Part shown: positions 1 through 64,000 of the stretch, piece by piece
Layout of the letters: each line of letters opens with the position of its first letter
How positions within the stretch are numbered: position 1 is the first letter of the stretch
The notes under the pieces: model-generated
Told to the model about the DNA's origin: nothing
The model's database searches: none
The model's input: the letters and a program-made list of their open reading frames with translations, nothing else
IMG/VR virus record: IMGVR_UViG_3300029828_000006
Location: 1-64,000 of that record
DNA: 64,000 bases
Reading direction: 5' to 3' (one strand)
Source: a virus
Taxonomy: Duplodnaviria > Heunggongvirae > Uroviricota > Caudoviricetes
Made by a program: the position numbers and the translations under genes

Positions 1-94
1 CCTTTCGGCGCGGAGATGCAACGATTAAGCCGGGTAATGGTATTGAGCAAGCAACTCACTGGATGCCGCTACCGGAACCGCCGCAGGAGGCGAA

Positions 95-355
95 ATGATG
101 GATGTAAAAGAGAAGGTTTTGCAGGTGATGCGTTCCCGGGCTGCCCTGCAAGATAAAGCTCTCGGCGGGGAATATCCATTCAGGATGGCAACCTGGAATT
201 TGCGGTTGGCAATGGAGAAGGAATTTCCTGATGAAGAATGGCGTTCGGCAGATTTGCGAAAAATCCTTATGGAGATTGCTAAAGACGGAACAGTATCTAA
301 AGATAACCATGCCAGCCGGATTGGTCAGGCGGTATGGAGACTGGAGGTGCGGTAA
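95..355 (+). CDS. hypothetical protein (86 aa)
   Basis: ATG with GGAGG-like RBS upstream; first of a same-strand run of small genes; no domain recognised. Confidence 0.4.
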   Translation: MMDVKEKVLQVMRSRAALQDKALGGEYPFRMATWNLRLAMEKEFPDEEWRSADLRKILMEIAKDGTVSKDNHASRIGQAVWRLEVR

Positions 356-636
356 TGGCTAACCTGCAACTTGCCGTCAAAGGTGAATACTTCGATGCCA
401 TGATTCGCGGAGATAAAACGGAAGAGTATCGCCTGTGTAATGACTACTGGAATAAGCGAATCATGTTCCGGGAATATGACCGCCTGATTATCACAAAGGG
501 ATATCCGAAGCGCGACGACTTCAGTCGCAGAATTGACGTCCCGTATAACGGATATGAAATAAAAACAATCACACATCCACACTTCGGTGATAAACCGGTA
601 AAGGTGTTCGCGATAAAAGTGAAGATTAATAGCTAA
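355..636 (+). CDS. ASCH/DUF3850-like (PUA-fold) protein, about 93 aa
   Basis: ATG at 355 with GGAGG RBS overlaps previous stop; motif KGEYFDAMIRGDKTEEYR resembles the N-terminal signature of ASCH-type phage proteins (recalled, not searched). Confidence 0.35.
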   Translation: MANLQLAVKGEYFDAMIRGDKTEEYRLCNDYWNKRIMFREYDRLIITKGYPKRDDFSRRIDVPYNGYEIKTITHPHFGDKPVKVFAIKVKINS

Positions 637-659
637 ATTTCAATTAACACGGAGTAATT

Positions 660-953
660 ATGTGGCGCGGTAATAATCATGGCGGAAGTCAGATGATACT
701 TACCGAATATACGTTCGACCACAAAACCAATAAATCACGTTCAGTATATTTGCTTCGGCACAATAGCCGCGTAAGAAATACCGTTCTGGAGCAAAATCTG
801 ACCGTTGAAATGGATAATTTGGGAAACTTCAAGCCAACAATATCGCTTGATGATTTTCCGTGTGGTTTAAGCGAAAGAGAAGCAATGCTGAAATTAGCAG
901 AATGGTTACAAAGATTGAGCATTGCTATTGAAGATAACTGGATTCAACCATAA
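660..953 (+). CDS. hypothetical protein (97 aa)
   Basis: ORF with GGAG RBS; no domain recognised. Confidence 0.4.
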   Translation: MWRGNNHGGSQMILTEYTFDHKTNKSRSVYLLRHNSRVRNTVLEQNLTVEMDNLGNFKPTISLDDFPCGLSEREAMLKLAEWLQRLSIAIEDNWIQP

Positions 954-977
954 TGAAAAACAGAAAGAAAGATTGCT

Positions 978-1187
978 ATGACAACATTTAGTAAATTCGC
1001 AGTAATTATGATTTTATTAATCCCTCTCACTGTTACAGCAGGGGAACAGCAACATTGCACAAAAGAGAATGAACACCCTTTCATCGTTATTCAATGCGAT
1101 GACGGAACGGTGACTGTGGTTAATGTAAGAAATGACCGTGTAGCTGTTTGCCGTAAAGGCGAACCATGCAAGGAAATAAAACTATGA
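978..1187 (+). CDS. small secreted protein (69 aa) with N-terminal signal peptide
   Basis: Hydrophobic N-terminus FAVIMILLIPLTVTA followed by Cys-containing mature part. Confidence 0.4.
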   Translation: MTTFSKFAVIMILLIPLTVTAGEQQHCTKENEHPFIVIQCDDGTVTVVNVRNDRVAVCRKGEPCKEIKL

Positions 1188-1324
1188 CAAGAATCACTAA
1201 AGAGCGTATTTCAGATATTATTTCCCGTATCGAAATGTATGGTCACGGTGCTGGATACACAGCAGATGAAGTATTGGAGCTTGCCAAAATAGCTTTAGCG
1301 CCTTGCAAGGAGGTAAAGCTATGA
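1184..1324 (+). CDS. small ORF (46 aa), translationally coupled
   Basis: ATGA overlap with upstream stop and CTATGA overlap with downstream start; below ORF-track size cut-off. Confidence 0.2.
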   Translation: MTRITKERISDIISRIEMYGHGAGYTADEVLELAKIALAPCKEVKL

Positions 1325-1932
1325 CACTGATTGACTTGTTAGTGAAGGAATTATCTAAGGGGCGTGGATGGCCTGATGGAAAAGATTTTTGCCATCTATC
1401 CATTACGATGCCAGGTAGTAGTCGCGCTACGGTTCTTTTTGGTACGCGCCATAAAAATTACCAATCATCAAAGAATTATTCCATTGATGGCATTATTTGT
1501 GATATCAGTGACCTTGATCGCAGTGCGTTTACATCGGTTGTCACTCGTGAACAGTATGAAGCAGCTCGCATAGCGTCTCAGAAAGTCAAGTCTGAAAGTA
1601 AGGCTTACAAGTTAGATTTTGAGCAATGGCTGGAGCAGCAACGCGGGGAAATCGATGTGGACTGCGGTTGTGTGTCTGCGGAAACATTCATGCACTGGTT
1701 GCGGGTAGCTTATGAGGCTGGGAACCATCCGGTTCTTCCGGATAGTTCCCAACAAGCGCCCAGGAAAAGCGTAAAAACCACTCTGGAAAGAGGCTATCTT
1801 GAGGCCGCATTAAAGATTAAGCCGGGCCATACGCTAGGCGTCATTGATGCCATGTTGGTTCATGAAATGGCTAAGGCTTTATTGCCGCTGGTGGCTGATA
1901 AACATGAGGCGGGCCATGCCAACGAAAGCTGA
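1321..1932 (+). CDS. hypothetical protein (about 203 aa)
   Basis: ATG at 1321 with GGAGG RBS (track start 1303 is in-frame upstream); no domain recognised. Confidence 0.45.
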   Translation: MTLIDLLVKELSKGRGWPDGKDFCHLSITMPGSSRATVLFGTRHKNYQSSKNYSIDGIICDISDLDRSAFTSVVTREQYEAARIASQKVKSESKAYKLDFEQWLEQQRGEIDVDCGCVSAETFMHWLRVAYEAGNHPVLPDSSQQAPRKSVKTTLERGYLEAALKIKPGHTLGVIDAMLVHEMAKALLPLVADKHEAGHANES

Positions 1933-2200
1933 GTTACAGGCTCGCGTAGAGATTCTTGAAAAAGAAAATGCGAGTCTAAAAGGAATGCTGGCGCGGGCGG
2001 AAAGGGAATTATCAGGCAAATTATTGCCAGAAGAGCTGCCACCAGCAGATATACCTGATCGAGTGTCCTGGTGGATGAAGTATTTCCGTGCACCGTGGGA
2101 GGCGTTTTGGTGCTACGACCATCGCAGATGGTGTGATGAGCTTGATAGCAGTTTCCCCTATTTTGCGGAAGGGAACTCTTGCCCTGAATGTAGGAGTTAA
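1916..2200 (+). CDS. small coiled-coil / Cys-rich protein (94 aa)
   Basis: ATG at 1916 with GAGG RBS; heptad-like N-terminus and C-terminal C..C...CPEC cluster. Confidence 0.35.
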   Translation: MPTKAELQARVEILEKENASLKGMLARAERELSGKLLPEELPPADIPDRVSWWMKYFRAPWEAFWCYDHRRWCDELDSSFPYFAEGNSCPECRS

Positions 2201-2430
2201 TGATGACCGGCGAGCTTTATTTTAAAATGTTTCTCGTTAGGAGTGCAGTCAAAATTTTTGGGCAATACAGGATCGAGAGGAATGCGATTAGGCATAGCCA
2301 ATTCCTTATTAACTGATTGGCAACGAGGTTACGCTGATCCGTTGGTGATGAATAGTAGCAAAGCGCACAAAATCATCTGCGGTGGTTGATGTACATAACG
2401 CGTTTGCACCAAAGGTGTCTCTTTAATGTA

Positions 2431-2450
2431 TACTGTATAAATGAACAGTA
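2431..2450. promoter_or_regulatory. LexA (SOS) box TACTGTATAAATGAACAGTA
   Basis: CTGT-N8-ACAG palindrome 20 bp upstream of the humD start. Confidence 0.55.
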
Positions 2451-2469
2451 TTATTGAGGTGAAAACGCT

Positions 2470-2859
2470 ATGGGCTTCCCTTCTCCTGCGGCGGATTATG
2501 TTGAAAGCCGAATTTCTCTTGATCAGCAGATAATTAGACATCCATCAGCAACCTACTTCATGCGGGCAGCTGATAGCCATCACCGTGAGGGAATATTGCA
2601 GGGTGCTTTGCTGGTGGTTGATTCTTCGCTTACTCCAGTTGATGGTTCGCTGCTTGTGTGCGCTATGGAGGGTGAATATCGCATAAAGAGATACAGGAAG
2701 TATCCGCGCCAGCACCTGGAGGATTTAAGCACCGGGAAGAAAGAGGCGTTACCAGTAGATGACGATGGTTACACGGGTAGTAATGCTGTTTTTGGTGTGA
2801 TCACTCATGTCATCAATGATGCCCGAAGTGGGGAATTTGATGATTGTCCGGTCATTTAA
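2470..2859 (+). CDS. humD: HumD, UmuD'-like translesion-synthesis accessory protein
   Basis: Translation aligns with UmuD core (GFPSPAADY, HPSATYF, VFGVITHVI); preceded by LexA box. Confidence 0.8.
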   Translation: MGFPSPAADYVESRISLDQQIIRHPSATYFMRAADSHHREGILQGALLVVDSSLTPVDGSLLVCAMEGEYRIKRYRKYPRQHLEDLSTGKKEALPVDDDGYTGSNAVFGVITHVINDARSGEFDDCPVI

Positions 2860-2931
2860 GCTGCAAAGTGCTGGTGCTTTATGCCTGTGAAGTTTATAAT
2901 TGTGTACACATAACGAGTACACGAGGTGTTT

Positions 2932-3153
2932 ATGCAATCCATTAACTTCCGTACCGCGCGCGGCAACCTTTCTGAAGTGCTCAACAATGTTGAAGCCGGG
3001 GAAGAGGTTGAAATCACCCGCAGAGGCCGTGAGTCAGCAGTAATTGTCAGCAAGGCTACTTTCGAAGCCTACAAAAAAGCGGCGCTGGATGCTGAATTTG
3101 CATCCCTGTTTGACACCCTGGACTCCACCAACAAGGAACTGGTTAACCGATAA
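2932..3153 (+). CDS. phd: Phd antitoxin
   Basis: 73 aa [34 protein letters not shown]... matches recalled P1 Phd; stop overlaps doc start (TAATG). Confidence 0.9.
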
Positions 3154-3533
3154 TGAGGCATATATCACCGGAAGAACTTATTGCGCTTCATGATGCGAAT
3201 ATAAACCGCTACGGCGGCCTGCCGGGAATGTCAGATCCGGGTAGGGCAGAGGCCATTATCGGGAGAGTTCAGGCCAGAGTTGCCTACGAAGAGATCACCG
3301 ACCTTTTCGAAGTCTCCGCCACCTACCTGGTGGCTACAGCGAGAGGGCATATATTCAATGATGCCAATAAGCGTACCGCGCTAAACAGTGCGCTGTTATT
3401 TCTACGCCGTAACGGGGTGCAGGTATTTGATTCACCTGAACTGGCAGACCTTACCGTAGGGGCTGCGACCGGAGAGATATCTGTATCTTCTGTCGCCGAC
3501 ACGTTACGTAGATTGTATGGTTCCGCGGAGTAG
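3153..3533 (+). CDS. doc: Doc toxin (Fic-fold kinase)
   Basis: 126 aa product matches recalled P1 Doc; coupled to phd. Confidence 0.9.
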
Positions 3534-3537
3534 ATTA

Positions 3538-3735
3538 ATGGCACGTAGATACAACAAATTGTCCCGTGAAGCGTTAAAGATGCTTCTTGATGGCGTGAGT
3601 CGCCGCGAGGTAAAGCAATACCTGATTGGTAAGCAAATTGGCGCCAGGACCGCTATTGCTGTGTTATGCCGTCAGGAAATGGTTGTGCTTAAACAGAGAA
3701 TGCTTGGTAGCAGACAAAGTGCTTCCAGTATTTGA
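3538..3735 (+). CDS. small basic protein (65 aa), possible DNA-binding
   Basis: ATG just after doc stop; followed by terminator at 3739-3769. Confidence 0.3.
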   Translation: MARRYNKLSREALKMLLDGVSRREVKQYLIGKQIGARTAIAVLCRQEMVVLKQRMLGSRQSASSI

Positions 3736-3738
3736 AAA

Positions 3739-3769
3739 GAAGCCCGCCATACCAAGCGGGCTTTTTGTT
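3739..3769. terminator. bidirectional rho-independent terminator
   Basis: AAGCCCGC-loop-GCGGGCTT stem with T-run; separates convergent doc cluster and 3768..4544. Confidence 0.6.
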
Positions 3770-4544
3770 ATTTCACCTCTTCTGCCGCTGTATCATTGGA
3801 CTGTTCTTCTTTGGCCCGTTCTGCAATCGCCGCACGGCATTTCGCCCTGGCTATAGCGATTGCTTCAGCTCGCACATCGTCTGGAATCGTTGACGTGATA
3901 TACATATCCAGTTCTTCGGCACGGAATACTGTTTGGTCCAGATATTCGCGTAGCATCCAGGTAAATTCGAAATCACACGCGATAATCTCTGCGCTACCTT
4001 CTGCACCATTTGGGAAATGAATAAATGCCTGTTTAGCCAAACCGATAACACGACATGCGGTTGCCAAAACAGCGACAACCAGGTTTACATTTTCACACGC
4101 TACGGGCTGATTAACGCCGGAGATTACTCCATTTAACTGTCGGTTATATGGAAGGTAGTTTGAGATGCGTTCTACGCGCCATGTGCCAGTCAGGCTGCCA
4201 TTTTTAAAGATAATTGGTGTAACGGATAGCCCAAGCTCGCGTATAAGTCGTTGCGCTATAGCAGGATCATTAAACAGGTCTAATGCTACACATTCGAAAG
4301 ACTGCGCAAGGGCAAACAGTTCTTCCAGAGAGTAGTCTTTGCCCCTGGCGGTGATGTAACGACGAACGCCGCTGTCCGCATCACTCCATATAGCTACGCC
4401 ATGCTCTTCATTCAGTTCTTCATTAAAGCCGAGATACGTCATGATAGTGCGTTCAATCGTGTCAAACGGCAGTGACATGTCGGCGTTAACATCCACCAGC
4501 AGACCATTACGCAAGCGGTATTGAATTGCTTTAGTATTTTCCAC
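3768..4544 (-). CDS. hypothetical protein (258 aa)
   Basis: Last gene of operon downstream of cre; no domain recognised. Confidence 0.5.
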   Translation of the reverse strand: MENTKAIQYRLRNGLLVDVNADMSLPFDTIERTIMTYLGFNEELNEEHGVAIWSDADSGVRRYITARGKDYSLEELFALAQSFECVALDLFNDPAIAQRLIRELGLSVTPIIFKNGSLTGTWRVERISNYLPYNRQLNGVISGVNQPVACENVNLVVAVLATACRVIGLAKQAFIHFPNGAEGSAEIIACDFEFTWMLREYLDQTVFRAEELDMYITSTIPDDVRAEAIAIARAKCRAAIAERAKEEQSNDTAAEEVK

Positions 4545-4550
4545 GTTAAA

Positions 4551-5213
4551 TCACTCCACTACAAACCAGTCACATGCCAGTAAGTCGCCTACAGAAGGAA
4601 CCCACGGAACAACTACACCTTGTGCATTTTTTAAGGCGAAATAAGCACCATACGGAACGAGGTCGCCGGGGAAATATCCCTTAATGGCTTCCATTCGTGC
4701 CGGGTACTGTCCTTCAGGAACCAGCCAGCAGAATTGGTTTTCACCGTTCCACCCGCGTCGAGCAACTTTCTTTCCTTCCTTCAGCCACATCAGCGCGTCA
4801 GAAAAGTCGGCTGCTTCAAGGTCGATTTCTTCTTGCTGGGTGGTGATGCCACCAGCAGAAATAGTTACGCTTCCGGAAATATTAATGTTCACGCCGTTGT
4901 CATCCGTAATGATGACCGTGGTCCCATTTTCGGAGGTGTCGTTAACCCGGCTATAGCATTTTTCAAATGCTTTCTCTGGCACATAGACCGGATAGCCATT
5001 TTCAGCAGTGACGAGATATCCTCCTATTTGCGGTCGGAATCTTTCCAAGAACACACCATCAACACGAAGCGTCATTCCTTTTGGCTCAACGACTTCGATA
5101 CTGCCCAAAATGGGCGCATCAGTTTCGCCGACAATAACAATATCTTTGATTTTCGATGCCCGAATGATGCTGTGGCTTTTGTATTTGGGGAACACCTGAA
5201 AAGTGCTAGCCAT
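4551..5213 (-). CDS. two-domain protein with C-terminal DUF2829 (Tad2-like) domain
   Basis: C-terminal FSDALMWLKEGKKVARRGWNG...VVPWVPSVGDLLACDWFVVE matches recalled DUF2829 signature. Confidence 0.5.
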   Translation of the reverse strand: MASTFQVFPKYKSHSIIRASKIKDIVIVGETDAPILGSIEVVEPKGMTLRVDGVFLERFRPQIGGYLVTAENGYPVYVPEKAFEKCYSRVNDTSENGTTVIITDDNGVNINISGSVTISAGGITTQQEEIDLEAADFSDALMWLKEGKKVARRGWNGENQFCWLVPEGQYPARMEAIKGYFPGDLVPYGAYFALKNAQGVVVPWVPSVGDLLACDWFVVE

Positions 5214-5227
5214 AATCTTTCCTCTAC

Positions 5228-5722
5228 TTAAAACTTTTCGTACTGAAGCGGTGTACGCTTGATTTCAACGCGGTCTTCCGATGTACTACCAAAGCCACCA
5301 GCACCTCGCTCTGTTTCATCGAGTTCATCAACTTCTACCAGCGATACCGGTTCAACACGCTCAAAAATGCCTTGCATGACAGCCATTCCAGGCTTGAGGC
5401 AAATGCCTTCCCCGCCGGGATCAGCAATCAGTTTTGCCATGATTTCACCGCGATAATCGGAGTCGATAATTCCTACGCAGTTAGCCAGGCGAGTATGTTT
5501 TTTGCAGCCCAATCCGGATCGTGGATAGAGTTTCAGACACCAGCCGGGCGGGATCTCCATAGCCAGTCCGGTATACACCCACCAGCTTGAGGAAATTGCA
5601 CCATTGCTATCGACGCATGGTTTTATTTCAACAGCCTCAAAATCCATCGCCGCCGATCCGGAGGTGGCATAAGCTGGAAGTTTTGCTGCCGGATGTAGGC
5701 GTTTCACTTTTACGTAAATCAT
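5228..5722 (-). CDS. dut: dUTPase (trimeric Dut family)
   Basis: Five Dut motifs visible: ATSGSAAMD, YPRSGLG, GIIDSDYRGE, MQGIFE, RGAGGFGSTS. Confidence 0.75.
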   Translation of the reverse strand: MIYVKVKRLHPAAKLPAYATSGSAAMDFEAVEIKPCVDSNGAISSSWWVYTGLAMEIPPGWCLKLYPRSGLGCKKHTRLANCVGIIDSDYRGEIMAKLIADPGGEGICLKPGMAVMQGIFERVEPVSLVEVDELDETERGAGGFGSTSEDRVEIKRTPLQYEKF

Positions 5723-6195
5723 TGTTTTTTAGCTCTCTGCGTGAAGGTGTAAACCCGACGTTTGATATGTGGAACGGTAGGAACAGGAAGACAGGAACTT
5801 TCAATAACCCCTTGCTCCTCCAGCGATCGCACCGCCCGCAAGAACTGCGACGTGTCGCCGCCAAACTGGCGGGCATAGGTGCTGCCGTTAAGAAGTATTT
5901 GAGCTATTACCCGAGCTTTTGTCTGGCTGTCACGATATGCGAATAGCCGCACGGCCTCTTCTGGCGCAATCGCTAACTGATAGCCTTTCCCGGCACGGTG
6001 TCGAATGAATCCATGCGCCAGTAGGTTTTTGAGTTCGTTACGAGTGCGAACAGATCCGTAATCCAGGAAGTGTGGATTGATAACGACTGGCTTAAACCAT
6101 TCCGTAGGTGCTTTAGATAATAGAGCTAACAGCTTCCCGGATAATTCTGGATAGGAAGACGGGTAACAATTCAGAGATGGGTAATAAGTTTTCAC
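5719..6195 (-). CDS. hypothetical protein (158 aa), possible winged-helix
   Basis: Overlaps neighbours by 4 bp (coupled); no firm domain. Confidence 0.45.
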   Translation of the reverse strand: MKTYYPSLNCYPSSYPELSGKLLALLSKAPTEWFKPVVINPHFLDYGSVRTRNELKNLLAHGFIRHRAGKGYQLAIAPEEAVRLFAYRDSQTKARVIAQILLNGSTYARQFGGDTSQFLRAVRSLEEQGVIESSCLPVPTVPHIKRRVYTFTQRAKKQ

Positions 6196-6536
6196 CGACG
6201 CCCCCTTGCAGGATATCGACCTGCATTAGTATCCGGTGCAATAAAGCCGGTAGTGGGGCGAGTGAAAGCGAGATTAATCTTCTCGACCATAGTGCGATAA
6301 TTTTCCTGATAGTGGGCCAGGAGTTTTTCGGCGGCAATGATGGTTACTTTCCGGACGTAGCTTTCTGCTTCCTCCAGATTTCGCCAGTTTTTTTCGAGGG
6401 TAAACACAGGGACGGCCTCAAGCCCGGTCATGATGCCGAACACAACGACAGCATGACTGTTCTTAACACCAGCGGCGAAGGTTACGGTGTAACCATCCAC
6501 CTTGAAGCGTCTTGATTCCGTGATTTGACTCTGCAA
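6192..6536 (-). CDS. hypothetical protein (114 aa)
   Basis: First gene downstream of cre; operator-like motif about 60 nt upstream. Confidence 0.45.
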   Translation of the reverse strand: MQSQITESRRFKVDGYTVTFAAGVKNSHAVVVFGIMTGLEAVPVFTLEKNWRNLEEAESYVRKVTIIAAEKLLAHYQENYRTMVEKINLAFTRPTTGFIAPDTNAGRYPARGRR

Positions 6537-6592
6537 AGCACCCTCCTAAATAGGCGAGGGTACTTTACAGCAAAGACGTTAATCTAAAAAGA

Positions 6593-6608
6593 TGTGTTAG
6601 AAATTTAA
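6593..6608 (+). promoter_or_regulatory. conserved 16-bp motif TGTGTTAGAAATTTAA (candidate operator)
   Basis: Family consensus T(A/G)TGTTAGAAA(A/T)(C/T)TAA; at cre 3' end upstream of 6192..6536. Confidence 0.4.
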
Positions 6609-6609
6609 T

Positions 6610-7638
6610 TTACGAATCCATCAGGCGGCTATTAGCCCCCACAGACACGCCGCCACGGCGAAGATACCGCATAAGTGTTTCCGGTTTCTTCCAGGTTCCT
6701 TCCTGCATGATCTCCACCATAGACACCTGCTTTTCAGCCATATCAATAGCGGCCCCGACGCGTGCACTATGCCCGGTCCACGTCCGGTATCTTCCTTTGT
6801 TTGGCGTAGCATCTCTTTTATTCAGCAACACCCAGGCGTCGCTGAATATTTTCTCCATTGCAGGTGCAGTAAGGGGCGTTATCGTGATCCTGGCCTTATT
6901 GCTACGGTGTATCGGCGGGAACAGCACTGCGTCAGGATGTTCGCGAAGCCCGGAAACATCCAGCCAGTCATTCAGCACAGCGGTAGTGCGACGGGAAAGC
7001 ACCTTATCAAGCCCGGCGGCGGTCGTTATTGTCTTCGTGTGTGAAATATGTAGCGTGACAGTGTCACCTGTTTGGTCCAGATCTCCTACACGAATACGCG
7101 AGATTTCCGACATACGCATCAGCGTATTGTATGCAACAAAGAGAAAAGCCCGGTTGCGCAGGTCCACCAGCCGTTCTGACCTGGACAACAGGACGTCGAG
7201 CAGTTTCAGATCGTCCCACCGCAGCGGTATAGCCTGGCCTGTTCGTTCGCCTTTTTCCGTTGCCGCTTCACGCCGGATGCGCCGCATAGCCAGAGAAACA
7301 CTTTTATCATCCGAAAGTGGCGGAAGGCCACAATGCGAAAGCAGCATGTTAAGCATGGCGTAGTGCTTATCAATGGTGGTCGAAGCCAGATCAGCATCAT
7401 GCAGCTGAAGAAAATACTCGCGGGCCATCTCTGGTGAGATCGGGAACCAGGCGAGCTGGCGAGCGTGACACCATCTCGCCCAGGAGTGAAACACTAACCG
7501 GAGATCGCGCAAAGTATTCGGCGCATAAGCCCCCTGGTCATTCATGAACCGCATAAAGTTTTCTGCGGCCTCCTGGTACTCTTTGCCAATGTTGCGCAGA
7601 AAACCACCGGAGCTGCCAGAGATAATTAATTCACTCAT
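6610..7638 (-). CDS. cre: Cre-like tyrosine site-specific recombinase
   Basis: 342 aa; aligns with Cre along its length (RRIRRE, AYNTLMRMSEISRIRVGD, TGHSARVGAAIDMA, EIMQEGTW...Y); diverged from P1 Cre. Confidence 0.85.
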   Translation of the reverse strand: MSELIISGSSGGFLRNIGKEYQEAAENFMRFMNDQGAYAPNTLRDLRLVFHSWARWCHARQLAWFPISPEMAREYFLQLHDADLASTTIDKHYAMLNMLLSHCGLPPLSDDKSVSLAMRRIRREAATEKGERTGQAIPLRWDDLKLLDVLLSRSERLVDLRNRAFLFVAYNTLMRMSEISRIRVGDLDQTGDTVTLHISHTKTITTAAGLDKVLSRRTTAVLNDWLDVSGLREHPDAVLFPPIHRSNKARITITPLTAPAMEKIFSDAWVLLNKRDATPNKGRYRTWTGHSARVGAAIDMAEKQVSMVEIMQEGTWKKPETLMRYLRRGGVSVGANSRLMDS

Positions 7639-7789
7639 GAAACTATTTCACCTCTATATACAGATGACGCTACGCGAAAAATATAAAAATGACAGGGTAG
7701 CTATAAGTTAATTTTCAAAATACAACCCTTTGATTCGATGCACGTATTTTCAGTGATGTCAACACTGTTCATCTACACATGATTATAGC

Positions 7790-7823
7790 CTAACTTTAAA
7801 TAATGCCAATTATTTAAAGTTAT
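7790..7823. other. lox-like site (13-bp inverted arms, 8-bp spacer)
   Basis: CTAACTTTAAATA-ATGCCAAT-TATTTAAAGTTAT; arms share ATAACTT with loxP; 150 bp upstream of cre start. Confidence 0.6.
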
Positions 7824-8002
7824 AAAATGCCGATTTTTTTTAATCCATCATAGATTGATGATGACCAGTAACACGTTGCCTTCATGGTCTTTAATTTGCG
7901 AAGTGTGGTTTCTACGGTTGGTTTTCTAAAATTGATGACAAAAAATCACAGTTCGATCCTTTACTCACTCTGTTATTCGACATAAATTTGTCATAGTAAT
8001 TT

Positions 8003-8018
8003 TATGTTAGAAAACTAA
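8003..8018 (+). promoter_or_regulatory. conserved motif TATGTTAGAAAACTAA
   Basis: 14 nt upstream of the c1-position ORF start. Confidence 0.45.
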
Positions 8019-8032
8019 ATCGAGTAGGAATA

Positions 8033-9070
8033 ATGAGTAAGAAGTCGATCGAGAAAGAGTACAAACGGTTCCTGCAAACCGCTGAACGGTGGAAAGAGCT
8101 GGTGGTCGCAAACTCTGTTTTCCATGATACCAGTTATGCTGGCGAGGAATTCCGCCATGTTGCATTAACGCATGACCAAAACATATTAGAAGAAGCTGAA
8201 AAATGTCTTGCTGAATGGAAAGCCTTCGTTGACATGTGCCGCGATGCCGACGGCAAAGCGTCGAACATTGTTGAGTCTGTATATTCTCCGATCCCATTCA
8301 TCATTGAGGACACCAATCAAAGCACGCATGTCGTTGTGCAAAGCGCTACAACAACACGTACATTTACACGTGAACAATTGCTAAAAAAATACGACAAAAT
8401 CATAAAGAAAAGCCTTAAAAATAGGGTTTTTTCTCAAATCGTAGGTGATCTTGAAGAAGAACAGCGCTTCTTTGAAGCTGAGCCTGAAGGCGAGATCTAC
8501 CGGGCGCGTAAAGAGGCATATACAGATGTTGTGCTGACAACAAACATCGAAGGCAGCAATGCCCTTTCTCGCTTTAGAGTTGGCGCACATGGTGCATTGG
8601 TTTTCGCAAGACTACCGAAGACAACGATCCCCGTTGTCAATAATGTTGGTGAACGCCGGAGCATTACAATTTATTCTGGCGTCGAATCGGTACCTTGCAG
8701 CCTTCTCGGCGATTTTAACTTATATCGTGTTCGTGACCTGGAAAAACACCAGCCAAGCTATGTTGCGAAGTCGTACATCTTAAGGAACATCGATATTCGC
8801 AATGAAAGCCTTAAGCAGAAATCCGCTAAGATGCTGGAGGATGCCGATCCGGCTATTCGCCATATCATTGAGCGTAAGATACGTACATCACGTGAAGCAA
8901 TGGCAAGGCTGGATAAAATGGATCTGGAATTGTTAGACGTAATGATGGCCTCTGGAGACGACCTGACCGGCATTAAACTGAATGAAGCTCGTAAAAAATA
9001 CGGCAAAGCAATCGAAGAACGTTACGGATACACATTCCCCCAAACGCAGTACGCCGCGAAGCTCTGGTAA
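8033..9070 (+). CDS. hypothetical protein (345 aa) at the c1 position; candidate immunity repressor
   Basis: Convergent with pacB between pacB and lox as c1 is in P1; operator-like motif 14 nt upstream; function positional only. Confidence 0.35.
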   Translation: MSKKSIEKEYKRFLQTAERWKELVVANSVFHDTSYAGEEFRHVALTHDQNILEEAEKCLAEWKAFVDMCRDADGKASNIVESVYSPIPFIIEDTNQSTHVVVQSATTTRTFTREQLLKKYDKIIKKSLKNRVFSQIVGDLEEEQRFFEAEPEGEIYRARKEAYTDVVLTTNIEGSNALSRFRVGAHGALVFARLPKTTIPVVNNVGERRSITIYSGVESVPCSLLGDFNLYRVRDLEKHQPSYVAKSYILRNIDIRNESLKQKSAKMLEDADPAIRHIIERKIRTSREAMARLDKMDLELLDVMMASGDDLTGIKLNEARKKYGKAIEERYGYTFPQTQYAAKLW

Positions 9071-9077
9071 TCACAAC

Positions 9078-9103
9078 CGGCCCCGCATCGCGGGGCTTTA
9101 TAT
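9078..9103. terminator. rho-independent terminator
   Basis: GCCCCGC-ATC-GCGGGGC stem plus T-run between convergent genes. Confidence 0.6.
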
Positions 9104-10606
9104 ATCCAGATCCGGCATTTCGATATCCGCCAGAACCTGATCTCGGAAAGTTGCCATTTCGGCACCAATATCTTCATTAGCAGGCACATAGTCCACCAGC
9201 ATAGTGAAGCAGTAGGTATCCCATCGGTCAGGCGATTTGATGTTTAGCTTTTGCCGCATGTGCTCTTTGCGCATCATCGCCATTTTCCCTTCTTCATTCA
9301 GTAAAAAGGGGATTTTTGACGCTTGCTCTGCCGTTTTAGGGTCACTGTCTATCCGCATACGCCCTGACTTTATGGCATCACGCGCCATAATGTTTGCGTA
9401 GGCACGCTGATTAACAAATCGCTCCCTGTCTTTGTTCGCAAACATGGGTTTTCCCCACCGAATACGTACCGGGTTCGCACCACGACGCACCAACTGCGCA
9501 CACGTATCAGAACCAAAACCATCAGCATCAACCGCGATTGTTATATTCGGGTATTTTTCCGGCGTACATTCGTTATATATGAAGTCAGCAAAGGCCAATG
9601 GGTCCATAGTGCCAGGCATCTCCATTACCTTAAAGTTAACAACGCGCCGCTTATCCCTGTGACCTGATACCTTGCAGATGTTGAGGACCGACTTATCTCG
9701 CCCATTACCAACGTCAGCCGTTGCCACCCATCCCCAGTTTTTCTCCAACAACACCTTGCGGCGAGCAGCGCGATCGCATTCATCACGACCAAGCAAATAG
9801 CCGTTAATTTCTCGTGGGAACTGACCAAGCACCTTGACCATGTACTCAATAGAATCGCGCCCGCCATATTCCAGAAGCTTCTCCTTGATGAATTGTGGTG
9901 TGACGAACGGTGATTCTTCCGAGTTAAGAACAATTGCTGTCCAGATCCCTTTCGGGTTGTCTGGGGTTTTTGCTCGAGAATGGTGCGAATCGTAGAAATA
10001 ACCACTTGGCCTTGTTGGCTGGGATAGCATCAACATCCGGTTATCTTCTTCAGTAAGAGCACCGGTCATTACGCCGATCGCCTTATCAGATATACCAGAT
10101 GCTTCATCCAGAATTAGAAGCAAATGTGCCGCGTGTTCCCCCGCCAGCGCTTCTTCGTTGCCGAGTCGATAACCTTTGCAGAGAACTTCCCAAATCCCCT
10201 TACGGGAGCGCTCATAAAACATGGTGTCAGAGAGGACAAAATAGGTCTGCAACCACCCATGACGCTTAACTGCATTCGCCCAATACTGTTTAACGTATTT
10301 GAATACGCCTGTTTTTACCTGGCCTATCTTGTTAGCAACAATGATGACACGGGCATCGGGGAACAGGATCATAAAAATCAACAGCAACATCGCGGTAAGG
10401 GACGACTTCCCCGTTCCGTGTCCGGACGTGACGGTCGTCCTACTCCCCGTTTCCTGCACTGACTGAATGATCTGCTGCTGCTGGTGGGAGGGGAACATCC
10501 CAAAAATATCGACTACAGCCTGGGTAAAGTTGTAGCGGTATTTGATTACCATATCGCGCCAGCGTGGATCGCTGGTGACGCATTTAATCTTGCGCCCGCC
10601 AGCCAT
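9098..10606 (-). CDS. pacB: PacB, terminase large subunit
   Basis: 502 aa with Walker A-like TSGHGTGKS and LILDEA; start overlaps pacA stop. Confidence 0.8.
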   Translation of the reverse strand: MAGGRKIKCVTSDPRWRDMVIKYRYNFTQAVVDIFGMFPSHQQQQIIQSVQETGSRTTVTSGHGTGKSSLTAMLLLIFMILFPDARVIIVANKIGQVKTGVFKYVKQYWANAVKRHGWLQTYFVLSDTMFYERSRKGIWEVLCKGYRLGNEEALAGEHAAHLLLILDEASGISDKAIGVMTGALTEEDNRMLMLSQPTRPSGYFYDSHHSRAKTPDNPKGIWTAIVLNSEESPFVTPQFIKEKLLEYGGRDSIEYMVKVLGQFPREINGYLLGRDECDRAARRKVLLEKNWGWVATADVGNGRDKSVLNICKVSGHRDKRRVVNFKVMEMPGTMDPLAFADFIYNECTPEKYPNITIAVDADGFGSDTCAQLVRRGANPVRIRWGKPMFANKDRERFVNQRAYANIMARDAIKSGRMRIDSDPKTAEQASKIPFLLNEEGKMAMMRKEHMRQKLNIKSPDRWDTYCFTMLVDYVPANEDIGAEMATFRDQVLADIEMPDLDI

Positions 10607-11970
10607 TAATCATCCTCCGGCGGTTCTATCGCGATATCATCATCTCCGGCGTCATACCCTGCATCAGATGCATCATAATCACCGTAAATTTCAGCCGTTG
10701 CCGAAGGGTCAATATCCAGCTCTTCGTCGTTGGCCTCGAATTCTCCAGCTTTACGCTCGCCATTGCGGTCGTAATCTCCGCACCCCAATTCTTCAACAAT
10801 GGTTGCCACATCCGCCCGGCGCTCTGCCAGCCATTGCGGATGGTTAGCCTGAAGCGTTGCAAACTCCCTTGCCTCTTTGTCCAGCTGTTCATCATCAACA
10901 TCATTGACGTCAGAAACAGGTGGTTCGAGAAGAGTGATAGCTTTCGCCGCGCGCGCCGCGAGGATAGCCGGGACGCTGACACCCTGGCGCTCGATGTATT
11001 CAGCAACACCGATATCATCCAGTTCCTCGCGCTCACGCATACGTATAGCGGCGGCGATAACTCTGGCTGCGCGTGCGTCAGCGCCAATGCGATATTCAAT
11101 CTCTTTGCCACGCTGTTCGGCCTGTAGGCGTGCTAATTCGAGTTTTTCTCTGGCCTCAGCCTCTTTGAATGCTTGCTGGCGAGCGCTCTGACGAAGCTTT
11201 TCATCCCCCTGTCGCAGCTTTTGTTCGGACTGATATATAGCTGCCAACCTACTGATAAAATCATTCATGTAGTAGGCCGCGTCACTGATTAGACCGAGAA
11301 GGCGCTGCCCAGGGTGCATTCCTTCTGGCTCTTTATCGCCCAAGGCGTCTATTTCCGCCTGTAGACGTTCGGCCTCCTGATCAACAATGCTTTGATACTG
11401 AAGTGCGCGCTCTTGCGCCATTTGAATTGCTAACCGCAGGTGTTCTTCTGCGCCGTTCTTCATCATATCGCGAGCCACATTCGTAGTTGGCAATGTGGCA
11501 CGCTGCACAGCACCGTCAGGGATCATTGCAGAAGATCCCTCAATTTTTGGGGCGTTTTTATCTTCTTCGGGGATCATTTTCGCCATTTTTTCGCGCAATG
11601 ATCTCCTGACGGATTCTTTTATCTCATTGTTATTATTTGAATTATTTTCATGATCCGAAGTTTTCTTTCTCGGCATACTTCGGAAAGAACCTGCGCCCTG
11701 CGAATTGTCAATTTCTGTAAATTTTGTTTTTTCTGCACCCTCTTCCAGCTTTTTTGTTGCTCTTCCCGCCCGTTTTTTTTCAGGTGATTTGGTGCTTTTT
11801 TTTGTTGTCTTTACCTGCGACCGCACCTCATTTTTTTTCATATTGAGATGCTTTCTGGCTGTATTGAAGCTAAGGCCATGCTCCTCACAGTATTCCTTTA
11901 CAGTGATCCCTTTTTCTTCACGCAACGCTATAAAGCGGGCGCGGTGCTCCTCCCAATTAACCAGACTCAT
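10606..11970 (-). CDS. pacA: PacA, terminase small subunit / pac recognition
   Basis: 454 aa, N-terminal HTH-like, acidic C-terminus; contains GATC cluster. Confidence 0.75.
   Translation of the reverse strand: MSLVNWEEHRARFIALREEKGITVKEYCEEHGLSFNTARKHLNMKKNEVRSQVKTTKKSTKSPEKKRAGRATKKLEEGAEKTKFTEIDNSQGAGSFRSMPRKKTSDHENNSNNNNEIKESVRRSLREKMAKMIPEEDKNAPKIEGSSAMIPDGAVQRATLPTTNVARDMMKNGAEEHLRLAIQMAQERALQYQSIVDQEAERLQAEIDALGDKEPEGMHPGQRLLGLISDAAYYMNDFISRLAAIYQSEQKLRQGDEKLRQSARQQAFKEAEAREKLELARLQAEQRGKEIEYRIGADARAARVIAAAIRMREREELDDIGVAEYIERQGVSVPAILAARAAKAITLLEPPVSDVNDVDDEQLDKEAREFATLQANHPQWLAERRADVATIVEELGCGDYDRNGERKAGEFEANDEELDIDPSATAEIYGDYDASDAGYDAGDDDIAIEPPEDD
11510..11656. other. candidate pac site (cluster of TGATCN/GATC elements)
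   Basis: Five GATC within 147 bp inside pacA 5' part, in two groups, resembling P1 pac hexamer organisation. Confidence 0.35.
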
Positions 11971-12359
11971 AAAGCAACACCACGCTTTTTAACGGCGGCA
12001 TTCCACAGCTTATTCGCCATGTCCACCAGCTCTCGTTGCTCTTTTCGCGCCTGTTCGACTGATTTCCTGCTACAGTTTTTAACCAGTAAACTGCCATATT
12101 CAGGGGTTCGCCCACGCACCTTGAACTGATATCCGTTCAGGCCATGCAACCAGTATTTTCGTGGGTAAACACGATCATCAAGCTCACAGATTGCCCTGCT
12201 TGAACGAACAAAATGACGAATGATGTTAGTTACACTTACTCGTGAAACATGGAGATGAGGGTATTTTTCTTTGGCGAGAGTGGTAATTTCAGTGACTGTC
12301 AGATAGCAGTCAGCCCTGATCATGATATCCGCAATTTCTGCGCTGCTGATTTGTTCCAT
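11967..12359 (-). CDS. Lpa-like late promoter activator (positional)
   Basis: 130 aa ORF overlapping pacA start, at the position lpa holds in P1; operator-like motif upstream. Confidence 0.35.
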   Translation of the reverse strand: MEQISSAEIADIMIRADCYLTVTEITTLAKEKYPHLHVSRVSVTNIIRHFVRSSRAICELDDRVYPRKYWLHGLNGYQFKVRGRTPEYGSLLVKNCSRKSVEQARKEQRELVDMANKLWNAAVKKRGVAL

Positions 12360-12435
12360 TAATCCCCCGGGCAGGAAATGACCGAGGGGATGATAATGAG
12401 AATGTTAAAACTGTATAGACTGGTAAAAAGATGAT

Positions 12436-12451
12436 TGTATTAGAAAATTAA
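12436..12451 (+). promoter_or_regulatory. motif variant TGTATTAGAAAATTAA
   Basis: In the lpa upstream region; weaker consensus match. Confidence 0.3.
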
Positions 12452-12467
12452 TACTAAATATCTAATG

Positions 12468-12860
12468 CTACCAGCGAGACAAACGAACAACATGTTTCAC
12501 TTTTGCGATCCACTGTCCGCGATAACTATTGATTACGGCCTGTGCCAGCTTCAAATTGGCTTCAAAATCAGCCTTACTACCATCAGACTCCACCAGCATT
12601 CCTCCATCTATTTCTGGTAAACATAGATAATCCTGCTCAACCTGCAGCGGCATTGATGGCTCTCTGAATGGGGTTACTTGCTCTGCTTTCCAGCGAAATC
12701 TAACCCTTATCCCCCTGGTGGTCATTACTAGATAGCCTGTTATAGTGCTTTTATGGCCCACATCAGTACGCGTGGCATTGCATGACACGATCTTACAGTT
12801 AGCGATAGACCACTCCATATTGGTGGCCTGTTGAGTGCTTAATTTGGTAGTCCCGTACAT
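12468..12860 (-). CDS. hypothetical protein (130 aa)
   Basis: Coupled to upstream gene; no domain recognised. Confidence 0.45.
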   Translation of the reverse strand: MYGTTKLSTQQATNMEWSIANCKIVSCNATRTDVGHKSTITGYLVMTTRGIRVRFRWKAEQVTPFREPSMPLQVEQDYLCLPEIDGGMLVESDGSKADFEANLKLAQAVINSYRGQWIAKVKHVVRLSRW

Positions 12861-13435
12861 CAGAAAGCCTCCCAGTCAGTCGCGATAATATCCACACCAG
12901 TTGCAAACCAGTCTGTCTGCGCCTGTAAATCACCATTCATCATTACCAGGCGAGGCATCACCATCACATCGCACCCTTCCACAATATCGAATGCCTCTTC
13001 CGGCAAGAATTCGAAGAGCTTTTCTTTGCTGCCAATGCTGCCACGGAACATCGATATATAGCTCCCTTTAGGCCATGATGTCCGCCGGGCATCAAGCCCT
13101 TTCATCATCCAGTAAAAAGCCGAGGAAAAAGGGATATTCTTTTTGCCAATGATTACATTATTCGCTTCTGTGTACTTCAGGAACTTAACTAACCTTACCA
13201 TTGACTCGGATAACGCAACGTATGGCTCATGATTGATTGCTGACACGCTTACACCGTGCAATCCAACGCTTACCACTGTCATATCGCCGCTCTGTGCGGT
13301 TTCGATATTGACGCCTTTGCGAACTAATGAGGCGTAAAGTTCCTCTCGCTTTTGGGTCCAGCGTTCCCGCTTCCCTATGAAGTCACTCAAAATGAGATCT
13401 TCTTCTGCATATGCGTTATCGTTCGCCATTAACAT
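12860..13435 (-). CDS. protein with C-terminal DUF2829-like domain (191 aa)
   Basis: AFYWMMKGLDARRTSW ... DIIATDWEAF matches DUF2829 pattern. Confidence 0.4.
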   Translation of the reverse strand: MLMANDNAYAEEDLILSDFIGKRERWTQKREELYASLVRKGVNIETAQSGDMTVVSVGLHGVSVSAINHEPYVALSESMVRLVKFLKYTEANNVIIGKKNIPFSSAFYWMMKGLDARRTSWPKGSYISMFRGSIGSKEKLFEFLPEEAFDIVEGCDVMVMPRLVMMNGDLQAQTDWFATGVDIIATDWEAF

Positions 13436-13657
13436 AACGTCTCCTTTTTACACGCGCGACCATCTCTCGGTTAAACCGATAGAGATGTCGAAACTTCGTA
13501 TTAATTAAGGGTTACAGCCTGAGCGGCTATATGATGAATTGAAAGGAGTTGTGGCGGTGGTGCCTCCACCTGCCAGGTCAGCCACGCCCGGCGACGACAC
13601 TTATCAGAACCTCAATGAATGAAAATGGCTTCGTCACGAGCGCATAGCCGCAATTAC

Positions 13658-13705
13658 CACAACGGAAACGGCGCTCGCGTTAATTAAACGCCTTTTCCTG
13701 TTGTG
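13658..13705. repeat. hairpin of the conserved-leader family
   Basis: CACAACGGAAA / TTTCCTGTTGTG stem preceded by GCATAGCCGCAATTACCACAACGG leader. Confidence 0.4.
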
Positions 13706-13889
13706 CGCCGTACTCTTCCGGCTGTCACACCGAATCGCCAGGATGGTGAGTCCTCGGTCCGACGATATGAACGGGGCTTGCACATTCCGGCTACCTGGTT
13801 TGTTGCCTGAGCTAGGGGAAAAGGTAACCCCTTTAACGTCACCAGACCGCTAACGACGCATGTGCCAGACGCCGTGTTACAACCAAATA

Positions 13890-13965
13890 TGGTGGCCCCT
13901 ACCGGACTTGAACCGGTGACCGTGCGATTATGAGTCGCCAGCTCTAACCACTGAGCTAAGGGGCC
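13890..13965 (-). tRNA. tRNA-Ile2 (anticodon CAU, lysidine type)
   Basis: 76 nt with CCA; near-identical to recalled E. coli ileX; anticodon loop CTCATAA. Confidence 0.9.
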
Positions 13966-13974
13966 AATTAGTTT

Positions 13975-14088
13975 TTATTTTCGACGCCTGAGATTCTTCG
14001 CTACTTGTTCTACTCCGTATACGATCACAAGCAGAAATAGCAAAGACCATCCAGGGTTCTTATCAATATACGTCCAAAAATCCATCAT
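13975..14088 (-). CDS. small membrane peptide (37 aa), TciC-position
   Basis: ATGATGG start overlaps upstream stop; one hydrophobic helix; below track cut-off. Confidence 0.3.
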   Translation of the reverse strand: MMDFWTYIDKNPGWSLLFLLVIVYGVEQVAKNLRRRK

Positions 14089-14249
14089 GAGTTCCTGAAC
14101 GCAGCTTTAATAATCGGCAATAGCAATACCACAGCTACTGAAACCAGTGCCCCATCAGCCAACACCGACATCACTTTGCTGGTGAAATCCACCAGCACGG
14201 ACAAAACGAGAAAACCAATGGCGCACGCAATACGCGCCTTGCCAATCAT
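14085..14249 (-). CDS. small membrane protein (54 aa), TciB-position
   Basis: Start overlaps tciA stop; two hydrophobic segments. Confidence 0.3.
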   Translation of the reverse strand: MIGKARIACAIGFLVLSVLVDFTSKVMSVLADGALVSVAVVLLLPIIKAAFRNS

Positions 14250-14683
14250 TACAGATAATCTTCCACACGAAGGCCCAAACGACGGCCTACTTCTTCCAGT
14301 ACTTTGTGTTCTGCTGGCTCGATTTCACCGTCCGCTTCTGCAATCGTCAGCATGTTAACGAATACTTCTTCCGCTTCTTTTGGATCATTTTTGATATCTT
14401 CAATTTCGCGAAGGATATTCATGCGACCAACACGGAAACCAGCTTCCAGTTGCTCAGTAAAACGGGTGATTGTTGCGGTAATTTCGTTGCCAAAATGACT
14501 TAAGCGAGGATTAGAGCGGACAAGCTGATCAAGTTTCGCTGTTTCTTCCTTTTCGATTTCACCATCTGCGGCAGACACCAACAAACAGCCACCGATAATG
14601 GCCTCCATCAGATCGCGATTCTCAACCCTTTTCAGCTCTACTTTTGCTGAAGCGACTTTCTTACCGAAAAATTTACCGAACAT
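14249..14683 (-). CDS. tciA: TerB-like protein (TciA-like)
   Basis: 144 aa with paired acidic helical repeats typical of the TerB fold. Confidence 0.6.
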   Translation of the reverse strand: MFGKFFGKKVASAKVELKRVENRDLMEAIIGGCLLVSAADGEIEKEETAKLDQLVRSNPRLSHFGNEITATITRFTEQLEAGFRVGRMNILREIEDIKNDPKEAEEVFVNMLTIAEADGEIEPAEHKVLEEVGRRLGLRVEDYL

Positions 14684-14950
14684 TGGTTATCCCTCAATAA
14701 ACATGACGTATTTATTAGGTTGCGGTGCCTGGTGCCTCCAGGTGACGTTAACCAGTTAACAATTAACGCCGGGATGTTTGACTTAACCACTAAGGAGGAT
14801 TGTTTTAACTGTTCCGCGTGCGCATAGCCGCATTCACCGCAATGGTAAGAGCACTTGGCTGGCTGGGCGGCGATGACGCCTGTACGCATTTGGTGATCCG
14901 GTTCTGCTTCCGGCATTCGCTTAATTAGCCAAATACTCTTAACGTTGCAC

Positions 14951-15037
14951 TGGCGGAGAGTAATGGAATCGAACCATCATCGCTTGCGCAATGGGACGGT
15001 TTTCAAGACCGTTTGAGCACCATGCTCCCTACTCTCC
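14951..15037 (-). tRNA. tRNA-Ser (anticodon UGA)
   Basis: 87 nt type II tRNA; acceptor GGAGAGT/ACTCTCC, anticodon loop CTTGAAA, long variable arm, CCA. Confidence 0.8.
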
Positions 15038-15139
15038 AGTGATTGTGATGGTCGGTGCTGAACTCCGACACAGGGTTGTAGCAAGCCCCGCAAAGCGCGC
15101 ACTACTGTAGTTGCGGCACATCAGCCTGTGCATTCACCA

Positions 15140-15229
15140 CAATGTTGAGAACACTGGTTGTCACGCTGCAACGCAACATTTATTCGTAGATTGGGATATG
15201 ACCCCGTTACGCCAGTGTTCTCAACGTTG
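15140..15229. repeat. long-stem hairpin (18-bp stem, 54-nt loop)
   Basis: CAATGTTGAGAACACTGG ... CCAGTGTTCTCAACGTTG, one wobble; preceded by conserved leader. Confidence 0.5.
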
Positions 15230-15370
15230 TAGTGCCGGTTACGGTTCCGGCCAGGCCTCTTCCTCAACGGGGTGTTCTCCATACGGACTACCGTTTATTG
15301 GTCGTTCCTGCGGTTTATGTTGTGAAGCCAGATGCTTATCTTCTGGTTGCTTCAAAGAGCTGCACTTCAT

Positions 15371-15438
15371 CACAACGGTAAGAGCACTCGATGCATTTAA
15401 GCCAAGCCCCATAAGGGAGAATGCCCTTACCTGTTGTG
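15371..15438. repeat. imperfect long-stem hairpin, same family
   Basis: CACAACGGTAAG ... CTTACCTGTTGTG; shares leader and GCTTGGC with next unit. Confidence 0.45.
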
Positions 15439-15566
15439 TTGTGATGACCGGTGCTGATCTCCGGCTTGCGGTTATTTCAGACTCTCACGGGCGTTTATTT
15501 GCCCCGCCGAACAGCTCTTTTCCGCAATAGCTGCAATGTCTTTCGCGCATCAGCCTGCGCATTCAT

Positions 15567-15653
15567 CACAACGGTAAGGGTACTTCGTAGGGATTCGAAC
15601 CCTCTGCCAAGCACGGCGATCTCCGACGTCGCAAAATACCCTTACCTGTTGTG
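15567..15653 (-). ncRNA. tRNA-like element lacking a D-arm
   Basis: Minus strand has canonical T-arm AGGG-TTCGAAT-CCCT and a 4-bp/9-nt hairpin inside a 16-bp stem; abuts tRNA-Thr. Confidence 0.4.
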
Positions 15654-15654
15654 T

Positions 15655-15730
15655 TGGTGCCGGTTAACGGACTCGAACCGCTGACATCCTGCTTACAAGG
15701 CAGGCGCTCTACCAACTGAGCTAAACCGGC
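15655..15730 (-). tRNA. tRNA-Thr (anticodon UGU)
   Basis: 76 nt; acceptor GCCGGTT/AACCGGC, anticodon loop CTTGTAA, CCA. Confidence 0.9.
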
Positions 15731-15734
15731 AATT

Positions 15735-15821
15735 TGGTGGGGAGTGATGGAGTCGAACCACCCGAGTCGCAATGACAGTAGATTTACAGTCTACCCCGCT
15801 ACCCCTACGGACTAACTCCCC
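15735..15821 (-). tRNA. tRNA-Tyr (anticodon GUA)
   Basis: 87 nt type II; anticodon arm AGACTGTAAATCT as in E. coli tRNA-Tyr; CCA. Confidence 0.85.
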
Positions 15822-15826
15822 TGAAT

Positions 15827-15903
15827 TGGCGATGGTGGGTGGATTCGAACCACCGACCGACAGCTTAGAAGGCTGCTGCTCTATCCTACTGAGCTACACC
15901 ACC
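15827..15903 (-). tRNA. tRNA-Arg (anticodon UCU)
   Basis: 77 nt; anticodon loop CTTCTAA; CCA. Confidence 0.85.
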
Positions 15904-16094
15904 ACTGTGCCGGGTACGTCTCCGGCGAGGGCTTCCACCTCCGTATGCTTTTCGGCGCACCGCGCCCTGGCTGCAATTCAGTAACAGGGGATGCATAACC
16001 CTGGCTTCCAGCGTGATTAGCGCCTTCAGCATGACGGGATATACCCGTAACCAACAAACTTTCCCATATACCATCAAGCAATGGCTGTTACGCG

Positions 16095-16190
16095 GGAGGG
16101 ACGTAACAGGTAAGGGCGCTGACCAGAAAGACCTGACCCTTCTCATTCATCTGGTTAATCACACCAGCGCCCTTGCCTGTTATGCCTCCC
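16095..16190 (+). repeat. long hairpin (17-bp stem, GGGAGG/CCTCCC extension)
   Basis: AACAGGTAAGGGCGCTG ... CAGCGCCCTTGCCTGTT; shares ACAGGTAAGGG start with minus-strand units. Confidence 0.5.
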
Positions 16191-16408
16191 CGTTCCCTAA
16201 TACACAGACGGGGACACTCTGCGGTCGATTTTTTGACGGGGGACGACTCATACCCCGTGGCGTCAGGCTTCTTAGGCCGCTACCATCATCAGATCATCGT
16301 TTGCATTTACTTTAATGGTCGGGTTCTAAACCGCCGCAAAGTCGCTAACCATGACGAAAACCCTAAAAAAGCCCACCCGAAGATGGGCAAATACGCTACA
16401 TCTCACAC

Positions 16409-16485
16409 AAGAAAGAAGCCGACTGCCTGAGCTGGATTCACTTTCAAATGCCCGCTGAAAGGGATCACAAGTCGGCTTCTTTCTT
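16409..16485. repeat. perfect 16-bp stem hairpin with 45-nt loop
   Basis: AAGAAAGAAGCCGACT ... AGTCGGCTTCTTTCTT. Confidence 0.5.
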
Positions 16486-16702
16486 GATGCGGCACTCTCT
16501 CCGCCCGTCACCGCTCTGTCTCGGTTGTCGCGTTTGCCACGCCAGCCATAACGAGGTTTAAAGTCTTTTCACGTTCCCATCACTCGACTGCCGTCTGTGG
16601 CTGTTCGTTGCAGCGGGGGTGCCTCCCCCTGGGGATATCCCCGGCCTTACCCCATTCTTTCAAGACACAATGCAAGGCCACATCCGCATAGGTGCATTAC
16701 CG

Positions 16703-16767
16703 CAACATTAAGGAGACTCAGGGCAAAAGGTAACCGCCACAAAAATCCCTATGCCTCCTTAATGTTG
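16703..16767. repeat. perfect 13-bp stem hairpin with 39-nt loop
   Basis: CAACATTAAGGAG ... CTCCTTAATGTTG with leader-like GCATTACCGCAA before it. Confidence 0.5.
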
Positions 16768-16966
16768 AAGATGTGCATTGATGATTAGATGCAGCATGTA
16801 CCGTTACTCTCTGCCGGACCATCATCAATGAACACCTTAAAAAGACCTTCCGTGGCTCAACATGTATTGTCGTTTACTCCGCAAAGTGCTCTCTCTGAAA
16901 CCACTTTCCGCACTAAACCTGTTGAACTTTGGTCTGCTCGGTGCCAAAGCGTGCTCTTGGTTTACT

Positions 16967-16982
16967 ATACTTTTCTAACACT
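16967..16982 (-). promoter_or_regulatory. motif variant (rc GTGTTAGAAAAGTATA)
   Basis: In non-coding region; partial match. Confidence 0.25.
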
Positions 16983-16994
16983 TTAATTTGTTAA

Positions 16995-17070
16995 TTGCTG
17001 GTGGGCAAACAATAACCAATAAGTGACTATCAAGCCCAGCAAGCGAAACGTGGGTACCGCCCACCAGCAA
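16995..17070. repeat. perfect 12-bp stem hairpin with 52-nt loop
   Basis: TTGCTGGTGGGC ... GCCCACCAGCAA. Confidence 0.45.
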
Positions 17071-17122
17071 GGAAAATTCTATGTTAAGTCATCTTCACAA
17101 TCAATACATTCGAATTGTGATT

Positions 17123-17138
17123 TTAGATTTCTAACACA
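17123..17138 (-). promoter_or_regulatory. conserved motif (rc TGTGTTAGAAATCTAA)
   Basis: Immediately beyond the 3' end of 17139..18362. Confidence 0.4.
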
Positions 17139-18362
17139 TTATTTCCCATAAAGATCTTCTACACCCCCATTCTTCTTATCCCATTCGTTCGCCCATACCC
17201 GGCAAGCGTCAATGATTTCCTGACGACGATCTCCTTGCATGAACGGAATGCTTTCATGGAAACAGCTTGGAATGCAGGCCACACTGAATACAGTATCAAA
17301 CTCCGTCTGCTTGATTGCCTCCAGCGTCTCCGGACGCATTTTTAATTCATCGATTGGCGCATCCTTAGAGTCCATAATCCGGCGATATAAGCGCGGAAAA
17401 TCCGTCTCCAGGTACGCCATAATTTTATCTGCGAGACATTCGTCTATGTCGGTATTCCAGTCCTTTTCGAAGCCCGGCAGGCGATAGTAAAGCGGCGTTC
17501 CCCATACCGATGGGATCACATCCATCGTTAACAGGCGATTAGTTCTGATTTGTTGATGGTAATTAGCCGTCAGCAGTGCTTCGCCACGCTGCCCAGTTTC
17601 CGCAACCAGGCCGTGCGGATACTCATGGATGTAGGCAATGGCATCCCTTCCATCATACATAAGTGGAAATGTCTCTGGTCTTTGTCCCATGCCACAAGCA
17701 CGGTTCAGATCGTGACCAAGCTGTGAGCACTCTCGCTTTAATGTTTCGATAATGCTCTGCGCTGTAGCCAACTTTTTACGCAGTGTGACGCCTTCGCCTT
17801 GATAATCAATGCATTGCTGATTGAGCTTGGTTAAACGCTCTTTTAGTTCCCGGCGCTCTCTTTTCAGCGTGCGGTTATCCTTCTCCGCAACATCCAGCCG
17901 CTTTGTCAGGCTGGGCGGATAGTCTTTTTTGTAACGGTTCAAATCGGCTTCGGCAGATTTACGCAGTGTATTTGCCTGTTCAAGACGCGCTTCCAGATTG
18001 CCGATCTCATTACGCATATTCGCGGCAAATTGATTAACTGCATCGCCCAGGCTTTCAACTGTCGCTGATACGCCTGTGACTTGTGAAAAACGGATCAAGC
18101 CATCATTAACGGCTTGTTGGTATTCCTCAAACTGATCCACCAGCTTATTGTAATCAACTGCCCCATCATCAAGCAGCTTGTTGATTTCCGCCACCAGGTT
18201 ATCTGTAGTGGCAATGACACTCTCGTGCAGTCGCTTTGACAGGTCATCTCCCGGATTCCGTTTCTGTATAAGAGCGATTTGTGTGCGCAGCGTTTCAATT
18301 GCTGTCGAGATAATTTCCAGATTAGAAGTATCAGTGTGTTGACTCATTGCTGTTCCCGTCAC
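17139..18362 (-). CDS. hypothetical coiled-coil protein (407 aa)
   Basis: ATG with GGGA RBS; N-terminal 200 aa heptad-rich, C-terminal globular domain unrecognised; motif at both ends. Confidence 0.55.
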   Translation of the reverse strand: MTGTAMSQHTDTSNLEIISTAIETLRTQIALIQKRNPGDDLSKRLHESVIATTDNLVAEINKLLDDGAVDYNKLVDQFEEYQQAVNDGLIRFSQVTGVSATVESLGDAVNQFAANMRNEIGNLEARLEQANTLRKSAEADLNRYKKDYPPSLTKRLDVAEKDNRTLKRERRELKERLTKLNQQCIDYQGEGVTLRKKLATAQSIIETLKRECSQLGHDLNRACGMGQRPETFPLMYDGRDAIAYIHEYPHGLVAETGQRGEALLTANYHQQIRTNRLLTMDVIPSVWGTPLYYRLPGFEKDWNTDIDECLADKIMAYLETDFPRLYRRIMDSKDAPIDELKMRPETLEAIKQTEFDTVFSVACIPSCFHESIPFMQGDRRQEIIDACRVWANEWDKKNGGVEDLYGK

Positions 18363-18372
18363 TTTGTTAAAT

Positions 18373-18388
18373 TAGTTTTCTAACATAT
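18373..18388 (-). promoter_or_regulatory. conserved motif (rc TATGTTAGAAAACTAA)
   Basis: 26 nt upstream of the 17139..18362 start codon. Confidence 0.45.
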
Positions 18389-18426
18389 TTTATTAGTTTG
18401 ATGACGGTATCGGAAGATGCAATAAA

Positions 18427-18456
18427 CAAAAAACCCGCTAATTGGCGGGTTTTTAT
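18427..18456. terminator. bidirectional rho-independent terminator
   Basis: AAACCCGC-loop-GCGGGTTT flanked by A-run and T-run. Confidence 0.65.
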
Positions 18457-18460
18457 GCAA

Positions 18461-18775
18461 TTACTGTGTTGCAGCCTGATAAATAAGATACGCGATAAAT
18501 ACAGGTACGATGGCCCATTGCAGCAATGAAAGTAGCCTCATTACTGTTATTGGGGTAACTCCATCCACGTATTGTTTCTCTGACATTTTCCCTAACCAAC
18601 TAACCGACAACAGTGCCGAGTTTTCCCCCAATTCCAGCTCTCTGAGAGCTTCACGGATTAACGGCGCTGTCACAGCCTTAACCGGTGTGCTCAACGTGAT
18701 ACTCCGCGTCCTCCCCGCATCGTCAGCGAACGCCAGACTCACATAATATTTTTTGCTCAATGTACAAACTCCCAA
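18461..18775 (-). CDS. small protein with C-terminal transmembrane helix (104 aa)
   Basis: Hydrophobic C-terminus LLSLLQWAIVPVFIAYLIY. Confidence 0.4.
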   Translation of the reverse strand: MGVCTLSKKYYVSLAFADDAGRTRSITLSTPVKAVTAPLIREALRELELGENSALLSVSWLGKMSEKQYVDGVTPITVMRLLSLLQWAIVPVFIAYLIYQAATQ

Positions 18776-18957
18776 TCATCAGCGCTTGCACTTTCCGGGG
18801 TTATGTGAACCTTATCGCCAGTAACAATATTGCGAGCTTCAAAACTTCCATTGATACGTTTCGAGATCTCAATACATAGAGCCTGCTGCCATGAGCGACG
18901 ACGAGCGATAGCATTAGTTCCTGCAGGGATAAGTTCTGCCACGTTAAGTAAACGCAA
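18757..18957 (-). CDS. hypothetical small protein (66 aa)
   Basis: ORF overlapping downstream gene start. Confidence 0.3.
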   Translation of the reverse strand: MRLLNVAELIPAGTNAIARRRSWQQALCIEISKRINGSFEARNIVTGDKVHITPESASADDWEFVH

Positions 18958-18971
18958 AACGATTTCTCCGT

Positions 18972-19466
18972 TTAATCAAGACAAACATACTCCGTGATAG
19001 CTTTTATGGCTTCAGCGGCACTGCGCGCCTCAAAGCAGTAGTAACCGGCTTCAGTGAGGCGGGTCATCCAGACGAGTTGTTCGGGAGTCAGGCGATTTCT
19101 CCCATGTTTCATCTCAATGCGCATTCCGTGGTATCCCCCACAAGCAAGGTCTATAGAAAGATCGGGATATCCCTTCTTTTGGCCCTCTGCCACCATTTTT
19201 ATTGCCGTCCTTATGCCTCGCAGGCCACCGTTTGGAGTGGCGTGAGTATGCTCATACACATAACGCATATTGCGATACAACCAGTCCAGGACGCGAACCT
19301 GCTCGTAATGCTCATGGTTCCTTTTGATTAGATCTGGGTTTTTCTCCAGTTCTCTAAGAGCTGCGGCATGTGGGGATGTTTCAGAATATTCACTGCGACG
19401 CCTTCTCTTTCGCGCTATTTTTCTAACACACCCATTGATGGTAAATATGCGAAATAATAACAACAA
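18972..19466 (-). CDS. VRR-NUC domain nuclease (true start probably internal)
   Basis: KGYPDLSIDLACGGYHGMRIEMK matches PD-(D/E)xK VRR-NUC core; conserved motif lies inside the first 20 codons. Confidence 0.5.
   Translation of the reverse strand: MLLLFRIFTINGCVRKIARKRRRRSEYSETSPHAAALRELEKNPDLIKRNHEHYEQVRVLDWLYRNMRYVYEHTHATPNGGLRGIRTAIKMVAEGQKKGYPDLSIDLACGGYHGMRIEMKHGRNRLTPEQLVWMTRLTEAGYYCFEARSAAEAIKAITEYVCLD
19415..19430 (-). promoter_or_regulatory. conserved motif (rc TGTGTTAGAAAAATA)
   Basis: Inside the annotated N-terminus of the VRR-NUC ORF, implying a later true start. Confidence 0.35.
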
Positions 19467-19602
19467 CGTTAGATTTGTAAAACAAGAGAGATACTACTCA
19501 AGGATGGTCTATATGCAACAGGTCGGATTTGCTTTTAGAGTAAAGAGTGACCTTAATCAACAAGGAGGGTAAATCGCATGGCATTTACCCAACCTGTTAT
19601 TT

Positions 19603-19863
19603 TTAAAGGGTTATTTTATCCTGTTCGGATAATTCTTTGATTGTCTTGTCGATTGCGATCAACCAACCTTCATAGGTTAAATCATCAACAAGTTCTACCA
19701 ACTTATCATCGGTGTGAGGAAAGTATATCCAGCTCCAGTTCGCAGGGTTTTCTGCTTTTCGCAGCGTAAAAACCTTCTTGTAACGGTGGAACTCAAGGAC
19801 ATACCCCTTCGATATGGAATATTCCTTTAGGTCTTCGACCGTAAACCTACGATTCTTTCGCAT
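19603..19863 (-). CDS. hypothetical protein (86 aa)
   Basis: No domain recognised. Confidence 0.4.
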   Translation of the reverse strand: MRKNRRFTVEDLKEYSISKGYVLEFHRYKKVFTLRKAENPANWSWIYFPHTDDKLVELVDDLTYEGWLIAIDKTIKELSEQDKITL

Positions 19864-19865
19864 GG

Positions 19866-20300
19866 CTACCCCATGATTCGATATTTCTCTATAGACTCGT
19901 CGTAACTTATGTACACGTATGGCTCGGTATCATCAGCATAAGGTGCGACTTCCAGAGCATGAACGGGATTGTATACCGCGTCATTTTCCAGGCGATCGCT
20001 CGAATACAGATGCCCAGCCAAAACCGTAAGCGCCGGGCGACTCATTTTGTAGATCTCTGCCACATCACTATCTACAACTTGTCCAAATGATATGTCGCCG
20101 CGCTCCAGCAATATCGTTTTGAGCGCGGGCCACCACGGACCATAAAGGTGATAAAGCTGTGGATTTTTCTTCAGTCTTTCTACCATGCCATCAAGATAAA
20201 CTGTCAGGTATTCTTCTTCACTCCTGCCATTGAGCGCCTGCGGCAAAATGTCCTCAAGGTAGGATTCCGTCGGTTTTACAGTGTCAATTAATGTCGTCAT
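19866..20300 (-). CDS. hypothetical protein (144 aa), immediately upstream of darB
   Basis: Occupies the ulx position relative to darB in P1. Confidence 0.45.
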   Translation of the reverse strand: MTTLIDTVKPTESYLEDILPQALNGRSEEEYLTVYLDGMVERLKKNPQLYHLYGPWWPALKTILLERGDISFGQVVDSDVAEIYKMSRPALTVLAGHLYSSDRLENDAVYNPVHALEVAPYADDTEPYVYISYDESIEKYRIMG

Positions 20301-20336
20301 TCAAATTCGGCCCCGGTTGGGGCCGCTCCTTATCTG

Positions 20337-23300
20337 TTAGGCCGCATCGGCGATTATTTTACGCAGTTCATCTACCGAGTAACGCGTAGATACCATCCAT
20401 GCAGGACGGTCAAAGTTCACATCAGCAACCGGGTTTGCTTCAAAATTCCAGAAACGCCCGCCAATCTTCTTAATCGCGTCTTTGGCGTTCCGTATTGTCG
20501 AGGAACCTGGCTGGTCGGCAATGAGATAAACCGCGCCAACGTCTTCGCTGACGCTCCACCAGCGCCCGCGAACACGCGCCTTAGCGCGAATCGGCTTATC
20601 ATTAACCACAATGATATAGTCATCATTCGCCGCTTCATCAGCTCTTGCTTCAGCCACTGCCGCCTGCTCTTCTCTTTTGCTTTCAGCCTGCTCAAGCCTT
20701 TTCGCGATCTCTGATTCAGTGGCCCCGCCGTTTTTCAGCGATACATAGTCCTGCCACGTTGCCGATTTGAGCGCATCCGGCAACTCATTCACATAGTCGC
20801 CGTCTTTCAACTCACGGGCGCGACGGGTAGCCATTTCTACCAGGCGATTAACAGAAACAGCATCAGCAAAATCGTCCTTACTAATGTGTTTTTCATCAAA
20901 TGCATTGATGACAGCCCCAACCTTAATCCACTGTGCTGCCGGTGATTCCAAGGGGTTATCAGCCTGAACAATGGCGAGTTTCGCTCCATCTACCCCATTA
21001 TTCGCCAGCTGTTCCAATGCCGCCCATCCATCTGCATCACTGAGTGATTTATATTGCTCAAACAATGCATCGCGCCAGGCCACCAGCGCAGAACGTGTTT
21101 TTTCGATCTTCGCCTTAATTTTCGCGATCTTGACCTGATTAAACATCCGTTCAATATCATCGATATTGCTAAAGGCTTTCATCCTGCCCTGGAATAAACG
21201 GTATGCCAGCACGGTCCTCCAGAATGATTCCAGACCTTCTCCGGACGGTTTACGGAACAAGCTAAGAATATCTTCAGAAGTGACTTTATTAAGCGAACGA
21301 CCTGACAGACCACGCCCAGCCATCCAGTTTTCGAACTCCTGGGCAACATCATCCATCGTTGCTTGTGCGCCCCATGCCTGCATTCCCTGGATGTAATCAT
21401 ACCCATACAATGCCTGGAGGAATCCCTCTCCGTCCACGATATTCAGCGGATTATCACTGGCTTGTATTTTTGCCACTTCACGCTTCAGCGCCTCATTGTT
21501 GATATCAGGGTAAATCCACTGCTCTGGTGCAATATCCGATGTACGCCCGATTTTCTGTCCTATCATGCCATCATAGGTCGATGACAGCGCGATCTGACCA
21601 TCATCTGTGCGATAAGCCCAGTATTTAATAGCTGACCCACCGCCCCATGCATTACCAGGTTTACCAGCAATAACATTCATTACCCCATTGCGAATAGCAT
21701 CATAGAACTGATCGCGAGTAAGTATTGTTGATAGCTGGTGGCACTGAACACCACGCGCAGCCGTTGCGCGCGATTCAGCTACCCCCTCTTCAAAAGTTAC
21801 CGCTTCAATCACAGAGTCAAACGGCAATGTAACGATTGACCCCGGTGCTCGAGCGTAACGACTTGCTCTATCCAGCCAGGCGATACGGCAGAGGTATTGT
21901 GCTTTTTCACCGTCAATTTTTTCCACCCGGACAATCGCTGTTGTTTCGCGATCATCAATGACTGCACGGTAATAACTACCTTTATGCAACAGGATATTCT
22001 TGTCAGTGCGCATATATTCCTGTGGGTTCTGAATAACATCGATACTGATATCCAGCACACCAGACTTAATAGCGCGCTCCACATCACCACGAGAGCGTTT
22101 CATTATGGTATCCGCGTCTTTTGCCCTGGTGATCGCAAACCGCAGCACCCGCGCACGTTTTCTGTAGCTACTCAACTGCTCAAGCGCGTATTTTTGCCCA
22201 TTCCTGTTCGTACCCGCTTTTATCAGGTCGTCAAGATTGCGCTGGTAATACTCTATCTGTTCCATCGCGCTTTTCAGTTCTGTCTCCATCATGCCGATAT
22301 CTTTTCCGGCGGCGTTTGCCGCTTTCAGGTAGATATCGAGAGCATTGTTGGCCTCGCGCTGTGCTTTCAGTTTCAGACGTTCTTCACGCTCTTGCGCCTG
22401 GCGAGCCATGATTGCGCGGCGTTCTTCCGGGTTTGCCGCCAGCATAATGGCGCGTTCATCAGCATCATCCGCATCACCATTGGCGATCTCTGACATGTCG
22501 GAGGTCATCACCATCTTGATCCAATCTTTCTTACGTTTCAGCGTATCCAGACGGAAGTCGTCGAATGTGCCTTTGCCACAATAGTAGTGAACATTGACCT
22601 TCTCTTGCGGTGAACCTACGCGCGCACCGCGCCCATTTCGTTGGTCGATACTGGCTGGTGTCCAGGGTAGTGTCAGGTGGTGGATATCGGTTGTCCCGAT
22701 GTGCAGGTTAATACCTACTTCAGCCTTCTTGTTACAGATTATGATACGCGTGCGACCTTCGTTATAGTCGGCGGCAATACCTTCCATGCCCTCAAGGCCA
22801 GCATCATTTTTAGCTGAGAGATAATCCTCATATTGGGCAAGTTTGCTGTAGTAGGTTTCCCATGCCCCTTCTTTGTATTCACCGTTTTTGTTTGGAGTAG
22901 GTTCGGTCGGCTTATTCACCTTCTTCAGCTTGATGCCGCCAGCCTGGCTAACTGTCGTTGCATTGATAATGCCAATCTCCTGCTCCGGCATTTGCAGTGC
23001 ACTGGCGATAATACGGCGCAGCTTCTGGTGCTGGGCTTTTTCATCAATAAAGACGATCTGCTTACCGTTCTTCAGACCTTCACGAAGATTTTCGATCAGC
23101 GCGGCATACTTCGGCGGGATGGGGTGCGATACCTGCTGCATATCAATACCGGCAGCCGCAATGGCCTTAAGTATTTCAGCTTCCAGTTCAATGCTGGCAC
23201 GTATTTCAACATGCGTCGGATGTTCACTAAAAGCGGTCTTCACTACCTTGCTGGTACGCGTACTGACCAGCCCGCCAGCGCCGTCTTCCTCGGCCTCATC

Positions 23301-26300
23301 AACATCATCTGCCACTTTACCGCCAGCTACTTTTGGCAAGGCATCAGCAATAGCTTTTACCTGGTCTGCAAGCTCAACGGGGAACTGGAATGTAATCGCA
23401 CTGGCATACAGATCCGGGTCTATAGCAACCTTGTCCATGTCACGGATGATGGAGAAGATGAAATCATCCGGTTTGTCGTTAGTGATATGCCCGTTTTCAT
23501 CGACTGTCAGCTCATCATTGCGACTTAACTCCTGAGCACGCTTACGAAGCTCTTCATAAGCAGTCTCCTGCTCCCCTGTCATCGGGATCTGCAAGGTGTT
23601 CTCAATGATGTCGGGAATTTTAACCGTTGCTCCGACATCTGCAGCAGTCTTCAGAGTGGTCCAACGATGGAAAATACCACGCAGGCCGTCAAGGTTCTGG
23701 AAGCCCACCAGCCCCTGCTTCTCTTCCACTTCCCCGGAAATTTTCTGGACCTGAACTGTGGCTGTTTTGCCAAACACACGAACGAAATCATCAGGCGTAA
23801 TGATGCCCATGCGCATCCACTCTTCCTGCGGAATGACAGTAGACAGCATGTTGAAGGCATCAATCGGACTGTTCACCAGCGGAGTTGCCGTCAGCATGAC
23901 TACACCACGCCCGTTGTTGCGTTTCATCATGTACGCAGCTTTTACAGCCATGTCGCGGGCCATCTTGGATACTGCCGGGTTAGGCAAATATGCCAGTTGT
24001 CCCGCTTCACGCCCGGCATTAAAGGAGTTGCGGTAGTTATGCCCCTCGTCGGCAATCACGCTATCGAAGTTCATATCCTCAAAGTACGGGATATTCTGCT
24101 TCTTCGTTGTACCGGTATTCGCGGCCTGATCCTTAATCTTGTTCTTCTTCTGCGCATCACGGTGTTTACCGGACGCCAGGTCAAGACGCCCCATTTCCAC
24201 AGCATTAAAGACAGCTTGCTGTGAGTTCTCCTCGATGGTTTTTTCTCGTAGCGGGATAGACGCGAATTGTTCTTTTGTCATGATGACCGTTCGCCAATTT
24301 GACGACGGGATCATGTTCATGCGCTGAACGATAACGGCGCTGGCGGACTCTTTCACAACATTTCTGGTAAGAGGCTGCCCGTTACTGTCGAGGCGTGGTT
24401 CGCCATTTTCATCAAGCACCGGCGCGGTCAGAATATTTCCGCTGTCATCACGAACTTCATCCAAACCGATAAACATCATATTGGCGAAGGCATCAGCACT
24501 GTAGAAACTCTGTGCCTCGTGATACCAGTTCTGATAAACCGCCTTCGGAACAACAATACACGTGCGTTTAGTGCGACCTGTTTCGAAGTTATACGCCTCA
24601 AGCGCAAGCGCGGTCGTGGTTTTACCCAGCCCGGTACCAAATCCCATGATGCCGCGCCCATCTTCTGACAAGCGCCGAACTTCTTCATTCTGATAAGTAA
24701 GAGGAATGCGCTTTCCACTAAGCCCTTCCAGGCCAAGCGGTGCGTCAGAATGCGTGAACGGAATGAAACCATTGAATGCGTCGTTATACTCGCGGGCTAT
24801 CTGATCAGCCTGCGGGTGAGTGCGTAACCAGTCGTTAAAACTAACTTCCAGTTGAGCAATTTTATCCAGGTACTCGTTAGCGTTCTGCCCACGCGGTTTA
24901 ACACCGTTCAGGTAGTTTTCTAACTGGTTCAGGAAGCCGTCTTTATTGTTGGCCTTCTTGAACTCATTCCCGTTTTTGCCGTTTACGGTTCGTAGCTGAT
25001 AGCCGGTAAATACCCCGTCCTTACCTTCGTAATCGTCCGGAGATACCAGAATGCCATCGACGACCTTCAGATCAGGTTCAGTGTACTTAAACTCGTCATA
25101 GCCCTGCTCTGCCAGGAACTCTTTTATCAAGCGGCGATCCAGCCAGCGGGCATTCAGATTAACGGTGACTTTATTTAGTGGCGTGAAAATACGTTTCTCT
25201 TCGATTTTCGCCAACTGACGCTCAAAGTTCGCTTTCTGCTCACCTGTTGACGCATCACGCCAGCCCATCAGCAATGCTGTTTTGGTTGCAATATCGCCGC
25301 TGGTGGCGCGGTCCATCGGCAGCAGGCAGCCATACCCATCAATAGCGATATCATCAAATTTCGCCAGGTATTCAAGGGCCGCGTCGTCGTCCTCTGGCAG
25401 TTCACCAGCAAACGCCTCACGAAAGTCTCCCAGCGTTATAGGATTAAGGGCTACATCACTGAAAAGATGTGCTATCACTTGTTCAGGACGTGTAAAGTCA
25501 ATACCGGCAGCACCATCCGTTACATCAAGTCGCCCTGCCAGAAGGTCAGAAGTGGAACCATCCTGTTTCACATTGCCAGTGAACGTCATCCAGTTTTTAG
25601 CGCCAGCTTCAGCAAGCCCATTCAGCTTAATGGCGTGCGGTGGCCCATACTTCGCAACTTCTGCTGCCGCCAGGCGGGATGCATCTGCCAGTTTGTCATC
25701 AACGTTCACACCCAGGTTACGCAAATCAAGTGCCTTGTTGATCAACTGACCTATCAGCGCACCGCGCATAACGCGCTCCCTGTCTTTTTCTCGCTGCTTG
25801 CCAGCAAAGCGAATCATTGCTGCCACTTCATCACTGACAACCGATGGATAGTCGGACGCGATCGCCGATATCTGGTCCCATGACAAAGCCAGAATCCCGT
25901 TTGTTGACTGGAACGCGATCTGCAGATCGCCAAACGTCGAAACACCATATCGACTTACATCAAGCGCGGAGGATTTGGTTGTCGTGTCCTTAACCCATTT
26001 CAGACCATCAAACTCATGCCAGATACCGCCTACAAGGCGTTTATCGCCCACTTTCGCGCCCTGCCATGCCTGAGTAGTTACGCCGAGCAAATCCCAATTG
26101 ATGCGACTATCAAAGCGACGAGATAGCGCGGTTTTCATCGACTCATTGGATACACGACCGTCTTTTTTCACCACCAGGGTATTGCGGAAGCTGGTACGTT
26201 CCATGTCGCCGTAAACAAATCGCTTCCCTTCGGTTGTAAACCATTTTCCTTTGAGGAAGGTATCCCAAAGGACGTTTGCCGATTTGAGTGTTGAATCATC

Positions 26301-27173
26301 CGTGTCGGGGATCATCTCCAGGAAGGTTTCCGGGTGTTTACGCAATACCCATACGTCCACCACGGTATCTGTACCGGATTCGCTGAACGTACCGGAAGGC
26401 ATACGATGTGCGCCCAAAAATTCCGCTTTACGGCTGACTTTATCGCGCAATTTTTTATATTTCGCACCATCGGTCATGCCATTTGGCACCACCAATACGA
26501 TAAGCCCACCAGGCTTAACCTTGTCGATCGTGCGCAGCACAAAGTAATTGCCAACGTTCTTCTCGTTTGCATATGCCGGATCAAGCCCGGCAACGCCGGA
26601 ACGCCCTTCACCAAACGGTACGTTACCAACAGCGTGGTCATACATTGCATCTTTCGCCGCCAGCGCCTCAAACGCCCCGATATTCACATCGTCTTCCGGG
26701 TGCAAAAGCTGGTTTATTCGACCAGAAATCGGAGACAGTTCGGCGCTGGTCATTATCATGCCCTGCCGTTTTGTCTCCTGGAAAATACCTGTGCCCGCTG
26801 ATGGTTCCAGTACGTGCCCGCCATCAATACCGTAGTCAGCAAACAGATCCCATATACCTTCAGCCATAAACTGTGGCGTGTAGTATTCGTATTGGCTGCC
26901 CTCACCATCTGTCAGGCCGCCTTCACCGGTATACCCAGCAAGAATCTGACGTTGTTCGTCAGTTAATTTCGCCCCATCGAAGCCGGGCGGAAGGGAATTA
27001 AGAAGATTTACTGCGGCATTGTTTGCTGCCCGGCGTGTTTTCTGAATACTGACGCCATCGGCTTTCCTGACGCCAAAGGTCGCAACAGCACGTAATTTAT
27101 GCAACCGACTAACAATTTCAATCAGTTCGCCTAAGCTGGAGGCTTCACTGATTGAATGAAGTAGTTTGTCCAA
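20337..27173 (-). CDS. darB: DarB-like antirestriction protein (N6-adenine methyltransferase + DExH helicase, 2278 aa)
   Basis: N-terminal EPSAGTG and NVPFG MTase motifs; central GFGTGLGKTT and IADEGH helicase motifs; TTG start with GAGGGGG RBS. Confidence 0.8.
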   Translation of the reverse strand: MDKLLHSISEASSLGELIEIVSRLHKLRAVATFGVRKADGVSIQKTRRAANNAAVNLLNSLPPGFDGAKLTDEQRQILAGYTGEGGLTDGEGSQYEYYTPQFMAEGIWDLFADYGIDGGHVLEPSAGTGIFQETKRQGMIMTSAELSPISGRINQLLHPEDDVNIGAFEALAAKDAMYDHAVGNVPFGEGRSGVAGLDPAYANEKNVGNYFVLRTIDKVKPGGLIVLVVPNGMTDGAKYKKLRDKVSRKAEFLGAHRMPSGTFSESGTDTVVDVWVLRKHPETFLEMIPDTDDSTLKSANVLWDTFLKGKWFTTEGKRFVYGDMERTSFRNTLVVKKDGRVSNESMKTALSRRFDSRINWDLLGVTTQAWQGAKVGDKRLVGGIWHEFDGLKWVKDTTTKSSALDVSRYGVSTFGDLQIAFQSTNGILALSWDQISAIASDYPSVVSDEVAAMIRFAGKQREKDRERVMRGALIGQLINKALDLRNLGVNVDDKLADASRLAAAEVAKYGPPHAIKLNGLAEAGAKNWMTFTGNVKQDGSTSDLLAGRLDVTDGAAGIDFTRPEQVIAHLFSDVALNPITLGDFREAFAGELPEDDDAALEYLAKFDDIAIDGYGCLLPMDRATSGDIATKTALLMGWRDASTGEQKANFERQLAKIEEKRIFTPLNKVTVNLNARWLDRRLIKEFLAEQGYDEFKYTEPDLKVVDGILVSPDDYEGKDGVFTGYQLRTVNGKNGNEFKKANNKDGFLNQLENYLNGVKPRGQNANEYLDKIAQLEVSFNDWLRTHPQADQIAREYNDAFNGFIPFTHSDAPLGLEGLSGKRIPLTYQNEEVRRLSEDGRGIMGFGTGLGKTTTALALEAYNFETGRTKRTCIVVPKAVYQNWYHEAQSFYSADAFANMMFIGLDEVRDDSGNILTAPVLDENGEPRLDSNGQPLTRNVVKESASAVIVQRMNMIPSSNWRTVIMTKEQFASIPLREKTIEENSQQAVFNAVEMGRLDLASGKHRDAQKKNKIKDQAANTGTTKKQNIPYFEDMNFDSVIADEGHNYRNSFNAGREAGQLAYLPNPAVSKMARDMAVKAAYMMKRNNGRGVVMLTATPLVNSPIDAFNMLSTVIPQEEWMRMGIITPDDFVRVFGKTATVQVQKISGEVEEKQGLVGFQNLDGLRGIFHRWTTLKTAADVGATVKIPDIIENTLQIPMTGEQETAYEELRKRAQELSRNDELTVDENGHITNDKPDDFIFSIIRDMDKVAIDPDLYASAITFQFPVELADQVKAIADALPKVAGGKVADDVDEAEEDGAGGLVSTRTSKVVKTAFSEHPTHVEIRASIELEAEILKAIAAAGIDMQQVSHPIPPKYAALIENLREGLKNGKQIVFIDEKAQHQKLRRIIASALQMPEQEIGIINATTVSQAGGIKLKKVNKPTEPTPNKNGEYKEGAWETYYSKLAQYEDYLSAKNDAGLEGMEGIAADYNEGRTRIIICNKKAEVGINLHIGTTDIHHLTLPWTPASIDQRNGRGARVGSPQEKVNVHYYCGKGTFDDFRLDTLKRKKDWIKMVMTSDMSEIANGDADDADERAIMLAANPEERRAIMARQAQEREERLKLKAQREANNALDIYLKAANAAGKDIGMMETELKSAMEQIEYYQRNLDDLIKAGTNRNGQKYALEQLSSYRKRARVLRFAITRAKDADTIMKRSRGDVERAIKSGVLDISIDVIQNPQEYMRTDKNILLHKGSYYRAVIDDRETTAIVRVEKIDGEKAQYLCRIAWLDRASRYARAPGSIVTLPFDSVIEAVTFEEGVAESRATAARGVQCHQLSTILTRDQFYDAIRNGVMNVIAGKPGNAWGGGSAIKYWAYRTDDGQIALSSTYDGMIGQKIGRTSDIAPEQWIYPDINNEALKREVAKIQASDNPLNIVDGEGFLQALYGYDYIQGMQAWGAQATMDDVAQEFENWMAGRGLSGRSLNKVTSEDILSLFRKPSGEGLESFWRTVLAYRLFQGRMKAFSNIDDIERMFNQVKIAKIKAKIEKTRSALVAWRDALFEQYKSLSDADGWAALEQLANNGVDGAKLAIVQADNPLESPAAQWIKVGAVINAFDEKHISKDDFADAVSVNRLVEMATRRARELKDGDYVNELPDALKSATWQDYVSLKNGGATESEIAKRLEQAESKREEQAAVAEARADEAANDDYIIVVNDKPIRAKARVRGRWWSVSEDVGAVYLIADQPGSSTIRNAKDAIKKIGGRFWNFEANPVADVNFDRPAWMVSTRYSVDELRKIIADAA

Positions 27174-27324
27174 AGGATTTCCCCCTCTAAACCGTAAAAA
27201 ATTCCGCTATGCGGTACGGTTGAGAGGGTATGGAGAATGTTATTTTCAGGGGGACGATACTACCGTCAAAATCACATACTCCCCATAGTTTGCCTACTTA
27301 TTAACCCATGACCGGGAGAAAAAT

Positions 27325-27810
27325 ATGGCAAACATTGAACCTCGCTGGCTAATTGAAGCCCGTAAGCACATTGGCCTGACTGAAATAAAAGGCGCTAAAC
27401 ACAACCCTGAAATCGTTCAGTTCTGGCGCGACATCAAGCGCGGCGGAATTAAAGACGATGAAACGCCGTGGTGCGCAGCATTTGTCGGTGCAATGCTGGA
27501 ACGTGTAGGCATCCGCTCAACAAGATTTGAGTCGGCAAAATCCTATCTGGATTGGGGCGAAAAATTAGATACACCGGCATACGGATGTATCGTTGTATTT
27601 ACCCGCGTAGGCGGTGGGCACGTAGGCTTCGTTGTCGGACGCCGTGCCAATGGCGATCTGCTTGTCCTGGGTGGGAACCAGGGGGATGCTGTTAATATTC
27701 GCGCATTCCCAACATCAAGAGTGTCTGGCTATCGCTGGCCTGCTGGCGAACCACGCAATACCGCTCTGTTACCAGTCGGAGACGCAGCAACCTCAACTAA
27801 TGAGGCATGA
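27325..27810 (+). CDS. peptidoglycan hydrolase of the TIGR02594 / NlpC-P60-like family
   Basis: PWCAAFV catalytic Cys context and GGGHVGFVVG His motif; 161 aa. Confidence 0.6.
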   Translation: MANIEPRWLIEARKHIGLTEIKGAKHNPEIVQFWRDIKRGGIKDDETPWCAAFVGAMLERVGIRSTRFESAKSYLDWGEKLDTPAYGCIVVFTRVGGGHVGFVVGRRANGDLLVLGGNQGDAVNIRAFPTSRVSGYRWPAGEPRNTALLPVGDAATSTNEA

Positions 27811-27836
27811 AAAAAGCCCCGGCCAGGCCGGGGCAT
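27811..27836. terminator. GC-rich hairpin terminator
   Basis: GCCCCGGCC/GGCCGGGGC stem after A-run; between convergent genes. Confidence 0.5.
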
Positions 27837-27842
27837 CACGCT

Positions 27843-28043
27843 TCAAGTCACGATCCAATCATTACCGACTATATCAGCCGTCGATAAATCAACTTCCCGG
27901 ATCTGGAGTCCATTAATACAAAACCATCCGGTAGTAGAGTAATTATCAGGCCAGGCCCATACACCAACACTCCATACTTTACGGCGGCACACTTCAGCCT
28001 GTCCTTCCCTGATTTTTTTTACCGCCTGCATGATGTCCATCAC
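27843..28043 (-). CDS. stand-alone DUF2829 (Tad2-like) protein (66 aa)
   Basis: AVKKIREGQAEVCRRKVW ... ADIVGNDWIV matches DUF2829 pattern. Confidence 0.45.
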   Translation of the reverse strand: MMDIMQAVKKIREGQAEVCRRKVWSVGVWAWPDNYSTTGWFCINGLQIREVDLSTADIVGNDWIVT

Positions 28044-28747
28044 TCACCTCCCCAACCGATCACCTGGAATTGCCCCATTTTGGGGTGATACCAGCGTTTT
28101 CCTCGGTGTTCAGCCTCCGACATCATCCGGTTAAAAGCATTCATGAAGGGAGATAAGGCCACGATTGAACGACGCGACAATACCCCCTCTGGAGTTAAAA
28201 ACTCATGCGTATCTGTGGGGATCCGGTAAGCGTTGACCAGGTTGCGGCATTTGGCTTCGGTCAGGCCGCATTTTGCCGCCAGCTGGCGGTAGCCAATGTA
28301 ACCTTCCGGCATGTTGCCCTTCTTGATTTGCTCGACGGTTTCTACCACTTGGCTAACCTTTGACTCAACAACATGAAGCCGCTTTTGCTGCTGAACTGCA
28401 TTTGCAGCCATTGCGGCGATCATCTCTATTTCGGTCAACGGCTGGCGTGCTTGTTCTTCCAGTTCGCGCCAGCGGTCCACCAGCCGGGCGGTGAATTCGG
28501 GAGAGAGCTGCGCAACGACAATAATGCTGTCTCGTTTGCCTTGCTCGCCTTCGAAGACGTAAGCCTCGACACTACGGCGTAGTCCTAAGTTATTGATTTT
28601 TTCGAAAACCTGCAATGCAGGAAGTTGAATAACTCCAGATTTAGCCAGGCGCTCTATTGATATTTTTACGTTATCTGGACGACTTCCCACCAGCTCCGCG
28701 ATCTCAATGCTGGTCATTGATGGCTTTTCAAGAATGCAGATATCCAT
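28040..28747 (-). CDS. Rha-family phage regulatory protein / antirepressor-like
   Basis: N-terminal MTSIEIAELVGSRPDNVKISIERL typical of Rha/antirepressor DNA-binding domain. Confidence 0.55.
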   Translation of the reverse strand: MDICILEKPSMTSIEIAELVGSRPDNVKISIERLAKSGVIQLPALQVFEKINNLGLRRSVEAYVFEGEQGKRDSIIVVAQLSPEFTARLVDRWRELEEQARQPLTEIEMIAAMAANAVQQQKRLHVVESKVSQVVETVEQIKKGNMPEGYIGYRQLAAKCGLTEAKCRNLVNAYRIPTDTHEFLTPEGVLSRRSIVALSPFMNAFNRMMSEAEHRGKRWYHPKMGQFQVIGWGGE

Positions 28748-28971
28748 CAGTGTGCCTCCGCAATTCCGGGATTGGTAATATTGCGATACCAGGGATTAGT
28801 GTTTGGTTGTGGGGAAGTAGAGAAACGACCAGTAAGAACACCATGCTGATCAGGGATCAGAGAACGGGCTTCTTTTTCGGTTGCGGCAATTGCGAAGTGA
28901 TCGCAGTGTTTTTGCAGGGAGTGGAAACGCCAGATGAATTCTGGACGTGAGCAAGGATTGGCATTAACCAT
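28747..28971 (-). CDS. small protein (74 aa), Icd-position
   Basis: Overlaps start of Rha-like gene as icd overlaps ant in P1; no similarity asserted. Confidence 0.3.
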   Translation of the reverse strand: MVNANPCSRPEFIWRFHSLQKHCDHFAIAATEKEARSLIPDQHGVLTGRFSTSPQPNTNPWYRNITNPGIAEAH

Positions 28972-28974
28972 AGT

Positions 28975-29316
28975 TACGGCCTCACTAACAGGTTTAACAA
29001 CCTGCTACCCGCTGTCAAACAGGTGGCAGGACGTGACAGGGTTGACAGACTGGCGTTAGTGAAACCAGCAGGCCGAAGCCTCCCCATCACGCCCCACCAT
29101 AATTCGGGCGTAACGCGGTTTACGGACACAAAAATACCGCAATATCGGAAATCTGCGGTTGTCCGCACTAACATTCAGGCTGTCAAACCTGGTCGCAGAA
29201 TTTGCTACGACGGCATGAATATAAGCCTGAAAACATGGAAGATCAACTAAAAATTTCAGCAATGGATGACTTCAGTCGATGATGCAGATCATACATTCCG
29301 ATTTAGAAACAGCAAA
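28975..29316 (-). promoter_or_regulatory. structured leader with complementary 8-10 nt elements (candidate antisense-RNA control region)
   Basis: GCTGTCAAAC at 29011 and 29179 and its complement GTTGACAG at 29041, downstream of operator-like motif. Confidence 0.25.
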
Positions 29317-29332
29317 TTAATTTTCTAACACA
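29317..29332 (-). promoter_or_regulatory. conserved motif (rc TGTGTTAGAAAATTAA)
   Basis: Head of the leader preceding the small-ORF/Rha-like operon. Confidence 0.45.
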
Positions 29333-29384
29333 GATTATCGAGCGAGCATTTTCCGATCATTGGGATGTTTTGTAGACACACAGG

Positions 29385-30347
29385 TCATCCCCTAAAGCCC
29401 GCCGGGATTGACCAATCCTCACGGTCAAATTCAGACCGATAGCCACGCTGTTTCATCAGGTCAAAGGCTTCACCAATGGTTGCACACCCCAGGGAGCCAG
29501 AATAATCCATTGAGAAATCCAGGGCACTGGATTGTTTAGGCTTATTCACTGCGGTAGCGGCACTACGTATCCATGCAAATTTTTTTGCCAGCTTTTCAGC
29601 GGTACGATACAGAGCCTGCCGTTTTGCGTGCCCCTCGTCTGAACGACGCTTTGCAGCTCTCGCTTTTGCCGCCGCCAGGCAGTGGTTGGTATGTTCTTCC
29701 CTGATTACTGGTTTTTTATCCAGCACCCCATTATCCGCTTGAGAACTATCTGCTGGTGAAGCCTTTGGCTGAACCGCGCATGATCTTTCTCTTCTTTTTG
29801 CTATAGAGTGACTCTTATTTTCTATTGGCTGTTCATTTTGAACATGGGGGGACTTGTTCAATTTGAACAGGGGGTTCCCAGTTTCAAAAAAATAACGAAC
29901 CTTTGAAATCAACTGCTTAACCAGTTTTGTGGCGTTGGCAAATTTGATGCCCTGCTTACCCCCTATCTCCATTGCTACATGAATGAAGTGGAGAAATTGT
30001 GTCGTAAACCGATATACGTTACACACCTGGGCATTGTTATTCGCTACCTGATGTTGCTTAACAAGCATTCCGCACTTCGTCGCTTCAGCAAATGCCCGGC
30101 GCACAGTAGAAATACTGCGTCCTGTAATCTCGGACATATCAGCATATGAGCGACGGATCATGTATTCATCGGTAGACCCTGCCAGGTTGGCGAACTCGGC
30201 AATAATGGCGCTATGTGAAGGGGAAAGAAGACCGCTATGACGAGCAAAAAAACTCAACTGATGACCTTTGATTTTTTTGTGGTATTCAGTGTTGTTTTTA
30301 TACTCAGAAGTGTTGAAAGTTACTGAAACTGAATTTAAAATACTCAC
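29385..30347 (-). CDS. RepL-like HTH replication protein (tentative)
   Basis: HTH-like MSEITGRSISTVRRAFAEATKCGML; internal tandem palindromes; own operator-like motif. Confidence 0.35.
   Translation of the reverse strand: MSILNSVSVTFNTSEYKNNTEYHKKIKGHQLSFFARHSGLLSPSHSAIIAEFANLAGSTDEYMIRRSYADMSEITGRSISTVRRAFAEATKCGMLVKQHQVANNNAQVCNVYRFTTQFLHFIHVAMEIGGKQGIKFANATKLVKQLISKVRYFFETGNPLFKLNKSPHVQNEQPIENKSHSIAKRRERSCAVQPKASPADSSQADNGVLDKKPVIREEHTNHCLAAAKARAAKRRSDEGHAKRQALYRTAEKLAKKFAWIRSAATAVNKPKQSSALDFSMDYSGSLGCATIGEAFDLMKQRGYRSEFDREDWSIPAGFRG
29830..29874. repeat. tandem palindromes TGTTCAWTTTGAACA-GGGGG (candidate internal origin)
   Basis: Two 25-bp units at 29830 and 29855 inside the RepL-like ORF, plus nearby TTTCAAA/TTTGAAA inverted repeat. 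Confidence 0.4.
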
Positions 30348-30410
30348 CAGATAGTTCCGTGAAAAAATCTATCTACCGTATAAATCTATGGCAGTGGATT
30401 TATACACCCA

Positions 30411-30441
30411 AAAAGCCGCTTCTCAGCGGCTTTTGCTTTTT
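30411..30441. terminator. bidirectional rho-independent terminator
   Basis: AAAGCCGCT-TCTC-AGCGGCTTT with T-run. Confidence 0.6.
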
Positions 30442-30518
30442 TGGCAGTCGCTACCGGAGCAGTGACCGCGATCCTACTCGATCCCATCCACCAGGATCAA
30501 CAGTGTATATAAATACAC

Positions 30519-30534
30519 TATGTTAGAAATTTAA
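30519..30534 (+). promoter_or_regulatory. conserved motif TATGTTAGAAATTTAA next to AGTGTAT-N4-ATACACT palindrome
   Basis: About 170 bp upstream of RepL-like gene start. Confidence 0.45.
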
Positions 30535-30547
30535 CTTAACAAGGCAA

Positions 30548-31546
30548 TCACCCCCTTCTAGAAACGAAGAGTAACGGGGTGGTGTTTTTGTTCTCCTTCG
30601 GTGATAACTCTGGTTCTTTCTTGCCTGATACCGGTAAGCCATAAGTAGCATTTGCCCCAAGAGATTCAAGCATCGCAGCCACTATGCGGGCATCATCTTC
30701 AGACTGCATACGGCAGAGCGCCCGGCGCTGTTCTGCGCTGATAAAAACAGGCATTTCCTGGATAGCGTCACGCAAAATCCGGCGGCATTGCTTTGCATTT
30801 TCCCCTTGGCTTTCCATCATCGCTGTTTGAGCGCGCAGCTTATCTCGAAGCTGTATGTTTTCCACTTCAAGGAGCATCAATTCTGATTCCAGGGCTTCAC
30901 GATGTGCAGATTCGAGCATGGCTTGCTGATTTTTCATTGCTGAAAAGTGGTGAACCAGATCCGTAGCTGCGTTATCGGTAAAACCTTGTTCGATAAGTGC
31001 TGCATGAATAGCCGCATCGCGCTCTTCTACTGATTCAAGCATCAGGCTTTTCTTGTCGAGGCTGATATAGTTAGGCACAGTTACGTAATCAAAGCCGTGG
31101 AAAGACTTTACCAGGGATACCGATGAATCTGGACCAGATGTAGCCCACGACCAACCACCAGCACCAGAATTAATCATGCCCTGAACAATACGCCCGGTGT
31201 CTGTATCCAGTATTTCCTGCGTATGAGTAACAATGCCGTTGTCGTCAATCGAAATGTCGATAGTCCTGTTTGACGGCACGTTCTCCAATACAACAGGCTT
31301 CCCATCTACCATCACAACAGAGACTTCCGGCAAGTTCAGGCTTTTCGTTTTGTTATAGTGCATCGCCCGGCGACCATGACCGTAATAACCATACATCTCA
31401 CCCAGCGCGATACGCTCTTTTGTTTCTGGCGAGTTGAATGTGTCTCGTACCGACTGAATGACGTAATTTCGGTTGTTCTGCGGTGTGTGTTTGCGGATTT
31501 TCTCTACCAGGGAGAAGCGATCCGTAACAGTATTCAGTGATTGCAT
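30548..31546 (-). CDS. head morphogenesis protein, Pro-like (positional)
   Basis: 332 aa directly downstream of portal candidate; coiled-coil C-terminal half. Confidence 0.3.
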   Translation of the reverse strand: MQSLNTVTDRFSLVEKIRKHTPQNNRNYVIQSVRDTFNSPETKERIALGEMYGYYGHGRRAMHYNKTKSLNLPEVSVVMVDGKPVVLENVPSNRTIDISIDDNGIVTHTQEILDTDTGRIVQGMINSGAGGWSWATSGPDSSVSLVKSFHGFDYVTVPNYISLDKKSLMLESVEERDAAIHAALIEQGFTDNAATDLVHHFSAMKNQQAMLESAHREALESELMLLEVENIQLRDKLRAQTAMMESQGENAKQCRRILRDAIQEMPVFISAEQRRALCRMQSEDDARIVAAMLESLGANATYGLPVSGKKEPELSPKENKNTTPLLFVSRRG

Positions 31547-31559
31547 TATTTCCCTCCGG

Positions 31560-33242
31560 TTAATTGCTCATCACAAATTTTGCAAAGTTTATTAACTGTT
31601 CTGGCGTCCAGTTTTCCGGATCGTCACCGGACGACAACGGCGCGGATTCGTACATACCATGCTCGCTGTTTTGCTCTGATTCATTCGCCTTAAACTCTTT
31701 GATCATGGTGTTGAGAGTGTCATCGTCGATGTGCAACTGCTCGGTGAACAGATAACGCATAAACGCGTCACTACCAGCCAGTTTCGGGTTGTTCTGGATC
31801 TGGTCCATAATTTGGGAGATGACAGCAACAAAGTTGGCGCGTGCATCCAGTTCTCGGTTTTCCTCTTCCTGGATAGCAGTGTTCATTGAGTTGAATTGCA
31901 CGTCATAAGGGCGGTTTGTTTCGGTGTAAACCTTGCCGTATTTATAAGCGAGGTGAATGTCCAGAAGCCGATAAATAGTTCGCTGGGCGGCCTGTCTGAT
32001 CCAGTTCGCACGCAATGCAGCCTGGATAGCAGTTTGCTGCCAGCCGCCTTCTCCAAGCCCTCCGCTCATCTGATCAGCCCAGCCAAGCATTGTTGCGTCA
32101 ATGCCGAGGCTTGCAGCAAGCTGCCGGAGGTGAAACATAACGTCTTCGATACCACTGATATCTGCGGGTATGGATTGCGTATCAATGGTGATGCCGTTCT
32201 TCCCGTCTCCCATAACAGGTATCAGATGGTTAAGCACAGTCGGAATAGCGTTAGCATTAATCGACCTTTGCGCCACCAGGTCACTATGACGCTTCAATGC
32301 CTGGCTGACGCCACGCGTATAGTTCGCCGCATTAACCGGGTCCAGTGTGTTCGTCGTAAGAGCAATCAGGCGGTCAATTTTGGCTGCATTATTTCGCGTT
32401 GATTTCAGCGCGGCGAGCGAAGCACATAAATTAAGGTAAGGTTCATAGCTGTATTCCAGGAATGAAGTTCCGTAATTCTGCGTCTCCATTAACGGCTTAT
32501 CAGCCTGATCACTTAACAGTGAGTACCCTTTTGTGCCGTAGCTAACCGGAATAACTTTATGCTGTGGCGTCCAATAGGGATTTTTCATGGAAACCAGATT
32601 CCACGGTTCGGTTATTACTCTGCGCAAACTATGCGTATCCAGGATGTAATCACCACTGAATCCAACCAGCTGGCTACCGCGATAAAATTCCTGGACGAAA
32701 TGTGGCAGAGTGTAATAACTGGACTCAATGCCTGTTATCCCCCTGCCCTGTTCAGCATAAGGTCGGACATAAGACACCCCAAAGATCGCCATGATCATGG
32801 CCCATGAAGGAAGTCCGTCATTAATCATCGCCCCCAAATCAGCGGTTAACTCTTCACATCTACTTACTGCCTCGGCATCGGAACCATCCTTTGGCGAAAG
32901 GATGAATGCCTGTCCGGTTTTTTTTGAAGGCGCAAGCGCATGTGCAATGTGAATGTTTAAAGCCGTCGAGATAGTCGGGCTTTTAGCCATCGTTTCCAGG
33001 ATGTTGTACTTTTGCAGGCGCTCGCCGGGCAGTTCAGCGGATAAAGAAATTGAATCTGCCTCACTCGTCATGCCATCGCTATTGCTCCCCAGGATGCCTG
33101 GACGTAAAGCAGACAGGCCGGAACGAGCAACGACACTATGTCCGCTCGTAAAAACGACCGGATCGGCGGGCGTAACATCACCACCGTTGAAGGCTTTCTT
33201 CAATGCTGACAGAAAGCCTTTATTTTTGTCTTTCGTTGCCAT
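31560..33242 (-). CDS. putative portal protein (Prt-like)
   Basis: 560 aa, position and size consistent with portal; no motif verified. Confidence 0.3.
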   Translation of the reverse strand: MATKDKNKGFLSALKKAFNGGDVTPADPVVFTSGHSVVARSGLSALRPGILGSNSDGMTSEADSISLSAELPGERLQKYNILETMAKSPTISTALNIHIAHALAPSKKTGQAFILSPKDGSDAEAVSRCEELTADLGAMINDGLPSWAMIMAIFGVSYVRPYAEQGRGITGIESSYYTLPHFVQEFYRGSQLVGFSGDYILDTHSLRRVITEPWNLVSMKNPYWTPQHKVIPVSYGTKGYSLLSDQADKPLMETQNYGTSFLEYSYEPYLNLCASLAALKSTRNNAAKIDRLIALTTNTLDPVNAANYTRGVSQALKRHSDLVAQRSINANAIPTVLNHLIPVMGDGKNGITIDTQSIPADISGIEDVMFHLRQLAASLGIDATMLGWADQMSGGLGEGGWQQTAIQAALRANWIRQAAQRTIYRLLDIHLAYKYGKVYTETNRPYDVQFNSMNTAIQEEENRELDARANFVAVISQIMDQIQNNPKLAGSDAFMRYLFTEQLHIDDDTLNTMIKEFKANESEQNSEHGMYESAPLSSGDDPENWTPEQLINFAKFVMSN

Positions 33243-33306
33243 GAATCACCGCAAATTGTTTCCAGTTTTGCGGCAGCATAATCAGTATGTGATTTCAGCG
33301 GTTGGT

Positions 33307-34704
33307 TTAGTTTTCCGTACGGCAATTATTTAGATCTGTAGAATTTTCAAACATAGCAAAGTTCAGACCTTTCCCTTCGCCAAATTCACCCTCAATTTCA
33401 TCAGATACAGCAGACAAAATACGACGCAGATCAACATCGCCACCGCCGAACATATCGCCCAATGCCTGTTGTTTATGAGTCAGCTCGTCGTTGATTTTTT
33501 GCGCCATTTTTTTGAATGCTGTCCCCATACGCTTCGCACTGCGATTATTTGCTACGATGAATAGCGCCAATGCCTCAGCTTCTGGTGTACTGTCGCCGAA
33601 TAACCCCCTTTGGGCGATCACTTCTTCAACGGCCTGACCGTTGTCTTTGGCTTCACGTACAAGATTAATTGCTTCCTGGAGTGCTGCTATCGCCTGTGTA
33701 TCCAGGCCATTAACCTGCTCTATACCGTCCACTAAGCCTGTTACTGCGTCATGGTGAGCGTCGCCAGACAGCGACTGCATTTGCGCAAAATCGCTGGCTG
33801 CCGTATTTAATGCGGTCAGGATATTACGCATTTCCGGATCTGGCTCTTCCGACACCAGCCGAACAAGCCTTTCATCCTTGTACGCTTTGGCAAAAATTGC
33901 ATTCTGGATGCGATCGATAAGCTGTTTCGTGGGACGCCCATCGGCAGTAAGCAAGCCTGCCGTCGCTGTATCGCCAATTTCGCGCAAAAACGCACGAATA
34001 AACGCATCATTGGACCGCGCCAGCAGATTTCCATCATCTGAAGGATTAAATAGCGCCATGACGCTCTCAGTGAGAAATTGCGCATCCGCATACGCTTTTT
34101 CACTTGCTGCCATCTCTTGCAGATCGCTAATGTTTGAATCGCGGGCAAATTGAGCGCGGTCTACATCTGTGAGTCTTTCTCGCACCAGTACGGGCATAGA
34201 CATTTGCGAAATTTCGTCAGGATTCAGACCAAACTCTTTCGCATGGTCGATCAGGTACTGGCGATACTCATCCGCCTGTCCTTGCTCATAGGCACGCCAG
34301 ATACCCATACTCCTTCCGTTGCCGGATTCAACAACGTTGTCCGGACCAACTATCGGCGCTCCGTGGCTGCTCATACCGGAATCCGTTAATTGTGCCGGGC
34401 GTAAATTGGAGGCAATACGGTTAACCTGGAGTTTGCTGGATAGCCGGGTACGATCTCGTGGTTGGAGTTCTTCCGGGAAGGCCGGGTTAATCGTACCGTC
34501 AAGGTTGTTCGAAATGATCAGACTGCTGGCATCAACGACCTTAAAAGCCGTCTTTACCTCTGCACCTTTGCTGGTGACTACGTAGCTACTTCGCCCCAGG
34601 CGTGTTTCTTTCCTCTCTAATGAAGAAACCAGAGCAATGACGCTGTTAATATCTGCGGCCCCGGAAAGCGCAGAAGTAACTGATTTGTTCAAAATACACT
34701 CCAA
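33307..34704 (-). CDS. hypothetical protein (465 aa)
   Basis: In darA-operon neighbourhood; no domain recognised. Confidence 0.45.
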   Translation of the reverse strand: MECILNKSVTSALSGAADINSVIALVSSLERKETRLGRSSYVVTSKGAEVKTAFKVVDASSLIISNNLDGTINPAFPEELQPRDRTRLSSKLQVNRIASNLRPAQLTDSGMSSHGAPIVGPDNVVESGNGRSMGIWRAYEQGQADEYRQYLIDHAKEFGLNPDEISQMSMPVLVRERLTDVDRAQFARDSNISDLQEMAASEKAYADAQFLTESVMALFNPSDDGNLLARSNDAFIRAFLREIGDTATAGLLTADGRPTKQLIDRIQNAIFAKAYKDERLVRLVSEEPDPEMRNILTALNTAASDFAQMQSLSGDAHHDAVTGLVDGIEQVNGLDTQAIAALQEAINLVREAKDNGQAVEEVIAQRGLFGDSTPEAEALALFIVANNRSAKRMGTAFKKMAQKINDELTHKQQALGDMFGGGDVDLRRILSAVSDEIEGEFGEGKGLNFAMFENSTDLNNCRTEN

Positions 34705-34759
34705 CTATAGAGAAAGCTGTGAGTGTAAAAAGTGTGTGATTTATGTGAGAACAGATAAG

Positions 34760-34785
34760 TGAAAGGGGCATTTCAGCCCCTTTTG
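34760..34785. terminator. hairpin terminator
   Basis: GGGGC-loop-GCCCC with T-run. Confidence 0.45.
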
Positions 34786-34786
34786 A

Positions 34787-35155
34787 TTACCCGGCATAAC
34801 CGTTAGCTTTCACCCAGCTTATGGTCTGCTCTTTAGCCTGCTCCAACGTAAGGAACTCGCCAACATAGTTTGAGATCCCACGCAGCGCATCAATAAATTC
34901 CATTTGTGTGGACTTTGTGAAGACACCGCCCAGGAAGTCAGTCACTATCTTAGGGACTTCATCTACAACAGGATCAGTCTGTTGTTGCGGTTCCGCTGCC
35001 GGTTGCGCGGCAGTCCCCAGGCCCAATTTCAGCATCACATCAACAATCTGCTTACCAATGGTGACGCGTTGCAATACTGGCGCAGTTTTCTGCGCCTGCA
35101 TTAGATCTGATAGCTCTTTACCTAATTTCAGGCGGTCTAAAACAGAGATGGTCAT
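34787..35155 (-). CDS. hypothetical protein (122 aa), DdrA-position
   Basis: Coupled to upstream DarA-like gene. Confidence 0.35.
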   Translation of the reverse strand: MTISVLDRLKLGKELSDLMQAQKTAPVLQRVTIGKQIVDVMLKLGLGTAAQPAAEPQQQTDPVVDEVPKIVTDFLGGVFTKSTQMEFIDALRGISNYVGEFLTLEQAKEQTISWVKANGYAG

Positions 35156-37125
35156 TAAGCACCTCCCTGCTGAATTTCAGCCAGAATGTTGATCAGGTAG
35201 TCAACTGCTGCACCAACAGTGGCTTCGTTCTCGTCGTATCGACCTGCACTGATTAGAGCGTTTGCTGCTTCCTGCACATGATCAAGTTCAGCACTAATGA
35301 CCGTCAGATCGCGGGATGTAAACTGCTCCGGCACGGATTTCAGGTACTCCAGTGCTTTATCTGCCTCCTGATCAGCTTCATTTGCTGATTCACCCGTTTC
35401 TTCTGGCTCCTGTTCTGGTGCTGGTTGTGGTTGTGGTTGTGGTTGTGATTCTGGCTCAACCATATGCTCTGTTTTTACTTCGCTTGAATGATTTTGAAGG
35501 GCGTTATACACGTCCATAATGAAAAGGTTCTCCCCATCACTAAGTGGATACGCCACGTTTGGAAACGCTTTGCGGAAAAGAATTTTCACTTGCGCCTTGA
35601 ATGTTTTCAGGTCACTGCCAAACAGGTCCACATAGCCATCAATATGTTTCGACATGCTGGACGCAACCAATTGGTCTGCAAAATCTTTCAGCTCATCTTC
35701 ATCAGGAAGATAGAGCAACTCGTACTGGCTGACTTCTTCATCTGTCAGTTTACGGTCATACGTAATGATACCGTGACGAGCATATTCGTAATACTGATCA
35801 GCCTGGTCAGGACGATCAAGCACGGCTTTATTTCCATCCGGAACAGCACCAACACCAGCCGGGCGAGATTGAAGTGCATAGTGGTATTTACCTACATCTT
35901 GGCTCTCTGGTTGTAATACTGGGTTCGTTTCGGGGTCTGTCTGTGGTGGTTCGGAGTCTTCCAGCTGGCCTGGTAACACATCAACTTTATATTTATCTGC
36001 GTTATGCTCTCGGTAGGCTTTAAGTAATTTGGTTGCAGCATCTGCCAAACTGCCTCCTTTGACAGCACTGGCATCAATACTGAATTTACCTTCAGGTGCT
36101 ACTATCGTAACGAAATTATCACTGCCGGACGTGACATAATTAACTTCAGCTCCATTATCCAGCACTGTTTTTCCGTCAATGGCAAGATTATGTTTTACAT
36201 GTCGCAGCTGGTCACTAAACGCTCGTTCTTTCGTTTTTTCACCTTTAGCAGACAACAATTTATCGCGTTTTGCTTGTAATTCCTCGTTGATGGCTTTCTG
36301 GGCATCAAGTTTTTTTTGCATCTCCGTAAGAGCAGCACGCTTTTCAGTCAGCCCACGTTGCGCAACTTCCACCTGATCAATCATTATTGACCGTTCTTCT
36401 GCCAGTTTATCTGCTTCATTGAGATAACTCTCAATATCTGCCTTCATTTTGTCCTGGCGCTCTTTTGCTTTCTTAAATTTTTCGCTGTTACGCTCAATCA
36501 AATTAGATAGCGCCTGGCATACCTGGCTTAAAGAAACATCTCTCCCACCAATCGGGGCGACAACGTGAGTTACGTTACGTTTATTAAGTAAAAACTGAAA
36601 TGCAACAAGCTCGTCGTTACTCTTTATTTTTGCCCCGTCAGCTGTTGGAGAGTGGAAAATTATGCTTGTACTCTGCCCGTCAGTAAGCGGTATCTGCGCG
36701 GTCAAAACAGGGATATTAGCTACCCGACGTACACGACCGATAATCGCACCACCAATACAATTACGTCCATTTTCATCGGTCCCAGCTTCATCAGTCCCTG
36801 CCATAATATTCGTACCATTCAGGCCACGATTCAGCGCACGGACGAAAGCTCGCATTGTTTGAGCTAACCGAATTCTGGTTGTAGTTATGGACTCAAACAT
36901 AGCTTCGTCAGACACAACCAGAATTTCATTGCCCATATAGGCAAGCTCAATATCTTCTAAGGTCGCCGCCTCAAAAATCAGGTCATCTTCGCTTAATTCT
37001 TCTGAAGACCAGCGACTTGGCATATAGCCGGGGATCGTATCAGCAAAAGTAGACTGAATATTAATTCGTAAAGGATTGTTAATCATGCTCATCCTCCAGG
37101 CGCGCGATTTCTTCTTTAAGAGCAC
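35155..37125 (-). CDS. DarA-like head-internal protein (656 aa)
   Basis: Follows lydA/lydB as darA does in P1; central coiled coil; QPQPQPQP tract. Confidence 0.4.
   Translation of the reverse strand: MLLKKKSRAWRMSMINNPLRINIQSTFADTIPGYMPSRWSSEELSEDDLIFEAATLEDIELAYMGNEILVVSDEAMFESITTTRIRLAQTMRAFVRALNRGLNGTNIMAGTDEAGTDENGRNCIGGAIIGRVRRVANIPVLTAQIPLTDGQSTSIIFHSPTADGAKIKSNDELVAFQFLLNKRNVTHVVAPIGGRDVSLSQVCQALSNLIERNSEKFKKAKERQDKMKADIESYLNEADKLAEERSIMIDQVEVAQRGLTEKRAALTEMQKKLDAQKAINEELQAKRDKLLSAKGEKTKERAFSDQLRHVKHNLAIDGKTVLDNGAEVNYVTSGSDNFVTIVAPEGKFSIDASAVKGGSLADAATKLLKAYREHNADKYKVDVLPGQLEDSEPPQTDPETNPVLQPESQDVGKYHYALQSRPAGVGAVPDGNKAVLDRPDQADQYYEYARHGIITYDRKLTDEEVSQYELLYLPDEDELKDFADQLVASSMSKHIDGYVDLFGSDLKTFKAQVKILFRKAFPNVAYPLSDGENLFIMDVYNALQNHSSEVKTEHMVEPESQPQPQPQPAPEQEPEETGESANEADQEADKALEYLKSVPEQFTSRDLTVISAELDHVQEAANALISAGRYDENEATVGAAVDYLINILAEIQQGGA
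35422..35445. repeat. hexanucleotide tandem repeat (TGGTTG)x4 encoding QPQPQPQP
   Basis: Four perfect tandem copies inside DarA-like ORF. Confidence 0.8.
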
Positions 37126-37714
37126 GTGTCTTAGCTACTTCCTGAGACAAGGCAGCTTTAACATTACCCGTATCTTGCATTACTTTGTCTGACTTGCTCT
37201 GGAGTTTAGACAGTTTGTCGTTAGCATTAGCGATATCTTCACGGAGTGCATCACGTGATTCTTTCGCTTCAGCTAATTTCTGAGCGTTAGATTTAACTCC
37301 CTGCCGCTTCTTATTTCCGTCATCAATATTTTTTGCTGCACGAGCAAGTTTTCGAGCTAATGACTTCTGGAAAGAAGTTGCTCCACGATTAAATAAAGCC
37401 GCAAGAGATTGCCCCAAAGCCGACATTGTTTTTACTGGCTTGAACGGTACTGTTTTACCATTCAGTTTGATCCCAGATATATCACCGGTATCGTTAACCT
37501 GAACTTCCATTGTCTGTTCATCAATACCAATAAGGGTAAACGTGCGCGTCATGATCCCATCTTTCTTCCTGCCATTACTTGCAGGGATCACCCTCGCTAT
37601 CTTGTAACCACCTTTGCTGATTTCTTTGACGAGTTTTGCCAGCCCCTTTTCGTTTAACTCATCATAATTAAGAAGAACATAATTATTCTTATTTGACATC
37701 CCAGTCTCCTTCAC
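37079..37714 (-). CDS. hypothetical protein (211 aa)
   Basis: Basic coiled-coil C-terminus; between lydB and darA-like. Confidence 0.4.
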   Translation of the reverse strand: MKETGMSNKNNYVLLNYDELNEKGLAKLVKEISKGGYKIARVIPASNGRKKDGIMTRTFTLIGIDEQTMEVQVNDTGDISGIKLNGKTVPFKPVKTMSALGQSLAALFNRGATSFQKSLARKLARAAKNIDDGNKKRQGVKSNAQKLAEAKESRDALREDIANANDKLSKLQSKSDKVMQDTGNVKAALSQEVAKTRALKEEIARLEDEHD

Positions 37715-38135
37715 GCTTTTCGATCGTAAACTGGCGCTCTATGCAGTCATTGATAGGGAAAATGCGATAAAGCGGATTCAGTCGGCAGTTACCGTTAGTC
37801 AATGTGACTTTCAGATCCCACTTCGTTGGCTCAAGATATTTCGTATCGATGAGCAAATACTCTTCTCTCTCACCGCGTTTTGAGGCGTCAACTGGTCGCG
37901 TTTTCCCTGAAATAACCACAGATGGATTTTTCAGGTCTTGCAACCAATATTCGATTTGAGCATTGCTGACCCAGCTTCGCTTAACACGTAGCGAAACAGG
38001 AAATGCTATAGCTGATTCTTTCACTACAGCGTCACCAATACTCAAAATCTCAACACTCTTGCGACGAAAAATGAAACGGTCAATGATGGCAACAAATGCC
38101 ATGATAAAAATGAAATAATTTCCAAAGTTACCCAT
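37689..38135 (-). CDS. lydB: LydB-like antiholin (148 aa)
   Basis: N-terminal membrane anchor; follows holin; size matches P1 LydB. Confidence 0.5.
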   Translation of the reverse strand: MGNFGNYFIFIMAFVAIIDRFIFRRKSVEILSIGDAVVKESAIAFPVSLRVKRSWVSNAQIEYWLQDLKNPSVVISGKTRPVDASKRGEREEYLLIDTKYLEPTKWDLKVTLTNGNCRLNPLYRIFPINDCIERQFTIEKREGDWDVK

Positions 38136-38461
38136 TATTTCTCTCCACCTTTTCCCCCATTCGCTATTACGCTTAAGAGATTCAAGACGTTACTAGCTCT
38201 GGACTTCAAGCCCTGTAAAATTTCACTACCGTTGTTACTGGCAATCAGAACAACGCAGAAAATGATGCCTTCAGGCCATTCTTGGCTAACCGCCACCCCA
38301 TACCCCGCAAGCCCGGCTGTTACCGCAGTAAACAATTCACTCGCAAGATTGAGCAGGGACGCAGAAATGCGCCCGTCTCTAACTCCGAGAAGGAATACGC
38401 CGGTTCCACTTAGTAGGGATGTTATGACTACTACAGCCAGATTTTCATAATCTGCAAACAT
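38135..38461 (-). CDS. lydA: LydA-like holin (108 aa)
   Basis: Three hydrophobic segments and charged C-terminus. Confidence 0.55.
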   Translation of the reverse strand: MFADYENLAVVVITSLLSGTGVFLLGVRDGRISASLLNLASELFTAVTAGLAGYGVAVSQEWPEGIIFCVVLIASNNGSEILQGLKSRASNVLNLLSVIANGGKGGEK

Positions 38462-38566
38462 ACCCCTCCAGAAATAACATCTAATGCGCCACTAACTTAG
38501 TCAGTTTGTTATTTCCTTACAGGACATCTTCTAAAATCTCCCCCCTTAACATACTAGGGGGGACAT

Positions 38567-39127
38567 ATGCTTATTGGATACATTCGCGTATCAACTAATG
38601 ACCAAAACACCGCTTTACAACGAAACGCCCTTGAAAGCGCAGGATGTGAGCTAATTTTTGAGGATAAGGCGAGCGGCAAAAAGGCTGAACGCCCAGGGTT
38701 AAAAAAGGTTCTGCGTATTATTTCCAGAGGTGACACCCTGGTCGTATGGAAGTTAGATCGTCTTGGGCGCAGCATGCGTCACTTGGTTGTGCTGGTGGAA
38801 GAGCTGCGTGACAGAGGCATTAACTTCCGAAGTCTCACTGACTCCATCGACACCAGTACACCAATGGGGCGCTTTTTCTTTCACGTAATGGGGGCGCTGG
38901 CAGAAATGGAACGTGAGCTTATCGTTGAACGTACACGCGCTGGACTTGATGCAGCTCGCGCAGAAGGTCGTATAGGTGGGCGTCGGCCTAAATACAAAGA
39001 AGAAACATGGCAGCAAATGCGGCGATTGCTGGAGAAGGGCATCCCCCGTAAGCAGGTTGCAATCATCTATGATGTGGCTGTTTCCACGCTTTATAAGAAG
39101 TTTCCGGCGTCATCATTTCAATCCTAA
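38567..39127 (+). CDS. cin: Cin serine DNA invertase
   Basis: MLIGYIRVSTNDQNT...VVWKLDRLGRSM...GRFFFHVMGALAEMEREL matches Cin/Gin/Hin; 3' end runs into cix. Confidence 0.9.
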   Translation: MLIGYIRVSTNDQNTALQRNALESAGCELIFEDKASGKKAERPGLKKVLRIISRGDTLVVWKLDRLGRSMRHLVVLVEELRDRGINFRSLTDSIDTSTPMGRFFFHVMGALAEMERELIVERTRAGLDAARAEGRIGGRRPKYKEETWQQMRRLLEKGIPRKQVAIIYDVAVSTLYKKFPASSFQS

Positions 39128-39144
39128 ACCTTGGTTTAAGAGAA
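39119..39144. other. cix crossover site (cin-proximal)
   Basis: CAATCCTAAACC-TT-GGTTTAAGAGAA; right half identical to second site in inverted orientation. Confidence 0.7.
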
Positions 39145-39174
39145 CTCGGTACCAGCGGTGAAAAGATCCCCCTG

Positions 39175-40776
39175 TTGAGTACGGCTAACACATGGAGTGC
39201 GCGCCAGACTTTCAACGGCGGGATCACCGGGGCGCTGACAGGGAACGCCGACACCGCGACGAAATTAAAAACAGCCATAAACATTAATGGCGTCAGATTC
39301 GATGGTTCGGCTGACATTAATATCAATACTCTGGTATCGCGTGGTCGCGTAACGGCTCTGGGGGCGAATGCACAGGGGACATCCGGGATTCAGCTGTATG
39401 AGGCATACAACAATGGCTACCCTTCCCCCTATGGCAATGTGCTTCACCTTAAAGGTGCCACCGCTGCTGGCGAAGGTGAGTTATTCATTGGCTGGAGTGG
39501 CACGAGTGGTGACCATGCGCCCGTACATATCCGTTCGCGGCGGGATACTGATTCTGCTAACTGGTCTGAATGGGCGCAGGTCTATACGTCAAAAGATTCC
39601 GTTCCCGGCGTTAATGCCAAAGGGAATCAGGACACCTCTGGTAATGCGGCTACAGCGACCAAGTTGCAGACAGCATGTACTATCAACGGTGTCTCGTTTG
39701 ATGGTTCTAAAAATATTGAGCTAACGGCGGAAGATTTAAATCTACAGGAAACGGTAAACAAGGCTGATAACGCGGTTCAAAAGACAGGCGATACCTTGTC
39801 CGGTGGACTTACTTTTGAAAACGACTCAATCCTTGCCTGGATTCGGAATACTGACTGGGCGAAGATTGGTTTTAAAAATGATGCCGACAGCGATACTGAT
39901 TCATACATGTGGTTTGAAACAGGCGACAACGGCAATGAATATTTCAAATGGAGAAGTCGCCAGAGCACCACAACAAAAGACCTGATGAATCTTAAATGGG
40001 ATGCTTTGTCTGTCCTTGTTAAAGCCCTTTTCAGCAGTGAAGTAAAAATATCGACAGTCAATGCACTAAGGATATTTAATTCATCTTTTGGTGCTATTTT
40101 TCGTCGTTCTGAAGAATGCCTGCATATCATCCCTACACGAGAGAATGAGGGGGAAAATGGTGATATAGGGCCACTACGTCCCTTTACACTTAATCTCAGA
40201 ACTGGCCGTATAACTATGGGGCATGGTCTGGATGTTACAGGAGATATAACAACTAACGCCTGGGTGTATGCAAACAGGTTTGCTATTAACAGCAGTAATG
40301 GTATGTGGATTCAGATGCGCGATAACAACGCTATCTTTGGGAAAAATATAGTTAACACTGATAGCGCCCAGGCATTGCTACGTCAGGACCATGCTGATCG
40401 CAAATTTATGATTGGTGGTCTGGGGAATAAGCAATTTGGCATCTACATGATTAATAATTCAAGGACAGCCAATGGTACCGATGGTCAGGCGTACATGGAT
40501 AATAACGGGAACTGGCTTTGCGGCTCGCAAGTTATTCCCGGCAACTATGGCAATTTTGACTCCAGATATGTGAAAGATGTTCGACTTGGTTCACAGCAAT
40601 ATTATGGAGTGAACAACTGGCAAACATGGAATTTCCAGTGCCCTTCAGGTCATGTATTGTCTGGTATTAATGTTCAGGATACAGGTTCCAACTCTGCCGA
40701 TAATATAGCGGGCGTTTATTACAGGCCCGTTCAAAAGTTTATAAATGGCACCTGGTATAATGTAGCGAGCGTTTAA
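39175..40776 (+). CDS. silent alternative tail-fibre variable segment Sv'
   Basis: No ATG (track start is TTG); N-terminus identical to S residues after cix; expressed only after inversion. Confidence 0.6.
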
Positions 40777-40777
40777 C

Positions 40778-41305
40778 ATGATGCACTTAAAGAACATAAA
40801 AGCGGGTAACGCTAAAACACTGGAACAGTATGAGTTAACAAAGAAACACGGAGTTATCTGGCTTTACTCTGAGGACGGAAAAAACTGGTATGAGGAAGTG
40901 AAAAACTTTCAGCCAGACACAATAAAGATTGTTTACGATGCAAATAATATTATTGTCGCCATCACTAAAGATGCCTCCACGCTTAACCCTGAAGGTTTTA
41001 GCGTCGTTGAGGTTCCTGATATTACAGCTAATCGTCGTGCTGATGATTCCGGTAAGTGGATGTTTAGGGACGGAGCTGTGGTTAAACGGATTTATACGGC
41101 AGACGAGCAACAACAACAGGCCGAATCACAAAAGGCCGCGTTACTTTCCGAAGCAGAAAACGTTATTCAGCCACTGGAACGCGCTGTCAGGCTGAATATG
41201 GCGACGGATGAGGAACGCGCACGACTGGAGTCATGGGAACGCTATAGTGTTCTGGTCAGCCGTGTGGATACGGCAAATCCTGAATGGCCACAAAAACCAG
41301 AGTAA
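40778..41305 (+). CDS. tail fibre assembly protein U'
   Basis: 175 aa paralogue of U. Confidence 0.65.
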
Positions 41306-41333
41306 AAATTAAGGCCCGATATCGGGCCTTCTC

Positions 41334-41867
41334 TCATTCTGGTTGTTCGGGAAACGTTACTGGCAGGCTGGAGGTGTCTGTAGATTCGACTTTCTGCGCA
41401 AAGAGCATCCACTCTGTTAATTTTTGTTTATTCTCGTCGGAAATGATGCCCAGCCGTAGCTGTGAGTCCCATAGCTGGGTTTTATCCCTGACGAGCTGTA
41501 GCAGGCTTTGCTTTTCATTTTCCGCCTGCTGCCTCTGCTCTTCCTCGGTATAAGTTCGCTTTACCACTACGCCATCTTTGAACATCCATTTACCCGAAAT
41601 GTCAGCACGGCGATTTGCTGTAATATCAGGAACCTCAACGACGCTTGCGCCTTCTGGATTAATTGCTGAAACATCCTTTTCAATACAAATAATAACGCCG
41701 TTGTGGTCATAGACCATTTTCAACGTATCAGTCTGGAAATTCTTTTGTTCCTCATACCAGTTTTTTCCATCCTCTGTATAAAGCCATTTGATGTTAAATT
41801 GTTTCGTTAGCTGGTATTGCTCTTTTGTTTTAGGGTTGCCAGCAGTAATATTTTTTAAGTGCATCAT
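41334..41867 (-). CDS. U: tail fibre assembly protein U
   Basis: 177 aa directly downstream of S. Confidence 0.7.
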   Translation of the reverse strand: MMHLKNITAGNPKTKEQYQLTKQFNIKWLYTEDGKNWYEEQKNFQTDTLKMVYDHNGVIICIEKDVSAINPEGASVVEVPDITANRRADISGKWMFKDGVVVKRTYTEEEQRQQAENEKQSLLQLVRDKTQLWDSQLRLGIISDENKQKLTEWMLFAQKVESTDTSSLPVTFPEQPE

Positions 41868-41869
41868 AA

Positions 41870-44800
41870 TTAAATACTCCCCGCGTTATACCACGTTCCA
41901 TTAATGCAATACTGAATTGGCCTTGCCTGAGTTGTATCAATTAATTCATCACGGTTTCCGTTAACTGAACCAGTAACGACATAACCTGACCTGTCAGACC
42001 AGCCGGGACCATTCCATGTCTGAACAGATGACAGACCGCCAAGGCGAATACCTGTAATAAACCTTGAGTTACATTCTGCCTGCGTATATGCACCAACATC
42101 TCTCGCAGAGGGTTTGCGGGTTGTGGTGTAAAACTCTGACCAGTCAGCTTCAAAGCCATAACCATCACGCGCTGAACGATAAAAGATTCCGCCATTTCTG
42201 TAATTCACGCGGAACTGTACAGCAGGGCAGCTCCCCGTATTCATATTGAAGTGGAGGATTAATGTCGATGCGCCACCAATATTTGCGTTATAGACCCCGC
42301 TATTCCAGTTCCAGCCAACAGCTTTATCATTTCCGACAGTGCTTCCTGTTTGCCCTAAAGCAAATGCAGGCTGCTGGTTTTTCGTGTTGTAGTCTCGTCG
42401 CCAGCCAGGAGCATAAGCATCACCATGATTAATATAGGTGAATTGAGCGTTAGTAATTCCGCCGCCGCTGGACGTACTCGGCGTAGTAACGCGTATGGTC
42501 ATTGCGCCGCGAGTGCCAATAACTTCCACCACAGCACCTGCAAGACAAATATTTCCGCAACCTGTATCTGTAATGACCTTATTATTTGCATAAGCCCATG
42601 AGCCTTTGCACATCCAGTAAGGATGGTTAAATGCTCCCTGACTCTCCAGCCACGAAATAAATTGCGCGGTTGTCCAGACCTGACTATCGCCACCAATATT
42701 CAGCCATGAGCTATATGCGCGGCAGGCACCAATATTTTTGGTGAAGGTATCTTTTCCTGGAATATCTGCGCCGTTCTGGTTTTTCTGCAATGATCCAGCG
42801 GCTAATTCTACGGTTTGCTCAAGATTTAAATCTTCCGCCGTTAACTCAATATTTTTAGAACCATCAAACGAGACACCGTTAATAGTACATGCTGTCTGCA
42901 ATTTAGTCGCTGTAGCCGCATTACCAGAGGTATCCTGATCCCCTTTAGCATTGACGCCGGGAACGGAATCTTTTGACGTATAGATCTGCGCCCATTCGGA
43001 CCATGCCGCAGCAGTGCTATCTCTTTTGGATCGAATGAAAGCAGGTGCATGAGCGCCATTTGTGCCACTCCAGCCAATGAGCAACTCGCCTTCACCAGTG
43101 GATGCTGCTCCCTTCAGGTGAAGTACATTCCCGTAAGTCGTTGGATAACCATTGTTGTATGCCTCATACATCTGCAATCCAGTAGCAGCACCTTGCGTTG
43201 TACCGGTAAGCGCAGTAACGCGTCCTCTAGACGTAATTGTTGGTATCGAAATGTTCGTAGAACCATCGAACCTGACGCCATTAATGTTTATGGCTGTTTT
43301 TAATTTCGTAGCGGTGTCGGCGTTCCCTGTCAGCGCCCCGGTGATCCCGCCGTTGAAAGTCTGGCGCGCACTCCATGTGTTAGCCGTACTCAACAGGGGG
43401 ATCTTTTCACCGCTGGTACCGAGTTCTCTTAAACCAAGGTATTGGATAACGGCTAGTGTGCTTGTTTTAGCCAGAATATCGCGACCGACTGACGTTAAAT
43501 CAGTCTGCGCTACCGTATCCTTACCGGTGAAATAAGGCAGTTTGTTTGCACCAGTCGCAAGGGCAGCAAGAGCGGTTAAAGTTGCATCAAGTGGCTGTTT
43601 CCCTGCCAGCGCATTTGTCATGGTTGTCGCAAAGTTCGGGTCATTGCCCAATGCTGCTGCAAGCTCATTCAGGGTATCAAGAGCTTCAGGTGATGAGCCG
43701 ACCAATGCAGAGATAGCAGCCCGTACGTAAGCAGTCGTAGCGATCTGCGTATTGTTTGTGCCCTGTGCGGCGGTCGGCGCAGTAGGGACACCCGTTAATG
43801 CAGGGCTTGCCAAAGGCGCTTTGAGAGCCAGGGCATTGTTGATAGTTGTGCTGAAATTCGGGTCGTTATTGATCGCAGCCGCTATTTCTTTCAACGTATC
43901 CAATGTGCTAGGCGCACCGTTGATAAGTGTCGTTATAGCTGCCTTAACAAAGGCTGTATTTGCAATCTGCGTGCTATTTGTGCCTTGTGAGGCCGTAGGC
44001 GCTGTCGGTGTACCTGTAAACGCCGGGCTTGCCAAAGGAGCTTTAAGAGCCAGTGCGTTATTGATAGTTTCGCTGAACTTTGGGTCGTTATTGATGGCTG
44101 CTGCAATTTCTTTCAGCGTGTCCATCGTTCCCGGAGCACCATTGATAAGCGCATTTATAGCAGCATAGACAAAGGCCGCATTTGCGATCTGTGTGTTGTT
44201 TGTACCGGGTTCAGGTGTTGGCGAAGTCGGCGTACCTGACAGATGCGGACTATCGAGCGGAGCTTTTGTATCAACCAAATCATGGAGAGTTTTGACAGCC
44301 AGAGGTGTAGCCGCTTTTCTTTCTTCTGTACTGCTTATTTCATTAGAGAATTCGACACCAACAGCACGGTTAACCCGGTATTTAAGCACAATCATTTCTT
44401 TAGTCACAGCCGTTGCGCCGCTAGGCACGATAACTCGACATAATTCAATTTGATTCTGCCCAATAGTATTGTCCGTACGCGCGTAAATTCTTGCAGCACT
44501 GACAGAAGATGCGCTATCTACCTGTGTCGTTTTTACACCATGTTCAAAATTGGCTTCCAGCACAATAATGTTTGTAGCCCCAGCCTTTACCGAGACAGTC
44601 ACATCTTCTATTTGCTGAACGGATATCTGAACATTATTTACATCTACTGAAGCAGCCCCTTTACCTTCTGAGTTTTCAGAAGTTACACGGACGCTCAACC
44701 CTGTGCCGGGAACTGGTTCAAATCCACAGTAAAAGCCAGGCAAAACAATATTTTTAAGTTTTCTGTTAAGAGCCGAACTACTATAGAGTTCGAAATATTG

Positions 44801-44872
44801 AACATCAGCAAGCAACGGCTGTGAAACACCAGAGGATAGTGTCATTATGTTGTTCGTTTTATCAGCCCCCAT
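41870..44872 (-). CDS. S: tail fibre protein S (constant part + Sv)
   Basis: About 1000 aa; ATG at 44872 with GAGGG RBS (track start is upstream TTG); collar repeats; cix inside. Confidence 0.8.
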   Translation of the reverse strand: MGADKTNNIMTLSSGVSQPLLADVQYFELYSSSALNRKLKNIVLPGFYCGFEPVPGTGLSVRVTSENSEGKGAASVDVNNVQISVQQIEDVTVSVKAGATNIIVLEANFEHGVKTTQVDSASSVSAARIYARTDNTIGQNQIELCRVIVPSGATAVTKEMIVLKYRVNRAVGVEFSNEISSTEERKAATPLAVKTLHDLVDTKAPLDSPHLSGTPTSPTPEPGTNNTQIANAAFVYAAINALINGAPGTMDTLKEIAAAINNDPKFSETINNALALKAPLASPAFTGTPTAPTASQGTNSTQIANTAFVKAAITTLINGAPSTLDTLKEIAAAINNDPNFSTTINNALALKAPLASPALTGVPTAPTAAQGTNNTQIATTAYVRAAISALVGSSPEALDTLNELAAALGNDPNFATTMTNALAGKQPLDATLTALAALATGANKLPYFTGKDTVAQTDLTSVGRDILAKTSTLAVIQYLGLRELGTSGEKIPLLSTANTWSARQTFNGGITGALTGNADTATKLKTAININGVRFDGSTNISIPTITSRGRVTALTGTTQGAATGLQMYEAYNNGYPTTYGNVLHLKGAASTGEGELLIGWSGTNGAHAPAFIRSKRDSTAAAWSEWAQIYTSKDSVPGVNAKGDQDTSGNAATATKLQTACTINGVSFDGSKNIELTAEDLNLEQTVELAAGSLQKNQNGADIPGKDTFTKNIGACRAYSSWLNIGGDSQVWTTAQFISWLESQGAFNHPYWMCKGSWAYANNKVITDTGCGNICLAGAVVEVIGTRGAMTIRVTTPSTSSGGGITNAQFTYINHGDAYAPGWRRDYNTKNQQPAFALGQTGSTVGNDKAVGWNWNSGVYNANIGGASTLILHFNMNTGSCPAVQFRVNYRNGGIFYRSARDGYGFEADWSEFYTTTRKPSARDVGAYTQAECNSRFITGIRLGGLSSVQTWNGPGWSDRSGYVVTGSVNGNRDELIDTTQARPIQYCINGTWYNAGSI
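43424..43449. other. cix crossover site within S
   Basis: TTCTCTTAAACC-AA-GGTATTGGATAA, inverted relative to 39119-39144. Confidence 0.7.
43560..44240. repeat. three tandem 225-bp repeats encoding 75-aa collar repeats
   Basis: Recurring INNALALKAPLASPAFTGTPTAPT blocks in S constant region. Confidence 0.7.
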
Positions 44873-44874
44873 AA

Positions 44875-45321
44875 TCAACCCTCAACTTGCTCGATTGTCA
44901 TGAGAATACTGTAACGTTTACCTTTATAGAGGGTATCTTGCTGGGTGCAAAGCACACCAAAAGCCTGTTCCTCAGCATCAACAAGCACAAGCGTGTTAAA
45001 GTCGTAAGGCGTGTTATCCGGCATTCTTTCTTGAGGGAAGGCTGCATTGATAGTGATAATCCCATCCACACTGGACAATATCAGATCGGACACTGCAAAC
45101 TGTTGAGCATCACTCAATTTAAAATCGAGTGGAATGTCAGCTATATTCCAGCCTCCTGCACCATTAGCAGTTACCAGACTAGATTTGCACCAATACGCCT
45201 TAGAGATAACAAAACGCGCACCTTTGCCGATCGCCGACTCAGCGCGGCGTGAATAATAGTAGGAAAGCAATTGCGCCTTATACAGGCGGTTACCATCTCT
45301 TGCCTTTAAATTTTCAGCCAT
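44875..45321 (-). CDS. tail fibre-associated protein R-like (148 aa)
   Basis: Immediately upstream of and coupled to S. Confidence 0.45.
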   Translation of the reverse strand: MAENLKARDGNRLYKAQLLSYYYSRRAESAIGKGARFVISKAYWCKSSLVTANGAGGWNIADIPLDFKLSDAQQFAVSDLILSSVDGIITINAAFPQERMPDNTPYDFNTLVLVDAEEQAFGVLCTQQDTLYKGKRYSILMTIEQVEG

Positions 45322-45386
45322 ACGAACATAGCCCCTTCATAAGCAATGAACCAAAGGAGAGTATGCTCAGTTTGTGATTTCCGTTG

Positions 45387-45416
45387 TTCTTCCCCCAAAT
45401 GCGGGGGAAGAATTAT
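45387..45416. terminator. hairpin TTCTTCCCCC-loop-GGGGGAAGAA
   Basis: 10-bp stem between baseplate gene and R. Confidence 0.45.
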
Positions 45417-46261
45417 TAAACAGGTTGAAGGTGGTAATCCAAAGGCCACGCATCGAGTGGGGTTACATCAAGATGTAATTGCTTTTCTGCCGTTCGGTTC
45501 GGTATGGCGTTAAGAGAAATATTGTCTACCTGGCAGGAGATATCACTACGGGATAGCATATCAGCCATACTCTCAGTAACATAAACACCTTCAATTACCG
45601 AAACATCCGTAGACAAGCAATTTAGTATTTCTGCCACTTCAGGGAATACAGCACTAAGCCGAAACGAGACGCCATCAAAAACAATATGCAATGGCAACAA
45701 AGGGGCTATTACTGTTTCGAAGTCAGATAACAATTTCTGCACAGCGGCTTCTTTATCCTGCTCTCCATATGAGCGATATAGCTTGTTCTGATCAACAACG
45801 ACCAGCCCCCTTGATGTCAGGAAGAACTCACCGAATTGAGCCTGTGCCGTAGGTATTTCTATTTCGGTCGCAAAATATGAACCATAGGGGTGTTTTTCTA
45901 TATTTACAGGTGCATACAGCGGTTCCCAGCTAACAGGAATACAACCGAATTCACGCCAGAATGTCTGCTCAATAGGCAAGATAGTGCCTTTAAAGTGCAC
46001 TTCATCTAAACGTTGTGCCAGTAGCATTGGCCTACGGGCCTTATCTTTTTCAGTGATGACGAAAAAACGCCCGTATTCAGCAATGCGGGCATCCATATCC
46101 TCACTGTCCATAGTGAAGAAGGATTTTCTGTTACTTATTCTTGTTAATATTGGTTCTACTGCCTCATTCCAGACATCCTGTAAAGCGTCGATAAAGGCAC
46201 TCCAGAGATGTGAATCCTGTTTTACTTTAGTTAATCGTTCCTTAAGCCAATTATCTTTCAT
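45416..46261 (-). CDS. baseplate structural protein (281 aa, tentative)
   Basis: Position in tail-fibre/baseplate operon. Confidence 0.3.
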   Translation of the reverse strand: MKDNWLKERLTKVKQDSHLWSAFIDALQDVWNEAVEPILTRISNRKSFFTMDSEDMDARIAEYGRFFVITEKDKARRPMLLAQRLDEVHFKGTILPIEQTFWREFGCIPVSWEPLYAPVNIEKHPYGSYFATEIEIPTAQAQFGEFFLTSRGLVVVDQNKLYRSYGEQDKEAAVQKLLSDFETVIAPLLPLHIVFDGVSFRLSAVFPEVAEILNCLSTDVSVIEGVYVTESMADMLSRSDISCQVDNISLNAIPNRTAEKQLHLDVTPLDAWPLDYHLQPV

Positions 46262-46271
46262 GCCAACCTCA

Positions 46272-47702
46272 TTACGGGTAAGAAATGCTGAACGTTGAAG
46301 ATTTCACGTCAAGATAAATGAAGTCATTAAAGTAAACAGCATCTTTCATATTTTGTATTGTTATGTCGTAAGACAGAAACATATCCAGAGACTCTATTAC
46401 TCGCCAAATATCTTTAACTTTTACCTGTGCATAACATTGCTGGGAATCATCATCACTCTGTAGTAATAAACTGAATGATGAAGAATCACGGCCAAAATTA
46501 TCTTCCAACGCTGCTTTAATAGTATTTTGAGCATCGTCTATCAGAACATTTTTACGTGCAATACCTATAAAATTTATAGTAAATGGCTGTTCATTTGTAT
46601 CTACATACTCGAACCGCTTGTTCAACTCATTTGGAACATTCTCTAGAGCTTTCAGTATTTCTGATTTTAGCTGAGCCTGGCTTACACCCGGTTTATGTCC
46701 GCAAAAGAAAATTTTGTTGATGTTTCGAACGTCAAACCCAGTTATTTTCTCTTGTAACGCTTCGCCCCAAACGTTCAACCATGAAGTTCCATGAACAACA
46801 TTCTGAATGAATTGGCGATAATCACCGCCCCATACCACTTGTTCATCGTATGCAACATAATACTGAGCACGATTTCGAGTTTCTTCTGTAGTTTCCATAC
46901 CACTACCACCGGTAATGATCGAATCAGTTTTAAACTCTAGTGACTCCACATATTGAGCGATATTTCCAGCCGGTTCTAACTTTTGTCCTTCAGCCAAAGT
47001 ATAGTCGCCAAGGCTAGCCATAACATCGATTCGAACCTGACAGCCTGCTGGAGGCATCATACCCATAGAACCATCACCAAACTTGACTCCAAGTTGTTCT
47101 GTAGGTTTATATGCCAATGAATAGTGTTTACTCTTGTCTCTGGACATTCTAAATAATGGGTTATATGTCCATTTTTCTTCTACGCCATCTGTAATAACAT
47201 AAACATCCAGGCTAGAGACTTCTTTTGTTAACTCTCTGGAAAGCAACAATGTCAGAAATAAAGTTTCCTTCTCAATATCAAATGTAACGCTAACGGCTTC
47301 ATGCTGTTTAGTTTCTACGCCAGAAACAGTTCCTCCAGCAGGAATTACAACACTGTTAATAATTGCCAAAGGTGTTTGGTCATTGGCAAGCAATTCAGCC
47401 CCGGCTGGTAACGTAATATCCCGATCAGTTTTATTGGTTATAGACGTTGTTCCGTATGAAGCACTAACAAATCGCCCTACGTAGCTACGGTCTTCAGCAA
47501 CCGCTAAAATACTTGAGCGGCGCGTAGCCGTTGAAATAAGTCCCTCAGTGAGGCCGCGGCTTGCAAATGTACGGGCAATATAAATAAGCTGTGATCCGAA
47601 TATAGCGTGCATCTGCACAAACTGACTATTTACAAATCGTGACCACCATGTGTTTTCATTTAACTTAGCGTTAAATTTGTCCAGTAATTCTGTAATCGTC
47701 AC
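46272..47702 (-). CDS. baseplate protein (476 aa, tentative)
   Basis: Coupled to gp25-like gene upstream. Confidence 0.3.
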   Translation of the reverse strand: MTITELLDKFNAKLNENTWWSRFVNSQFVQMHAIFGSQLIYIARTFASRGLTEGLISTATRRSSILAVAEDRSYVGRFVSASYGTTSITNKTDRDITLPAGAELLANDQTPLAIINSVVIPAGGTVSGVETKQHEAVSVTFDIEKETLFLTLLLSRELTKEVSSLDVYVITDGVEEKWTYNPLFRMSRDKSKHYSLAYKPTEQLGVKFGDGSMGMMPPAGCQVRIDVMASLGDYTLAEGQKLEPAGNIAQYVESLEFKTDSIITGGSGMETTEETRNRAQYYVAYDEQVVWGGDYRQFIQNVVHGTSWLNVWGEALQEKITGFDVRNINKIFFCGHKPGVSQAQLKSEILKALENVPNELNKRFEYVDTNEQPFTINFIGIARKNVLIDDAQNTIKAALEDNFGRDSSSFSLLLQSDDDSQQCYAQVKVKDIWRVIESLDMFLSYDITIQNMKDAVYFNDFIYLDVKSSTFSISYP

Positions 47703-48073
47703 GCGCCCACCCCACTTGATTTCTGCATAACAATATCCATGCTCCCACCTTTCGCATAAAAACTAATTAATAAAGAATCTTCAGAAATTGATGTGCAACG
47801 AATCCCCTGCACATCCAAACCTGGCAAATCTTGTCGTAGTTTTTTCATCATTCTCCCTTCAATAGCCACTTCAACTATGTGCGAAGTTTCAGAGCCGAAT
47901 GGTTCATGCTTAAATTCTTCCATTGGATTCCCCCATGAGGGTAAACCATAAACACTCCCTTCAGGGGTTCGTAACCACTCGTCAAGTCGGGCCATCCATG
48001 CTGCGGTACTTCCTTCTGCAATAATGACACCGCTCTCATTCGTTTGAAGTCTTGCGTCTATTTCATAAAGCAT
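47699..48073 (-). CDS. gp25/GPW-like baseplate wedge protein (124 aa, tentative)
   Basis: Size and position typical; follows tape-measure-like gene. Confidence 0.3.
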   Translation of the reverse strand: MLYEIDARLQTNESGVIIAEGSTAAWMARLDEWLRTPEGSVYGLPSWGNPMEEFKHEPFGSETSHIVEVAIEGRMMKKLRQDLPGLDVQGIRCTSISEDSLLISFYAKGGSMDIVMQKSSGVGA

Positions 48074-48078
48074 CTGTA

Positions 48079-51000
48079 TTAATCCTCAAGCAGAGCATCC
48101 AGCGACGGGTCATTAATAGTTGTGCTAGCACGTGGTCGCGGTTGCGGCTGCGATGTTTTGACAACCTTATCCGGATCGCCTTTTGTATTGTTCTTGTTCA
48201 CATTCAGAAGATCGTTCAGGATAGAGCAGATGTTATCCAGCGCCTTCAACATAGCAGGATCGTTATTTATAGTGTCAGTAGTTAATGGTTGTCTTATTCC
48301 GCTTCGTGCGAGGTCTGTTACAGTAGGAAGCTGTGGTGGCAAAGCAAGAAAAGGTTCTTGCACGGCTGACGCAGAGCCAAATATGGCATTATTGGCTTCG
48401 TTTGATATACCTCTAATGCTATCTGCGGTTTGTTGAATACCATTATTCAGCCAACTACCGGCGCTCCTGGTAAGCGGGCTAATAGCCCTGGCAATTGTTG
48501 AGTTCTGCCCAGTAGCCTGATAAACCAAATCATTAACAATGCCAGTGCCATCTACCCCACCAATAAGTTGTGAAACGTTATCGCCAATTGCAGGTAACAC
48601 AGCAGAGCTAATACGTTTCAGACCTGTTAATGACGAGTCAAACAAAGAGCCAAGCACCCCCTTATCTTCACCATCAATTACCTTGTATCCATTGTCATAA
48701 ACTGGAATCCCCCTTGAGTTTACAGAGATTTTTTCACTCTCTCTTGCCGAAGAAACACCGGAGAGAAGATCCACTGAAGGCATATCGCGTTCAGCTTTTG
48801 GTCTTTTTTGTAAAGCGTCTCTTATATCAGTTACCTGGCTTGCTTTTTGAAATCCAAAAGATTTACCGGTTAAGCTGGATATCTTTTCAGTAAGAGCCTG
48901 ATCCATTCCTTTCGCTTTTTCGGAAAGCGAAGATATAGAACCAAACGAAGTCGCCGACGCAAAATCCTTAATCAGGCCAAGGCTTGTACCAGCAATGCTG
49001 GTAGCCGCACCTCCAAATAAATTACCTACCCCGCTGTCATTTATAGCGATTAATCTCTCAAGCAGACTTGATGGCGAGCCAGTATTAACATCAACATTCT
49101 CTGGATTAATCGGTTGCGATTGATTGCCTGTTTTTTGTGGCTTTTTGACTGTCTGAGCATGTTGTGCAACCTCAATTGGCTGTTGTGTTGCTGTCGGAAC
49201 GGCATTCAAAACTGGTTGAGCTGGAGATTTTCCATTAGCATATTTTACCTTGCGACCAACACTATATTGCGAATCGCGGGCAATTAGCTGACCACCATTT
49301 TCTTTCTGAATTTTATTAATCCGCGCCAATGTTTCGTCAGAGAATTGTCCCTCCCATCGACCAGTATTTGTGTTAAATGCCCCAAGAGCATTCTTTATGA
49401 ACTCATTGTTAACCGCCGGGTTTCCACCTTCTTTCGTCGCTATTGCACGAACTAATTGCGTCATAACCTCTGGGTTGCTGACGTCTATTTTTTCATTAGG
49501 CGAGACGCCAAGATATTTGCTGACGTTATCAATATATTGATTAGTATTGTTCTCCTTTGGGGGTGCCCATTTGGAAATAATACTGGATACCGTCTGTAGC
49601 TTCTGATACCCAGCAGCGGCGCTGGTGCCGTTGTAATAGCTTGACACCTGGTTTGCCAGCGCCCTGATCCCTTCTTCAGGCGTGTTAAATCGCGCAAAAC
49701 GTTGTTCACCTTTTGCATTTGGTGCTTCCAGCGTCGCCCCTTCCTGATTAGCGAAAACAAGGTTGCCGAGATTATTATTCCGGTAATTGCGGTTTTTAGC
49801 GTTGCTGCCACCAATATTCAGATCCGCTGCAATGGTGTTGCTGGTAGGGGCATTAAATTCAGCCGGGGAAGTATACCCGTGCTCACCAACACCATCTTCA
49901 CCATCACGCCCGCCTTGTAGCTGCTCACCTAAAGAATGAATCGCATCGACAGTTTTTTTGGTGCCGTCTTCAACAGCTTTTTTTACTTGTTTTGTGTTTT
50001 CGTCAGTGGATAAAAATGTATCCTTAAGGCTACCAAAAACAGATTTGGTGATATCTACCGCGCCGTTAACACCACGAGCAATATCTCCGGTATCAAAATT
50101 CTGAAGTTTTTCACCTGCTCTTTCAAATCCTAGCGCAGAAATTCCTTTCCCTATCAAGTTTGTTGCGCCCGACACCAAGCCCCCCATATCGAGCACATTA
50201 GCTGTTGCGTAAGCCGTTTTTTGCTGTTCGGATACAGCATCATCGTCACTTAAACCAAAGGCTGCCTTTTGCGCCTCTGTATCTGTGTAACCATCTATGG
50301 CGTCATATCCAGCCATTGCCAGCGAACCGATGATAGGGACCGCTCTCGCCGCTGTGGATGCTGCTGATTTAACTCCTATTTTTGCAGCACTTTTGAGGGC
50401 TACAGATTCAGTTTTTTTCTTTGCAATGGCTTCGCCGGTTTTAATGGTGGCATCTTCAGCCACAACACCAGCTGACTTCACGGCCTTAGCAGTATTTTTT
50501 GTTTCCTTTGCAATCCCCTTTGATGTATCGCTGATAGTGCTTACATCTTTGGGTTTACTGATCTTATTTTTAACTACTTTTGCTGCTCCGACACCAGTGC
50601 CAGCTGCAGCACTACCGGCAGCAACTTTTTCGCCAACGGAGAGTGCTTTTTTCCCAAGATTGCGACCTTTCCTTTTCGATTTATTCCGTTTATTTTTTCC
50701 CGTTTGATCACCAATATTGATTTTATTTCTTCTGCTTGCTCGATTTTTCCAGAGATCACTTAAGCCGAACTTATTTCCAGAAGACACTGATTTCCGAAGC
50801 TTAACTATCTCGTCAGAAACATTTTCCAGACCATCAATTATTTTGTTGTCATTGGTCTGAAGGATTTTGGTTTGCTCTTCTACTGCTTGTGCGGATTTTG
50901 TCTCAACAGCGTTATTAAACGCTTTTGCAGATGTTGCTTTTTGAGAATTCACCGCCGCCGGATAAGTAATTACTGGTGATATTGCTTTCGAGGTTGATGT

Positions 51001-51861
51001 TTCTTTTTTCCCCTTTTCTACCCATTCTTTAAGAGATTCTGCTTTACCTGTGATCTCTTTAGTTATGTCGTACATGCCACGAGCCGCCATCCATAACGGC
51101 CCACCAGCACCGACACCAGCTGCATTTGTTAAAGACTCTTCACTGGAAGACTGATTGCCATCTACCCCCATAATGGAACCTAGCTTTCTGAGAAAGCCAG
51201 CTTGTAATTTTGCGTCGGCTTTACGTGCGTTCTGCAATTCTTTTTTTCTGGCTACATCCTCATTGCTTTTTTGGGATACAAAACGTCCATTACTATCCCG
51301 CAGCGGGCCTTTTAGACTTTGGGGGGATTGTGGTTCAAGAGGGGCTGAATTAGCAGCTACCGGTATAAAACCGTCCGATTTTCGGATGGTCTGACGTGAT
51401 TGCACGGAGCGAACACTTTCTGGTGTGTTCGTTGCAACGATAGAGCGGTCCACGGTTTGGTTTATCGGTGCCCTTTCCTTTTTAGCAGGGAGACGTTTTT
51501 TATATGGGTTAGTTTGGACATCTCTAACGCTATCAGATGTACTTTGCTCGTAGTCTTTACGCCTGCGTGATAGTCTGTTGCTAACTCTGCCTTGCCTTTC
51601 GTCCTGTTGAGTTATGGTGCTTGCCCCAGAAAGAATGGCGTCTTTTACCTCAGCAAGAGCTTTAAGTTCGTTTGTGCTCGCCTCCTGAATAGCGTCAATT
51701 ATTGCGATACGGTCTTTATTCTCTTTCAAAATAACCTCTCTTTTACCAGCGCGATCAACGTTTCCCAGCTTGAGCTTTGTATTTTTCTTCCAGGGCTTTT
51801 GACATATGGAGTGCTCGCCATTGCGGTAATTGTTCAACGTCGCTAACGGGCTGATATCCAT
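48079..51861 (-). CDS. sit: Sit-like tape-measure / injection protein (1260 aa)
   Basis: Very long low-complexity Ala/Gly/Ser/Lys-rich repetitive protein upstream of baseplate genes. Confidence 0.5.
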   Translation of the reverse strand: MDISPLATLNNYRNGEHSICQKPWKKNTKLKLGNVDRAGKREVILKENKDRIAIIDAIQEASTNELKALAEVKDAILSGASTITQQDERQGRVSNRLSRRRKDYEQSTSDSVRDVQTNPYKKRLPAKKERAPINQTVDRSIVATNTPESVRSVQSRQTIRKSDGFIPVAANSAPLEPQSPQSLKGPLRDSNGRFVSQKSNEDVARKKELQNARKADAKLQAGFLRKLGSIMGVDGNQSSSEESLTNAAGVGAGGPLWMAARGMYDITKEITGKAESLKEWVEKGKKETSTSKAISPVITYPAAVNSQKATSAKAFNNAVETKSAQAVEEQTKILQTNDNKIIDGLENVSDEIVKLRKSVSSGNKFGLSDLWKNRASRRNKINIGDQTGKNKRNKSKRKGRNLGKKALSVGEKVAAGSAAAGTGVGAAKVVKNKISKPKDVSTISDTSKGIAKETKNTAKAVKSAGVVAEDATIKTGEAIAKKKTESVALKSAAKIGVKSAASTAARAVPIIGSLAMAGYDAIDGYTDTEAQKAAFGLSDDDAVSEQQKTAYATANVLDMGGLVSGATNLIGKGISALGFERAGEKLQNFDTGDIARGVNGAVDITKSVFGSLKDTFLSTDENTKQVKKAVEDGTKKTVDAIHSLGEQLQGGRDGEDGVGEHGYTSPAEFNAPTSNTIAADLNIGGSNAKNRNYRNNNLGNLVFANQEGATLEAPNAKGEQRFARFNTPEEGIRALANQVSSYYNGTSAAAGYQKLQTVSSIISKWAPPKENNTNQYIDNVSKYLGVSPNEKIDVSNPEVMTQLVRAIATKEGGNPAVNNEFIKNALGAFNTNTGRWEGQFSDETLARINKIQKENGGQLIARDSQYSVGRKVKYANGKSPAQPVLNAVPTATQQPIEVAQHAQTVKKPQKTGNQSQPINPENVDVNTGSPSSLLERLIAINDSGVGNLFGGAATSIAGTSLGLIKDFASATSFGSISSLSEKAKGMDQALTEKISSLTGKSFGFQKASQVTDIRDALQKRPKAERDMPSVDLLSGVSSARESEKISVNSRGIPVYDNGYKVIDGEDKGVLGSLFDSSLTGLKRISSAVLPAIGDNVSQLIGGVDGTGIVNDLVYQATGQNSTIARAISPLTRSAGSWLNNGIQQTADSIRGISNEANNAIFGSASAVQEPFLALPPQLPTVTDLARSGIRQPLTTDTINNDPAMLKALDNICSILNDLLNVNKNNTKGDPDKVVKTSQPQPRPRASTTINDPSLDALLED

Positions 51862-51875
51862 ATAGAGTCAGGTTG

Positions 51876-52697
51876 TTAATAATGGTTAGCCATCCATTCA
51901 GATCTAATTGATGGGATAAACTCTCTATTGAGAAAGGGGACGTACAGTGTGGTTGTCACATCTGCACCCTCCTTAGCGTTTTTGCAATGTTGCGGAGGCA
52001 GGATCAGTCGGCTTGTGCCTCTCTCAATAGACATTTTCAGGCCGTGGCGTAGGTCTTTTTGCATAAGCTGTATGCGAGCCACAAGCGGTGTAAACTCGGT
52101 TTCAAGCGCCATGCTTTCAATAATGTCAAAGCGTCGGTTAGCGGCCTGCGTGAAGTCCTCCGGATCGTCTTCAAGCGCCGTGCATAAAGCGAGTTCAGCA
52201 ATCCGCATCCGTGCCACGCCAGCACTGTATTCGGGGCTTTTCATATCAGGAAGTGACGCTCGCATTCGTTCAAGGAGTTCCGCGCCTTTCCCGGTTAATG
52301 GTTTAAGTATCCAGTCAGTTGGTACTCCATTTACTGGTACGTTGGTTTTCACGTAAGGAGGTACAGTGAGTATTTCTACTGTTTGGGCCAGGTCGCTCAG
52401 GTTAATATCTGCATGATGCGTATTACCGCAGTGACTGCACTCATAGGAGTAGGTCATTACTGCATCGGGGCGCGAATTAATAAATATCCACCAAAGAGCA
52501 GTTCTGCGATCCTGAACTGTCCAGTTAGCACTGTCGTTAATTTCACCATCCTGCATAGAGTTAAGGTACTCTGTAGTAGTTGCCTCATCTTCTGCCGGGT
52601 TCAGGTCAGAATATTTCAGCGCATCCTTCACGGTAGGGGCGTGGAACTGAATTTCTGTCTCAGGACGGGAAGGCAATGGGAATTTTGGAATGTTCAA
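51876..52697 (-). CDS. hypothetical structural protein (273 aa)
   Basis: Immediately upstream of sit; contains CxxC...HCxNxH cluster. Confidence 0.35.
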   Translation of the reverse strand: MNIPKFPLPSRPETEIQFHAPTVKDALKYSDLNPAEDEATTTEYLNSMQDGEINDSANWTVQDRRTALWWIFINSRPDAVMTYSYECSHCGNTHHADINLSDLAQTVEILTVPPYVKTNVPVNGVPTDWILKPLTGKGAELLERMRASLPDMKSPEYSAGVARMRIAELALCTALEDDPEDFTQAANRRFDIIESMALETEFTPLVARIQLMQKDLRHGLKMSIERGTSRLILPPQHCKNAKEGADVTTTLYVPFLNREFIPSIRSEWMANHY

Positions 52698-52839
52698 TTA
52701 TTCCTCCGAAAAGCAGGTATCTGTTCATTTTCCAGAGGATAGGGAGTGTGTGATTTGCGATGGGGATTGAATGAAGATCTTTGCTGGTCGAGAAGCGATT
52801 ATTGAGGGTGATTTTTACACCTTAAGTGACGCTACTCAC

Positions 52840-52848
52840 ATATCCACA
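52840..52848. promoter_or_regulatory. DnaA box-like ATATCCACA
   Basis: 8/9 match to TTATCCACA, next to iterons and GATC sites. Confidence 0.35.
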
Positions 52849-52943
52849 GAGTATTTTTATAAACCTTTTTCCATTTTTAATCCTTTTTAGATCCTTTTTA
52901 GGCGTCGCTGGAGCCAGTAGTGGCGCGGGCTGTAGAGGAGGCT

Positions 52944-53061
52944 GGTGTAAGATTTGCCCTCAATTAAATACGATCGGTGTAAGATTTGCCCTCAAAAGGT
53001 GTAAGATTTGCCCTCAAAAGGTGTAGTAATTGCCCTCAAAGTGATGTAAAAATTGCCCTCA
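52944..53061 (+). repeat. five direct iterons GGTGTAAGATTTGCCCTCAA (incC-like)
   Basis: Copies at 52944, 52976, 52998, 53020, 53040 with 21-22 bp phasing; inverted copy at 52801. Confidence 0.8.
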
Positions 53062-53085
53062 CCATTTGAAGGATCACACAGGGTT

Positions 53086-53841
53086 ATGAACAGAGCGGAA
53101 TTAACAGCAAAAGCCGTCAGCCTGATTGAGTCAGCGACACCTATTAGTCGTAGTTTGGCACAAGCCAATGAGATCACGGAGGCTGCTTATCACCTGACTC
53201 GCGACCAAAAGCGACTGTTGTTTATTGTGGTGGGAAGACTTCGCTATGCTTCTAAGGATGGCGTTCTTGGTTCAGGTGCCTGTGAGTTGACGGTCAACGA
53301 ATATGCAGAGATGTATAATTTGCCCTCTGCTGAAGCCAGCAAGGATATTCGTAAGGCCATTTCAGGGCTTAGCGAGAAGAAAGTTACGATATATAACCCT
53401 GATGAATCGACCGAATCAGAAGACAGTTATGAGTCTTATCCTTGGATGATTAAGGATGCCTATTCACCACGGCGCGGGACTTACATTATTCATCTTAATC
53501 CATATCTCATGCCGTTTTTTACTCTGCTTGATAAGAGATTCACAAGGCTGAATTTTACCGAAGTATCTCGCCTTACAAATCCTTATTCTATGCGGCTTTA
53601 TGAGTCCTTATGCCAGTACAGGAAGGATGATGGAAGCGGCTTTGCCATACTTGGCGTCGAATGGATGCGGGAGCGTTATGGGTTACCAAAAAGCTATCAG
53701 CGGTATGCCGAATTTAAGAGAAGTTTTTTAACGAAGGCTGTAGCAGAGATTGAAAAAAATACAAAAATGAAAATAGTCTTCTCAGAGGTGACGGAAGGCG
53801 GCAAAGTTACCAGGATAAAATTTACCTATCAGCAGTCTTAA
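53086..53841 (+). CDS. repA: RepA-like iteron-binding replication initiator
   Basis: 251 aa from first ATG with AAGGA RBS; flanked by iterons on both sides. Confidence 0.65.
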   Translation: MNRAELTAKAVSLIESATPISRSLAQANEITEAAYHLTRDQKRLLFIVVGRLRYASKDGVLGSGACELTVNEYAEMYNLPSAEASKDIRKAISGLSEKKVTIYNPDESTESEDSYESYPWMIKDAYSPRRGTYIIHLNPYLMPFFTLLDKRFTRLNFTEVSRLTNPYSMRLYESLCQYRKDDGSGFAILGVEWMRERYGLPKSYQRYAEFKRSFLTKAVAEIEKNTKMKIVFSEVTEGGKVTRIKFTYQQS

Positions 53842-54170
53842 GGGCAATTTTTACACCCCTCTCAAGGTGTAGAATTTGCCCTTAACGATCGGCAATTGAG
53901 GGCAATTTTTACATCTTAATTGCATGTATCTTGTTATTAGCAAGTTGTGTTTTTATATAACGTATTGATATGTAAGGACTATGTAAAAATCGCCCTCAAC
54001 CAATATCGTGCGTATCGTGCATTCTTATTGCGCTTTTTTATTATCATTCACTGTGTTAACTGATTGATATTATTGAAATGTGTAAAGAATGCCTTCATTA
54101 CAGATGAATTGATGATGTAAAAAATGCCCTCAAAATTGCGCTACCTTCCCTACCCGCTATCGTTGAGGGC
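53841..54170. repeat. downstream iteron cluster (incA-like, both orientations)
   Basis: At least six copies of (G)ATGTAAAAATNGCCCTCAA or its complement. Confidence 0.7.
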
Positions 54171-54222
54171 GTGGGTGCTGACGGGAAATGAGCAACCCTC
54201 CAGCACACATAATTAAAGCTAT

Positions 54223-54930
54223 TCAGAATTTGATCACTCCACTCACAGCCCCCTTTAACGCACTTGTAGCCATGCCAGCGGCACCGTTGACCAAAGCAGA
54301 AACACCTGAGCCTGCGGATGTGTATTTCTGGAAAGTGATTGGGTATGACAAGAACTCTGACACCTGATCACGTGAGCGTGTGATTTCCCCAAGTTGCGTA
54401 GGAAATACGCGCATTTCTTCTTCCAGTTCTTTTCCGCCGTCCTGAGTCACCCGGTAGACACGGATTTTCATCAGATATTCAGGAGGAAGGTTTATTGTTC
54501 CATCAGGATTTGTTACACGAGAACGACGCTCTTTGAACCAGTCCATGATCTTGCCATCTTCGGTATCCCTCACGGTCATAGTGACCGGTCCGGCGCTAAC
54601 ATAGGTTGGCTTGCTGAATTCTACGCTGCCGATCACCTTGCTTTCTGTCTCAATGTTTCCACTGCTGTAGGTGATATCCTTCACGAACATATCGAAGCCG
54701 TTCAGGCCATCCACTTCAACGGTCCACTGCCACCCCTGGGCGTAACGGATACGCATAGCGGCAGCAACAATATTTTTCCCGTAGGCAATATCGCTACTGT
54801 AATTCCCGCTTACCCCGCCGCCTGATATGGCTTTATCAAGAATGTCGCTAATGAGGTTGCTGGTGAATGATTTCGTGTTAAATGACAATGCGGTGGTCAA
54901 CATTCTACCAACGCTGCTGAAAATACTCAC
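54223..54930 (-). CDS. hypothetical tail-module protein (235 aa)
   Basis: Last gene of the sheath operon. Confidence 0.35.
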   Translation of the reverse strand: MSIFSSVGRMLTTALSFNTKSFTSNLISDILDKAISGGGVSGNYSSDIAYGKNIVAAAMRIRYAQGWQWTVEVDGLNGFDMFVKDITYSSGNIETESKVIGSVEFSKPTYVSAGPVTMTVRDTEDGKIMDWFKERRSRVTNPDGTINLPPEYLMKIRVYRVTQDGGKELEEEMRVFPTQLGEITRSRDQVSEFLSYPITFQKYTSAGSGVSALVNGAAGMATSALKGAVSGVIKF

Positions 54931-54945
54931 TCTGCGCCTCCAGCG

Positions 54946-55497
54946 TTAAAAAATGGTAGCCCCCGGAATAATGGCCCGGTTTGAGGACATTTTTTCCTCA
55001 ATCTCCTGCACGCGGGCATATAGCGTGGCTTCATCGGGCAGATCGGAGTAGTCAAATTTCCCGTCGATGGACGCTCTACGCTGCCGGGCGACATTTCTTA
55101 CATTGATAAGCGCCTCCAGATATTCCTCCAGCATTCCAATGATTGCAGGAGGCACTTGCCATTCATCCAGCTCTCTGTCGCGTAGATTAACCAGATACAG
55201 CATTCGAAAAGGCCAGCGTTCTGAACCTGTTAGTTCTAATTCAATAAATCCGGATAATTCATCCGAATAGACCAACAAGCCGTTGTTGTCGGTAACATGA
55301 ACCAGAGAGAGATAATCTTCTGGCAACGGGATTGCAGTACCACCAGCTTTTTCAAGTTTTAACGTTTTCACTACCCCTGCCCTGTCCTGATACGTGGTCA
55401 GAGCTTTGATCAGGAATGCTTTCAACGTTTCTTCTTCACGCACAAGCAGCGGATTAAATCGCTCTTTAACGCTTTCTAATAATTCAATTGGTGTCAT
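54946..55497 (-). CDS. hypothetical tail-module protein (183 aa)
   Basis: Position only. Confidence 0.35.
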   Translation of the reverse strand: MTPIELLESVKERFNPLLVREEETLKAFLIKALTTYQDRAGVVKTLKLEKAGGTAIPLPEDYLSLVHVTDNNGLLVYSDELSGFIELELTGSERWPFRMLYLVNLRDRELDEWQVPPAIIGMLEEYLEALINVRNVARQRRASIDGKFDYSDLPDEATLYARVQEIEEKMSSNRAIIPGATIF

Positions 55498-55551
55498 TGT
55501 TGCCTACAACTCAATAACAAGGATGTTCCCGCCACAAGGGCGGGATAGGGA

Positions 55552-56043
55552 TTATTCCGCCCAGTTGTAAACAATGCGCAGGGAAGGTTTAACGACCGCC
55601 GTTACGTCTTCGGATGAGAAGTCCACGGCGTCGGAATACACTTTGCAATGAGAATATGTGCGGATCAGACCTTTATGGTTACCGCTATTCGATTCAGCCG
55701 CCGCCTGTAAGGTAATTTCCAGATATTCTTTTCCGTATACCATCTGTTTTACAGCGGCGAGAACTGCGCCTTCGATAGTTTCCGCGCATGTGACCTGAAA
55801 TTCACCAGAGTTGCGTAATGGTCCGTGCTGGTTGAATTTCATGCCACCAGGGGCGTAATCCTCCACATCTTCACGTGTCATTTCTGGTAACTGAGCTGTA
55901 CGAACTAGTACAGACAGATGTTCGTAACCCTTAATGGTCATCCAATATTCAGAACCAATAAGTTTTTCGCCTGCAGCCAGGTTTTTATTAAACCGGGATT
56001 TTAGAAAGGCCATATCGGCTTTTGTATTTGCAAAACCGGACAT
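55552..56043 (-). CDS. putative tail tube or tail structural protein (163 aa)
   Basis: Size and position downstream of sheath. Confidence 0.3.
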   Translation of the reverse strand: MSGFANTKADMAFLKSRFNKNLAAGEKLIGSEYWMTIKGYEHLSVLVRTAQLPEMTREDVEDYAPGGMKFNQHGPLRNSGEFQVTCAETIEGAVLAAVKQMVYGKEYLEITLQAAAESNSGNHKGLIRTYSHCKVYSDAVDFSSEDVTAVVKPSLRIVYNWAE

Positions 56044-56051
56044 AAATACTC

Positions 56052-56642
56052 CTACACAAAAACAGATGAGATATTGCTACGGTTGATCGATGTGTTACCG
56101 CTGCATTGCAGGGTTACCGTGTTATGAGTGAAATAGCCTTCCGGTGTGCGCGGGGCGTCCAGTTGGTAACTCACGCTTTTGATAACAACGTCGGTAAGGG
56201 CTATGTTCCTACCTATGTTTAACGTTACTGTCTCCGGGCGACGACCGAATGGCGCTACATTGTTCAGTTCCGGCGATTCCATCTTCAGCAATGCTGTAAT
56301 GGCTGCGTTCACTTCAAGTTGCGCGTTCGTTGTCGCCATGAAATCAATTACCAGATTAAATTCAGGCGGTTGCTGACCTTCCCAAACAAGCATTGAGTTG
56401 AAGAGGGTTTTTGTTGTTACGCCGGTTGCGGTCTGAAGCGTATCTGCAAGAGAGCCAGCCGCAGCGCTAATACCGCCAAGCAAACCTCCTACTGACTGGT
56501 TTTCAAATGGTGATTGCCACATTGATGACAGTTCTGCGGTAGATCCTTCACCGATATAACCGACGACCATATCCTCTGAAGAGAGGATATAAACCTTCAT
56601 TAACGGACTTATTCCGTCAGGCATTATCGCGCCGCAAATCAA
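56052..56642 (-). CDS. putative tail structural protein (196 aa)
   Basis: Position only. Confidence 0.3.
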   Translation of the reverse strand: MICGAIMPDGISPLMKVYILSSEDMVVGYIGEGSTAELSSMWQSPFENQSVGGLLGGISAAAGSLADTLQTATGVTTKTLFNSMLVWEGQQPPEFNLVIDFMATTNAQLEVNAAITALLKMESPELNNVAPFGRRPETVTLNIGRNIALTDVVIKSVSYQLDAPRTPEGYFTHNTVTLQCSGNTSINRSNISSVFV

Positions 56643-56691
56643 ACGCTATTTCTCCCAGGTAGAGGCCACCTTTGCAGGCGGCCTATGTCAC

Positions 56692-57432
56692 TTACAAACC
56701 GCGTTTTTTGCGAATGCGCATTGATTTTTTGCGGTTGATATTCGCTACGGATGTATGTGCTTTGCGGCGTGCTTTTTTCAGCGCCTGTTTTTGCAATGAC
56801 GTCATGCGGCGAGGACGCGGGCGTTTACGGATGATGGTAACCTTGCCATCACGAACCACTTTTTTACGTACCGCTTCCAGCATTGCGCTATCACCACCAG
56901 CAACGGTGTAAATGGCAATAGCTGTTTCCATCATGTCGGTGTCGCTTTCGGAAAGAGCGTCATAAACACGTTCGGCAGCTGAGTCATCTTCATCGTCGAT
57001 CATTTCGGTTACATCGTCCTGATCAGCGCCAAGCGCAACAGCTGCATCAGCAAGAGCTGCGAGAGCATCGTTATAAGCATCGATTTGCTCATCGGTGAAA
57101 TCGGTGTCTTCATCGATATCAGCCAGGCCAGCCATAGTGATTGCTAATGCATCAAATGAGTCAGCCTCCGGATCACCATCTTCAACCCAACCAGCAAGCA
57201 TGGAAGCTGCCAGGCTGCGCATATCACCTTGTGCACGGGATTCAACCGCTTCCATCATCGCGGTTTCAATGTCGTCTTTGGGCTTTGGTTGAGTGTCCTT
57301 TCCTTTCTGTCCTGCGCTTTCCAGCATGGCGTTATCATTATTGTCCTGCGTGGATTTATCACCGCTTTCAAAGCAGCCAGAACCGAAAATCGCACGCATA
57401 AAAGGATCAGCAGTATAATTTTTCATATTCAA
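56692..57432 (-). CDS. acidic protein with strongly basic C-terminal tail (246 aa)
   Basis: Asp/Glu-rich body and RKRPRPRR...RKKRGL end. Confidence 0.4.
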   Translation of the reverse strand: MNMKNYTADPFMRAIFGSGCFESGDKSTQDNNDNAMLESAGQKGKDTQPKPKDDIETAMMEAVESRAQGDMRSLAASMLAGWVEDGDPEADSFDALAITMAGLADIDEDTDFTDEQIDAYNDALAALADAAVALGADQDDVTEMIDDEDDSAAERVYDALSESDTDMMETAIAIYTVAGGDSAMLEAVRKKVVRDGKVTIIRKRPRPRRMTSLQKQALKKARRKAHTSVANINRKKSMRIRKKRGL

Positions 57433-57469
57433 ACCTCTCTCCCCCGCATCATTTAGCGGGGGTTATAAA

Positions 57470-59128
57470 TCAGCGCATCAGAATTGGCTTACCGACGATT
57501 CGGCGAGCTGTACCGGTCGGACAAACAGACCAGGACACTTCCCACAGATCGATGTCCTTTTGGACAACCTGAACAACATATGGATCTTCACCCTGGGACT
57601 TGTCACGTGGAGTAACCAGCGCACCGGCTGCAACGTAACGGTCAAGCAATTCAGTCATTGCTTTCATTAGCGTTTCTTTGGTAATGCCATCCGGTTCGTG
57701 CTTAATCGCCTGAGCTACTTCATAGAAATCTCTGGCGATGGCGTTCATCAAGGAAGACACATGCTGGAATCGCAGATAGTTGTTTTTGCTGTAAGTTGTT
57801 AAAGAGTCGTCAATGTAAACGGACCCGTCAGCAGCAACTGAAACTGGATTAATGCGCGCAAGAACGAACGCTTCACGATCAACTGCACCGATATTTGGAA
57901 TTCGGGCAATGTTCTGTCGATCAATAATCGCGCGTGATATACCTGCCGGTGCGTAATGCCAACCACCAACATCCGGTACCAGCGCCACTCCTTTTGCTTT
58001 CGCTACGAATGCGTCGCAGCTAATGCCATAGACGACATTCATTCCAGTGAAAGTATCTCGGCAGGAGAGCGGGAAGTAGTAACGGCTTGGTTGATGTGAG
58101 CCGCCAAAACTATGGCTTTTCGCTTCTGAAATAGCGTTTTCAGGTGTCTGGTTGCCCTTCAGGTCATAGAACATGTCTACGCGAACATCTTCAGCCAGCT
58201 TTTTGATTGCGGCTAAGGCGGATGCGTCATAACAACCCAGTGACAGCAATGCGGTGTAATTAACCTCTGAAGCTTCGAGAACCTTTAATGCTTCCAGATA
58301 GTCTTCAGTGTCAATTTCGGACAGATCTCCATCAGTACCACCTTCAAAAGCCACATCCTCAAAAATGAGTTGAGCAGCGGATGCTTCTGCATTATCTGCC
58401 AGTACGGCACCAATGCGAGTGGACTGGCTTTCAAGCAGTGTCGGAATCCATGCTGGTTGGCCCATGTCGTTAGTGCCTTCTGGATTGAAAGACACTTGGT
58501 GGCTTTCCAGCACCTCAATGGACCCATCGGTTTGTTTTTCTTTCAGCGTCAGCGTAAAGAGTTCGCTTTCTTCATCATCGCGAGTTAGTGATAACGTGCG
58601 ATTTTGAGATGCATCACCATCTTTGATGAAGAATAATGCCTTCTCTTCACCTTTAATCTGGGGCGTCTCTTTGGGTGTGAAGGACACTGATTGAGTCGTT
58701 GCAGTTGAAGCAACACCAACGCTTAATGTGTCACCTGGATTTACTGTGGTTTCAGTAGGTTCAACGGAAAGTTCTTTGCTCGCCTTTGCCGCTTTTGCTT
58801 TGCCCACAACGGAAACAGAAATACCCGGCACCTTCATGTCTTTAGCGCAAACTCGAACGACATATCCAGAGCCGCCTTTTACTGCACGCTCCACGTGGCG
58901 ATATGGTTCAAATGCCGCGCCCTGGCGAGGGTGAATCGGTGAACCTAATACGCTTTGATAAGTCGTATCGTCAACTTTCAGTACCTTACCCGGTGCGCCA
59001 CGACGCGATATTACAAGCCCAGCAAAGACGGATGCGCCACCGCTGGTATTGGTGAGGGTAGCGTCAGCATTTACTGACATTACAGCAACGCCAGCTGCCT
59101 GCCCTACCGAAAAACTAATCTTATTCAT
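57470..59128 (-). CDS. tail sheath protein
   Basis: 552 aa; C-terminal GGWHYAPAGISRAIID...RINPV matches the contractile-sheath signature as in T4 gp18. Confidence 0.7.
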   Translation of the reverse strand: MNKISFSVGQAAGVAVMSVNADATLTNTSGGASVFAGLVISRRGAPGKVLKVDDTTYQSVLGSPIHPRQGAAFEPYRHVERAVKGGSGYVVRVCAKDMKVPGISVSVVGKAKAAKASKELSVEPTETTVNPGDTLSVGVASTATTQSVSFTPKETPQIKGEEKALFFIKDGDASQNRTLSLTRDDEESELFTLTLKEKQTDGSIEVLESHQVSFNPEGTNDMGQPAWIPTLLESQSTRIGAVLADNAEASAAQLIFEDVAFEGGTDGDLSEIDTEDYLEALKVLEASEVNYTALLSLGCYDASALAAIKKLAEDVRVDMFYDLKGNQTPENAISEAKSHSFGGSHQPSRYYFPLSCRDTFTGMNVVYGISCDAFVAKAKGVALVPDVGGWHYAPAGISRAIIDRQNIARIPNIGAVDREAFVLARINPVSVAADGSVYIDDSLTTYSKNNYLRFQHVSSLMNAIARDFYEVAQAIKHEPDGITKETLMKAMTELLDRYVAAGALVTPRDKSQGEDPYVVQVVQKDIDLWEVSWSVCPTGTARRIVGKPILMR

Positions 59129-59195
59129 GCTGGTTCTTATCCTCTAAAGCGAGAGAACGAGGCAAGGCTACCCACGGTTAATGGGCAGCCTCTGA

Positions 59196-59474
59196 TCAGG
59201 ATTCGCTTACCGTGAAGTTGTCGCCTACGGTTACTTCTTTCGTAGTTGGTTCAACACTGACGGCGCTTACGCTTTTAGGTGCCTCCCTAACAGTGACTGT
59301 GCACTGTGCGGTTTTATTGCCGTCATTTGTTTTGATTGTCAGCACTGCCTGCCCGGCCTTAAGAGCGGTACATGTAGTGCCATCAACCTGGACAATTTCA
59401 GGGTGATCTGACTCAACAGTGAAAGATTTGTCTGTTGCGTCAGATGGCGTGATAGTTACTTGAATGTTTGCCAT
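59196..59474 (-). CDS. Ig-like (Big_2) domain protein (92 aa)
   Basis: Beta-rich TVTV...LTIKT...CTVTV pattern; AGGAGA RBS. Confidence 0.45.
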   Translation of the reverse strand: MANIQVTITPSDATDKSFTVESDHPEIVQVDGTTCTALKAGQAVLTIKTNDGNKTAQCTVTVREAPKSVSAVSVEPTTKEVTVGDNFTVSES

Positions 59475-59621
59475 TCTTTTCTCCTGAACGCCCCTTATTC
59501 AGGGGCGTGTTTTTGCCTTACTTCTGCTTTGTTTTTTTCTGTGCCTTTGAAGTGTTCGCGGCGATAGTTTCACCTTCATCTACGTCAAGTGACGTTGGTG
59601 ATACCGACACGTTCGCCACCA

Positions 59622-61319
59622 TCACTTTTTTTCGTTAACCTTGCCTGTCAGCATGTCGATAGCACCTTCTTTGGCACGAGTCAGACGCAGGCGGGTGAAG
59701 TAGTTTTCACCGTTGCGAGGATGTACTTCGTTGATGGCACTGCCCCAGAGAGTGGTACGGTTAACGAGAGACGGATTGGTTTCGTGCACGTAAGGGATTG
59801 CTGGGACTGCATCACCAGCAATCAGACCGGCTTTACCGATGCCTTCGCCACGCCCATAGAAGAAGATGTCATCCAGCCCGAAGTCATATCCCTGTGCCTG
59901 GAATTGCTCACAGACAGGTTGCGGCACTTCGTAAATACGAATCGTGCCAAACAGGGTGCCGATGTACTGTACATACGGCGACTGAACGTAACCTGGTGCG
60001 ATCTGGAAGTGCTGTGGAGGCAGAGAGCGCAGGAAGTTCGCGGCGTCACCACCAGCAAAGCCGCCACGAATACCCGTTGTCAGGGTACGATTTGCCATTT
60101 CTTGAGACAGAGCGTTTACTACGTGACGCAGGAGGCCGACCCAGGACTCATAGTTTTGAGCTTCCGGCAGAGCCACATCAAATTCACGACCATAAACGGT
60201 ATGGAATACTAGGGTGCGCAGACGCATGATGTCAGTCTCATGGGAGATCCAGTTACGCATCGCGGAGAACTGAAGTGCCGCTAATTCAAGGCCGTGCTCA
60301 CGGCTTAAATCGGATGCGGACATTACCGTGTGTTCGGATGCAATTACGTACTGGGACGGACGAACTTCGTACTTACGCATAGCCTGGTTGATCACCGGAA
60401 TCAGGCTTGGATTGCGCTCGATGTTAATTTCGACCTGAACAGCAATTTCAGTACCTTCTGGCGGAGCCTGGGTAAATGTAATGTCAATGACACCAGTGTC
60501 ATAGGCAACTTTGGCAGTCGCTGAGAAAGCATTACCTTTGCTGTCTTTAGCATTGAAATAAAGGTTGCCATCGCCGTCGTCAACTTTGGACGGTTTGCGG
60601 TTGATCAGCAGTTTGTTATAACCAGCGCGAAGCGGGCAGGATTGTCCCTCAAAATTTTGGATGTCGAACTGGAAGGTTTTGGTGCTGCCATCCCCTTTAG
60701 TGGAAAGGGTATACAGGCGCTTCATTTGAGAATAAACACCAGCTGACTGCATATTCAGTTCGTCACCTTGTTTGAAGGTGCCGAATTTTGTGCCTGCTAC
60801 GTTGACCAGTTCATAAATATTTGACTCGTCACGATCACAAGGAACAAAAGTACAGGCATCACTGGTAGCAGCGCCCAGAGAGGCAGGCAGAATTAGAGCA
60901 GCATATTGAGCAACTTTCATTACGCCGTCAGAGCTACGCATTGATTGCGCGACAGACTCAAACATCGCCTTACCCGTGCCTTCATGGGTATCACTGGCAC
61001 ATTCAGTCATCAGGCGTTCAAGAGCCATGTGTGCGTTCGCCAGGATGTCACTTGCCGGGTAATGACCATGTTGACGTTTATACTCATGCAGAGACATAGC
61101 CCACCCACCAGTGATCTGACGAGCGACCTCTGGATTTACGCCTTCAAACATAGGCACTTTCTGGATTGCTTTATCCAGGTTTTCCATCATTACTGCCTGG
61201 TCAGCAATCATGTTGCCTGCTGCATCGGTGGTCGGATCGACGGTCATAGCCATGACGCTTGCCGCCCGATTCATAATCTCGCGCTCGCGATCACGAGCTG
61301 GCTGAATGTTTTTATTCAC
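59622..61319 (-). CDS. putative major head protein (565 aa)
   Basis: GTG start; size matches P1 major head precursor; upstream of sheath. Confidence 0.35.
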   Translation of the reverse strand: MNKNIQPARDREREIMNRAASVMAMTVDPTTDAAGNMIADQAVMMENLDKAIQKVPMFEGVNPEVARQITGGWAMSLHEYKRQHGHYPASDILANAHMALERLMTECASDTHEGTGKAMFESVAQSMRSSDGVMKVAQYAALILPASLGAATSDACTFVPCDRDESNIYELVNVAGTKFGTFKQGDELNMQSAGVYSQMKRLYTLSTKGDGSTKTFQFDIQNFEGQSCPLRAGYNKLLINRKPSKVDDGDGNLYFNAKDSKGNAFSATAKVAYDTGVIDITFTQAPPEGTEIAVQVEINIERNPSLIPVINQAMRKYEVRPSQYVIASEHTVMSASDLSREHGLELAALQFSAMRNWISHETDIMRLRTLVFHTVYGREFDVALPEAQNYESWVGLLRHVVNALSQEMANRTLTTGIRGGFAGGDAANFLRSLPPQHFQIAPGYVQSPYVQYIGTLFGTIRIYEVPQPVCEQFQAQGYDFGLDDIFFYGRGEGIGKAGLIAGDAVPAIPYVHETNPSLVNRTTLWGSAINEVHPRNGENYFTRLRLTRAKEGAIDMLTGKVNEKK

Positions 61320-61448
61320 GGTTAAGCCCTAAATTCGGGCGCGGCGTGAAGGTTCTTTTGACGGGCTAACAATACCTACTTTGTGATTTAGTCAATAGGT
61401 TTAGTAAAATAAAATATATTAACACGCATGTTGTTATGTGATTTAATT

Positions 61449-61464
61449 TTAGTTTTCTAACACA
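61449..61464 (-). promoter_or_regulatory. conserved motif (rc TGTGTTAGAAAACTAA)
   Basis: Between divergent major-head candidate (start 61319) and 61478 gene. Confidence 0.45.
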
Positions 61465-61477
61465 AATTATTAGAGTT

Positions 61478-61870
61478 ATGGCGTATCGAATCTTTGTTTC
61501 GTATAAAAATGGCGCTAAGAGCCACTCTCTGAACACAACAAGTCGCTTTCTTGTTGAGGCGCAGTTGGCATCAATTCTTGCTGAAAGTGAGATACTCTCG
61601 CTCGCTGAACGGATCGTTATCCAGTTTTCTGGTAGAGATATACTCAATGTCCCCGCCCTCACCCCGGCATCCGAAGTTATGGAATCAATTAAATGGCCTG
61701 TATGCGGATGTCCTGCCAGGGTTGAAGAGCCGGTAACTGCAACGCTCTACATGCCGAAAGCTGTAAGAGATTGGCTTGCTATGGTTGGCAATGGGAAAGT
61801 CAGTGCTGGACTTCGCAAGTTAATTGAAATGGCAGATATTCCTGAGTTAAAAAATGCATGGCGACAATGA
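61478..61870 (+). CDS. hypothetical protein (130 aa)
   Basis: ATG immediately after conserved motif. Confidence 0.45.
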   Translation: MAYRIFVSYKNGAKSHSLNTTSRFLVEAQLASILAESEILSLAERIVIQFSGRDILNVPALTPASEVMESIKWPVCGCPARVEEPVTATLYMPKAVRDWLAMVGNGKVSAGLRKLIEMADIPELKNAWRQ

Positions 61871-61886
61871 GTAAACAAGGGACAAA

Positions 61887-62345
61887 ATGAGTCACGTTAA
61901 CCCATCAAAAACACAATATCGCTTAATGCTGGCGATCGCGTCAGCTATACCAACCAGCCTGAATCCCCCGACAGGCTATCCCGCTGTTGTTGATGATTGT
62001 TTTCAGTATTACGGAGAAGACATCCTGAGCCAGTCAAAAGCGCTCAAGCAGTTATGTAAGGCAGGTATTCTTCACTGTATCGGAGATCCGGACGATTTTG
62101 TTGTTATGCTGGCGGATCGTGACTCTTTTCTACTGTCCTGGAAAGCTGGTGCGCGCGAAGCACGTTTGGGGAATGGTATTGGTTACATAGACTATAGCGA
62201 TTGTCCGCTGGCATTTGCTGGTGGATATATGCATTGGCATGAGCGAAATAGGGGCCGTCAGCGTCAGTATCGTTTGAGTGACTTTAACGTCTGTCACGGT
62301 TTCGAAGAAGCTGACAGCCAGGACATCTGGCTTCAGGAGCCTTGA
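61887..62345 (+). CDS. hypothetical protein (152 aa)
   Basis: No domain recognised. Confidence 0.4.
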   Translation: MSHVNPSKTQYRLMLAIASAIPTSLNPPTGYPAVVDDCFQYYGEDILSQSKALKQLCKAGILHCIGDPDDFVVMLADRDSFLLSWKAGAREARLGNGIGYIDYSDCPLAFAGGYMHWHERNRGRQRQYRLSDFNVCHGFEEADSQDIWLQEP

Positions 62346-62665
62346 TCCCCCTTCCCTTCCCAAATCTCCCTGTTTCTTTGGTTATTCAGTGCGTTTCGTT
62401 GGTTGCATTCGTCGATCGTGCTGAATAACTGTTCAGCGTATGTCGGATACTTGTTTAACAGCACTGGCGTGTCTTCTGGCACTAAACAAGGGGAGTAATC
62501 AATCAGATTTGCCTGCGGCCTGCTGGTGGCTTCTACGGTAATTTTCACTGGCACGCTGGTTGATGGCTTTTGCCCGTTCCCGCTGCATCCTGATAACGTC
62601 ATCAGGCACACGCACATCGTTAATCCCAGCACGGCGTAACGCATTTTCAAGGCGAGTGATTTCAT
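62333..62665 (-). CDS. o-spanin lipoprotein (Rz1-like), embedded
   Basis: Lipobox LMTLSGC; +1-frame ORF overlapping the 3' half of the i-spanin gene. Confidence 0.55.
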   Translation of the reverse strand: MKSLALKMRYAVLGLTMCVCLMTLSGCSGNGQKPSTSVPVKITVEATSRPQANLIDYSPCLVPEDTPVLLNKYPTYAEQLFSTIDECNQRNALNNQRNREIWEGKGDQGS

Positions 62666-62972
62666 TCTGGCTTTCCTCCCGTTGTTTGATTAGGTTGGCA
62701 TTCAGTTCTGCTGTTTTGCGCTGGTACTCCTTTTCCAGTGCTTTAATTCTTTCGTTTTCGGACAGCATGGCTGAGCGAGCGTTCTCACTTAACTGTAATG
62801 CGGTAGAAAGCGTGTTGTTCGTGCTTTCCAGTTGTGATTTTGAGTCTTCAAGCGATCGGACATACCTGATGTGTTCGATAACTGCCGTCGTTGTTCGGTA
62901 AATTCCAGAAATGGCTAAAAGCGCAATTACAATCAAAATTATCTTTTTCAAAACCATCCTCTTTAGGTTCAT
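62499..62972 (-). CDS. i-spanin (Rz-like)
   Basis: N-terminal TM helix then coiled coil; overlaps o-spanin. Confidence 0.55.
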   Translation of the reverse strand: MNLKRMVLKKIILIVIALLAISGIYRTTTAVIEHIRYVRSLEDSKSQLESTNNTLSTALQLSENARSAMLSENERIKALEKEYQRKTAELNANLIKQREESQNEITRLENALRRAGINDVRVPDDVIRMQRERAKAINQRASENYRRSHQQAAGKSD

Positions 62973-63027
62973 CTTTGGTGTTAAACATGTACCAATTCAC
63001 ATCCTTTTGTGTTCCTAAGTGGTGTTG

Positions 63028-63834
63028 CTATTGTTCCTTTTTGGTGTTCTTTTGGAGCGCATCGATAACGCCTTGTGGCATGATTAAACTGATTGCCGGA
63101 CTCATTACTGCATCATCCAGTAGAGAACCAGTTAACGTGATGGCGACAGCGTTCTCTAAACCTTTGGTTGCCTGAGTGGTTGACGTTTTAATGCGACCTG
63201 TAAGGGTTACGACACTCTCACTTGCTGAGTTAATTTCGGAGAGTAAAACTTCGGCGGCTGCCACTGCTTCCCGTAAAGCATCAATTTCATCCTGAGTAAT
63301 GACTGGAGCCTGAGCGCCCCCAGCACCACCCTGTCCACCATTGCTATCACCACCACCAGCACTTCCGGCAGCTTCTATTTTTGCGTTAATGGCGTTCATG
63401 GCGGTTTTCAGAGCATCAAGTTTTAGCGCCGCCAATGCGTCCGTTAATGAATGCGGTATGGAAACATTACCCATCCCCTCCACGAGAGCGAATGCTGGCG
63501 TGGGTGCCAGTTCATTACCTTTTGCGTGGCATTCCCAGCCAATCTTCATCTGTAACAGCTCTGATGGCTTGGTGTATGGGGAAAGAGAATCAGCCAGTAA
63601 TGAAGACGCTTTGCTGGCCTCATTGAGCTGTTCAGAAAAGCCAAGCAATTGAGTAGTCCAGGCCGAAACAGAATCAGGATAGGCTTTATCGGCGTGAACT
63701 ATTCCCTGTATGGCGCTGGCGAGCGATGAGGCTTTTACAGAAGCTGCCCGGCTTATGGTTATAGATTCTGGTGTAGAGATACCGGCATCTGACAGAATTT
63801 TGAAGGCTTTAACTTCACCTATTGAATCAAGCAT
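63028..63834 (-). CDS. hypothetical protein (about 268 aa from internal ATG)
   Basis: Track ORF extends to 63933 with a Cys/Arg-rich unlikely N-terminus; Gly-rich linker. Confidence 0.35.
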   Translation of the reverse strand: MLDSIGEVKAFKILSDAGISTPESITISRAASVKASSLASAIQGIVHADKAYPDSVSAWTTQLLGFSEQLNEASKASSLLADSLSPYTKPSELLQMKIGWECHAKGNELAPTPAFALVEGMGNVSIPHSLTDALAALKLDALKTAMNAINAKIEAAGSAGGGDSNGGQGGAGGAQAPVITQDEIDALREAVAAAEVLLSEINSASESVVTLTGRIKTSTTQATKGLENAVAITLTGSLLDDAVMSPAISLIMPQGVIDALQKNTKKEQ

Positions 63835-64000
63835 TATGCAACCTGAAAAATATCCTCGCCGTTGGCGATAACAGAACCACAAGAAAGCGGATCGCCTACA
63901 CAGACAACTCCCTTTCCACCTATCGAAAACCATACTCGCGTCGATACAGCTGCCCCTGGATGTGCACTGTTACCGTCAGTGTGACTGGGAAACATGGCAC

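What the first reader, a model, noticed from the sequence alone, without database searches (positions are those of the whole stretch)
6610..7823. Diverged Cre-like recombinase with its own lox-like site
The recombinase aligns with Cre but is clearly diverged. The adjacent 34-bp site keeps the 13-8-13 architecture and ATAACTT arm start, but differs in the inner arm bases and has spacer ATGCCAAT rather than the loxP spacer. This could be a recombinase/site pair orthogonal to Cre/loxP.
Basis: partly seen in the sequence, partly recalled or inferred. Interest (0 to 1): 0.65.

Follow-up and report, generated by a model that had tools for sequence, protein, structure and literature searches.

The report
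Known Dre recombinase and rox site

Summary
The 342-aa ORF (6610-7638, minus strand) matches Dre of phage D6 at 341 of 342 residues (T253I). The 32-bp palindrome at 7791-7822 is base-for-base the annotated rox site, including its two native flanking bases. Gene order matches the D6 immC region (dut-orf3-orf2-dre-rox-c1-pacB-pacA-lpa). The first 25 kb of the window is 100% identical to E. coli plasmid pF16EC0589-1, a D6-like plasmid prophage.

Dre is 41% identical to Cre. It keeps the catalytic R175/K202/H290/R293/W316/Y325 and the rox-specificity residues R44/P259/K263. Published assays show efficient Dre/rox recombination with no Cre/loxP cross-reaction.

The I253 allele occurs in 11 sequenced plasmids. 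rox stays conserved in relatives whose flanking sequence has diverged strongly.

One unverified side observation: the only near-consensus sigma-70 promoter in the 64-kb window has its -35 hexamer inside the rox spacer and points at dre, which suggests autoregulation.

Novelty: already known. Interest: low.

The parts
6610..7638 (-). dre: Dre tyrosine recombinase, 342 aa (natural T253I allele; stop codon included)
   Evidence: ORF. 341/342 identical to D6 Dre AAV84949.1. PF00589 scores 60.8 bits against a cutoff of 27.1. Cre structures match at E = 1.7e-68. Catalytic R175, K202, H290, R293, W316 and Y325 are present, as are the specificity residues R44, P259 and K263.
6880..6882 (-). Codon ATA = Ile253, the only amino-acid difference from D6 Dre (Thr253)
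   Evidence: A 40-aa peptide carrying I253 matches 100% in 11 PLSDB plasmids, against 91 plasmids with one mismatch.
7791..7822 (.). rox, the 32-bp Dre target: TAACTTTAAATAAT GCCA ATTATTTAAAGTTA
   Evidence: 32/32 identical to the misc_recomb 'rox' feature of AY753669. With its flanking bases it is the reverse complement of the sequence printed in PMC3082901. It is the only such palindrome in the window.
7791..7804 (+). rox left 14-bp arm (one Dre-binding half-site)
   Evidence: Perfect complement of 7809-7822. The role is assigned by homology to the Cre-loxP half-site (PMC4777119).
7805..7808 (+). rox asymmetric 4-bp core GCCA, which gives the site its direction. The functional crossover region is thought to be the 8 bp ATGCCAAT at 7803-7810.
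   Evidence: PMC4777119 supports a crossover region similar in length to that of loxP, with positions 2 and 7 critical.
7809..7822 (-). rox right 14-bp arm (second half-site)
7782..7809 (-). Putative sigma-70 promoter reading toward dre: -35 TTGGCA (7809..7804, inside the rox core), 16-nt spacer, -10 TATAAT (7787..7782)
   Evidence: 11/12 match to consensus. It is the only match of at least 11/12 in the 64-kb window on either strand. The -10 hexamer is invariant in six diverged relatives. Function is inferred, not shown.
8033..9070 (+). c1-type prophage repressor gene, the neighbour of rox on the other side (context)
   Evidence: ORF. Same position as c1 in AY753669 and D6_1 in MF356679. Annotated 'phage repressor protein' in CP088384.1.
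9098..11970 (-). pacB and pacA terminase genes (context; the pac-c1-rox-dre layout parallels P1 pac-c1-lox-cre)
   Evidence: ORFs; annotation.

Best explanation
The region is the dre-rox site-specific recombination module of a D6-like (P1-related) plasmid prophage of E. coli.

How it works: Dre is a Cre-type tyrosine recombinase. Two Dre monomers bind the two 14-bp arms of each rox site and two occupied sites synapse as a tetramer. Tyr325, assisted by R175, K202, H290, R293 and W316, cleaves and exchanges one pair of strands and then the other through a Holliday intermediate, within the roughly 6-8 bp central region around GCCA. No accessory proteins or sites are needed.

Likely role in the phage-plasmid: by analogy with P1 Cre/lox, it circularises incoming terminally redundant DNA and resolves plasmid dimers so that the low-copy prophage segregates stably.

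What is shown here: the identity of the protein, the site and the gene context.
What is shown in the literature for D6 Dre: recombination at rox, orthogonality to Cre/loxP, and independence from cofactors.
What is inferred: the details of the chemistry, the in-phage role, and full activity of the I253 allele.
For: - The protein is 341/342 identical to D6 Dre.
- The site and its flanks are identical to the annotated rox and to the published sequence.
- Gene order dut-orf3-orf2-dre-rox-c1-pacB-pacA-lpa matches D6.
- The first 25 kb of the window is 100% identical to the circular 91.9-kb plasmid CP088384.1.
- The module lies on plasmids at 124 of 127 places in complete E. coli genomes.
- The catalytic residues are present and invariant from Cre to Dre.
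- Rox-specificity residues R44, P259 and K263 are present. They correspond to the Cre K43R/R259P/G263K swaps that confer rox activity on Cre (PMC4957104).
- No Cre/Dre cross-reactivity has been found (PMC3082901).
- rox is kept at 32/32 or 31/32 in relatives whose flanks are only 37-79% identical, which indicates selection on the site.
- The I253 allele recurs in 11 plasmids from cattle, human and chicken isolates.
Against: - Nothing argues against the identification.
- The T253I allele has not been assayed. Residue 253 lies six residues before P259, which is a specificity position.
- The biological role in D6-like prophages (cyclisation, dimer resolution) is extrapolated from P1.
- The P1-type cluster of TGATCR hexamers that marks pac is absent from pacA here, so the position of pac relative to rox is not verified.
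- The primary paper (Sauer & McDermott 2004) could not be read. Its content is known only through citing papers.
Confidence: 0.96

Rival explanations
1. A new recombinase/site pair, distinct from every described one and orthogonal to Cre/loxP. This is the novelty reading of the first-stage finding.
For: The protein is only 41% identical to Cre and the site shares 22 of 34 positions with loxP.
Against: It is Dre/rox itself: 341/342 aa and 32/32 bp identical to the GenBank entry annotated dre/rox and to the published rox sequence. Dre/rox had already been reported in E. coli genomes, one with a point mutation (PMC4957104).
Confidence: 0.01
2. The natural T253I allele has altered activity or target preference compared with laboratory Dre.
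For: It is the single difference from D6 Dre. All four other Dre-like sequences compared have Thr at this position. Residue 253 lies just upstream of the segment holding P259 and K263, which influence specificity.
Against: The cognate site next to it is unchanged. The allele persists in 11 plasmids from different hosts, which is consistent with it being functional on rox. Position 253 is not among the specificity residues identified, and this position is variable between Cre, the Leclercia homologue and Dre.
Confidence: 0.07
3. The recombinase is an integrase that inserts the element into the chromosome at an attB-like site, rather than a cyclisation and resolution enzyme.
For: It has a Pfam 'phage integrase' catalytic domain. 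Three of 127 matching places in E. coli genomes are on chromosome records (not examined).
Against: 124 of 127 places are on plasmids of about 90 kb. The site is a simple symmetric 32-bp palindrome with no arm-type sites, and no second site or half-site occurs in the window. Dre works on two identical rox sites without cofactors.
Confidence: 0.02
4. The module is an inactive relic in this plasmid.
For: One relative (pSa1423-90k) has an altered rox and no full-length dre annotated, so decay does occur.
Against: Here the ORF is intact, all catalytic residues are present, rox is perfect and the putative promoter is intact.
Confidence: 0.02

Closest known systems
Dre/rox of Escherichia (Salmonella) phage D6 (GenBank AY753669, MF356679; Sauer & McDermott 2004)
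   Same: The protein is 341/342 identical. The rox 32-mer and its flanking bases are identical. The neighbouring genes and their orientation are the same.
   Different: One residue differs (T253I). The region is about 96.5% identical at nucleotide level overall. The host replicon is a D6-like E. coli plasmid prophage rather than the D6 type phage, with some accessory differences such as the tRNA set.
Cre/loxP of phage P1
   Same: Same fold and catalytic residues, 41% identity along the full length. The target has the same family design, with ATAACTT...ATAAT arms. The position in the genome is the same, next to c1 and pacAB. Biological roles are presumed to be the same.
   Different: The arm bases at three inner positions and the spacer differ (22/34 identical). 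rox symmetry is 14-4-14 against 13-8-13 for loxP. There is no cross-recombination. lox lies about 435 bp from cre, with cra and three mapped promoters between them. rox lies 152 bp from dre and overlaps a putative promoter.
Panto/pox (Pantoea sp. aB)
   Same: It is a Cre-type recombinase 52% identical to Dre. Its site differs from rox by one arm base, and Panto and Dre each recombine both rox and pox (PMC4957104).
   Different: It is a much more distant protein with a different spacer and relaxed specificity. The window protein is Dre itself, not Panto.

Membership tests
Dre/rox system of phage D6 | Recombinase essentially identical to Dre (AAV84949.1) | tested here: met
   341/342 identical with no gaps; tblastn 99.7% to all three D6 records.
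Dre/rox system of phage D6 | 32-bp rox site TAACTTTAAATAATGCCAATTATTTAAAGTTA adjacent to the gene | tested here: met
   Exact match at 7791-7822, 152 bp upstream of dre. It matches the published sequence with its native flanks.
Dre/rox system of phage D6 | Residues that confer rox rather than loxP preference (Dre equivalents of Cre K43R, R259P, G263K) | tested here: met
   R44, P259 and K263 are present. Their role is taken from PMC4957104.
Dre/rox system of phage D6 | Recombines rox but not loxP, without cofactors | not testable with these tools
   Shown for D6 Dre in PMC3082901 and PMC4957104. Not assayed for the I253 allele.
Dre/rox system of phage D6 | D6-type immC context: dut-orf3-orf2-dre-rox-c1-pacB-pacA-lpa | tested here: met
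   ORFs compared with the annotations.
Cre-type tyrosine recombinases | Catalytic R-K-H-R-W-Y set | tested here: met
   R175, K202, H290, R293, W316 and Y325 are present and invariant in the alignment with Cre. The same residue numbers are listed for Dre in PMC4777119.
Cre-type tyrosine recombinases | Phage_integrase catalytic domain plus an N-terminal core-binding domain that aligns with Cre | tested here: met
   PF00589 scores 60.8 bits against a cutoff of 27.1. PF02899 scores 21.6, just under its cutoff of 22.3. Residues 22-341 align to Cre 21-340 at E = 1.7e-68.
Cre-type tyrosine recombinases | Simple target of two inverted arms around a short asymmetric core, with no accessory arm sites | tested here: met
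   14-4-14 palindrome. No further full sites or half-sites occur in 64 kb.
Cre/loxP proper (P1, P7, phiW39) | Protein near-identical to Cre, with a loxP site | tested here: not met
   41% identity to P1 Cre. The site shares 22 of 34 positions with loxP.
D6-like (P1-related) plasmid prophages | Circular plasmid of about 90 kb carrying P1/D6-type phage modules | tested here: met
   Window 1-25000 is 100% identical to the circular 91,937-bp plasmid CP088384.1. The rest of the window matches D6-like plasmids with tail, capsid and RepB genes at about 98%. D6-like prophages are described in PMC6799933.

The most novel reading that the evidence does not exclude
In its native setting, dre is transcribed from a promoter whose -35 hexamer (TTGGCA) is the rox crossover core itself. 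Dre bound to rox would then shut off its own synthesis, and recombination and expression would be coupled at one 32-bp element. This arrangement differs from P1 cre/lox and, as far as I could find, is not discussed in the accessible literature. I could not check the 2004 primary paper.
Probability: 0.35. Interest if true: 0.3.

Novelty: already known. Interest (0 to 1): 0.07.

Why it matters
As a discovery it does not matter. Dre/rox is an established recombinase system used alongside Cre/loxP in mice, zebrafish, cell lines and bacteria (papers listed).

Two minor points of practical interest:
- A natural T253I allele and several 89-94% identical Dre-like proteins keep an unchanged rox. This is a small natural mutational data set on what Dre tolerates.
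- The possible rox-embedded promoter would be relevant to how the native phage-plasmid controls Dre levels.

Tried and rejected
- I tried to read the primary paper (Sauer & McDermott 2004) by DOI and by PMC id. It is not held, and a title-phrase search found nothing. I relied on citing papers instead.
- I looked for a P1-type pac site (a cluster of TGATCR hexamers in pacA) to support the cyclisation role. There is only one hexamer in pacA and no enrichment in the window, so that argument was dropped.
- I searched for further rox copies or half-sites in the window and found none. This is expected for a one-site-per-genome system.
- I considered that the window might simply be plasmid CP088384.1. 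That holds for bases 1-25000 but not for 39001-64000, where the best match is another plasmid at 97.9%.
- I planned a local whole-window BLAST against the D6 genome, but loci L002-L005 did not appear in the script sandbox, so this was not done.
- A literature search for a rox-associated promoter or Dre autoregulation returned nothing relevant.
- No structure prediction or large homology searches were run, because the identity to Dre made them unnecessary.

Full report
**1. What is in the sequence**

A 342-codon ORF runs from 7638 down to 6610 on the minus strand. Upstream of its start codon by 152 bp, at 7791-7822, lies TAACTTTAAATAAT-GCCA-ATTATTTAAAGTTA, a perfect 14-bp inverted repeat around a 4-bp asymmetric core.

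In that reading the outermost arm bases (C and T) do not pair. The site shares 22 of 34 positions with loxP.

It is the only perfect inverted repeat with arms of at least 11 bp and a spacer of 0-10 bp in the whole 64-kb window. None with arms of at least 14 bp arose in 20 locally shuffled copies. The 32-mer occurs once at up to 3 mismatches, against zero expected, and there are no stray half-sites.

**2. What it is**

A megablast of 6500-7900 against phage records hit only phage D6, at about 96.5% identity, over features annotated 'dre: tyrosine recombinase' and 'region of crossover (rox) site for Dre recombinase'.

- The window protein is 341/342 identical to D6 Dre (AAV84949.1). The single change is Thr253 to Ile, codon ATA at 6880-6882.
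- The dre-c1 intergenic region is 99% identical to D6, and the rox 32-mer with its flanking bases is identical.
- PMC3082901 prints rox with its two native boundary bases as (A)TAACTTTAAATAAT TGGC ATTATTTAAAGTTA(G). That is the exact reverse complement of window 7790-7823.
- PMC4777119 describes rox as 14-bp inverted repeats around a 4-bp asymmetric spacer. It lists Dre's catalytic residues as R175, H290, R293, W316 and Y325. All of these, plus K202, are present here and are invariant in an alignment running from Cre to the Dre-like proteins.
- The gene order dut-orf3-orf2-dre-rox-c1-pacB-pacA-lpa matches the D6 immC region.

**3. Where it sits**

Window 1-25000 is 100% identical to pF16EC0589-1 (CP088384.1), a circular 91,937-bp non-mobilizable plasmid from an E. 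coli blood isolate. Window 39001-64000 instead matches other D6-like plasmids best, at about 98%, and covers tail, capsid and RepB genes. [quoted passage not shown]

The dre-rox stretch is found in 144 PLSDB plasmids and in 124 of 5,426 complete E. coli genomes. At 124 of 127 places it lies on plasmids. PMC4957104 had already noted Dre/rox in two E. coli genomes, one carrying a point mutation.

**4. How it works**

*Shown here by sequence*
- It is a Cre-type tyrosine recombinase. PF00589 scores 60.8 bits, residues 22-341 align to Cre 21-340 at E = 1.7e-68, and identity to P1 Cre is 41%.
- It has the full catalytic set.
- It has R44, P259 and K263. These are the residues which, when introduced into Cre as K43R/R259P/G263K, give Cre activity on rox (PMC4957104).

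*Shown in the literature for D6 Dre*
- Recombination between two rox sites is efficient in E. coli and in mammalian cells.
- No accessory factors are needed.
- There is no cross-reaction with loxP, VloxP or SloxM1.
- There is cross-reaction only with the near-identical pox site.
- Spacer positions 2 and 7 of ATGCCAAT govern site compatibility, which supports a crossover region similar in length to that of loxP.

*Inferred*
- Each 14-bp arm binds one monomer. Two sites synapse in a tetramer, and Tyr325 carries out sequential strand exchanges through a Holliday junction, as established for Cre.
- In the phage-plasmid the module circularises terminally redundant infecting DNA and resolves plasmid dimers, as Cre/lox does for P1. 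I could not support this role from the position of pac, because the P1-type cluster of TGATCR hexamers is absent from pacA.

**5. Natural variation**

Protein-level searching of plasmids gave 91 records at 99% identity or more, 9 at 95-99%, 10 at 90-95% and 82 at 80-90%. Below that come a 51% homologue in Leclercia and Cre at about 41%.

Representatives with 89-94% identical proteins were sampled from E. coli MINF_7C, Enterobacter hormaechei pHS08-175-1 and E. fergusonii RHB44-C21. They keep rox at 32/32, 32/32 and 31/32, while the 100 bp to its left falls to 66-79% identity and the 60 bp to its right to 37-58%. The site is thus an island of conservation, consistent with it being the functional target across this clade.

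The I253 allele is a minority form. A 40-aa peptide carrying it matches exactly in 11 plasmids, from cattle, human and chicken isolates, against 91 plasmids with one mismatch. All other Dre-like sequences examined have Thr at this position. Residue 253 lies six residues before P259, so an effect on activity cannot be excluded. The unchanged cognate site and the recurrence of the allele argue that it is neutral.

**6. A side observation**

The consensus scan found TTGGCA-16 nt-TATAAT on the dre strand, an 11/12 match. The -35 hexamer (7809-7804) is the rox core TGGC plus one base on each side, and the -10 lies at 7787-7782. This is the only match of at least 11/12 in the entire window on either strand. 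The -10 hexamer is invariant in all six aligned relatives, although the adjacent bases vary.

This suggests that dre is transcribed from a promoter overlapping rox and that Dre occupancy could repress it. In P1, by contrast, lox is about 435 bp from cre, with cra and three mapped promoters between them.

This is inference only.

**7. Verdict**

The finding is real and correctly interpreted, but it rediscovers Dre/rox, which was described in 2004 and is in routine use. Novelty: already known. Interest is low. The residual interest lies in the untested I253 allele and in the possible promoter embedded in rox.

Noticed in passing
window 7782-7809 (minus strand): A near-consensus sigma-70 promoter (TTGGCA-16-TATAAT, 11/12) points at dre, with its -35 hexamer inside the rox core. 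It is the only match of at least 11/12 in the 64-kb window, and its -10 is invariant in six diverged relatives. It suggests Dre autoregulation through rox occupancy.
   Followed up: partly
window 7760-7770: A conserved block TGTCAA(C/T)ACTG (a perfect TTGACA on the minus strand) lies between rox and dre. It is invariant apart from one base in six relatives while neighbouring bases diverge, and it has no obvious -10 partner. It could be an operator or a second promoter element.
   Followed up: no
L007 1582-1613; L008 1578-1609; L009 about 1578-1609: Dre-like recombinases only 89-94% identical to Dre keep rox exactly or with one change, while the flanks are 37-79% identical. They come from E. 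coli MINF_7C, an E. hormaechei IncC/IncFIB plasmid and E. fergusonii. The E. fergusonii site carries a natural right-arm variant, ATTATCTAAAGTTA.
   Followed up: partly
L006 (Salmonella pSa1423-90k), rox region: Here rox carries an inserted base plus a substitution (…ATTATTTGGAAGTTA), and no full-length dre CDS is annotated, only a 384-bp 'hypothetical protein'. The module looks like it is decaying.
   Followed up: no
L010 451-482 (Leclercia adecarboxylata pE1_003): A recombinase 50% identical to Dre and about 41% identical to Cre has a different lox-family palindrome about 117 bp upstream of its start: TTACTATAGATAAT AGGC ATTATCTATACCTA. It is 14-4-14 with 11 of 14 arm positions symmetric. 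It is a candidate distinct recombinase/site pair; I did not check whether it has been described.
   Followed up: no
window 13890-15903 (minus strand); L004 6084-7850: The tRNA array differs from D6. The window has Met(cat), Ser(tga), Thr(tgt), Tyr(gta) and Arg(tct). In D6, ARAGORN finds Met, Ser, Thr and Asn, all on the minus strand. The D6 GenBank record lists only Ser, Thr and Asn, and on the plus strand.
   Followed up: partly
window 10606-11970 (pacA): The cluster of TGATCA/G hexamers that characterises the P1 pac site is absent. There is a single hit at 11378, and the motif is not enriched in the window. The D6-type pac site must differ from that of P1.
   Followed up: no
window 1-25000 versus 39001-64000: The first 25 kb is 100% identical to plasmid CP088384.1. 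The last 25 kb matches other D6-like plasmids best (97.9% to NZ_CP027382.1), and CP088384.1 is not among the top five. This points to mosaicism among D6-like plasmid prophages, or to a source plasmid that is not in PLSDB.
   Followed up: no
E. coli complete genomes: Three of the 127 places matching dre-rox lie on chromosome records rather than plasmids. They could be integrated D6-like elements or assembly artefacts.
   Followed up: no
window 4551-5213 (minus strand): The DUF2829-type ORF next to dut is 220 aa here, and also in CP088384.1. The D6 counterpart (orf114) is 441 bp and is noted as matching only the C-terminal half of a phage SJ46 protein, so the window carries the longer form.
   Followed up: no

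What the first reader, a model, noticed from the sequence alone, without database searches (positions are those of the whole stretch)
8003..9070. Unrecognised 345-aa ORF at the c1 position, with the motif 14 nt before its start
Gene order lpa-pacA-pacB, convergent gene, lox, cre matches P1 where the convergent gene is c1. The product did not match what I recall of P1 C1. Its length is close to Coi plus C1 (about 69 + 283 aa) and an internal Met sits at residue 67; this may be coincidence.
Basis: inference. Interest (0 to 1): 0.5.

Follow-up and report, generated by a model that had tools for sequence, protein, structure and literature searches.

The report
Phage D6 C1 prophage repressor gene
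The 345-residue gene is the already annotated c1 prophage repressor of the P1-like plasmid phage D6, a distant relative of the P1 C1 repressor with extra residues at its tail end, so the finding is ordinary.

Summary
The ORF is real: window 8033..9070 (+), 345 aa. The 16-nt motif TATGTTAGAAAACTAA lies at 8003-8018, 14 nt before the ATG.

It is not unrecognised. It is 99.7% identical to c1 of phage D6, which GenBank annotates as "phage repressor protein, similar to C1 of P1" (AY753669, MF356679). It is 100% identical to an NCBI E. coli "phage repressor protein". The window is a D6-like E. coli plasmid prophage.

Homology to P1 C1 is weak (21% identity) but significant:
- BLASTP E 1e-8.
- hhalign probability 95.6%.
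- Both proteins fall in phrog_1678, and the D6-type proteins carry Pfam PF27008 (Phage_P7_repressor_C1).

The Coi+C1 fusion idea is wrong. The alignment with P1 C1 is colinear from residue 7. Nothing resembles Coi. Met68 is not conserved. The extra length is a conserved helical C-terminal extension (about residues 266-345).

The motif behaves as this repressor's operator:
- There are about 11 strong sites in 64 kb, against 0.6 expected by chance.
- Sites occupy the positions of the P1 operators Oc1, Olpa, Oc4 and OrepL. In D6 itself they also occupy the Oref and Omat positions.
- The two sites before c1 are conserved in relatives whose C1 is only 43-52% identical.

No Coi or Lxc homologue was found. 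The verdict is already known and of low interest. The only open point is what the C-terminal extension does.

The parts
8033..9070 (+). c1 gene, encoding a D6-type C1 prophage repressor of 345 aa (stop codon included)
   Evidence: ORF. It is 99.7% identical to D6 c1 and 100% identical to the NCBI 'phage repressor protein' P0001. It matches phrog_1678 at E 4.9e-170.
8051..8827 (+). Core C1 domain (residues 7-265), homologous to P1 C1 residues 8-260
   Evidence: BLASTP E 1e-8 at 21% identity. hhalign probability 95.6%. NF041318 matches residues 7-240 to profile positions 8-245. Short family members align only to profile positions of about 5-245.
8828..9067 (+). C-terminal extension specific to D6-type C1 (residues 266-345), predicted helical, function unknown
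   Evidence: It is conserved in all long homologues, with invariant K282, A289, L293, M296, D297, S307-G308-D309, A319 and R320. P1 C1 covers phrog_1678 positions 1-280 only, whereas this ORF covers 2-347. The AF2 model shows helices at pLDDT above 90. There is no similarity to Lxc, and nothing significant in Pfam or PDB.
8003..8018 (+). Proximal operator-like motif TATGTTAGAAAACTAA, 14 nt before the c1 ATG
   Evidence: The same core sits at -25 to -31 before c1 in relatives L008, L006 and L007.
7918..7933 (-). Distal, weaker operator-like motif in inverted orientation (AATTTTAGAAAACCAA), about 100-115 nt before the c1 ATG
   Evidence: An inverted TTAGAAA core lies at -110 to -122 in all four lineages, although this core occurs only 15 times in the 64-kb window.
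9079..9097 (.). GC-rich hairpin terminator shared by the convergent c1 and pacB genes
   Evidence: 8-bp stem with 7 GC pairs, followed by TTTATATAT.
7791..7822 (.). rox recombination site (the D6 counterpart of P1 lox)
   Evidence: Read from the sequence and annotated in the D6 records.
6610..7638 (-). dre tyrosine recombinase gene (Cre homologue)
9098..10606 (-). pacB terminase gene, convergent with c1
10606..11970 (-). pacA terminase gene
11967..12359 (-). lpa late-promoter activator gene
   Evidence: Relatives carry PF25716 BPP1_LPA.
12436..12451 (+). Operator-like motif 77 nt upstream of the lpa ATG, at the position of P1 Olpa
   Evidence: P1 Olpa ends 71 nt before the lpa ATG. Both have the TCTAAT core in the same orientation relative to lpa. 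The site is conserved in relatives.
29317..29332 (-). Operator-like motif ahead of the immI module (a1b1 target, c4 RNA, icd, antirepressor), at the position of P1 Oc4
   Evidence: Rfam places C4 at 29019-29104 and c4-a1b1 at 29172-29224. The distance from operator to a1b1 is 93 nt here and 99 nt in P1.
29019..29104 (-). c4 antisense RNA gene, which controls antirepressor synthesis in P1
   Evidence: Rfam RF01695, 68.8 bits against a gathering score of 45.
28040..28971 (-). icd (28747..28971) and putative antirepressor (28040..28747) genes
   Evidence: ORFs. D6 annotation as orf19 and orf18.
30519..30534 (+). Operator-like motif 172 nt upstream of repL (29385..30347, - strand), the counterpart of P1 OrepL
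   Evidence: P1 OrepL is annotated.
6593..6608 (+). Operator-like motif between dre and the orf117-dut operon, with a weak overlapping inverted copy at about 6605-6620
16967..16982 (-). Operator-like motif downstream of the pmgS homologue, upstream of the minus-strand tRNA cluster
17123..17138 (-). Operator-like motif abutting the stop codon of the pmgS homologue
18372..18387 (-). Operator-like motif (exact copy of the c1 one) upstream of the pmgS homologue start, with a gap of 9 nt
19415..19430 (-). Operator-like motif at the 5' end of the pmgM homologue
61449..61464 (-). Operator-like motif in the divergent region between the major capsid gene and the orf52 homologue

Best explanation
The ORF is the c1 gene of a D6-like plasmid prophage. 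It is the orthologue, in the D6 lineage, of the C1 master repressor of phages P1 and P7.

Most likely mechanism:
- The protein binds an asymmetric operator of about 16 nt, consensus T(G/A)TGTTAGAAA(A/T)(C/T)TAA. Copies are scattered over the genome next to or overlapping the promoters of lytic functions.
- The controlled functions include lpa (late-gene activator), repL (lytic replication), the immI c4-icd-antirepressor module, and ref (in D6). Binding keeps the plasmid prophage quiescent and makes the cell immune to the same phage.
- Two inverted sites in front of its own gene give autoregulation, possibly through a DNA loop as in P1.
- An antirepressor held in check by the c4 antisense RNA is the likely route to derepression.
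- Unlike P1, this lineage has no detectable Coi inactivator or Lxc corepressor. Its C1 instead carries a conserved helical C-terminal extension of about 80 residues, of unknown role.

Shown here:
- identity with D6 c1 and homology to P1 C1
- the position of the extra residues
- the number, placement and conservation of the motif sites
- the c4 RNA

Inferred:
- DNA binding by this protein and repression
- autoregulation and immunity
- any role of the extension
For: Identity:
- The ORF is 99.7% identical to D6 c1, annotated as a phage repressor.
- An identical protein is named 'phage repressor protein' at NCBI.

Homology to the experimentally characterised P1 C1:
- BLASTP 21% identity over 268 residues, E 1e-8, colinear from residue 7.
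- hhalign probability 95.6%, E 1.1e-8.
- Both proteins match phrog_1678, at E 4.9e-170 and 2.6e-140.
- NCBIfam phage_rep_C1 at E 6e-6.
- Pfam PF27008 Phage_P7_repressor_C1 on all homologues.

Synteny: the order recombinase, c1, pacB, pacA, lpa is kept in relatives down to 43% identity.

Operator:
- 10 sites against 0.6 expected, and 11 strong PWM sites, nearly all intergenic.
- Sites sit at the positions of the P1 operators annotated in the P1 record: Oc1, Olpa, Oc4 and OrepL.
- In D6 itself, sites also sit at Oref and at Omat, the latter overlapping the ref stop codon.
- The core TCTAA(C/T)A is shared with the P1 operator ATTGCTCTAATAAATTT (consensus in PMC8546580).
- The two sites upstream of c1 are conserved in four lineages.

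The P1 mechanism used as the model is taken from PMC8546580.
Against: - No binding or immunity experiment could be read or run.
- The match to the NCBIfam equivalog model is far below its cut-off (25.9 against 500 bits). The protein is therefore a distant family member, not a functional equivalog by that standard.
- No canonical sigma-70 promoter was found by the simple scan just upstream of c1, so how the proximal site controls c1 is unclear.
- The structure models are of moderate confidence (pLDDT 80 and 74). They match no known DNA-binding fold.
- The corepressor Lxc and the inactivator Coi of the P1 circuit are not detectable. The circuit therefore differs from P1 in unknown ways.
Confidence: 0.9

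Rival explanations
1. The ORF is a fusion of a Coi-like inactivator (N-terminal 67 residues or so) with C1. An internal start at the Met near residue 67 would give a separate C1.
For: Only arithmetic supports this: 69 + 283 = 352, close to 345 residues. There is also a Met at residue 68.
Against: - P1 C1 aligns from its residue 8 to ORF residue 7 and onward.
- P1 C1 covers phrog_1678 positions 1-280 and the ORF covers 2-347, so the surplus is C-terminal.
- BLASTP against Coi gives nothing (E 29). Coi belongs to a different PHROG, phrog_2079.
- Residue 68 is M, L or V among homologues.
- There is no Shine-Dalgarno sequence before it.
Confidence: 0.01
2. The ORF is a C1 homologue that no longer acts as the master repressor. 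The motif would then be bound by a different protein, or be a promoter element and not an operator.
For: - Identity to P1 C1 is only 21% and the score is below the equivalog cut-off.
- No experiment was available.
- No recognisable DNA-binding fold was found.
Against: - The motif sits at six positions that are C1 operators in P1, including the autoregulatory position.
- The gene, its position and its upstream sites are conserved across lineages.
- The D6 annotation lists no other candidate repressor.
- The immI antirepressor and c4 module, which in P1 acts on C1, is retained.
Confidence: 0.05
3. The C-terminal extension is a built-in modulator that replaces the separate Lxc corepressor or Coi of P1. 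It could do this by mediating self-association and looping between operators, or by serving as the docking site for the antirepressor.
For: - The extension is conserved and confidently helical.
- It is present only in the long subfamily.
- Its size, about 80 residues, is close to that of Lxc (82 aa).
- Lxc and Coi homologues are absent. PMC6799933 also reports that Lxc was not detected.
- The paired inverted sites upstream of c1 are about 85 bp apart.
Against: - There is no sequence similarity between the extension and Lxc or Coi.
- An 86-aa ORF sits exactly where lxc sits in P1, after ulx. It could be a non-homologous Lxc analogue.
- There are no functional data.
Confidence: 0.15

Closest known systems
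C1 repressor of phage D6 (GenBank AAV84948 in AY753669; ASR76322 in MF356679)
   Same: The length is the same (345 aa) and identity is 99.7%. The neighbours are the same: rox and dre on one side, pacB, pacA and lpa on the other. The surrounding DNA is 98.5% identical to D6.
   Different: There is one amino-acid difference. The window comes from a D6-like E. coli plasmid and not from D6 itself. The c1 region is identical to plasmid CP088384.1, and the tRNA region has an indel relative to D6.
C1 repressor of phages P1 and P7 (283 aa; NCBIfam NF041318, Pfam PF27008, phrog_1678)
   Same: - The core domain of about 250 residues is homologous and colinear.
- The genomic position in immC is the same, next to pacB and the recombination site.
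- Both have an asymmetric operator of about 16-17 nt in many copies.
- Operators lie at the same places: c1, lpa, c4, repL, ref and mat.
- The operator core TCTAA is shared.
- Both have the immI c4/icd/antirepressor module.
   Different: - Identity is only 21%, and the score is far below the equivalog cut-off.
- The operator sequence differs: TGTGTTAGAAAACTAA against ATTGCTCTAATAAATTT.
- This protein has a C-terminal extension of about 80 residues.
- The c1-to-recombination-site spacer is about 210 bp, against about 700 bp in P1. It holds no coi, imcA or imcB.
- There is no lxc homologue.
P1 Coi (C1 inactivator, 69 aa) and P1 Lxc (corepressor, 82 aa)
   Same: Only sizes coincide. The surplus of this ORF over P1 C1 is 62 residues, and the extension is about 80.
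   Different: There is no sequence similarity to either. The two proteins belong to different PHROG families, 2079 and 2160, against 1678 for C1.
Lambda CI / LexA-type phage repressors (HTH plus S24 peptidase)
   Same: The role is the same: prophage maintenance repressor.
   Different: No HTH or S24 domain is detected. The operator is asymmetric and not palindromic. Sites are dispersed over the genome and do not form one switch region.

Membership tests
P1/P7 C1 repressor family (Pfam PF27008, phrog_1678) | Significant sequence homology to P1 C1 over the core domain | tested here: met
   BLASTP E 1e-8. hhalign probability 95.6%. Both proteins are in phrog_1678. PF27008 is precomputed on the identical protein and on all homologues. 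The local Pfam copy lacks this model, so one search was empty.
P1/P7 C1 repressor family (Pfam PF27008, phrog_1678) | Gene located in immC, between the terminase gene pacB (convergent) and the site-specific recombination site and recombinase | tested here: met
   The arrangement is conserved in relatives.
P1/P7 C1 repressor family (Pfam PF27008, phrog_1678) | Many dispersed asymmetric operators of about 17 bp at the promoters of c1, lpa, repL, c4 and ref | tested here: met
   Motif count against chance. Positions correspond to the P1 operators Oc1, Olpa, Oc4, OrepL, Oref and Omat. This shows that the sites are present, not that they are bound.
P1/P7 C1 repressor family (Pfam PF27008, phrog_1678) | Protein binds the operators and represses; confers superinfection immunity | not testable with these tools
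   Needs EMSA or footprinting and immunity assays. The two D6 papers (PMC534624, PMC5800970) are not held in the library.
NCBIfam NF041318 phage_rep_C1 (equivalog of P1 C1) | Score at or above the curated cut-off of 500 bits | tested here: not met
   25.9 bits at E 6.3e-6, against 607.5 bits for P1 C1. The ORF is a distant family member and not a P1-type equivalog, which is consistent with a different operator specificity.
P1-type tripartite immunity (immC, immI, immT) | immI module: c4 antisense RNA, icd and antirepressor, preceded by a C1 operator | tested here: met
   Rfam C4 and c4-a1b1. icd and antirepressor ORFs. Motif at 29317-29332.
P1-type tripartite immunity (immC, immI, immT) | Coi inactivator encoded upstream of c1 | tested here: not met
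   No tblastn hit in the window or in D6 51-91 kb. Only 210 bp separate rox from c1, with no conserved small ORF.
P1-type tripartite immunity (immC, immI, immT) | Lxc corepressor (immT) | tested here: not met
   No hit. The 86-aa ORF at the lxc position after ulx shows no similarity. PMC6799933 also reports that Lxc was not detected in a D6-like plasmid.
   C1 homology starts at residue 7. There is no Coi similarity. Met68 is not conserved.
Lambda CI / LexA-like repressors | HTH DNA-binding domain and S24 autocleavage domain | tested here: not met
   No Pfam family at E up to 1. No PDB sequence match.

The most novel reading that the evidence does not exclude
Probability: 0.15. Interest if true: 0.4.

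Novelty: already known. Interest (0 to 1): 0.12.

Why it matters
It matters little for discovery. The gene has been annotated as the D6 C1 repressor since 2004, and about 140 sequenced enterobacterial plasmids carry it.

It has some practical use:
- The operator consensus and site map would let annotators recognise the C1 regulon of D6-like phage-plasmids, which are common in E. coli and Salmonella.
- Comparing a Coi- and Lxc-less circuit with P1 could show which parts of the P1 immunity network are dispensable.

Tried and rejected
- Coi+C1 fusion: rejected.
- C1+Lxc fusion: no similarity between the extension and Lxc.
- D6 orf13 homologue (19603..19863) as an Lxc homologue: it has the same position and size, but BLASTP finds nothing and the PHROGs differ.
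- Local Pfam-A scan: empty, because the copy lacks PF27008.
- PDB sequence searches with the full protein and with the extension: nothing significant.
- Simple sigma-70 scan: no promoter directly upstream of c1, so the promoter-operator geometry at c1 stays unresolved.
- Small ORFs between rox and c1 as Coi analogues: none is conserved in the distant relatives.
- Literature: the two primary D6 papers and the P1 genome paper are not held. A text search for the motif sequence found no phage paper. I cannot say whether the D6 operator consensus has been published.

Full report
**Observation**

The window contains an ORF of 345 codons at 8033..9070 on the + strand. The finding's start coordinate, 8003, is the first base of a 16-nt motif, TATGTTAGAAAACTAA (8003-8018). 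This leaves 14 nt before the ATG.

- lpa at 11967..12359 (-)
- pacA at 10606..11970 (-)
- pacB at 9098..10606 (-)
- the convergent ORF
- a GC-rich hairpin terminator at 9079-9097 between the ORF and pacB
- a lox-like palindrome at 7791-7822
- a cre-like recombinase gene at 6610..7638 (-)

The only internal Met in the first 260 residues is residue 68, not 67.

**Identity**

A tblastn search of the phage collection finds the ORF at 99.7% identity in Escherichia phage D6. Record AY753669 annotates it as 'c1, phage repressor protein, similar to the C1 repressor of phage P1'. The complete genome MF356679 annotates it as 'prophage repressor, similar to P1 gene C1'. The lox and cre elements are the rox site and dre gene of D6. 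AY753669 is the record of Sauer & McDermott 2004, a reference confirmed.

The surrounding DNA is 98.5% identical to D6. The c1 region is 100% identical to E. coli plasmid CP088384.1. It is present in 140 PLSDB plasmids, mostly Escherichia with some Salmonella and Shigella. An identical protein is in NCBI as 'phage repressor protein [Escherichia coli]'. The window is therefore a D6-like plasmid prophage, and the ORF is not unrecognised.

**Is it really a C1 homologue?**

Yes, although a distant one.
- BLASTP against P1 C1 (taken from NC_005856) gives 21% identity over 268 residues, E 1e-8. ORF residues 7-265 align with P1 C1 residues 8-260.
- A profile of nine D6-type sequences (A1) aligned to P1 C1 with hhalign gives probability 95.6% and E 1.1e-8, over ORF residues 9-240 and P1 residues 10-245.
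- Both proteins match the same PHROG, phrog_1678. The ORF scores E 4.9e-170 over profile positions 2-347. P1 C1 scores E 2.6e-140 over positions 1-280.
- NCBIfam NF041318 'phage_rep_C1' matches at E 6e-6, but at 25.9 bits against a 500-bit equivalog cut-off.
- The protein database carries Pfam PF27008 'Phage_P7_repressor_C1' on all D6-type homologues. The local Pfam copy lacks that model, which explains the empty scan.

**The Coi+C1 idea**

It fails.
- All alignments are colinear from the N-terminus, so residues 1-67 are the N-terminal part of C1.
- Coi shows no similarity (E 29) and belongs to another PHROG.
- Residue 68 varies as M, L or V among homologues.
- No ribosome-binding site precedes it.

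The surplus of 62 residues is a C-terminal extension, roughly residues 266-345.
- It is conserved among all long homologues, with invariant K282, A289, L293, M296, D297, S307-G308-D309, A319 and R320.
- It is predicted as confident helices.
- An exhaustive profile search of 1.84 billion representatives found only 84 family clusters. Long forms (about 345-380 aa) align end to end. Short forms (about 250-290 aa, the P1 type) align to profile positions of about 5-245 only.

The region between rox and c1 is about 210 bp, against about 700 bp in P1, where it holds coi, imcB and imcA. It contains no small ORF conserved in distant relatives.

**The motif as operator**

The motif has 10 matches with at most 3 mismatches, against 0.6 expected. 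A weight matrix gives 11 strong sites in the window, with consensus T(G/A)TGTTAGAAA(A/T)(C/T)TAA. Almost all are intergenic.

Their positions reproduce those of experimentally defined C1 operators annotated in the P1 record:

| Site here | Context | P1 counterpart |
|---|---|---|
| 8003-8018, and inverted 7918-7933 | before c1 | Oc1 |
| 12436-12451 | 77 nt before the lpa ATG | Olpa, 71 nt before it, same orientation of the TCTAAT core |
| 29317-29332 | 93 nt before the a1b1 target, followed by the c4 RNA and icd-antirepressor | Oc4, 99 nt before a1 |
| 30519-30534 | before repL | OrepL |

In the part of D6 outside the window, one site lies 65 nt before ref and another overlaps the ref stop codon. 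This matches P1 Oref and Omat exactly.

The D6-type motif read on the other strand is TTAGTTTTCTAACACA. The P1 consensus is ATTGCTCTAATAAATTT (PMC8546580). The two share a TCTAA core.

I fetched relatives whose C1 is 89%, 52% and 43% identical (L008, L006, L007). All keep the order recombinase, c1, pacB, pacA, lpa. All keep two TTAGAAA cores before c1 at the same places, -25 to -31 forward and -110 to -122 inverted. This heptamer occurs only 15 times in the whole 64-kb window.

**Mechanism**

By homology and site placement, the protein is the master repressor of the plasmid prophage. In P1, C1 binds 22 dispersed asymmetric 17-bp operators and represses repL and lpa, among others. Coi inactivates it one to one. 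Lxc strengthens binding in a ternary complex. Ant1/Ant2, held down by c4 RNA, act as antirepressor (PMC8546580).

Here the C1 core, the operator map and the immI module are conserved. Coi and Lxc are not detectable. A paper on a D6-like Salmonella plasmid likewise reports that Lxc was not detected (PMC6799933).

DNA binding, repression, autoregulation and immunity are inferred and not shown. The c1 promoter could not be placed.

**What led nowhere**

**Verdict**

This is the known c1 repressor gene of phage D6 in a D6-like E. coli plasmid.

The residual interest lies in the uncharacterised C-terminal extension and in the apparently Coi- and Lxc-less immunity circuit.

Noticed in passing
window 19603..19863 (-): An 86-aa ORF (D6 orf13, phrog_6844) lies directly after the ulx homologue. 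This is exactly where the 82-aa corepressor gene lxc lies in P1 (darB-ulx-lxc). It has no detectable sequence similarity to Lxc, so it may be a non-homologous positional analogue.
   Followed up: partly
window 29019-29104 (-) and 29172-29224 (-): Rfam finds a C4 antisense RNA (68.8 bits) and its a1b1 target element (54.4 bits) upstream of icd and the antirepressor. The layout and spacing match P1 immI. D6 also has a second icd and antirepressor pair outside the window (D6 74022-75178).
   Followed up: partly
window 13890-15903 (-): ARAGORN and Rfam place five tRNA genes (Met, Ser-tga, Thr, Tyr, Arg-tct) on the minus strand. The D6 record annotates three tRNAs (Ser, Thr, Asn) on the plus strand. 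Window 15067-15825 has no megablast match to D6, so the tRNA set differs or the D6 annotation has the wrong strand.
   Followed up: no
window 7782-7809 (-): A near-consensus sigma-70 promoter (TTGGCA, 16 nt, TATAAT; 11 of 12 matches) lies largely inside the rox site (7791-7822) and points toward dre. Recombinase binding at rox could therefore affect dre transcription.
   Followed up: no
window 17123-17138 (-) and 16967-16982 (-); D6 75978-75993: Some operator-like sites abut or overlap stop codons: the pmgS homologue stop at 17139, and the D6 ref stop. P1 Omat overlaps the ref stop in the same way. The pair after pmgS faces the minus-strand tRNA and tciAB cluster and may control it.
   Followed up: partly
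window 6593-6620: A strong operator-like site (6593-6608, +) overlaps a weak inverted copy (TGGATTCGTAAATTAA, about 6605-6620, -). This resembles the bivalent overlapping operators of P1. It lies in the 73-bp gap between dre and the orf117-orf116-dut operon.
   Followed up: no
window 61449-61464 (-): A strong operator-like site lies 13 nt before the ATG of the orf52 homologue (61478, +), in the divergent region shared with the major capsid gene. The spacing is nearly the same as at c1, but the orientation is opposite.
   Followed up: no
window 1798-4930: The left end of the window (humD, phd/doc region) is closer to P1, RCS47 and SJ46 phages (95-97% identity) than to D6 over parts of it (88-93%). 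This suggests mosaic exchange between D6-like and P1-like plasmid prophages.
   Followed up: no

What the first reader, a model, noticed from the sequence alone, without database searches (positions are those of the whole stretch)
13890..15903. Expanded tRNA set (Ile-CAU, Ser-UGA, Thr-UGU, Tyr-GUA, Arg-UCU)
P1 is recalled to carry three tRNAs (Asn, Thr, Ile); here five are present, tightly packed on one strand. Phage tRNA arrays can offset codon bias or replace host tRNAs cut by anticodon nucleases, so this could be an anti-defence set.
Basis: partly seen in the sequence, partly recalled or inferred. Interest (0 to 1): 0.55.

Follow-up and report, generated by a model that had tools for sequence, protein, structure and literature searches.

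The report
Five tRNA genes in P1-like phage
A P1/D6-like plasmid-prophage of E. coli carries five real tRNA genes in one early operon; four decode exactly the codons the phage over-uses and the host reads poorly, so this is mostly an ordinary codon-supply set and shows no clear sign of being an anti-defence set.

Summary
Five tRNA genes lie on the minus strand at exactly the stated coordinates: Arg-UCU, Tyr-GUA, Thr-UGU, Ser-UGA and a CAU tRNA that is Ile2 (ileX-like), not Met. The window is a D6/P1-like phage-plasmid. Identical arrays are already annotated in RefSeq plasmids, and the Arg allele is in the minority.

P1 relatives carry a variable set. The first slot holds Asn or Arg, Tyr and Ser may be present or absent, and Thr and Ile2 are nearly constant.

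Codon usage explains four of the five. The five codons most enriched in the window relative to E. coli K-12 are AGG, AGA, AUA, ACA and UCA, which are exactly those read by Arg, Ile2, Thr and Ser. UCA is the least secure of these. Tyr codons are not enriched.

The anti-defence reading finds little support. All five anticodon loops are identical to the host's, and the Thr tRNA lacks the published P2-OLD resistance signature. Tyr remains a candidate, because supplying tRNA-Tyr rescues T5-like phages from retron-Eco7.

Side findings:
- The Arg gene is an Asn gene with a swapped D loop and anticodon arm.
- The Ser tRNA fits the known phage "8/4" type.
- The tRNAs are interleaved with a repeated structured RNA module.
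- A Tad2-like gene lies downstream.

The parts
17076..17104 (-). Sigma-70-like promoter (TTGATT-17-TAGAAT) upstream of the whole operon
   Evidence: Consensus scan, 9 of 12 matches. Promoter function is inferred, not shown.
17128..17139 (-). Operator-like motif ATGTGTTAGAAA; a second copy lies at 16972-16983. Candidate binding site for the D6-type C1 repressor.
   Evidence: The motif AWGTGTTAGAAA occurs 8 times in the window against 0.71 expected, and 0 of 100 shuffles reach 8. Two copies flank the promoter and one lies next to the c4 RNA. The P1-type operator ATTGCTCTAATAAATTT is absent. The role is inferred.
16605..16735 (-). Structured module M0, the first copy of the repeated module
   Evidence: nhmmer hit to the module core; RNAfold gives the same closed multi-helix architecture as Ma and Md.
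16371..16486 (-). A perfect 17-bp hairpin (16408-16486) followed by an intrinsic terminator (16371-16388). This is the position of P1's annotated 'dicF-like region'.
   Evidence: (I4). The terminator and the sequence downstream of it are conserved in P1, D6 and Ro157. No Rfam DicF match was found.
16085..16205 (-). Long hairpin Mf, of the H1 type (AACAGGCAAGGGCGCTG...CAGCGCCCTTACCTGTT)
   Evidence: (I2).
15827..15903 (-). tRNA-Arg(UCU), a chimera of the resident tRNA-Asn gene
   Evidence: ARAGORN; Rfam 70 bits. It shares the leader, the acceptor stem (apart from position 2), the T arm and the CCA with the 75-nt Asn allele of Ro157-type phages. It differs only at position 2, in the D loop and in the anticodon arm.
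15735..15821 (-). tRNA-Tyr(GUA), class II with a long variable arm
   Evidence: ARAGORN; Rfam 41.9 bits. It is identical in all 8 P1-like loci that carry it and differs at only a few positions from the Tyr tRNA of rV5-like phage phita32 (by eye; identity not computed).
15655..15730 (-). tRNA-Thr(UGU)
   Evidence: ARAGORN; Rfam 74.9 bits. Present in most P1-like loci surveyed.
15038..15656 (-). Three tandem structured modules: Ma 15438-15656, Mb 15316-15449, Mc 15038-15245. Each is a long hairpin followed by a closed multi-helix domain.
   Evidence: Direct and inverted repeats; fold z-score -5.7; module folds; nhmmer.
14951..15037 (-). tRNA-Ser(UGA), non-canonical: compact D arm and a possible 8/4 acceptor/T-stem arrangement
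   Evidence: ARAGORN; best Rfam match is tRNA-Sec at 45.1 bits. In the 7-sequence alignment with phage homologues, 11 of 26 pairs show compensatory changes, and RNAalifold predicts an 8-bp acceptor stem with a 4-bp T stem. PGAP calls it tRNA-Ser.
14716..14950 (-). Module Md. It ends about 36 nt before the tciA start codon and has a sub-threshold match to Rfam STnc100.
   Evidence: STnc100 at 40.1 bits against a gathering score of 47, E = 1.9e-6; folds.
14249..14683 (-). tciA, a TerB-domain protein
   Evidence: Pfam TerB, E = 2e-14; phrog_632.
14085..14249 (-). tciB, a DUF3927 small membrane protein
   Evidence: Pfam DUF3927, E = 1.6e-18.
13890..13965 (-). tRNA-Ile2 (CAU, presumably read through lysidine)
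   Evidence: ARAGORN calls it 'Met'; 69/76 identical to ileX against 56/77 to metT. P1 annotates its counterpart as trnI. PGAP calls it tRNA-Ile.
13538..13712 (-). Module Me, upstream of orf6
12860..13435 (-). orf6, a protein with a Tad2-like (Thoeris anti-defence 2-like) domain, next gene downstream on the same strand
   Evidence: Pfam PF11195 at 39.1 bits against a cut-off of 25. PGAP names it 'Thoeris anti-defense Tad2 family protein' in a near-identical plasmid.

Best explanation
The five genes are functional tRNAs carried in an early operon of a D6/P1-like phage-plasmid. The operon is probably controlled by the phage repressor. Its order on the minus strand is promoter, leader, Arg-Tyr-Thr, structured RNA modules, Ser, tciA-tciB, Ile2, then a Tad2-like gene, orf5, lpa and pacA.

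Their main job is codon supply. The phage genome is more AT-rich than its host (47% versus 52% GC) and uses AGA/AGG, AUA, ACA and UCA 2.6 to 8 times more often than E. coli genes do. In E. coli each of these codons depends on a minor tRNA encoded by one or two genes (argU, ileX/ileY, thrU, serT). Transcribing extra copies before late genes are switched on by Lpa would relieve that bottleneck, particularly for tail-fibre, baseplate and injection proteins, which are rich in these codons.

Shown here: the tRNAs are real and conserved; the match between the tRNA set and the codon excess; and the gene order. Inferred: repressor-controlled early transcription (by analogy with the P1 ban operon and from an over-represented operator-like motif), processing of the transcript, aminoacylation, and any benefit to burst size. 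The Tyr tRNA is not explained by this model.
For: - Codon match. 63-67 window ORFs (about 18,000 codons) were compared with 42 annotated K-12 genes (14,748 codons). The five most enriched codons are AGG (7.3-8.0x), AGA (5.3-5.5x), AUA (4.9-5.0x), ACA (3.3x) and UCA (2.6x). These are the codons read by Arg-UCU, Ile2, Thr-UGU and Ser-UGA.
- The chance that 4 of the 5 cognate codons fall in the top 5 of 61 is 4.7e-5.
- When genes are resampled, AGA, AGG and AUA stay in the top 5 in 100% of bootstraps, ACA in 95% and UCA in 50%.
- Together the five codons make up 56 per 1000 in the window against 14.9 per 1000 in the host sample.
- Genes for the most abundant virion proteins avoid them: the likely major head protein has 14.6 per 1000, the tube-like protein 24.7 and the sheath 38.1. 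Tail fibres, the baseplate protein and the injection protein have 76-104 per 1000.
- The virulent, unrelated rV5-like coliphages carry the same five specificities plus Pro.
- All five anticodon loops are identical to the host's, as expected for plain decoders.
- The array shares its leader, terminator and gene order with the P1 ban operon, which the P1 and P7 records annotate as C1-controlled.
- The Asn-to-Arg swap puts a tRNA for the two most over-represented codons where one for the 8th-ranked codon (AAU, 1.9x) had been.
Against: - Tyr codons are not enriched (UAU 1.28x, rank 20; UAC 1.01x, rank 34) and E. coli has three tyr genes, so one of the five tRNAs is unexplained.
- UCA is only marginally ahead of CGA, for which no tRNA is carried.
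- D6 is 96.7% identical over the aligned 90% of the 3-kb array region and manages with Asn instead of Arg. P1 manages without Ser, Tyr or Arg. Any benefit must therefore be modest.
- The host reference is a 50-kb sample of K-12, not the actual host strain.
- Enrichment of A-ending codons partly reflects base composition.
- No expression, charging or fitness data exist here.
Confidence: 0.65

Rival explanations
1. Anti-defence set. The tRNAs replace host tRNAs destroyed by tRNA-cleaving immune systems or toxins. Candidates are retron-Eco7 PtuAB for Tyr, P2-OLD for Thr-UGU, colicin D for Arg, and colicin E5 for Tyr and Asn. Slots would be swapped as the defences met by the phage change.
For: - Tyr has no codon-usage rationale.
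- Phage tRNA-Tyr, and even over-expressed host tRNA-Tyr, rescues T5-like phages from retron-Eco7 (PMC11555353).
- A screen of 245 coliphage tRNAs recovered Tyr-GUA against PtuAB and Thr-UGU against P2-OLD (PMC12445682).
- The window Tyr differs from host tyrU in the anticodon arm only by C28-G42 to U28-A42, which removes the host's CNG motif.
- The set is polymorphic among close relatives: Asn or Arg, with or without Tyr, with or without Ser.
- A Ro157-type Thr allele does carry the OLD-resistance signature.
- A Tad2-like anti-Thoeris gene lies in the same transcription unit.
Against: - All five anticodon loops are identical to the host isoacceptors, so the loop-mutation signature proposed for nuclease-resistant phage tRNAs (PMC10264068) is absent.
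- The window Thr keeps C28-U29-G30 and C40-A41-G42 and a full 5-bp stem. Resistance to P2-OLD needs both features changed, and extra host-type thrU does not rescue (PMC12445682).
- The window Arg stem gains a CNG motif that host argU lacks.
- No tRNA-Lys is present.
- Four of the five specificities are the classic rare-codon tRNAs, and they track the phage's own codon excess.
Confidence: 0.2
2. Largely neutral cargo. The tRNA genes are passengers picked up by recombination in a hyper-variable accessory region and are kept without much selective effect.
For: - Presence or absence varies among phages that are otherwise very similar.
- The array lies in a mosaic region whose breakpoints coincide with repeated modules.
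- Similar Tyr and Ser genes occur in rV5-like phages, which suggests horizontal exchange.
Against: - Sequences are strongly conserved: Tyr is identical in 8 of 8 loci, and there are few Ile2 and Thr alleles.
- Substitutions are compensatory in Ser homologues across very distant phages.
- The chimeric Arg retains the Arg identity elements.
- The specificities match the codon excess far better than chance.
Confidence: 0.1
3. Lysogenic conversion. The plasmid prophage expresses the rare-codon tRNAs in the lysogen and so helps the host translate AT-rich horizontally acquired genes, much like a natural 'CodonPlus' plasmid.
For: The set overlaps the argU and ileX/ileY tRNAs that limit expression of AT-rich genes in E. 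coli (general knowledge). P1-like plasmids are present in 741 of 5426 complete E. coli genomes.
Against: The homologous P1 operon is annotated as repressed by C1 in lysogens. The window has operator-like motifs flanking the putative promoter. No internal promoter was found between the terminator and the tRNAs.
Confidence: 0.05

Closest known systems
tRNA genes of the bacteriophage P1 ban operon (trnA-Asn, trnT-Thr, trnI-Ile; NC_005856), and the 4-tRNA versions in P7 and D6
   Same: - Same leader and terminator, and a near-identical Thr gene: the window allele differs from the commonest P1-like allele by one base (C for U in the 3' acceptor strand).
- The Ile2 gene is the second-commonest allele (16 of 48 copies), one base from the commonest.
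- Same tciA-tciB genes and same repeated modules.
- The region is 92-97% identical where alignable.
   Different: - The Asn slot holds an Arg-UCU gene, and a Tyr gene is inserted between it and Thr.
- Ser is present, as in P7 and D6 but not P1.
- The operon runs into orf6-orf5-lpa-pacA, as in D6, instead of ban.
- The P1-type C1 operator is absent.
tRNA array of rV5-like (Vequintavirus-type) coliphages such as phita32
   Same: It carries Arg-UCU, Tyr-GUA, Ser-UGA, Thr-UGU and CAU tRNAs in one cluster. Its Ser is about 89% identical to the window's. Its Tyr differs at only a few positions by eye (not computed).
   Different: The rV5-like phages are virulent, about 139 kb and unrelated in the rest of the genome. 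They also carry Pro and an odd 99-nt tRNA-like gene. The gene order differs, and there are no tciAB genes and no repeated modules.
Rare-codon tRNAs of Stx-converting lambdoid phages (ileZ, argN, argO) and the codon-compensation model for phage tRNAs (Bailly-Bechet et al. 2007, as cited in PMC10264068)
   Same: Ile2-CAU and Arg-UCU tRNAs are supplied by a temperate coliphage whose genes are rich in AUA and AGA/AGG (my own knowledge for the Stx phages; Stx phages appear among the hits).
   Different: The genomic context differs: a late region downstream of Q in Stx phages, an early accessory operon here. The window adds Thr, Ser and Tyr.
Nuclease-evading phage tRNAs: T5 tRNA-Lys against PARIS, T5/SP15 tRNA-Tyr against retron-Eco7, phage tRNA-Thr(UGU) against P2-OLD
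   Same: The same isoacceptors, Tyr-GUA and Thr-UGU, are carried by a coliphage (PMC11555353, PMC12445682).
   Different: The published resistance features are not present in the window Thr. All anticodon loops equal the host's. No tRNA-Lys is carried. Nothing was tested functionally.
(8/4) tRNA-Ser / allo-tRNA group (Mukai et al. 2017, PMC5389517)
   Same: - Long variable arm, G73 and a Ser anticodon.
- A compact D arm.
- A 12-bp acceptor/T branch that can be drawn as 8+4.
- The best covariance-model match is tRNA-Sec.
- The group was reported from bacteriophages.
   Different: The pairs that decide between 8/4 and 7/5 (A8-U, C46-G64) are invariant in the 7 homologues compared, so the fold cannot be proven here. 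The D stem is 4 bp, shorter than in typical allo-tRNAs.

Membership tests
Bacterial tRNA genes | Cloverleaf detected by independent tRNA finders | tested here: met
   ARAGORN detects 5 of 5. Rfam RF00005 detects 4 of 5 above its gathering score. Ser is detected only by ARAGORN and, sub-threshold, by the tRNA-Sec model. PGAP annotates all five in a near-identical plasmid.
Bacterial tRNA genes | Structure kept by compensatory changes in homologues; enterobacterial-style encoded 3' CCA | tested here: met
   All five end in CCA. In the alignment of Ser homologues, 11 of 26 pairs show double changes. Few alleles exist across 48 P1-like loci.
tRNA-Ile2 (lysidine-dependent, ileX/ileY type) | CAU anticodon on an Ile2-type body rather than a Met body | tested here: met
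   69/76 identical to ileX against 56/77 to metT/metU. The acceptor stem (GGCCCCT/AGGGGCC, which includes C4-G69 and C5-G68) and the anticodon loop are identical to ileX; the anticodon stem differs at one position.
tRNA-Ile2 (lysidine-dependent, ileX/ileY type) | C34 converted to lysidine by TilS; charged with Ile; reads AUA | not testable with these tools
   Needs mass spectrometry and aminoacylation assays.
(8/4) tRNA-Ser / allo-tRNA (PMC5389517) | 8-bp acceptor stem plus 4-bp T stem | tested here: inconclusive
   RNAalifold on 7 phage homologues predicts 8/4. However, the deciding pairs A8-U and C46-G64 never vary, so a 7/5 fold with a G49.U65 wobble is not excluded.
(8/4) tRNA-Ser / allo-tRNA (PMC5389517) | Long variable arm, G73 discriminator, serine anticodon, tRNA-Sec-like compact D arm | tested here: met
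   The variable arm is CAUUGC-GCAA-GCGAUG, with G73 and anticodon UGA. The D stem is 4 bp with a 4-6 nt loop and shows covariation (GAGC/GCUC, GGGC/GCCC, GCUC/GAGC, GCUA/UAGC). The tRNA-Sec model is the best Rfam match.
Nuclease-resistant anti-defence phage tRNAs | Anticodon-loop substitutions relative to the host isoacceptor (criterion of PMC10264068) | tested here: not met
   All five 7-nt loops are identical to ileX, serT, thrU, tyrU and argU.
Nuclease-resistant anti-defence phage tRNAs | For Thr-UGU against P2-OLD: altered CNG motif in the anticodon stem plus loss of the 27-43 pair (PMC12445682) | tested here: not met
   The window stem CCUGC/GCAGG keeps CUG and CAG and has 5 pairs. A rare Ro157-type allele does meet the criterion.
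Nuclease-resistant anti-defence phage tRNAs | Rescue of infection in a host expressing the cognate tRNA nuclease | not testable with these tools
   Requires plating assays on hosts with retron-Eco7, P2 Old, PARIS, HepS or colicins.
P1 ban-operon tRNA cluster | Shared leader and terminator, Thr gene, tciA-tciB, terminal Ile2 gene | tested here: met
   Alignments with P1, P7, D6 and Ro157 and the annotations.
P1 ban-operon tRNA cluster | C1 operator at the promoter and ban downstream | tested here: not met
   No P1-type operator within 3 mismatches anywhere in the window. Downstream genes are orf6-orf5-lpa-pacA, as in D6. A different over-represented motif may be the D6-type operator, but this is inferred.
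Rfam STnc100 (RF02076) for the repeated modules | Covariance-model score at or above the gathering threshold | tested here: not met
   Only module Md matches, at 40.1 bits against 47 and over part of the model (31-147 of 206). No gathering-level match in P1, Ro157 or the lambdoid TerB loci.

The most novel reading that the evidence does not exclude
The early operon is a modular accessory and counter-defence island. Its cargo includes tRNA genes, TerB/TciAB, Tad2-like and other small genes. Each cargo unit is preceded by a copy of a conserved structured module, which acts both as an RNA processing or expression signal and as the recombination joint for exchanging cargo between phages. In this reading the tRNA slots (Asn or Arg, with or without Tyr, with or without Ser, and alternative Thr alleles) turn over in response to tRNA-cleaving host defences such as retron-Eco7 PtuAB and OLD-family nucleases, and not only in response to codon demand.
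Probability: 0.15. Interest if true: 0.55.

Novelty: new member of a known kind. Interest (0 to 1): 0.25.

Why it matters
The result matters modestly. It gives a clean case in a temperate phage where the tRNA repertoire tracks the phage's own codon excess almost codon for codon. That is useful as a control against the current tendency to read every phage tRNA as anti-defence.

It also gives small, testable leads:
- A naturally occurring Asn-to-Arg conversion of a tRNA gene, made by swapping only the D loop and anticodon arm.
- A Tyr tRNA with no codon rationale, which could be tested against retron-Eco7.
- A polymorphic Thr allele that carries the published OLD-resistance signature.
- A repeated structured RNA module that marks the mosaic joints of an accessory-gene hot spot, in a phage family found in about 14% of complete E. 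coli genomes.

Tried and rejected
- **P1 C1 operator.** A search for ATTGCTCTAATAAATTT with up to 3 mismatches found 0 hits in the window, so P1-type repressor control cannot be claimed directly.
- **DicF.** The permissive Rfam scan of 13300-17200 gave no DicF match, and the gathering-level scan of the P1 locus gave none either. P1's 'dicF-like' label is therefore not confirmed for either phage.
- **STnc100 in relatives.** No gathering-level STnc100 hit was found in three further P1-like loci or eight TerB loci from other prophages and bacterial genomes. The link between the modules and that family rests on one sub-threshold match.
- **TerB-anchored survey outside P1-like elements.** Among 38 IMG/VR loci and 9 genome loci, tRNAs were found near tciA homologues in only one distant locus (L098, Paracoccus MAG, 53% identity; Ile-GAU, Arg-UCU, Cys). 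The tRNAs are not part of a TerB module.
- **Donor of the Arg patch.** The best phage hits are generic Arg-UCU tRNAs at 85-90% over the central part. No isolated phage in the collection carries this Arg gene at 95% or more. The donor remains unidentified.
- **Covariance model of the module.** MAFFT could not align the variable interiors, so no model was built. An nhmmer profile of the 48-nt core was used instead.
- **boxA/nut reading of the module core.** The similarity to TGCTCTTA was considered and set aside. That sequence is the paired 3' arm of a long hairpin and it covaries with its partner.
- **Integron attC reading.** The GTTGYG...CRCAAC termini were considered as attC-like. This was not pursued because they fit the attC consensus poorly and I saw no integron integrase among the ORFs I scanned; the window was not searched for one systematically.
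- **PDB sequence search for orf6 and its C-terminal domain.** Only chance matches to malate dehydrogenase were returned. The Tad2-like call rests on Pfam and PGAP.
- **Literature not available.** The P1 genome paper (PMC523184) is not held. The supplement listing the 245 library tRNAs of PMC12445682 is not held. One literature search returned only mitochondrial genome papers.


Full report
**What the window is**

The window carries the C4 antisense RNA and its targets at 29019-29224. The 3-kb stretch around the finding is 100% identical to several E. coli plasmids of 87-94 kb. It is 96.7% identical, over 90% of its length, to phage D6, and 92-93% identical in the alignable parts to P1 and P7. 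It is therefore a D6/P1-like phage-plasmid.

**The observation**

ARAGORN finds exactly five tRNA genes in the 64 kb.
- CAU, 13890-13965
- Ser-UGA, 14951-15037
- Thr-UGU, 15655-15730
- Tyr-GUA, 15735-15821
- Arg-UCU, 15827-15903

The Rfam tRNA model confirms four of them at 42-75 bits. The Ser gene scores best against the tRNA-Sec model, at 45.1 bits, just under that family's threshold of 47. The D6 record notes that tRNAscan-SE could not name its amino acid. Even so, PGAP annotates all five (Arg, Tyr, Thr, Ser, Ile) in a near-identical RefSeq plasmid.

The CAU tRNA is 69/76 identical to E. coli ileX, with the same acceptor stem and the same anticodon loop; the anticodon stem differs at one position. 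It is only 56/77 identical to metT. All five genes encode CCA.

Only Arg, Tyr and Thr are tightly packed, with 4-5 nt spacers. Ser lies 617 nt downstream. Ile2 follows after tciA (TerB domain) and tciB (DUF3927).

**How the set compares with relatives**

| Phage or locus type | tRNA set (in transcription order) | Source |
|---|---|---|
| P1 | Asn, Thr, Ile2 | |
| P7, D6 | Asn, Thr, Ser, Ile2 | |
| Ro157c2YLVW | Asn, Tyr, Thr, Ile2 | |

I also surveyed 48 P1-like sources: the window, four reference phages, one plasmid and 42 IMG/VR loci anchored on TciA.

| Array | Number of sources |
|---|---|
| Asn-Thr-Ile2 | 24 |
| Asn-Thr-Ser-Ile2 | 7 |
| Asn-Tyr-Thr-Ile2 | 5 |
| Arg-Tyr-Thr-Ser-Ile2 (the window, an identical plasmid and L014) | 3 |
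| Truncated or partial | 9 |

In PLSDB, 949 plasmids match the Thr-Tyr-Arg block. Of these, 242 cover at least 80% of it, 45 are at least 99% identical and 46 are 95-99% identical.

In RefSeq complete E. coli genomes, 741 of 5426 carry a match. Of the matching records, 19 are at least 99% identical and 41 are 95-99% identical. A Thr plus Arg variant without Tyr also exists.

No isolated phage in the phage collection carries this Arg gene at 95% identity or more. The five-tRNA allele is a minority, already sequenced and auto-annotated variant of a known polymorphic locus.

**Codon usage**

I compared 67 non-overlapping long ORFs of the window (17,966 codons) with 42 annotated K-12 genes (14,748 codons). 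The comparison was repeated after removing four spurious ORFs that lie in the non-coding tRNA region.

| Codon | Enrichment, window over host | Read by |
|---|---|---|
| AGG | 7.3-8.0x | Arg-UCU |
| AGA | 5.3-5.5x | Arg-UCU |
| AUA | 4.9-5.0x | Ile2 |
| ACA | 3.3x | Thr-UGU |
| UCA | 2.6x | Ser-UGA |

These are the five most enriched codons, in this order, and they are exactly the codons read by four of the five tRNAs. The chance of four of five cognate codons falling in the top five of 61 is 4.7e-5.

Resampling genes keeps AGA, AGG and AUA in the top five every time, ACA in 95% of bootstraps and UCA in 50%. CGA is UCA's competitor.

Tyr codons are not enriched: UAU is 1.28x at rank 20 and UAC 1.01x at rank 34. 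AAU, which is served by the Asn tRNA of sister phages, ranks 8th at 1.95x.

Together the five target codons are 56 per 1000 in the window against 14.9 per 1000 in the host sample.

| Gene product | Target codons per 1000 |
|---|---|
| Likely major head protein | 14.6 |
| Tube-like protein | 24.7 |
| Tail sheath | 38.1 |
| Tail fibres, baseplate and injection proteins | 76-104 |

This pattern is what translational selection would produce.

By established knowledge, argU, ileX/ileY, thrU and serT are minor, low-copy tRNAs in E. coli. The virulent rV5-like coliphages carry the same five specificities plus Pro.

**Tests of the anti-defence reading**

- The signature proposed for nuclease-resistant phage tRNAs is an anticodon-loop substitution relative to the host (PMC10264068). 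All five loops here are identical to the host's.
- P2-OLD cleaves host thrU at a CNG pseudo-palindrome in the anticodon stem. Phage Thr-UGU tRNAs rescue only when that motif is altered and the stem is also shortened, and extra thrU does not rescue (PMC12445682). The window Thr (CCUGC/GCAGG) keeps both CNG triplets and all five pairs, so it fails this test. A rare Ro157-type allele (G27.A43, UCG/CGA) passes it.
- The window Arg stem contains a CNG motif that host argU lacks.
- There is no tRNA-Lys, the target of PARIS (read here in PMC11464382) and, by my own knowledge, of PrrC.
- Tyr is the exception. It has no codon rationale. Its anticodon arm differs from host tyrU only by a compensated C28-G42 to U28-A42 change that removes the CNG motif. 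Extra tRNA-Tyr supply, even of the host type, rescues T5-like phages from retron-Eco7 PtuAB (PMC11555353).
- Context is mildly supportive. The next gene downstream, orf6, has a Tad2-like domain (39.1 bits).

None of this shows that the set is anti-defence.

**Anatomy of the operon**

A sigma-70-like promoter lies at 17104-17076. It is flanked by two copies of AWGTGTTAGAAA. That motif occurs 8 times in the window against 0.7 expected, and one copy lies next to c4. The P1 operator sequence is absent, so I infer that this motif is the D6-type C1 operator.

A perfect 17-bp hairpin and an intrinsic terminator (16486-16371) follow. This terminator is conserved in P1, where the region is annotated as 'dicF-like'. 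Rfam's DicF model does not match it.

The P1 and P7 records describe the homologous operon as C1-controlled. In the window the operon continues into lpa, the late-promoter activator, which fits early expression ahead of late protein synthesis. That timing is an inference.

**The Arg gene is a chimera**

The leader, positions 1 and 3-15, and the last 32 nt (T arm, 3' acceptor strand and CCA) are identical to the 75-nt Asn allele that occupies this slot next to Tyr in Ro157-type phages. The differences are confined to position 2 (A to G, giving G2.U71), the D loop (which gains GGAUA, as in argU) and the anticodon arm.

By general knowledge, ArgRS identity rests on A20, C35 and U36, and AsnRS identity rests on the anticodon and G73. 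The patch should therefore switch the tRNA from Asn to Arg. The donor could not be identified.

**The Ser tRNA**

Homologues occur in rV5-like, T5-like and T4-like Klebsiella phages, in a Pseudomonas phage and in a Streptomyces phage. In a 7-sequence alignment, 11 of 26 pairs show compensatory changes. RNAalifold predicts an 8-bp acceptor stem, a 4-bp T stem, a compact D arm and a long variable arm. This matches the (8/4) tRNA-Ser reported from phages (PMC5389517), but the deciding pairs never vary, so a 7/5 fold is not excluded.

**The repeated module**

The tRNAs and ORFs are interleaved with seven copies or part-copies of a structured element, at 16735-16605, 16205-16085, 15656-15438, 15449-15316, 15245-15038, 14950-14716 and 13712-13538.

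A full copy has two parts. The first is a long hairpin (CACAACAGGUAAGGG...CCCUUACCGUUGUG). The second is a domain closed by GUUGYGRUG...CAYCRCAAC, which contains a small hairpin and a terminal hairpin with an AG..GCA loop.

The helices are kept by different sequences in different copies. The terminal hairpin, for example, is CCGG/CCGG, CCUGG/CCAGG, GGUGG/CCACC or GGGGG/CCCCC. The Thr-to-Ser spacer folds with a z-score of -5.7.

An nhmmer profile of the core finds 6 copies in the window, all in this operon and on this strand. It finds 2-6 copies in almost every P1-like locus surveyed, fewer in truncated loci. It finds none in the lambdoid TerB loci or in the rV5-like phage.

One copy has a sub-threshold match to Rfam STnc100 (40.1 against 47 bits). 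STnc100 is a prophage sRNA family reported near TerB genes (bioRxiv 10.64898/2026.05.13.724894).

Module 3' ends sit 3-4 nt before tRNA-Ser and about 36 nt before tciA. In Ro157 the same position precedes a different ORF. Similarity between window, P1, P7 and Ro157 breaks down right after the module cores. I read the modules as processing or expression signals that also act as recombination joints. This is a hypothesis.

**Verdict**

The finding is real and correctly described, but it is an ordinary kind of thing. It is a phage tRNA cluster whose composition is best explained by codon supply (confidence about 0.65). An anti-defence role is not excluded for Tyr. The array is a minority allele of a known polymorphic locus and is already present in public annotation.

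Noticed in passing
window 15827-15903 (-); compare L003 4867-4941 (-): The tRNA-Arg(UCU) gene is the resident tRNA-Asn(GUU) gene with an internal patch. Its leader, acceptor stem (apart from position 2), T arm and CCA are identical to the 75-nt Asn allele of Ro157-type phages. Only position 2, the D loop (which gains the Arg-type GGAUA) and the anticodon arm differ.
   Followed up: yes
window 13538-16735 (-): 16735-16605, 16205-16085, 15656-15438, 15449-15316, 15245-15038, 14950-14716, 13712-13538: Seven copies or part-copies of a structured module (a long hairpin followed by a closed multi-helix domain) are interleaved with the tRNAs and ORFs. The module is confined to this operon and strand, and 2-6 copies occur in almost every P1-like locus surveyed. 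Its helices are kept by compensatory changes between copies. Mosaic breakpoints between P1, P7, Ro157 and the window fall right after the module cores. One copy is a sub-threshold match to Rfam STnc100.
   Followed up: partly
window 14951-15037 (-); homologues L010 3082-3172, L102 2501-2587, L103-L106: The Ser-UGA tRNA belongs to a phage-borne family with a compact D arm. It can be drawn with an 8-bp acceptor stem and a 4-bp T stem, like the (8/4) tRNA-Ser of Mukai et al. Its best Rfam match is tRNA-Sec. One homologue is annotated as a pseudogene in a T5-like Klebsiella phage.
   Followed up: partly
window 12860-13435 (-) and 4551-5213 (-): Two proteins carry a Pfam Tad2-like (Thoeris anti-defence 2-like, PF11195) C-terminal domain, at 39.1 and 80.5 bits. 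The first is the next gene downstream of tRNA-Ile2 in the same operon, and PGAP names it a Tad2 family protein. No PDB match was found by sequence.
   Followed up: partly
window 16371-16486 (-): A perfect 17-bp hairpin, a single-stranded stretch and an intrinsic terminator lie upstream of the tRNAs. This is an sRNA-like layout at the position of P1's annotated 'dicF-like region'. The terminator is conserved in P1, D6 and Ro157, but the hairpin is D6-type only. No Rfam DicF match was found.
   Followed up: partly
window 6592-6603 (+); 16972-16983, 17128-17139, 18377-18388, 19420-19431, 28339-28350, 29322-29333, 61454-61465 (-): The motif AWGTGTTAGAAA occurs 8 times against 0.7 expected. Copies lie at the promoter of the tRNA operon and next to c4. 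It is a candidate operator for the D6-type C1 repressor. The P1 operator sequence is absent from the window.
   Followed up: partly
L003 4695-4770 (-) (Ro157c2YLVW) and one other P1-like locus: A second Thr-UGU allele (...AGTCGCTTTGTAAGCGAATGG...) has a G27.A43 mismatch and no CNG motif in the anticodon stem. This is the two-part signature reported to make phage tRNA-Thr resistant to P2-OLD. The window's allele lacks it.
   Followed up: partly
L010 2885-2983 (-) (rV5-like phage phita32): A 99-nt tRNA-like gene with a long variable arm and a UUUUUAA anticodon-type loop, which ARAGORN cannot assign. It lies between the Ser and Thr genes of that phage's array.
   Followed up: no
L002 3660-4229 (+) (P1 upl and plp); window 15111-15530 (+): The P1 genes upl and plp are annotated on the strand opposite to the operon, exactly over the repeated-module region. 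The equivalent plus-strand ORF in the window starts with TTG and overlaps strongly structured RNA. These ORFs may not be real genes.
   Followed up: no
window 59622-61274, 56692-57426, 57470-59128 versus 39907-40776, 41870-44872, 46272-47612, 48079-51861: Genes for the most abundant virion proteins (likely major head, tube-like, sheath) use the five tRNA-matched codons at 15-38 per 1000. Tail-fibre, baseplate and injection-protein genes use them at 76-104 per 1000.
   Followed up: partly
L002 about 3700-3790 (-) (P1), aligned with window tRNA-Ser: Where the window has tRNA-Ser, P1 and Ro157 have a segment with patchy similarity to it (CTGAAATAAGTCC; TGGTGCGGCCCGATCACCCGCCG). This could be a decayed Ser gene or an alignment artefact.
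   Followed up: no
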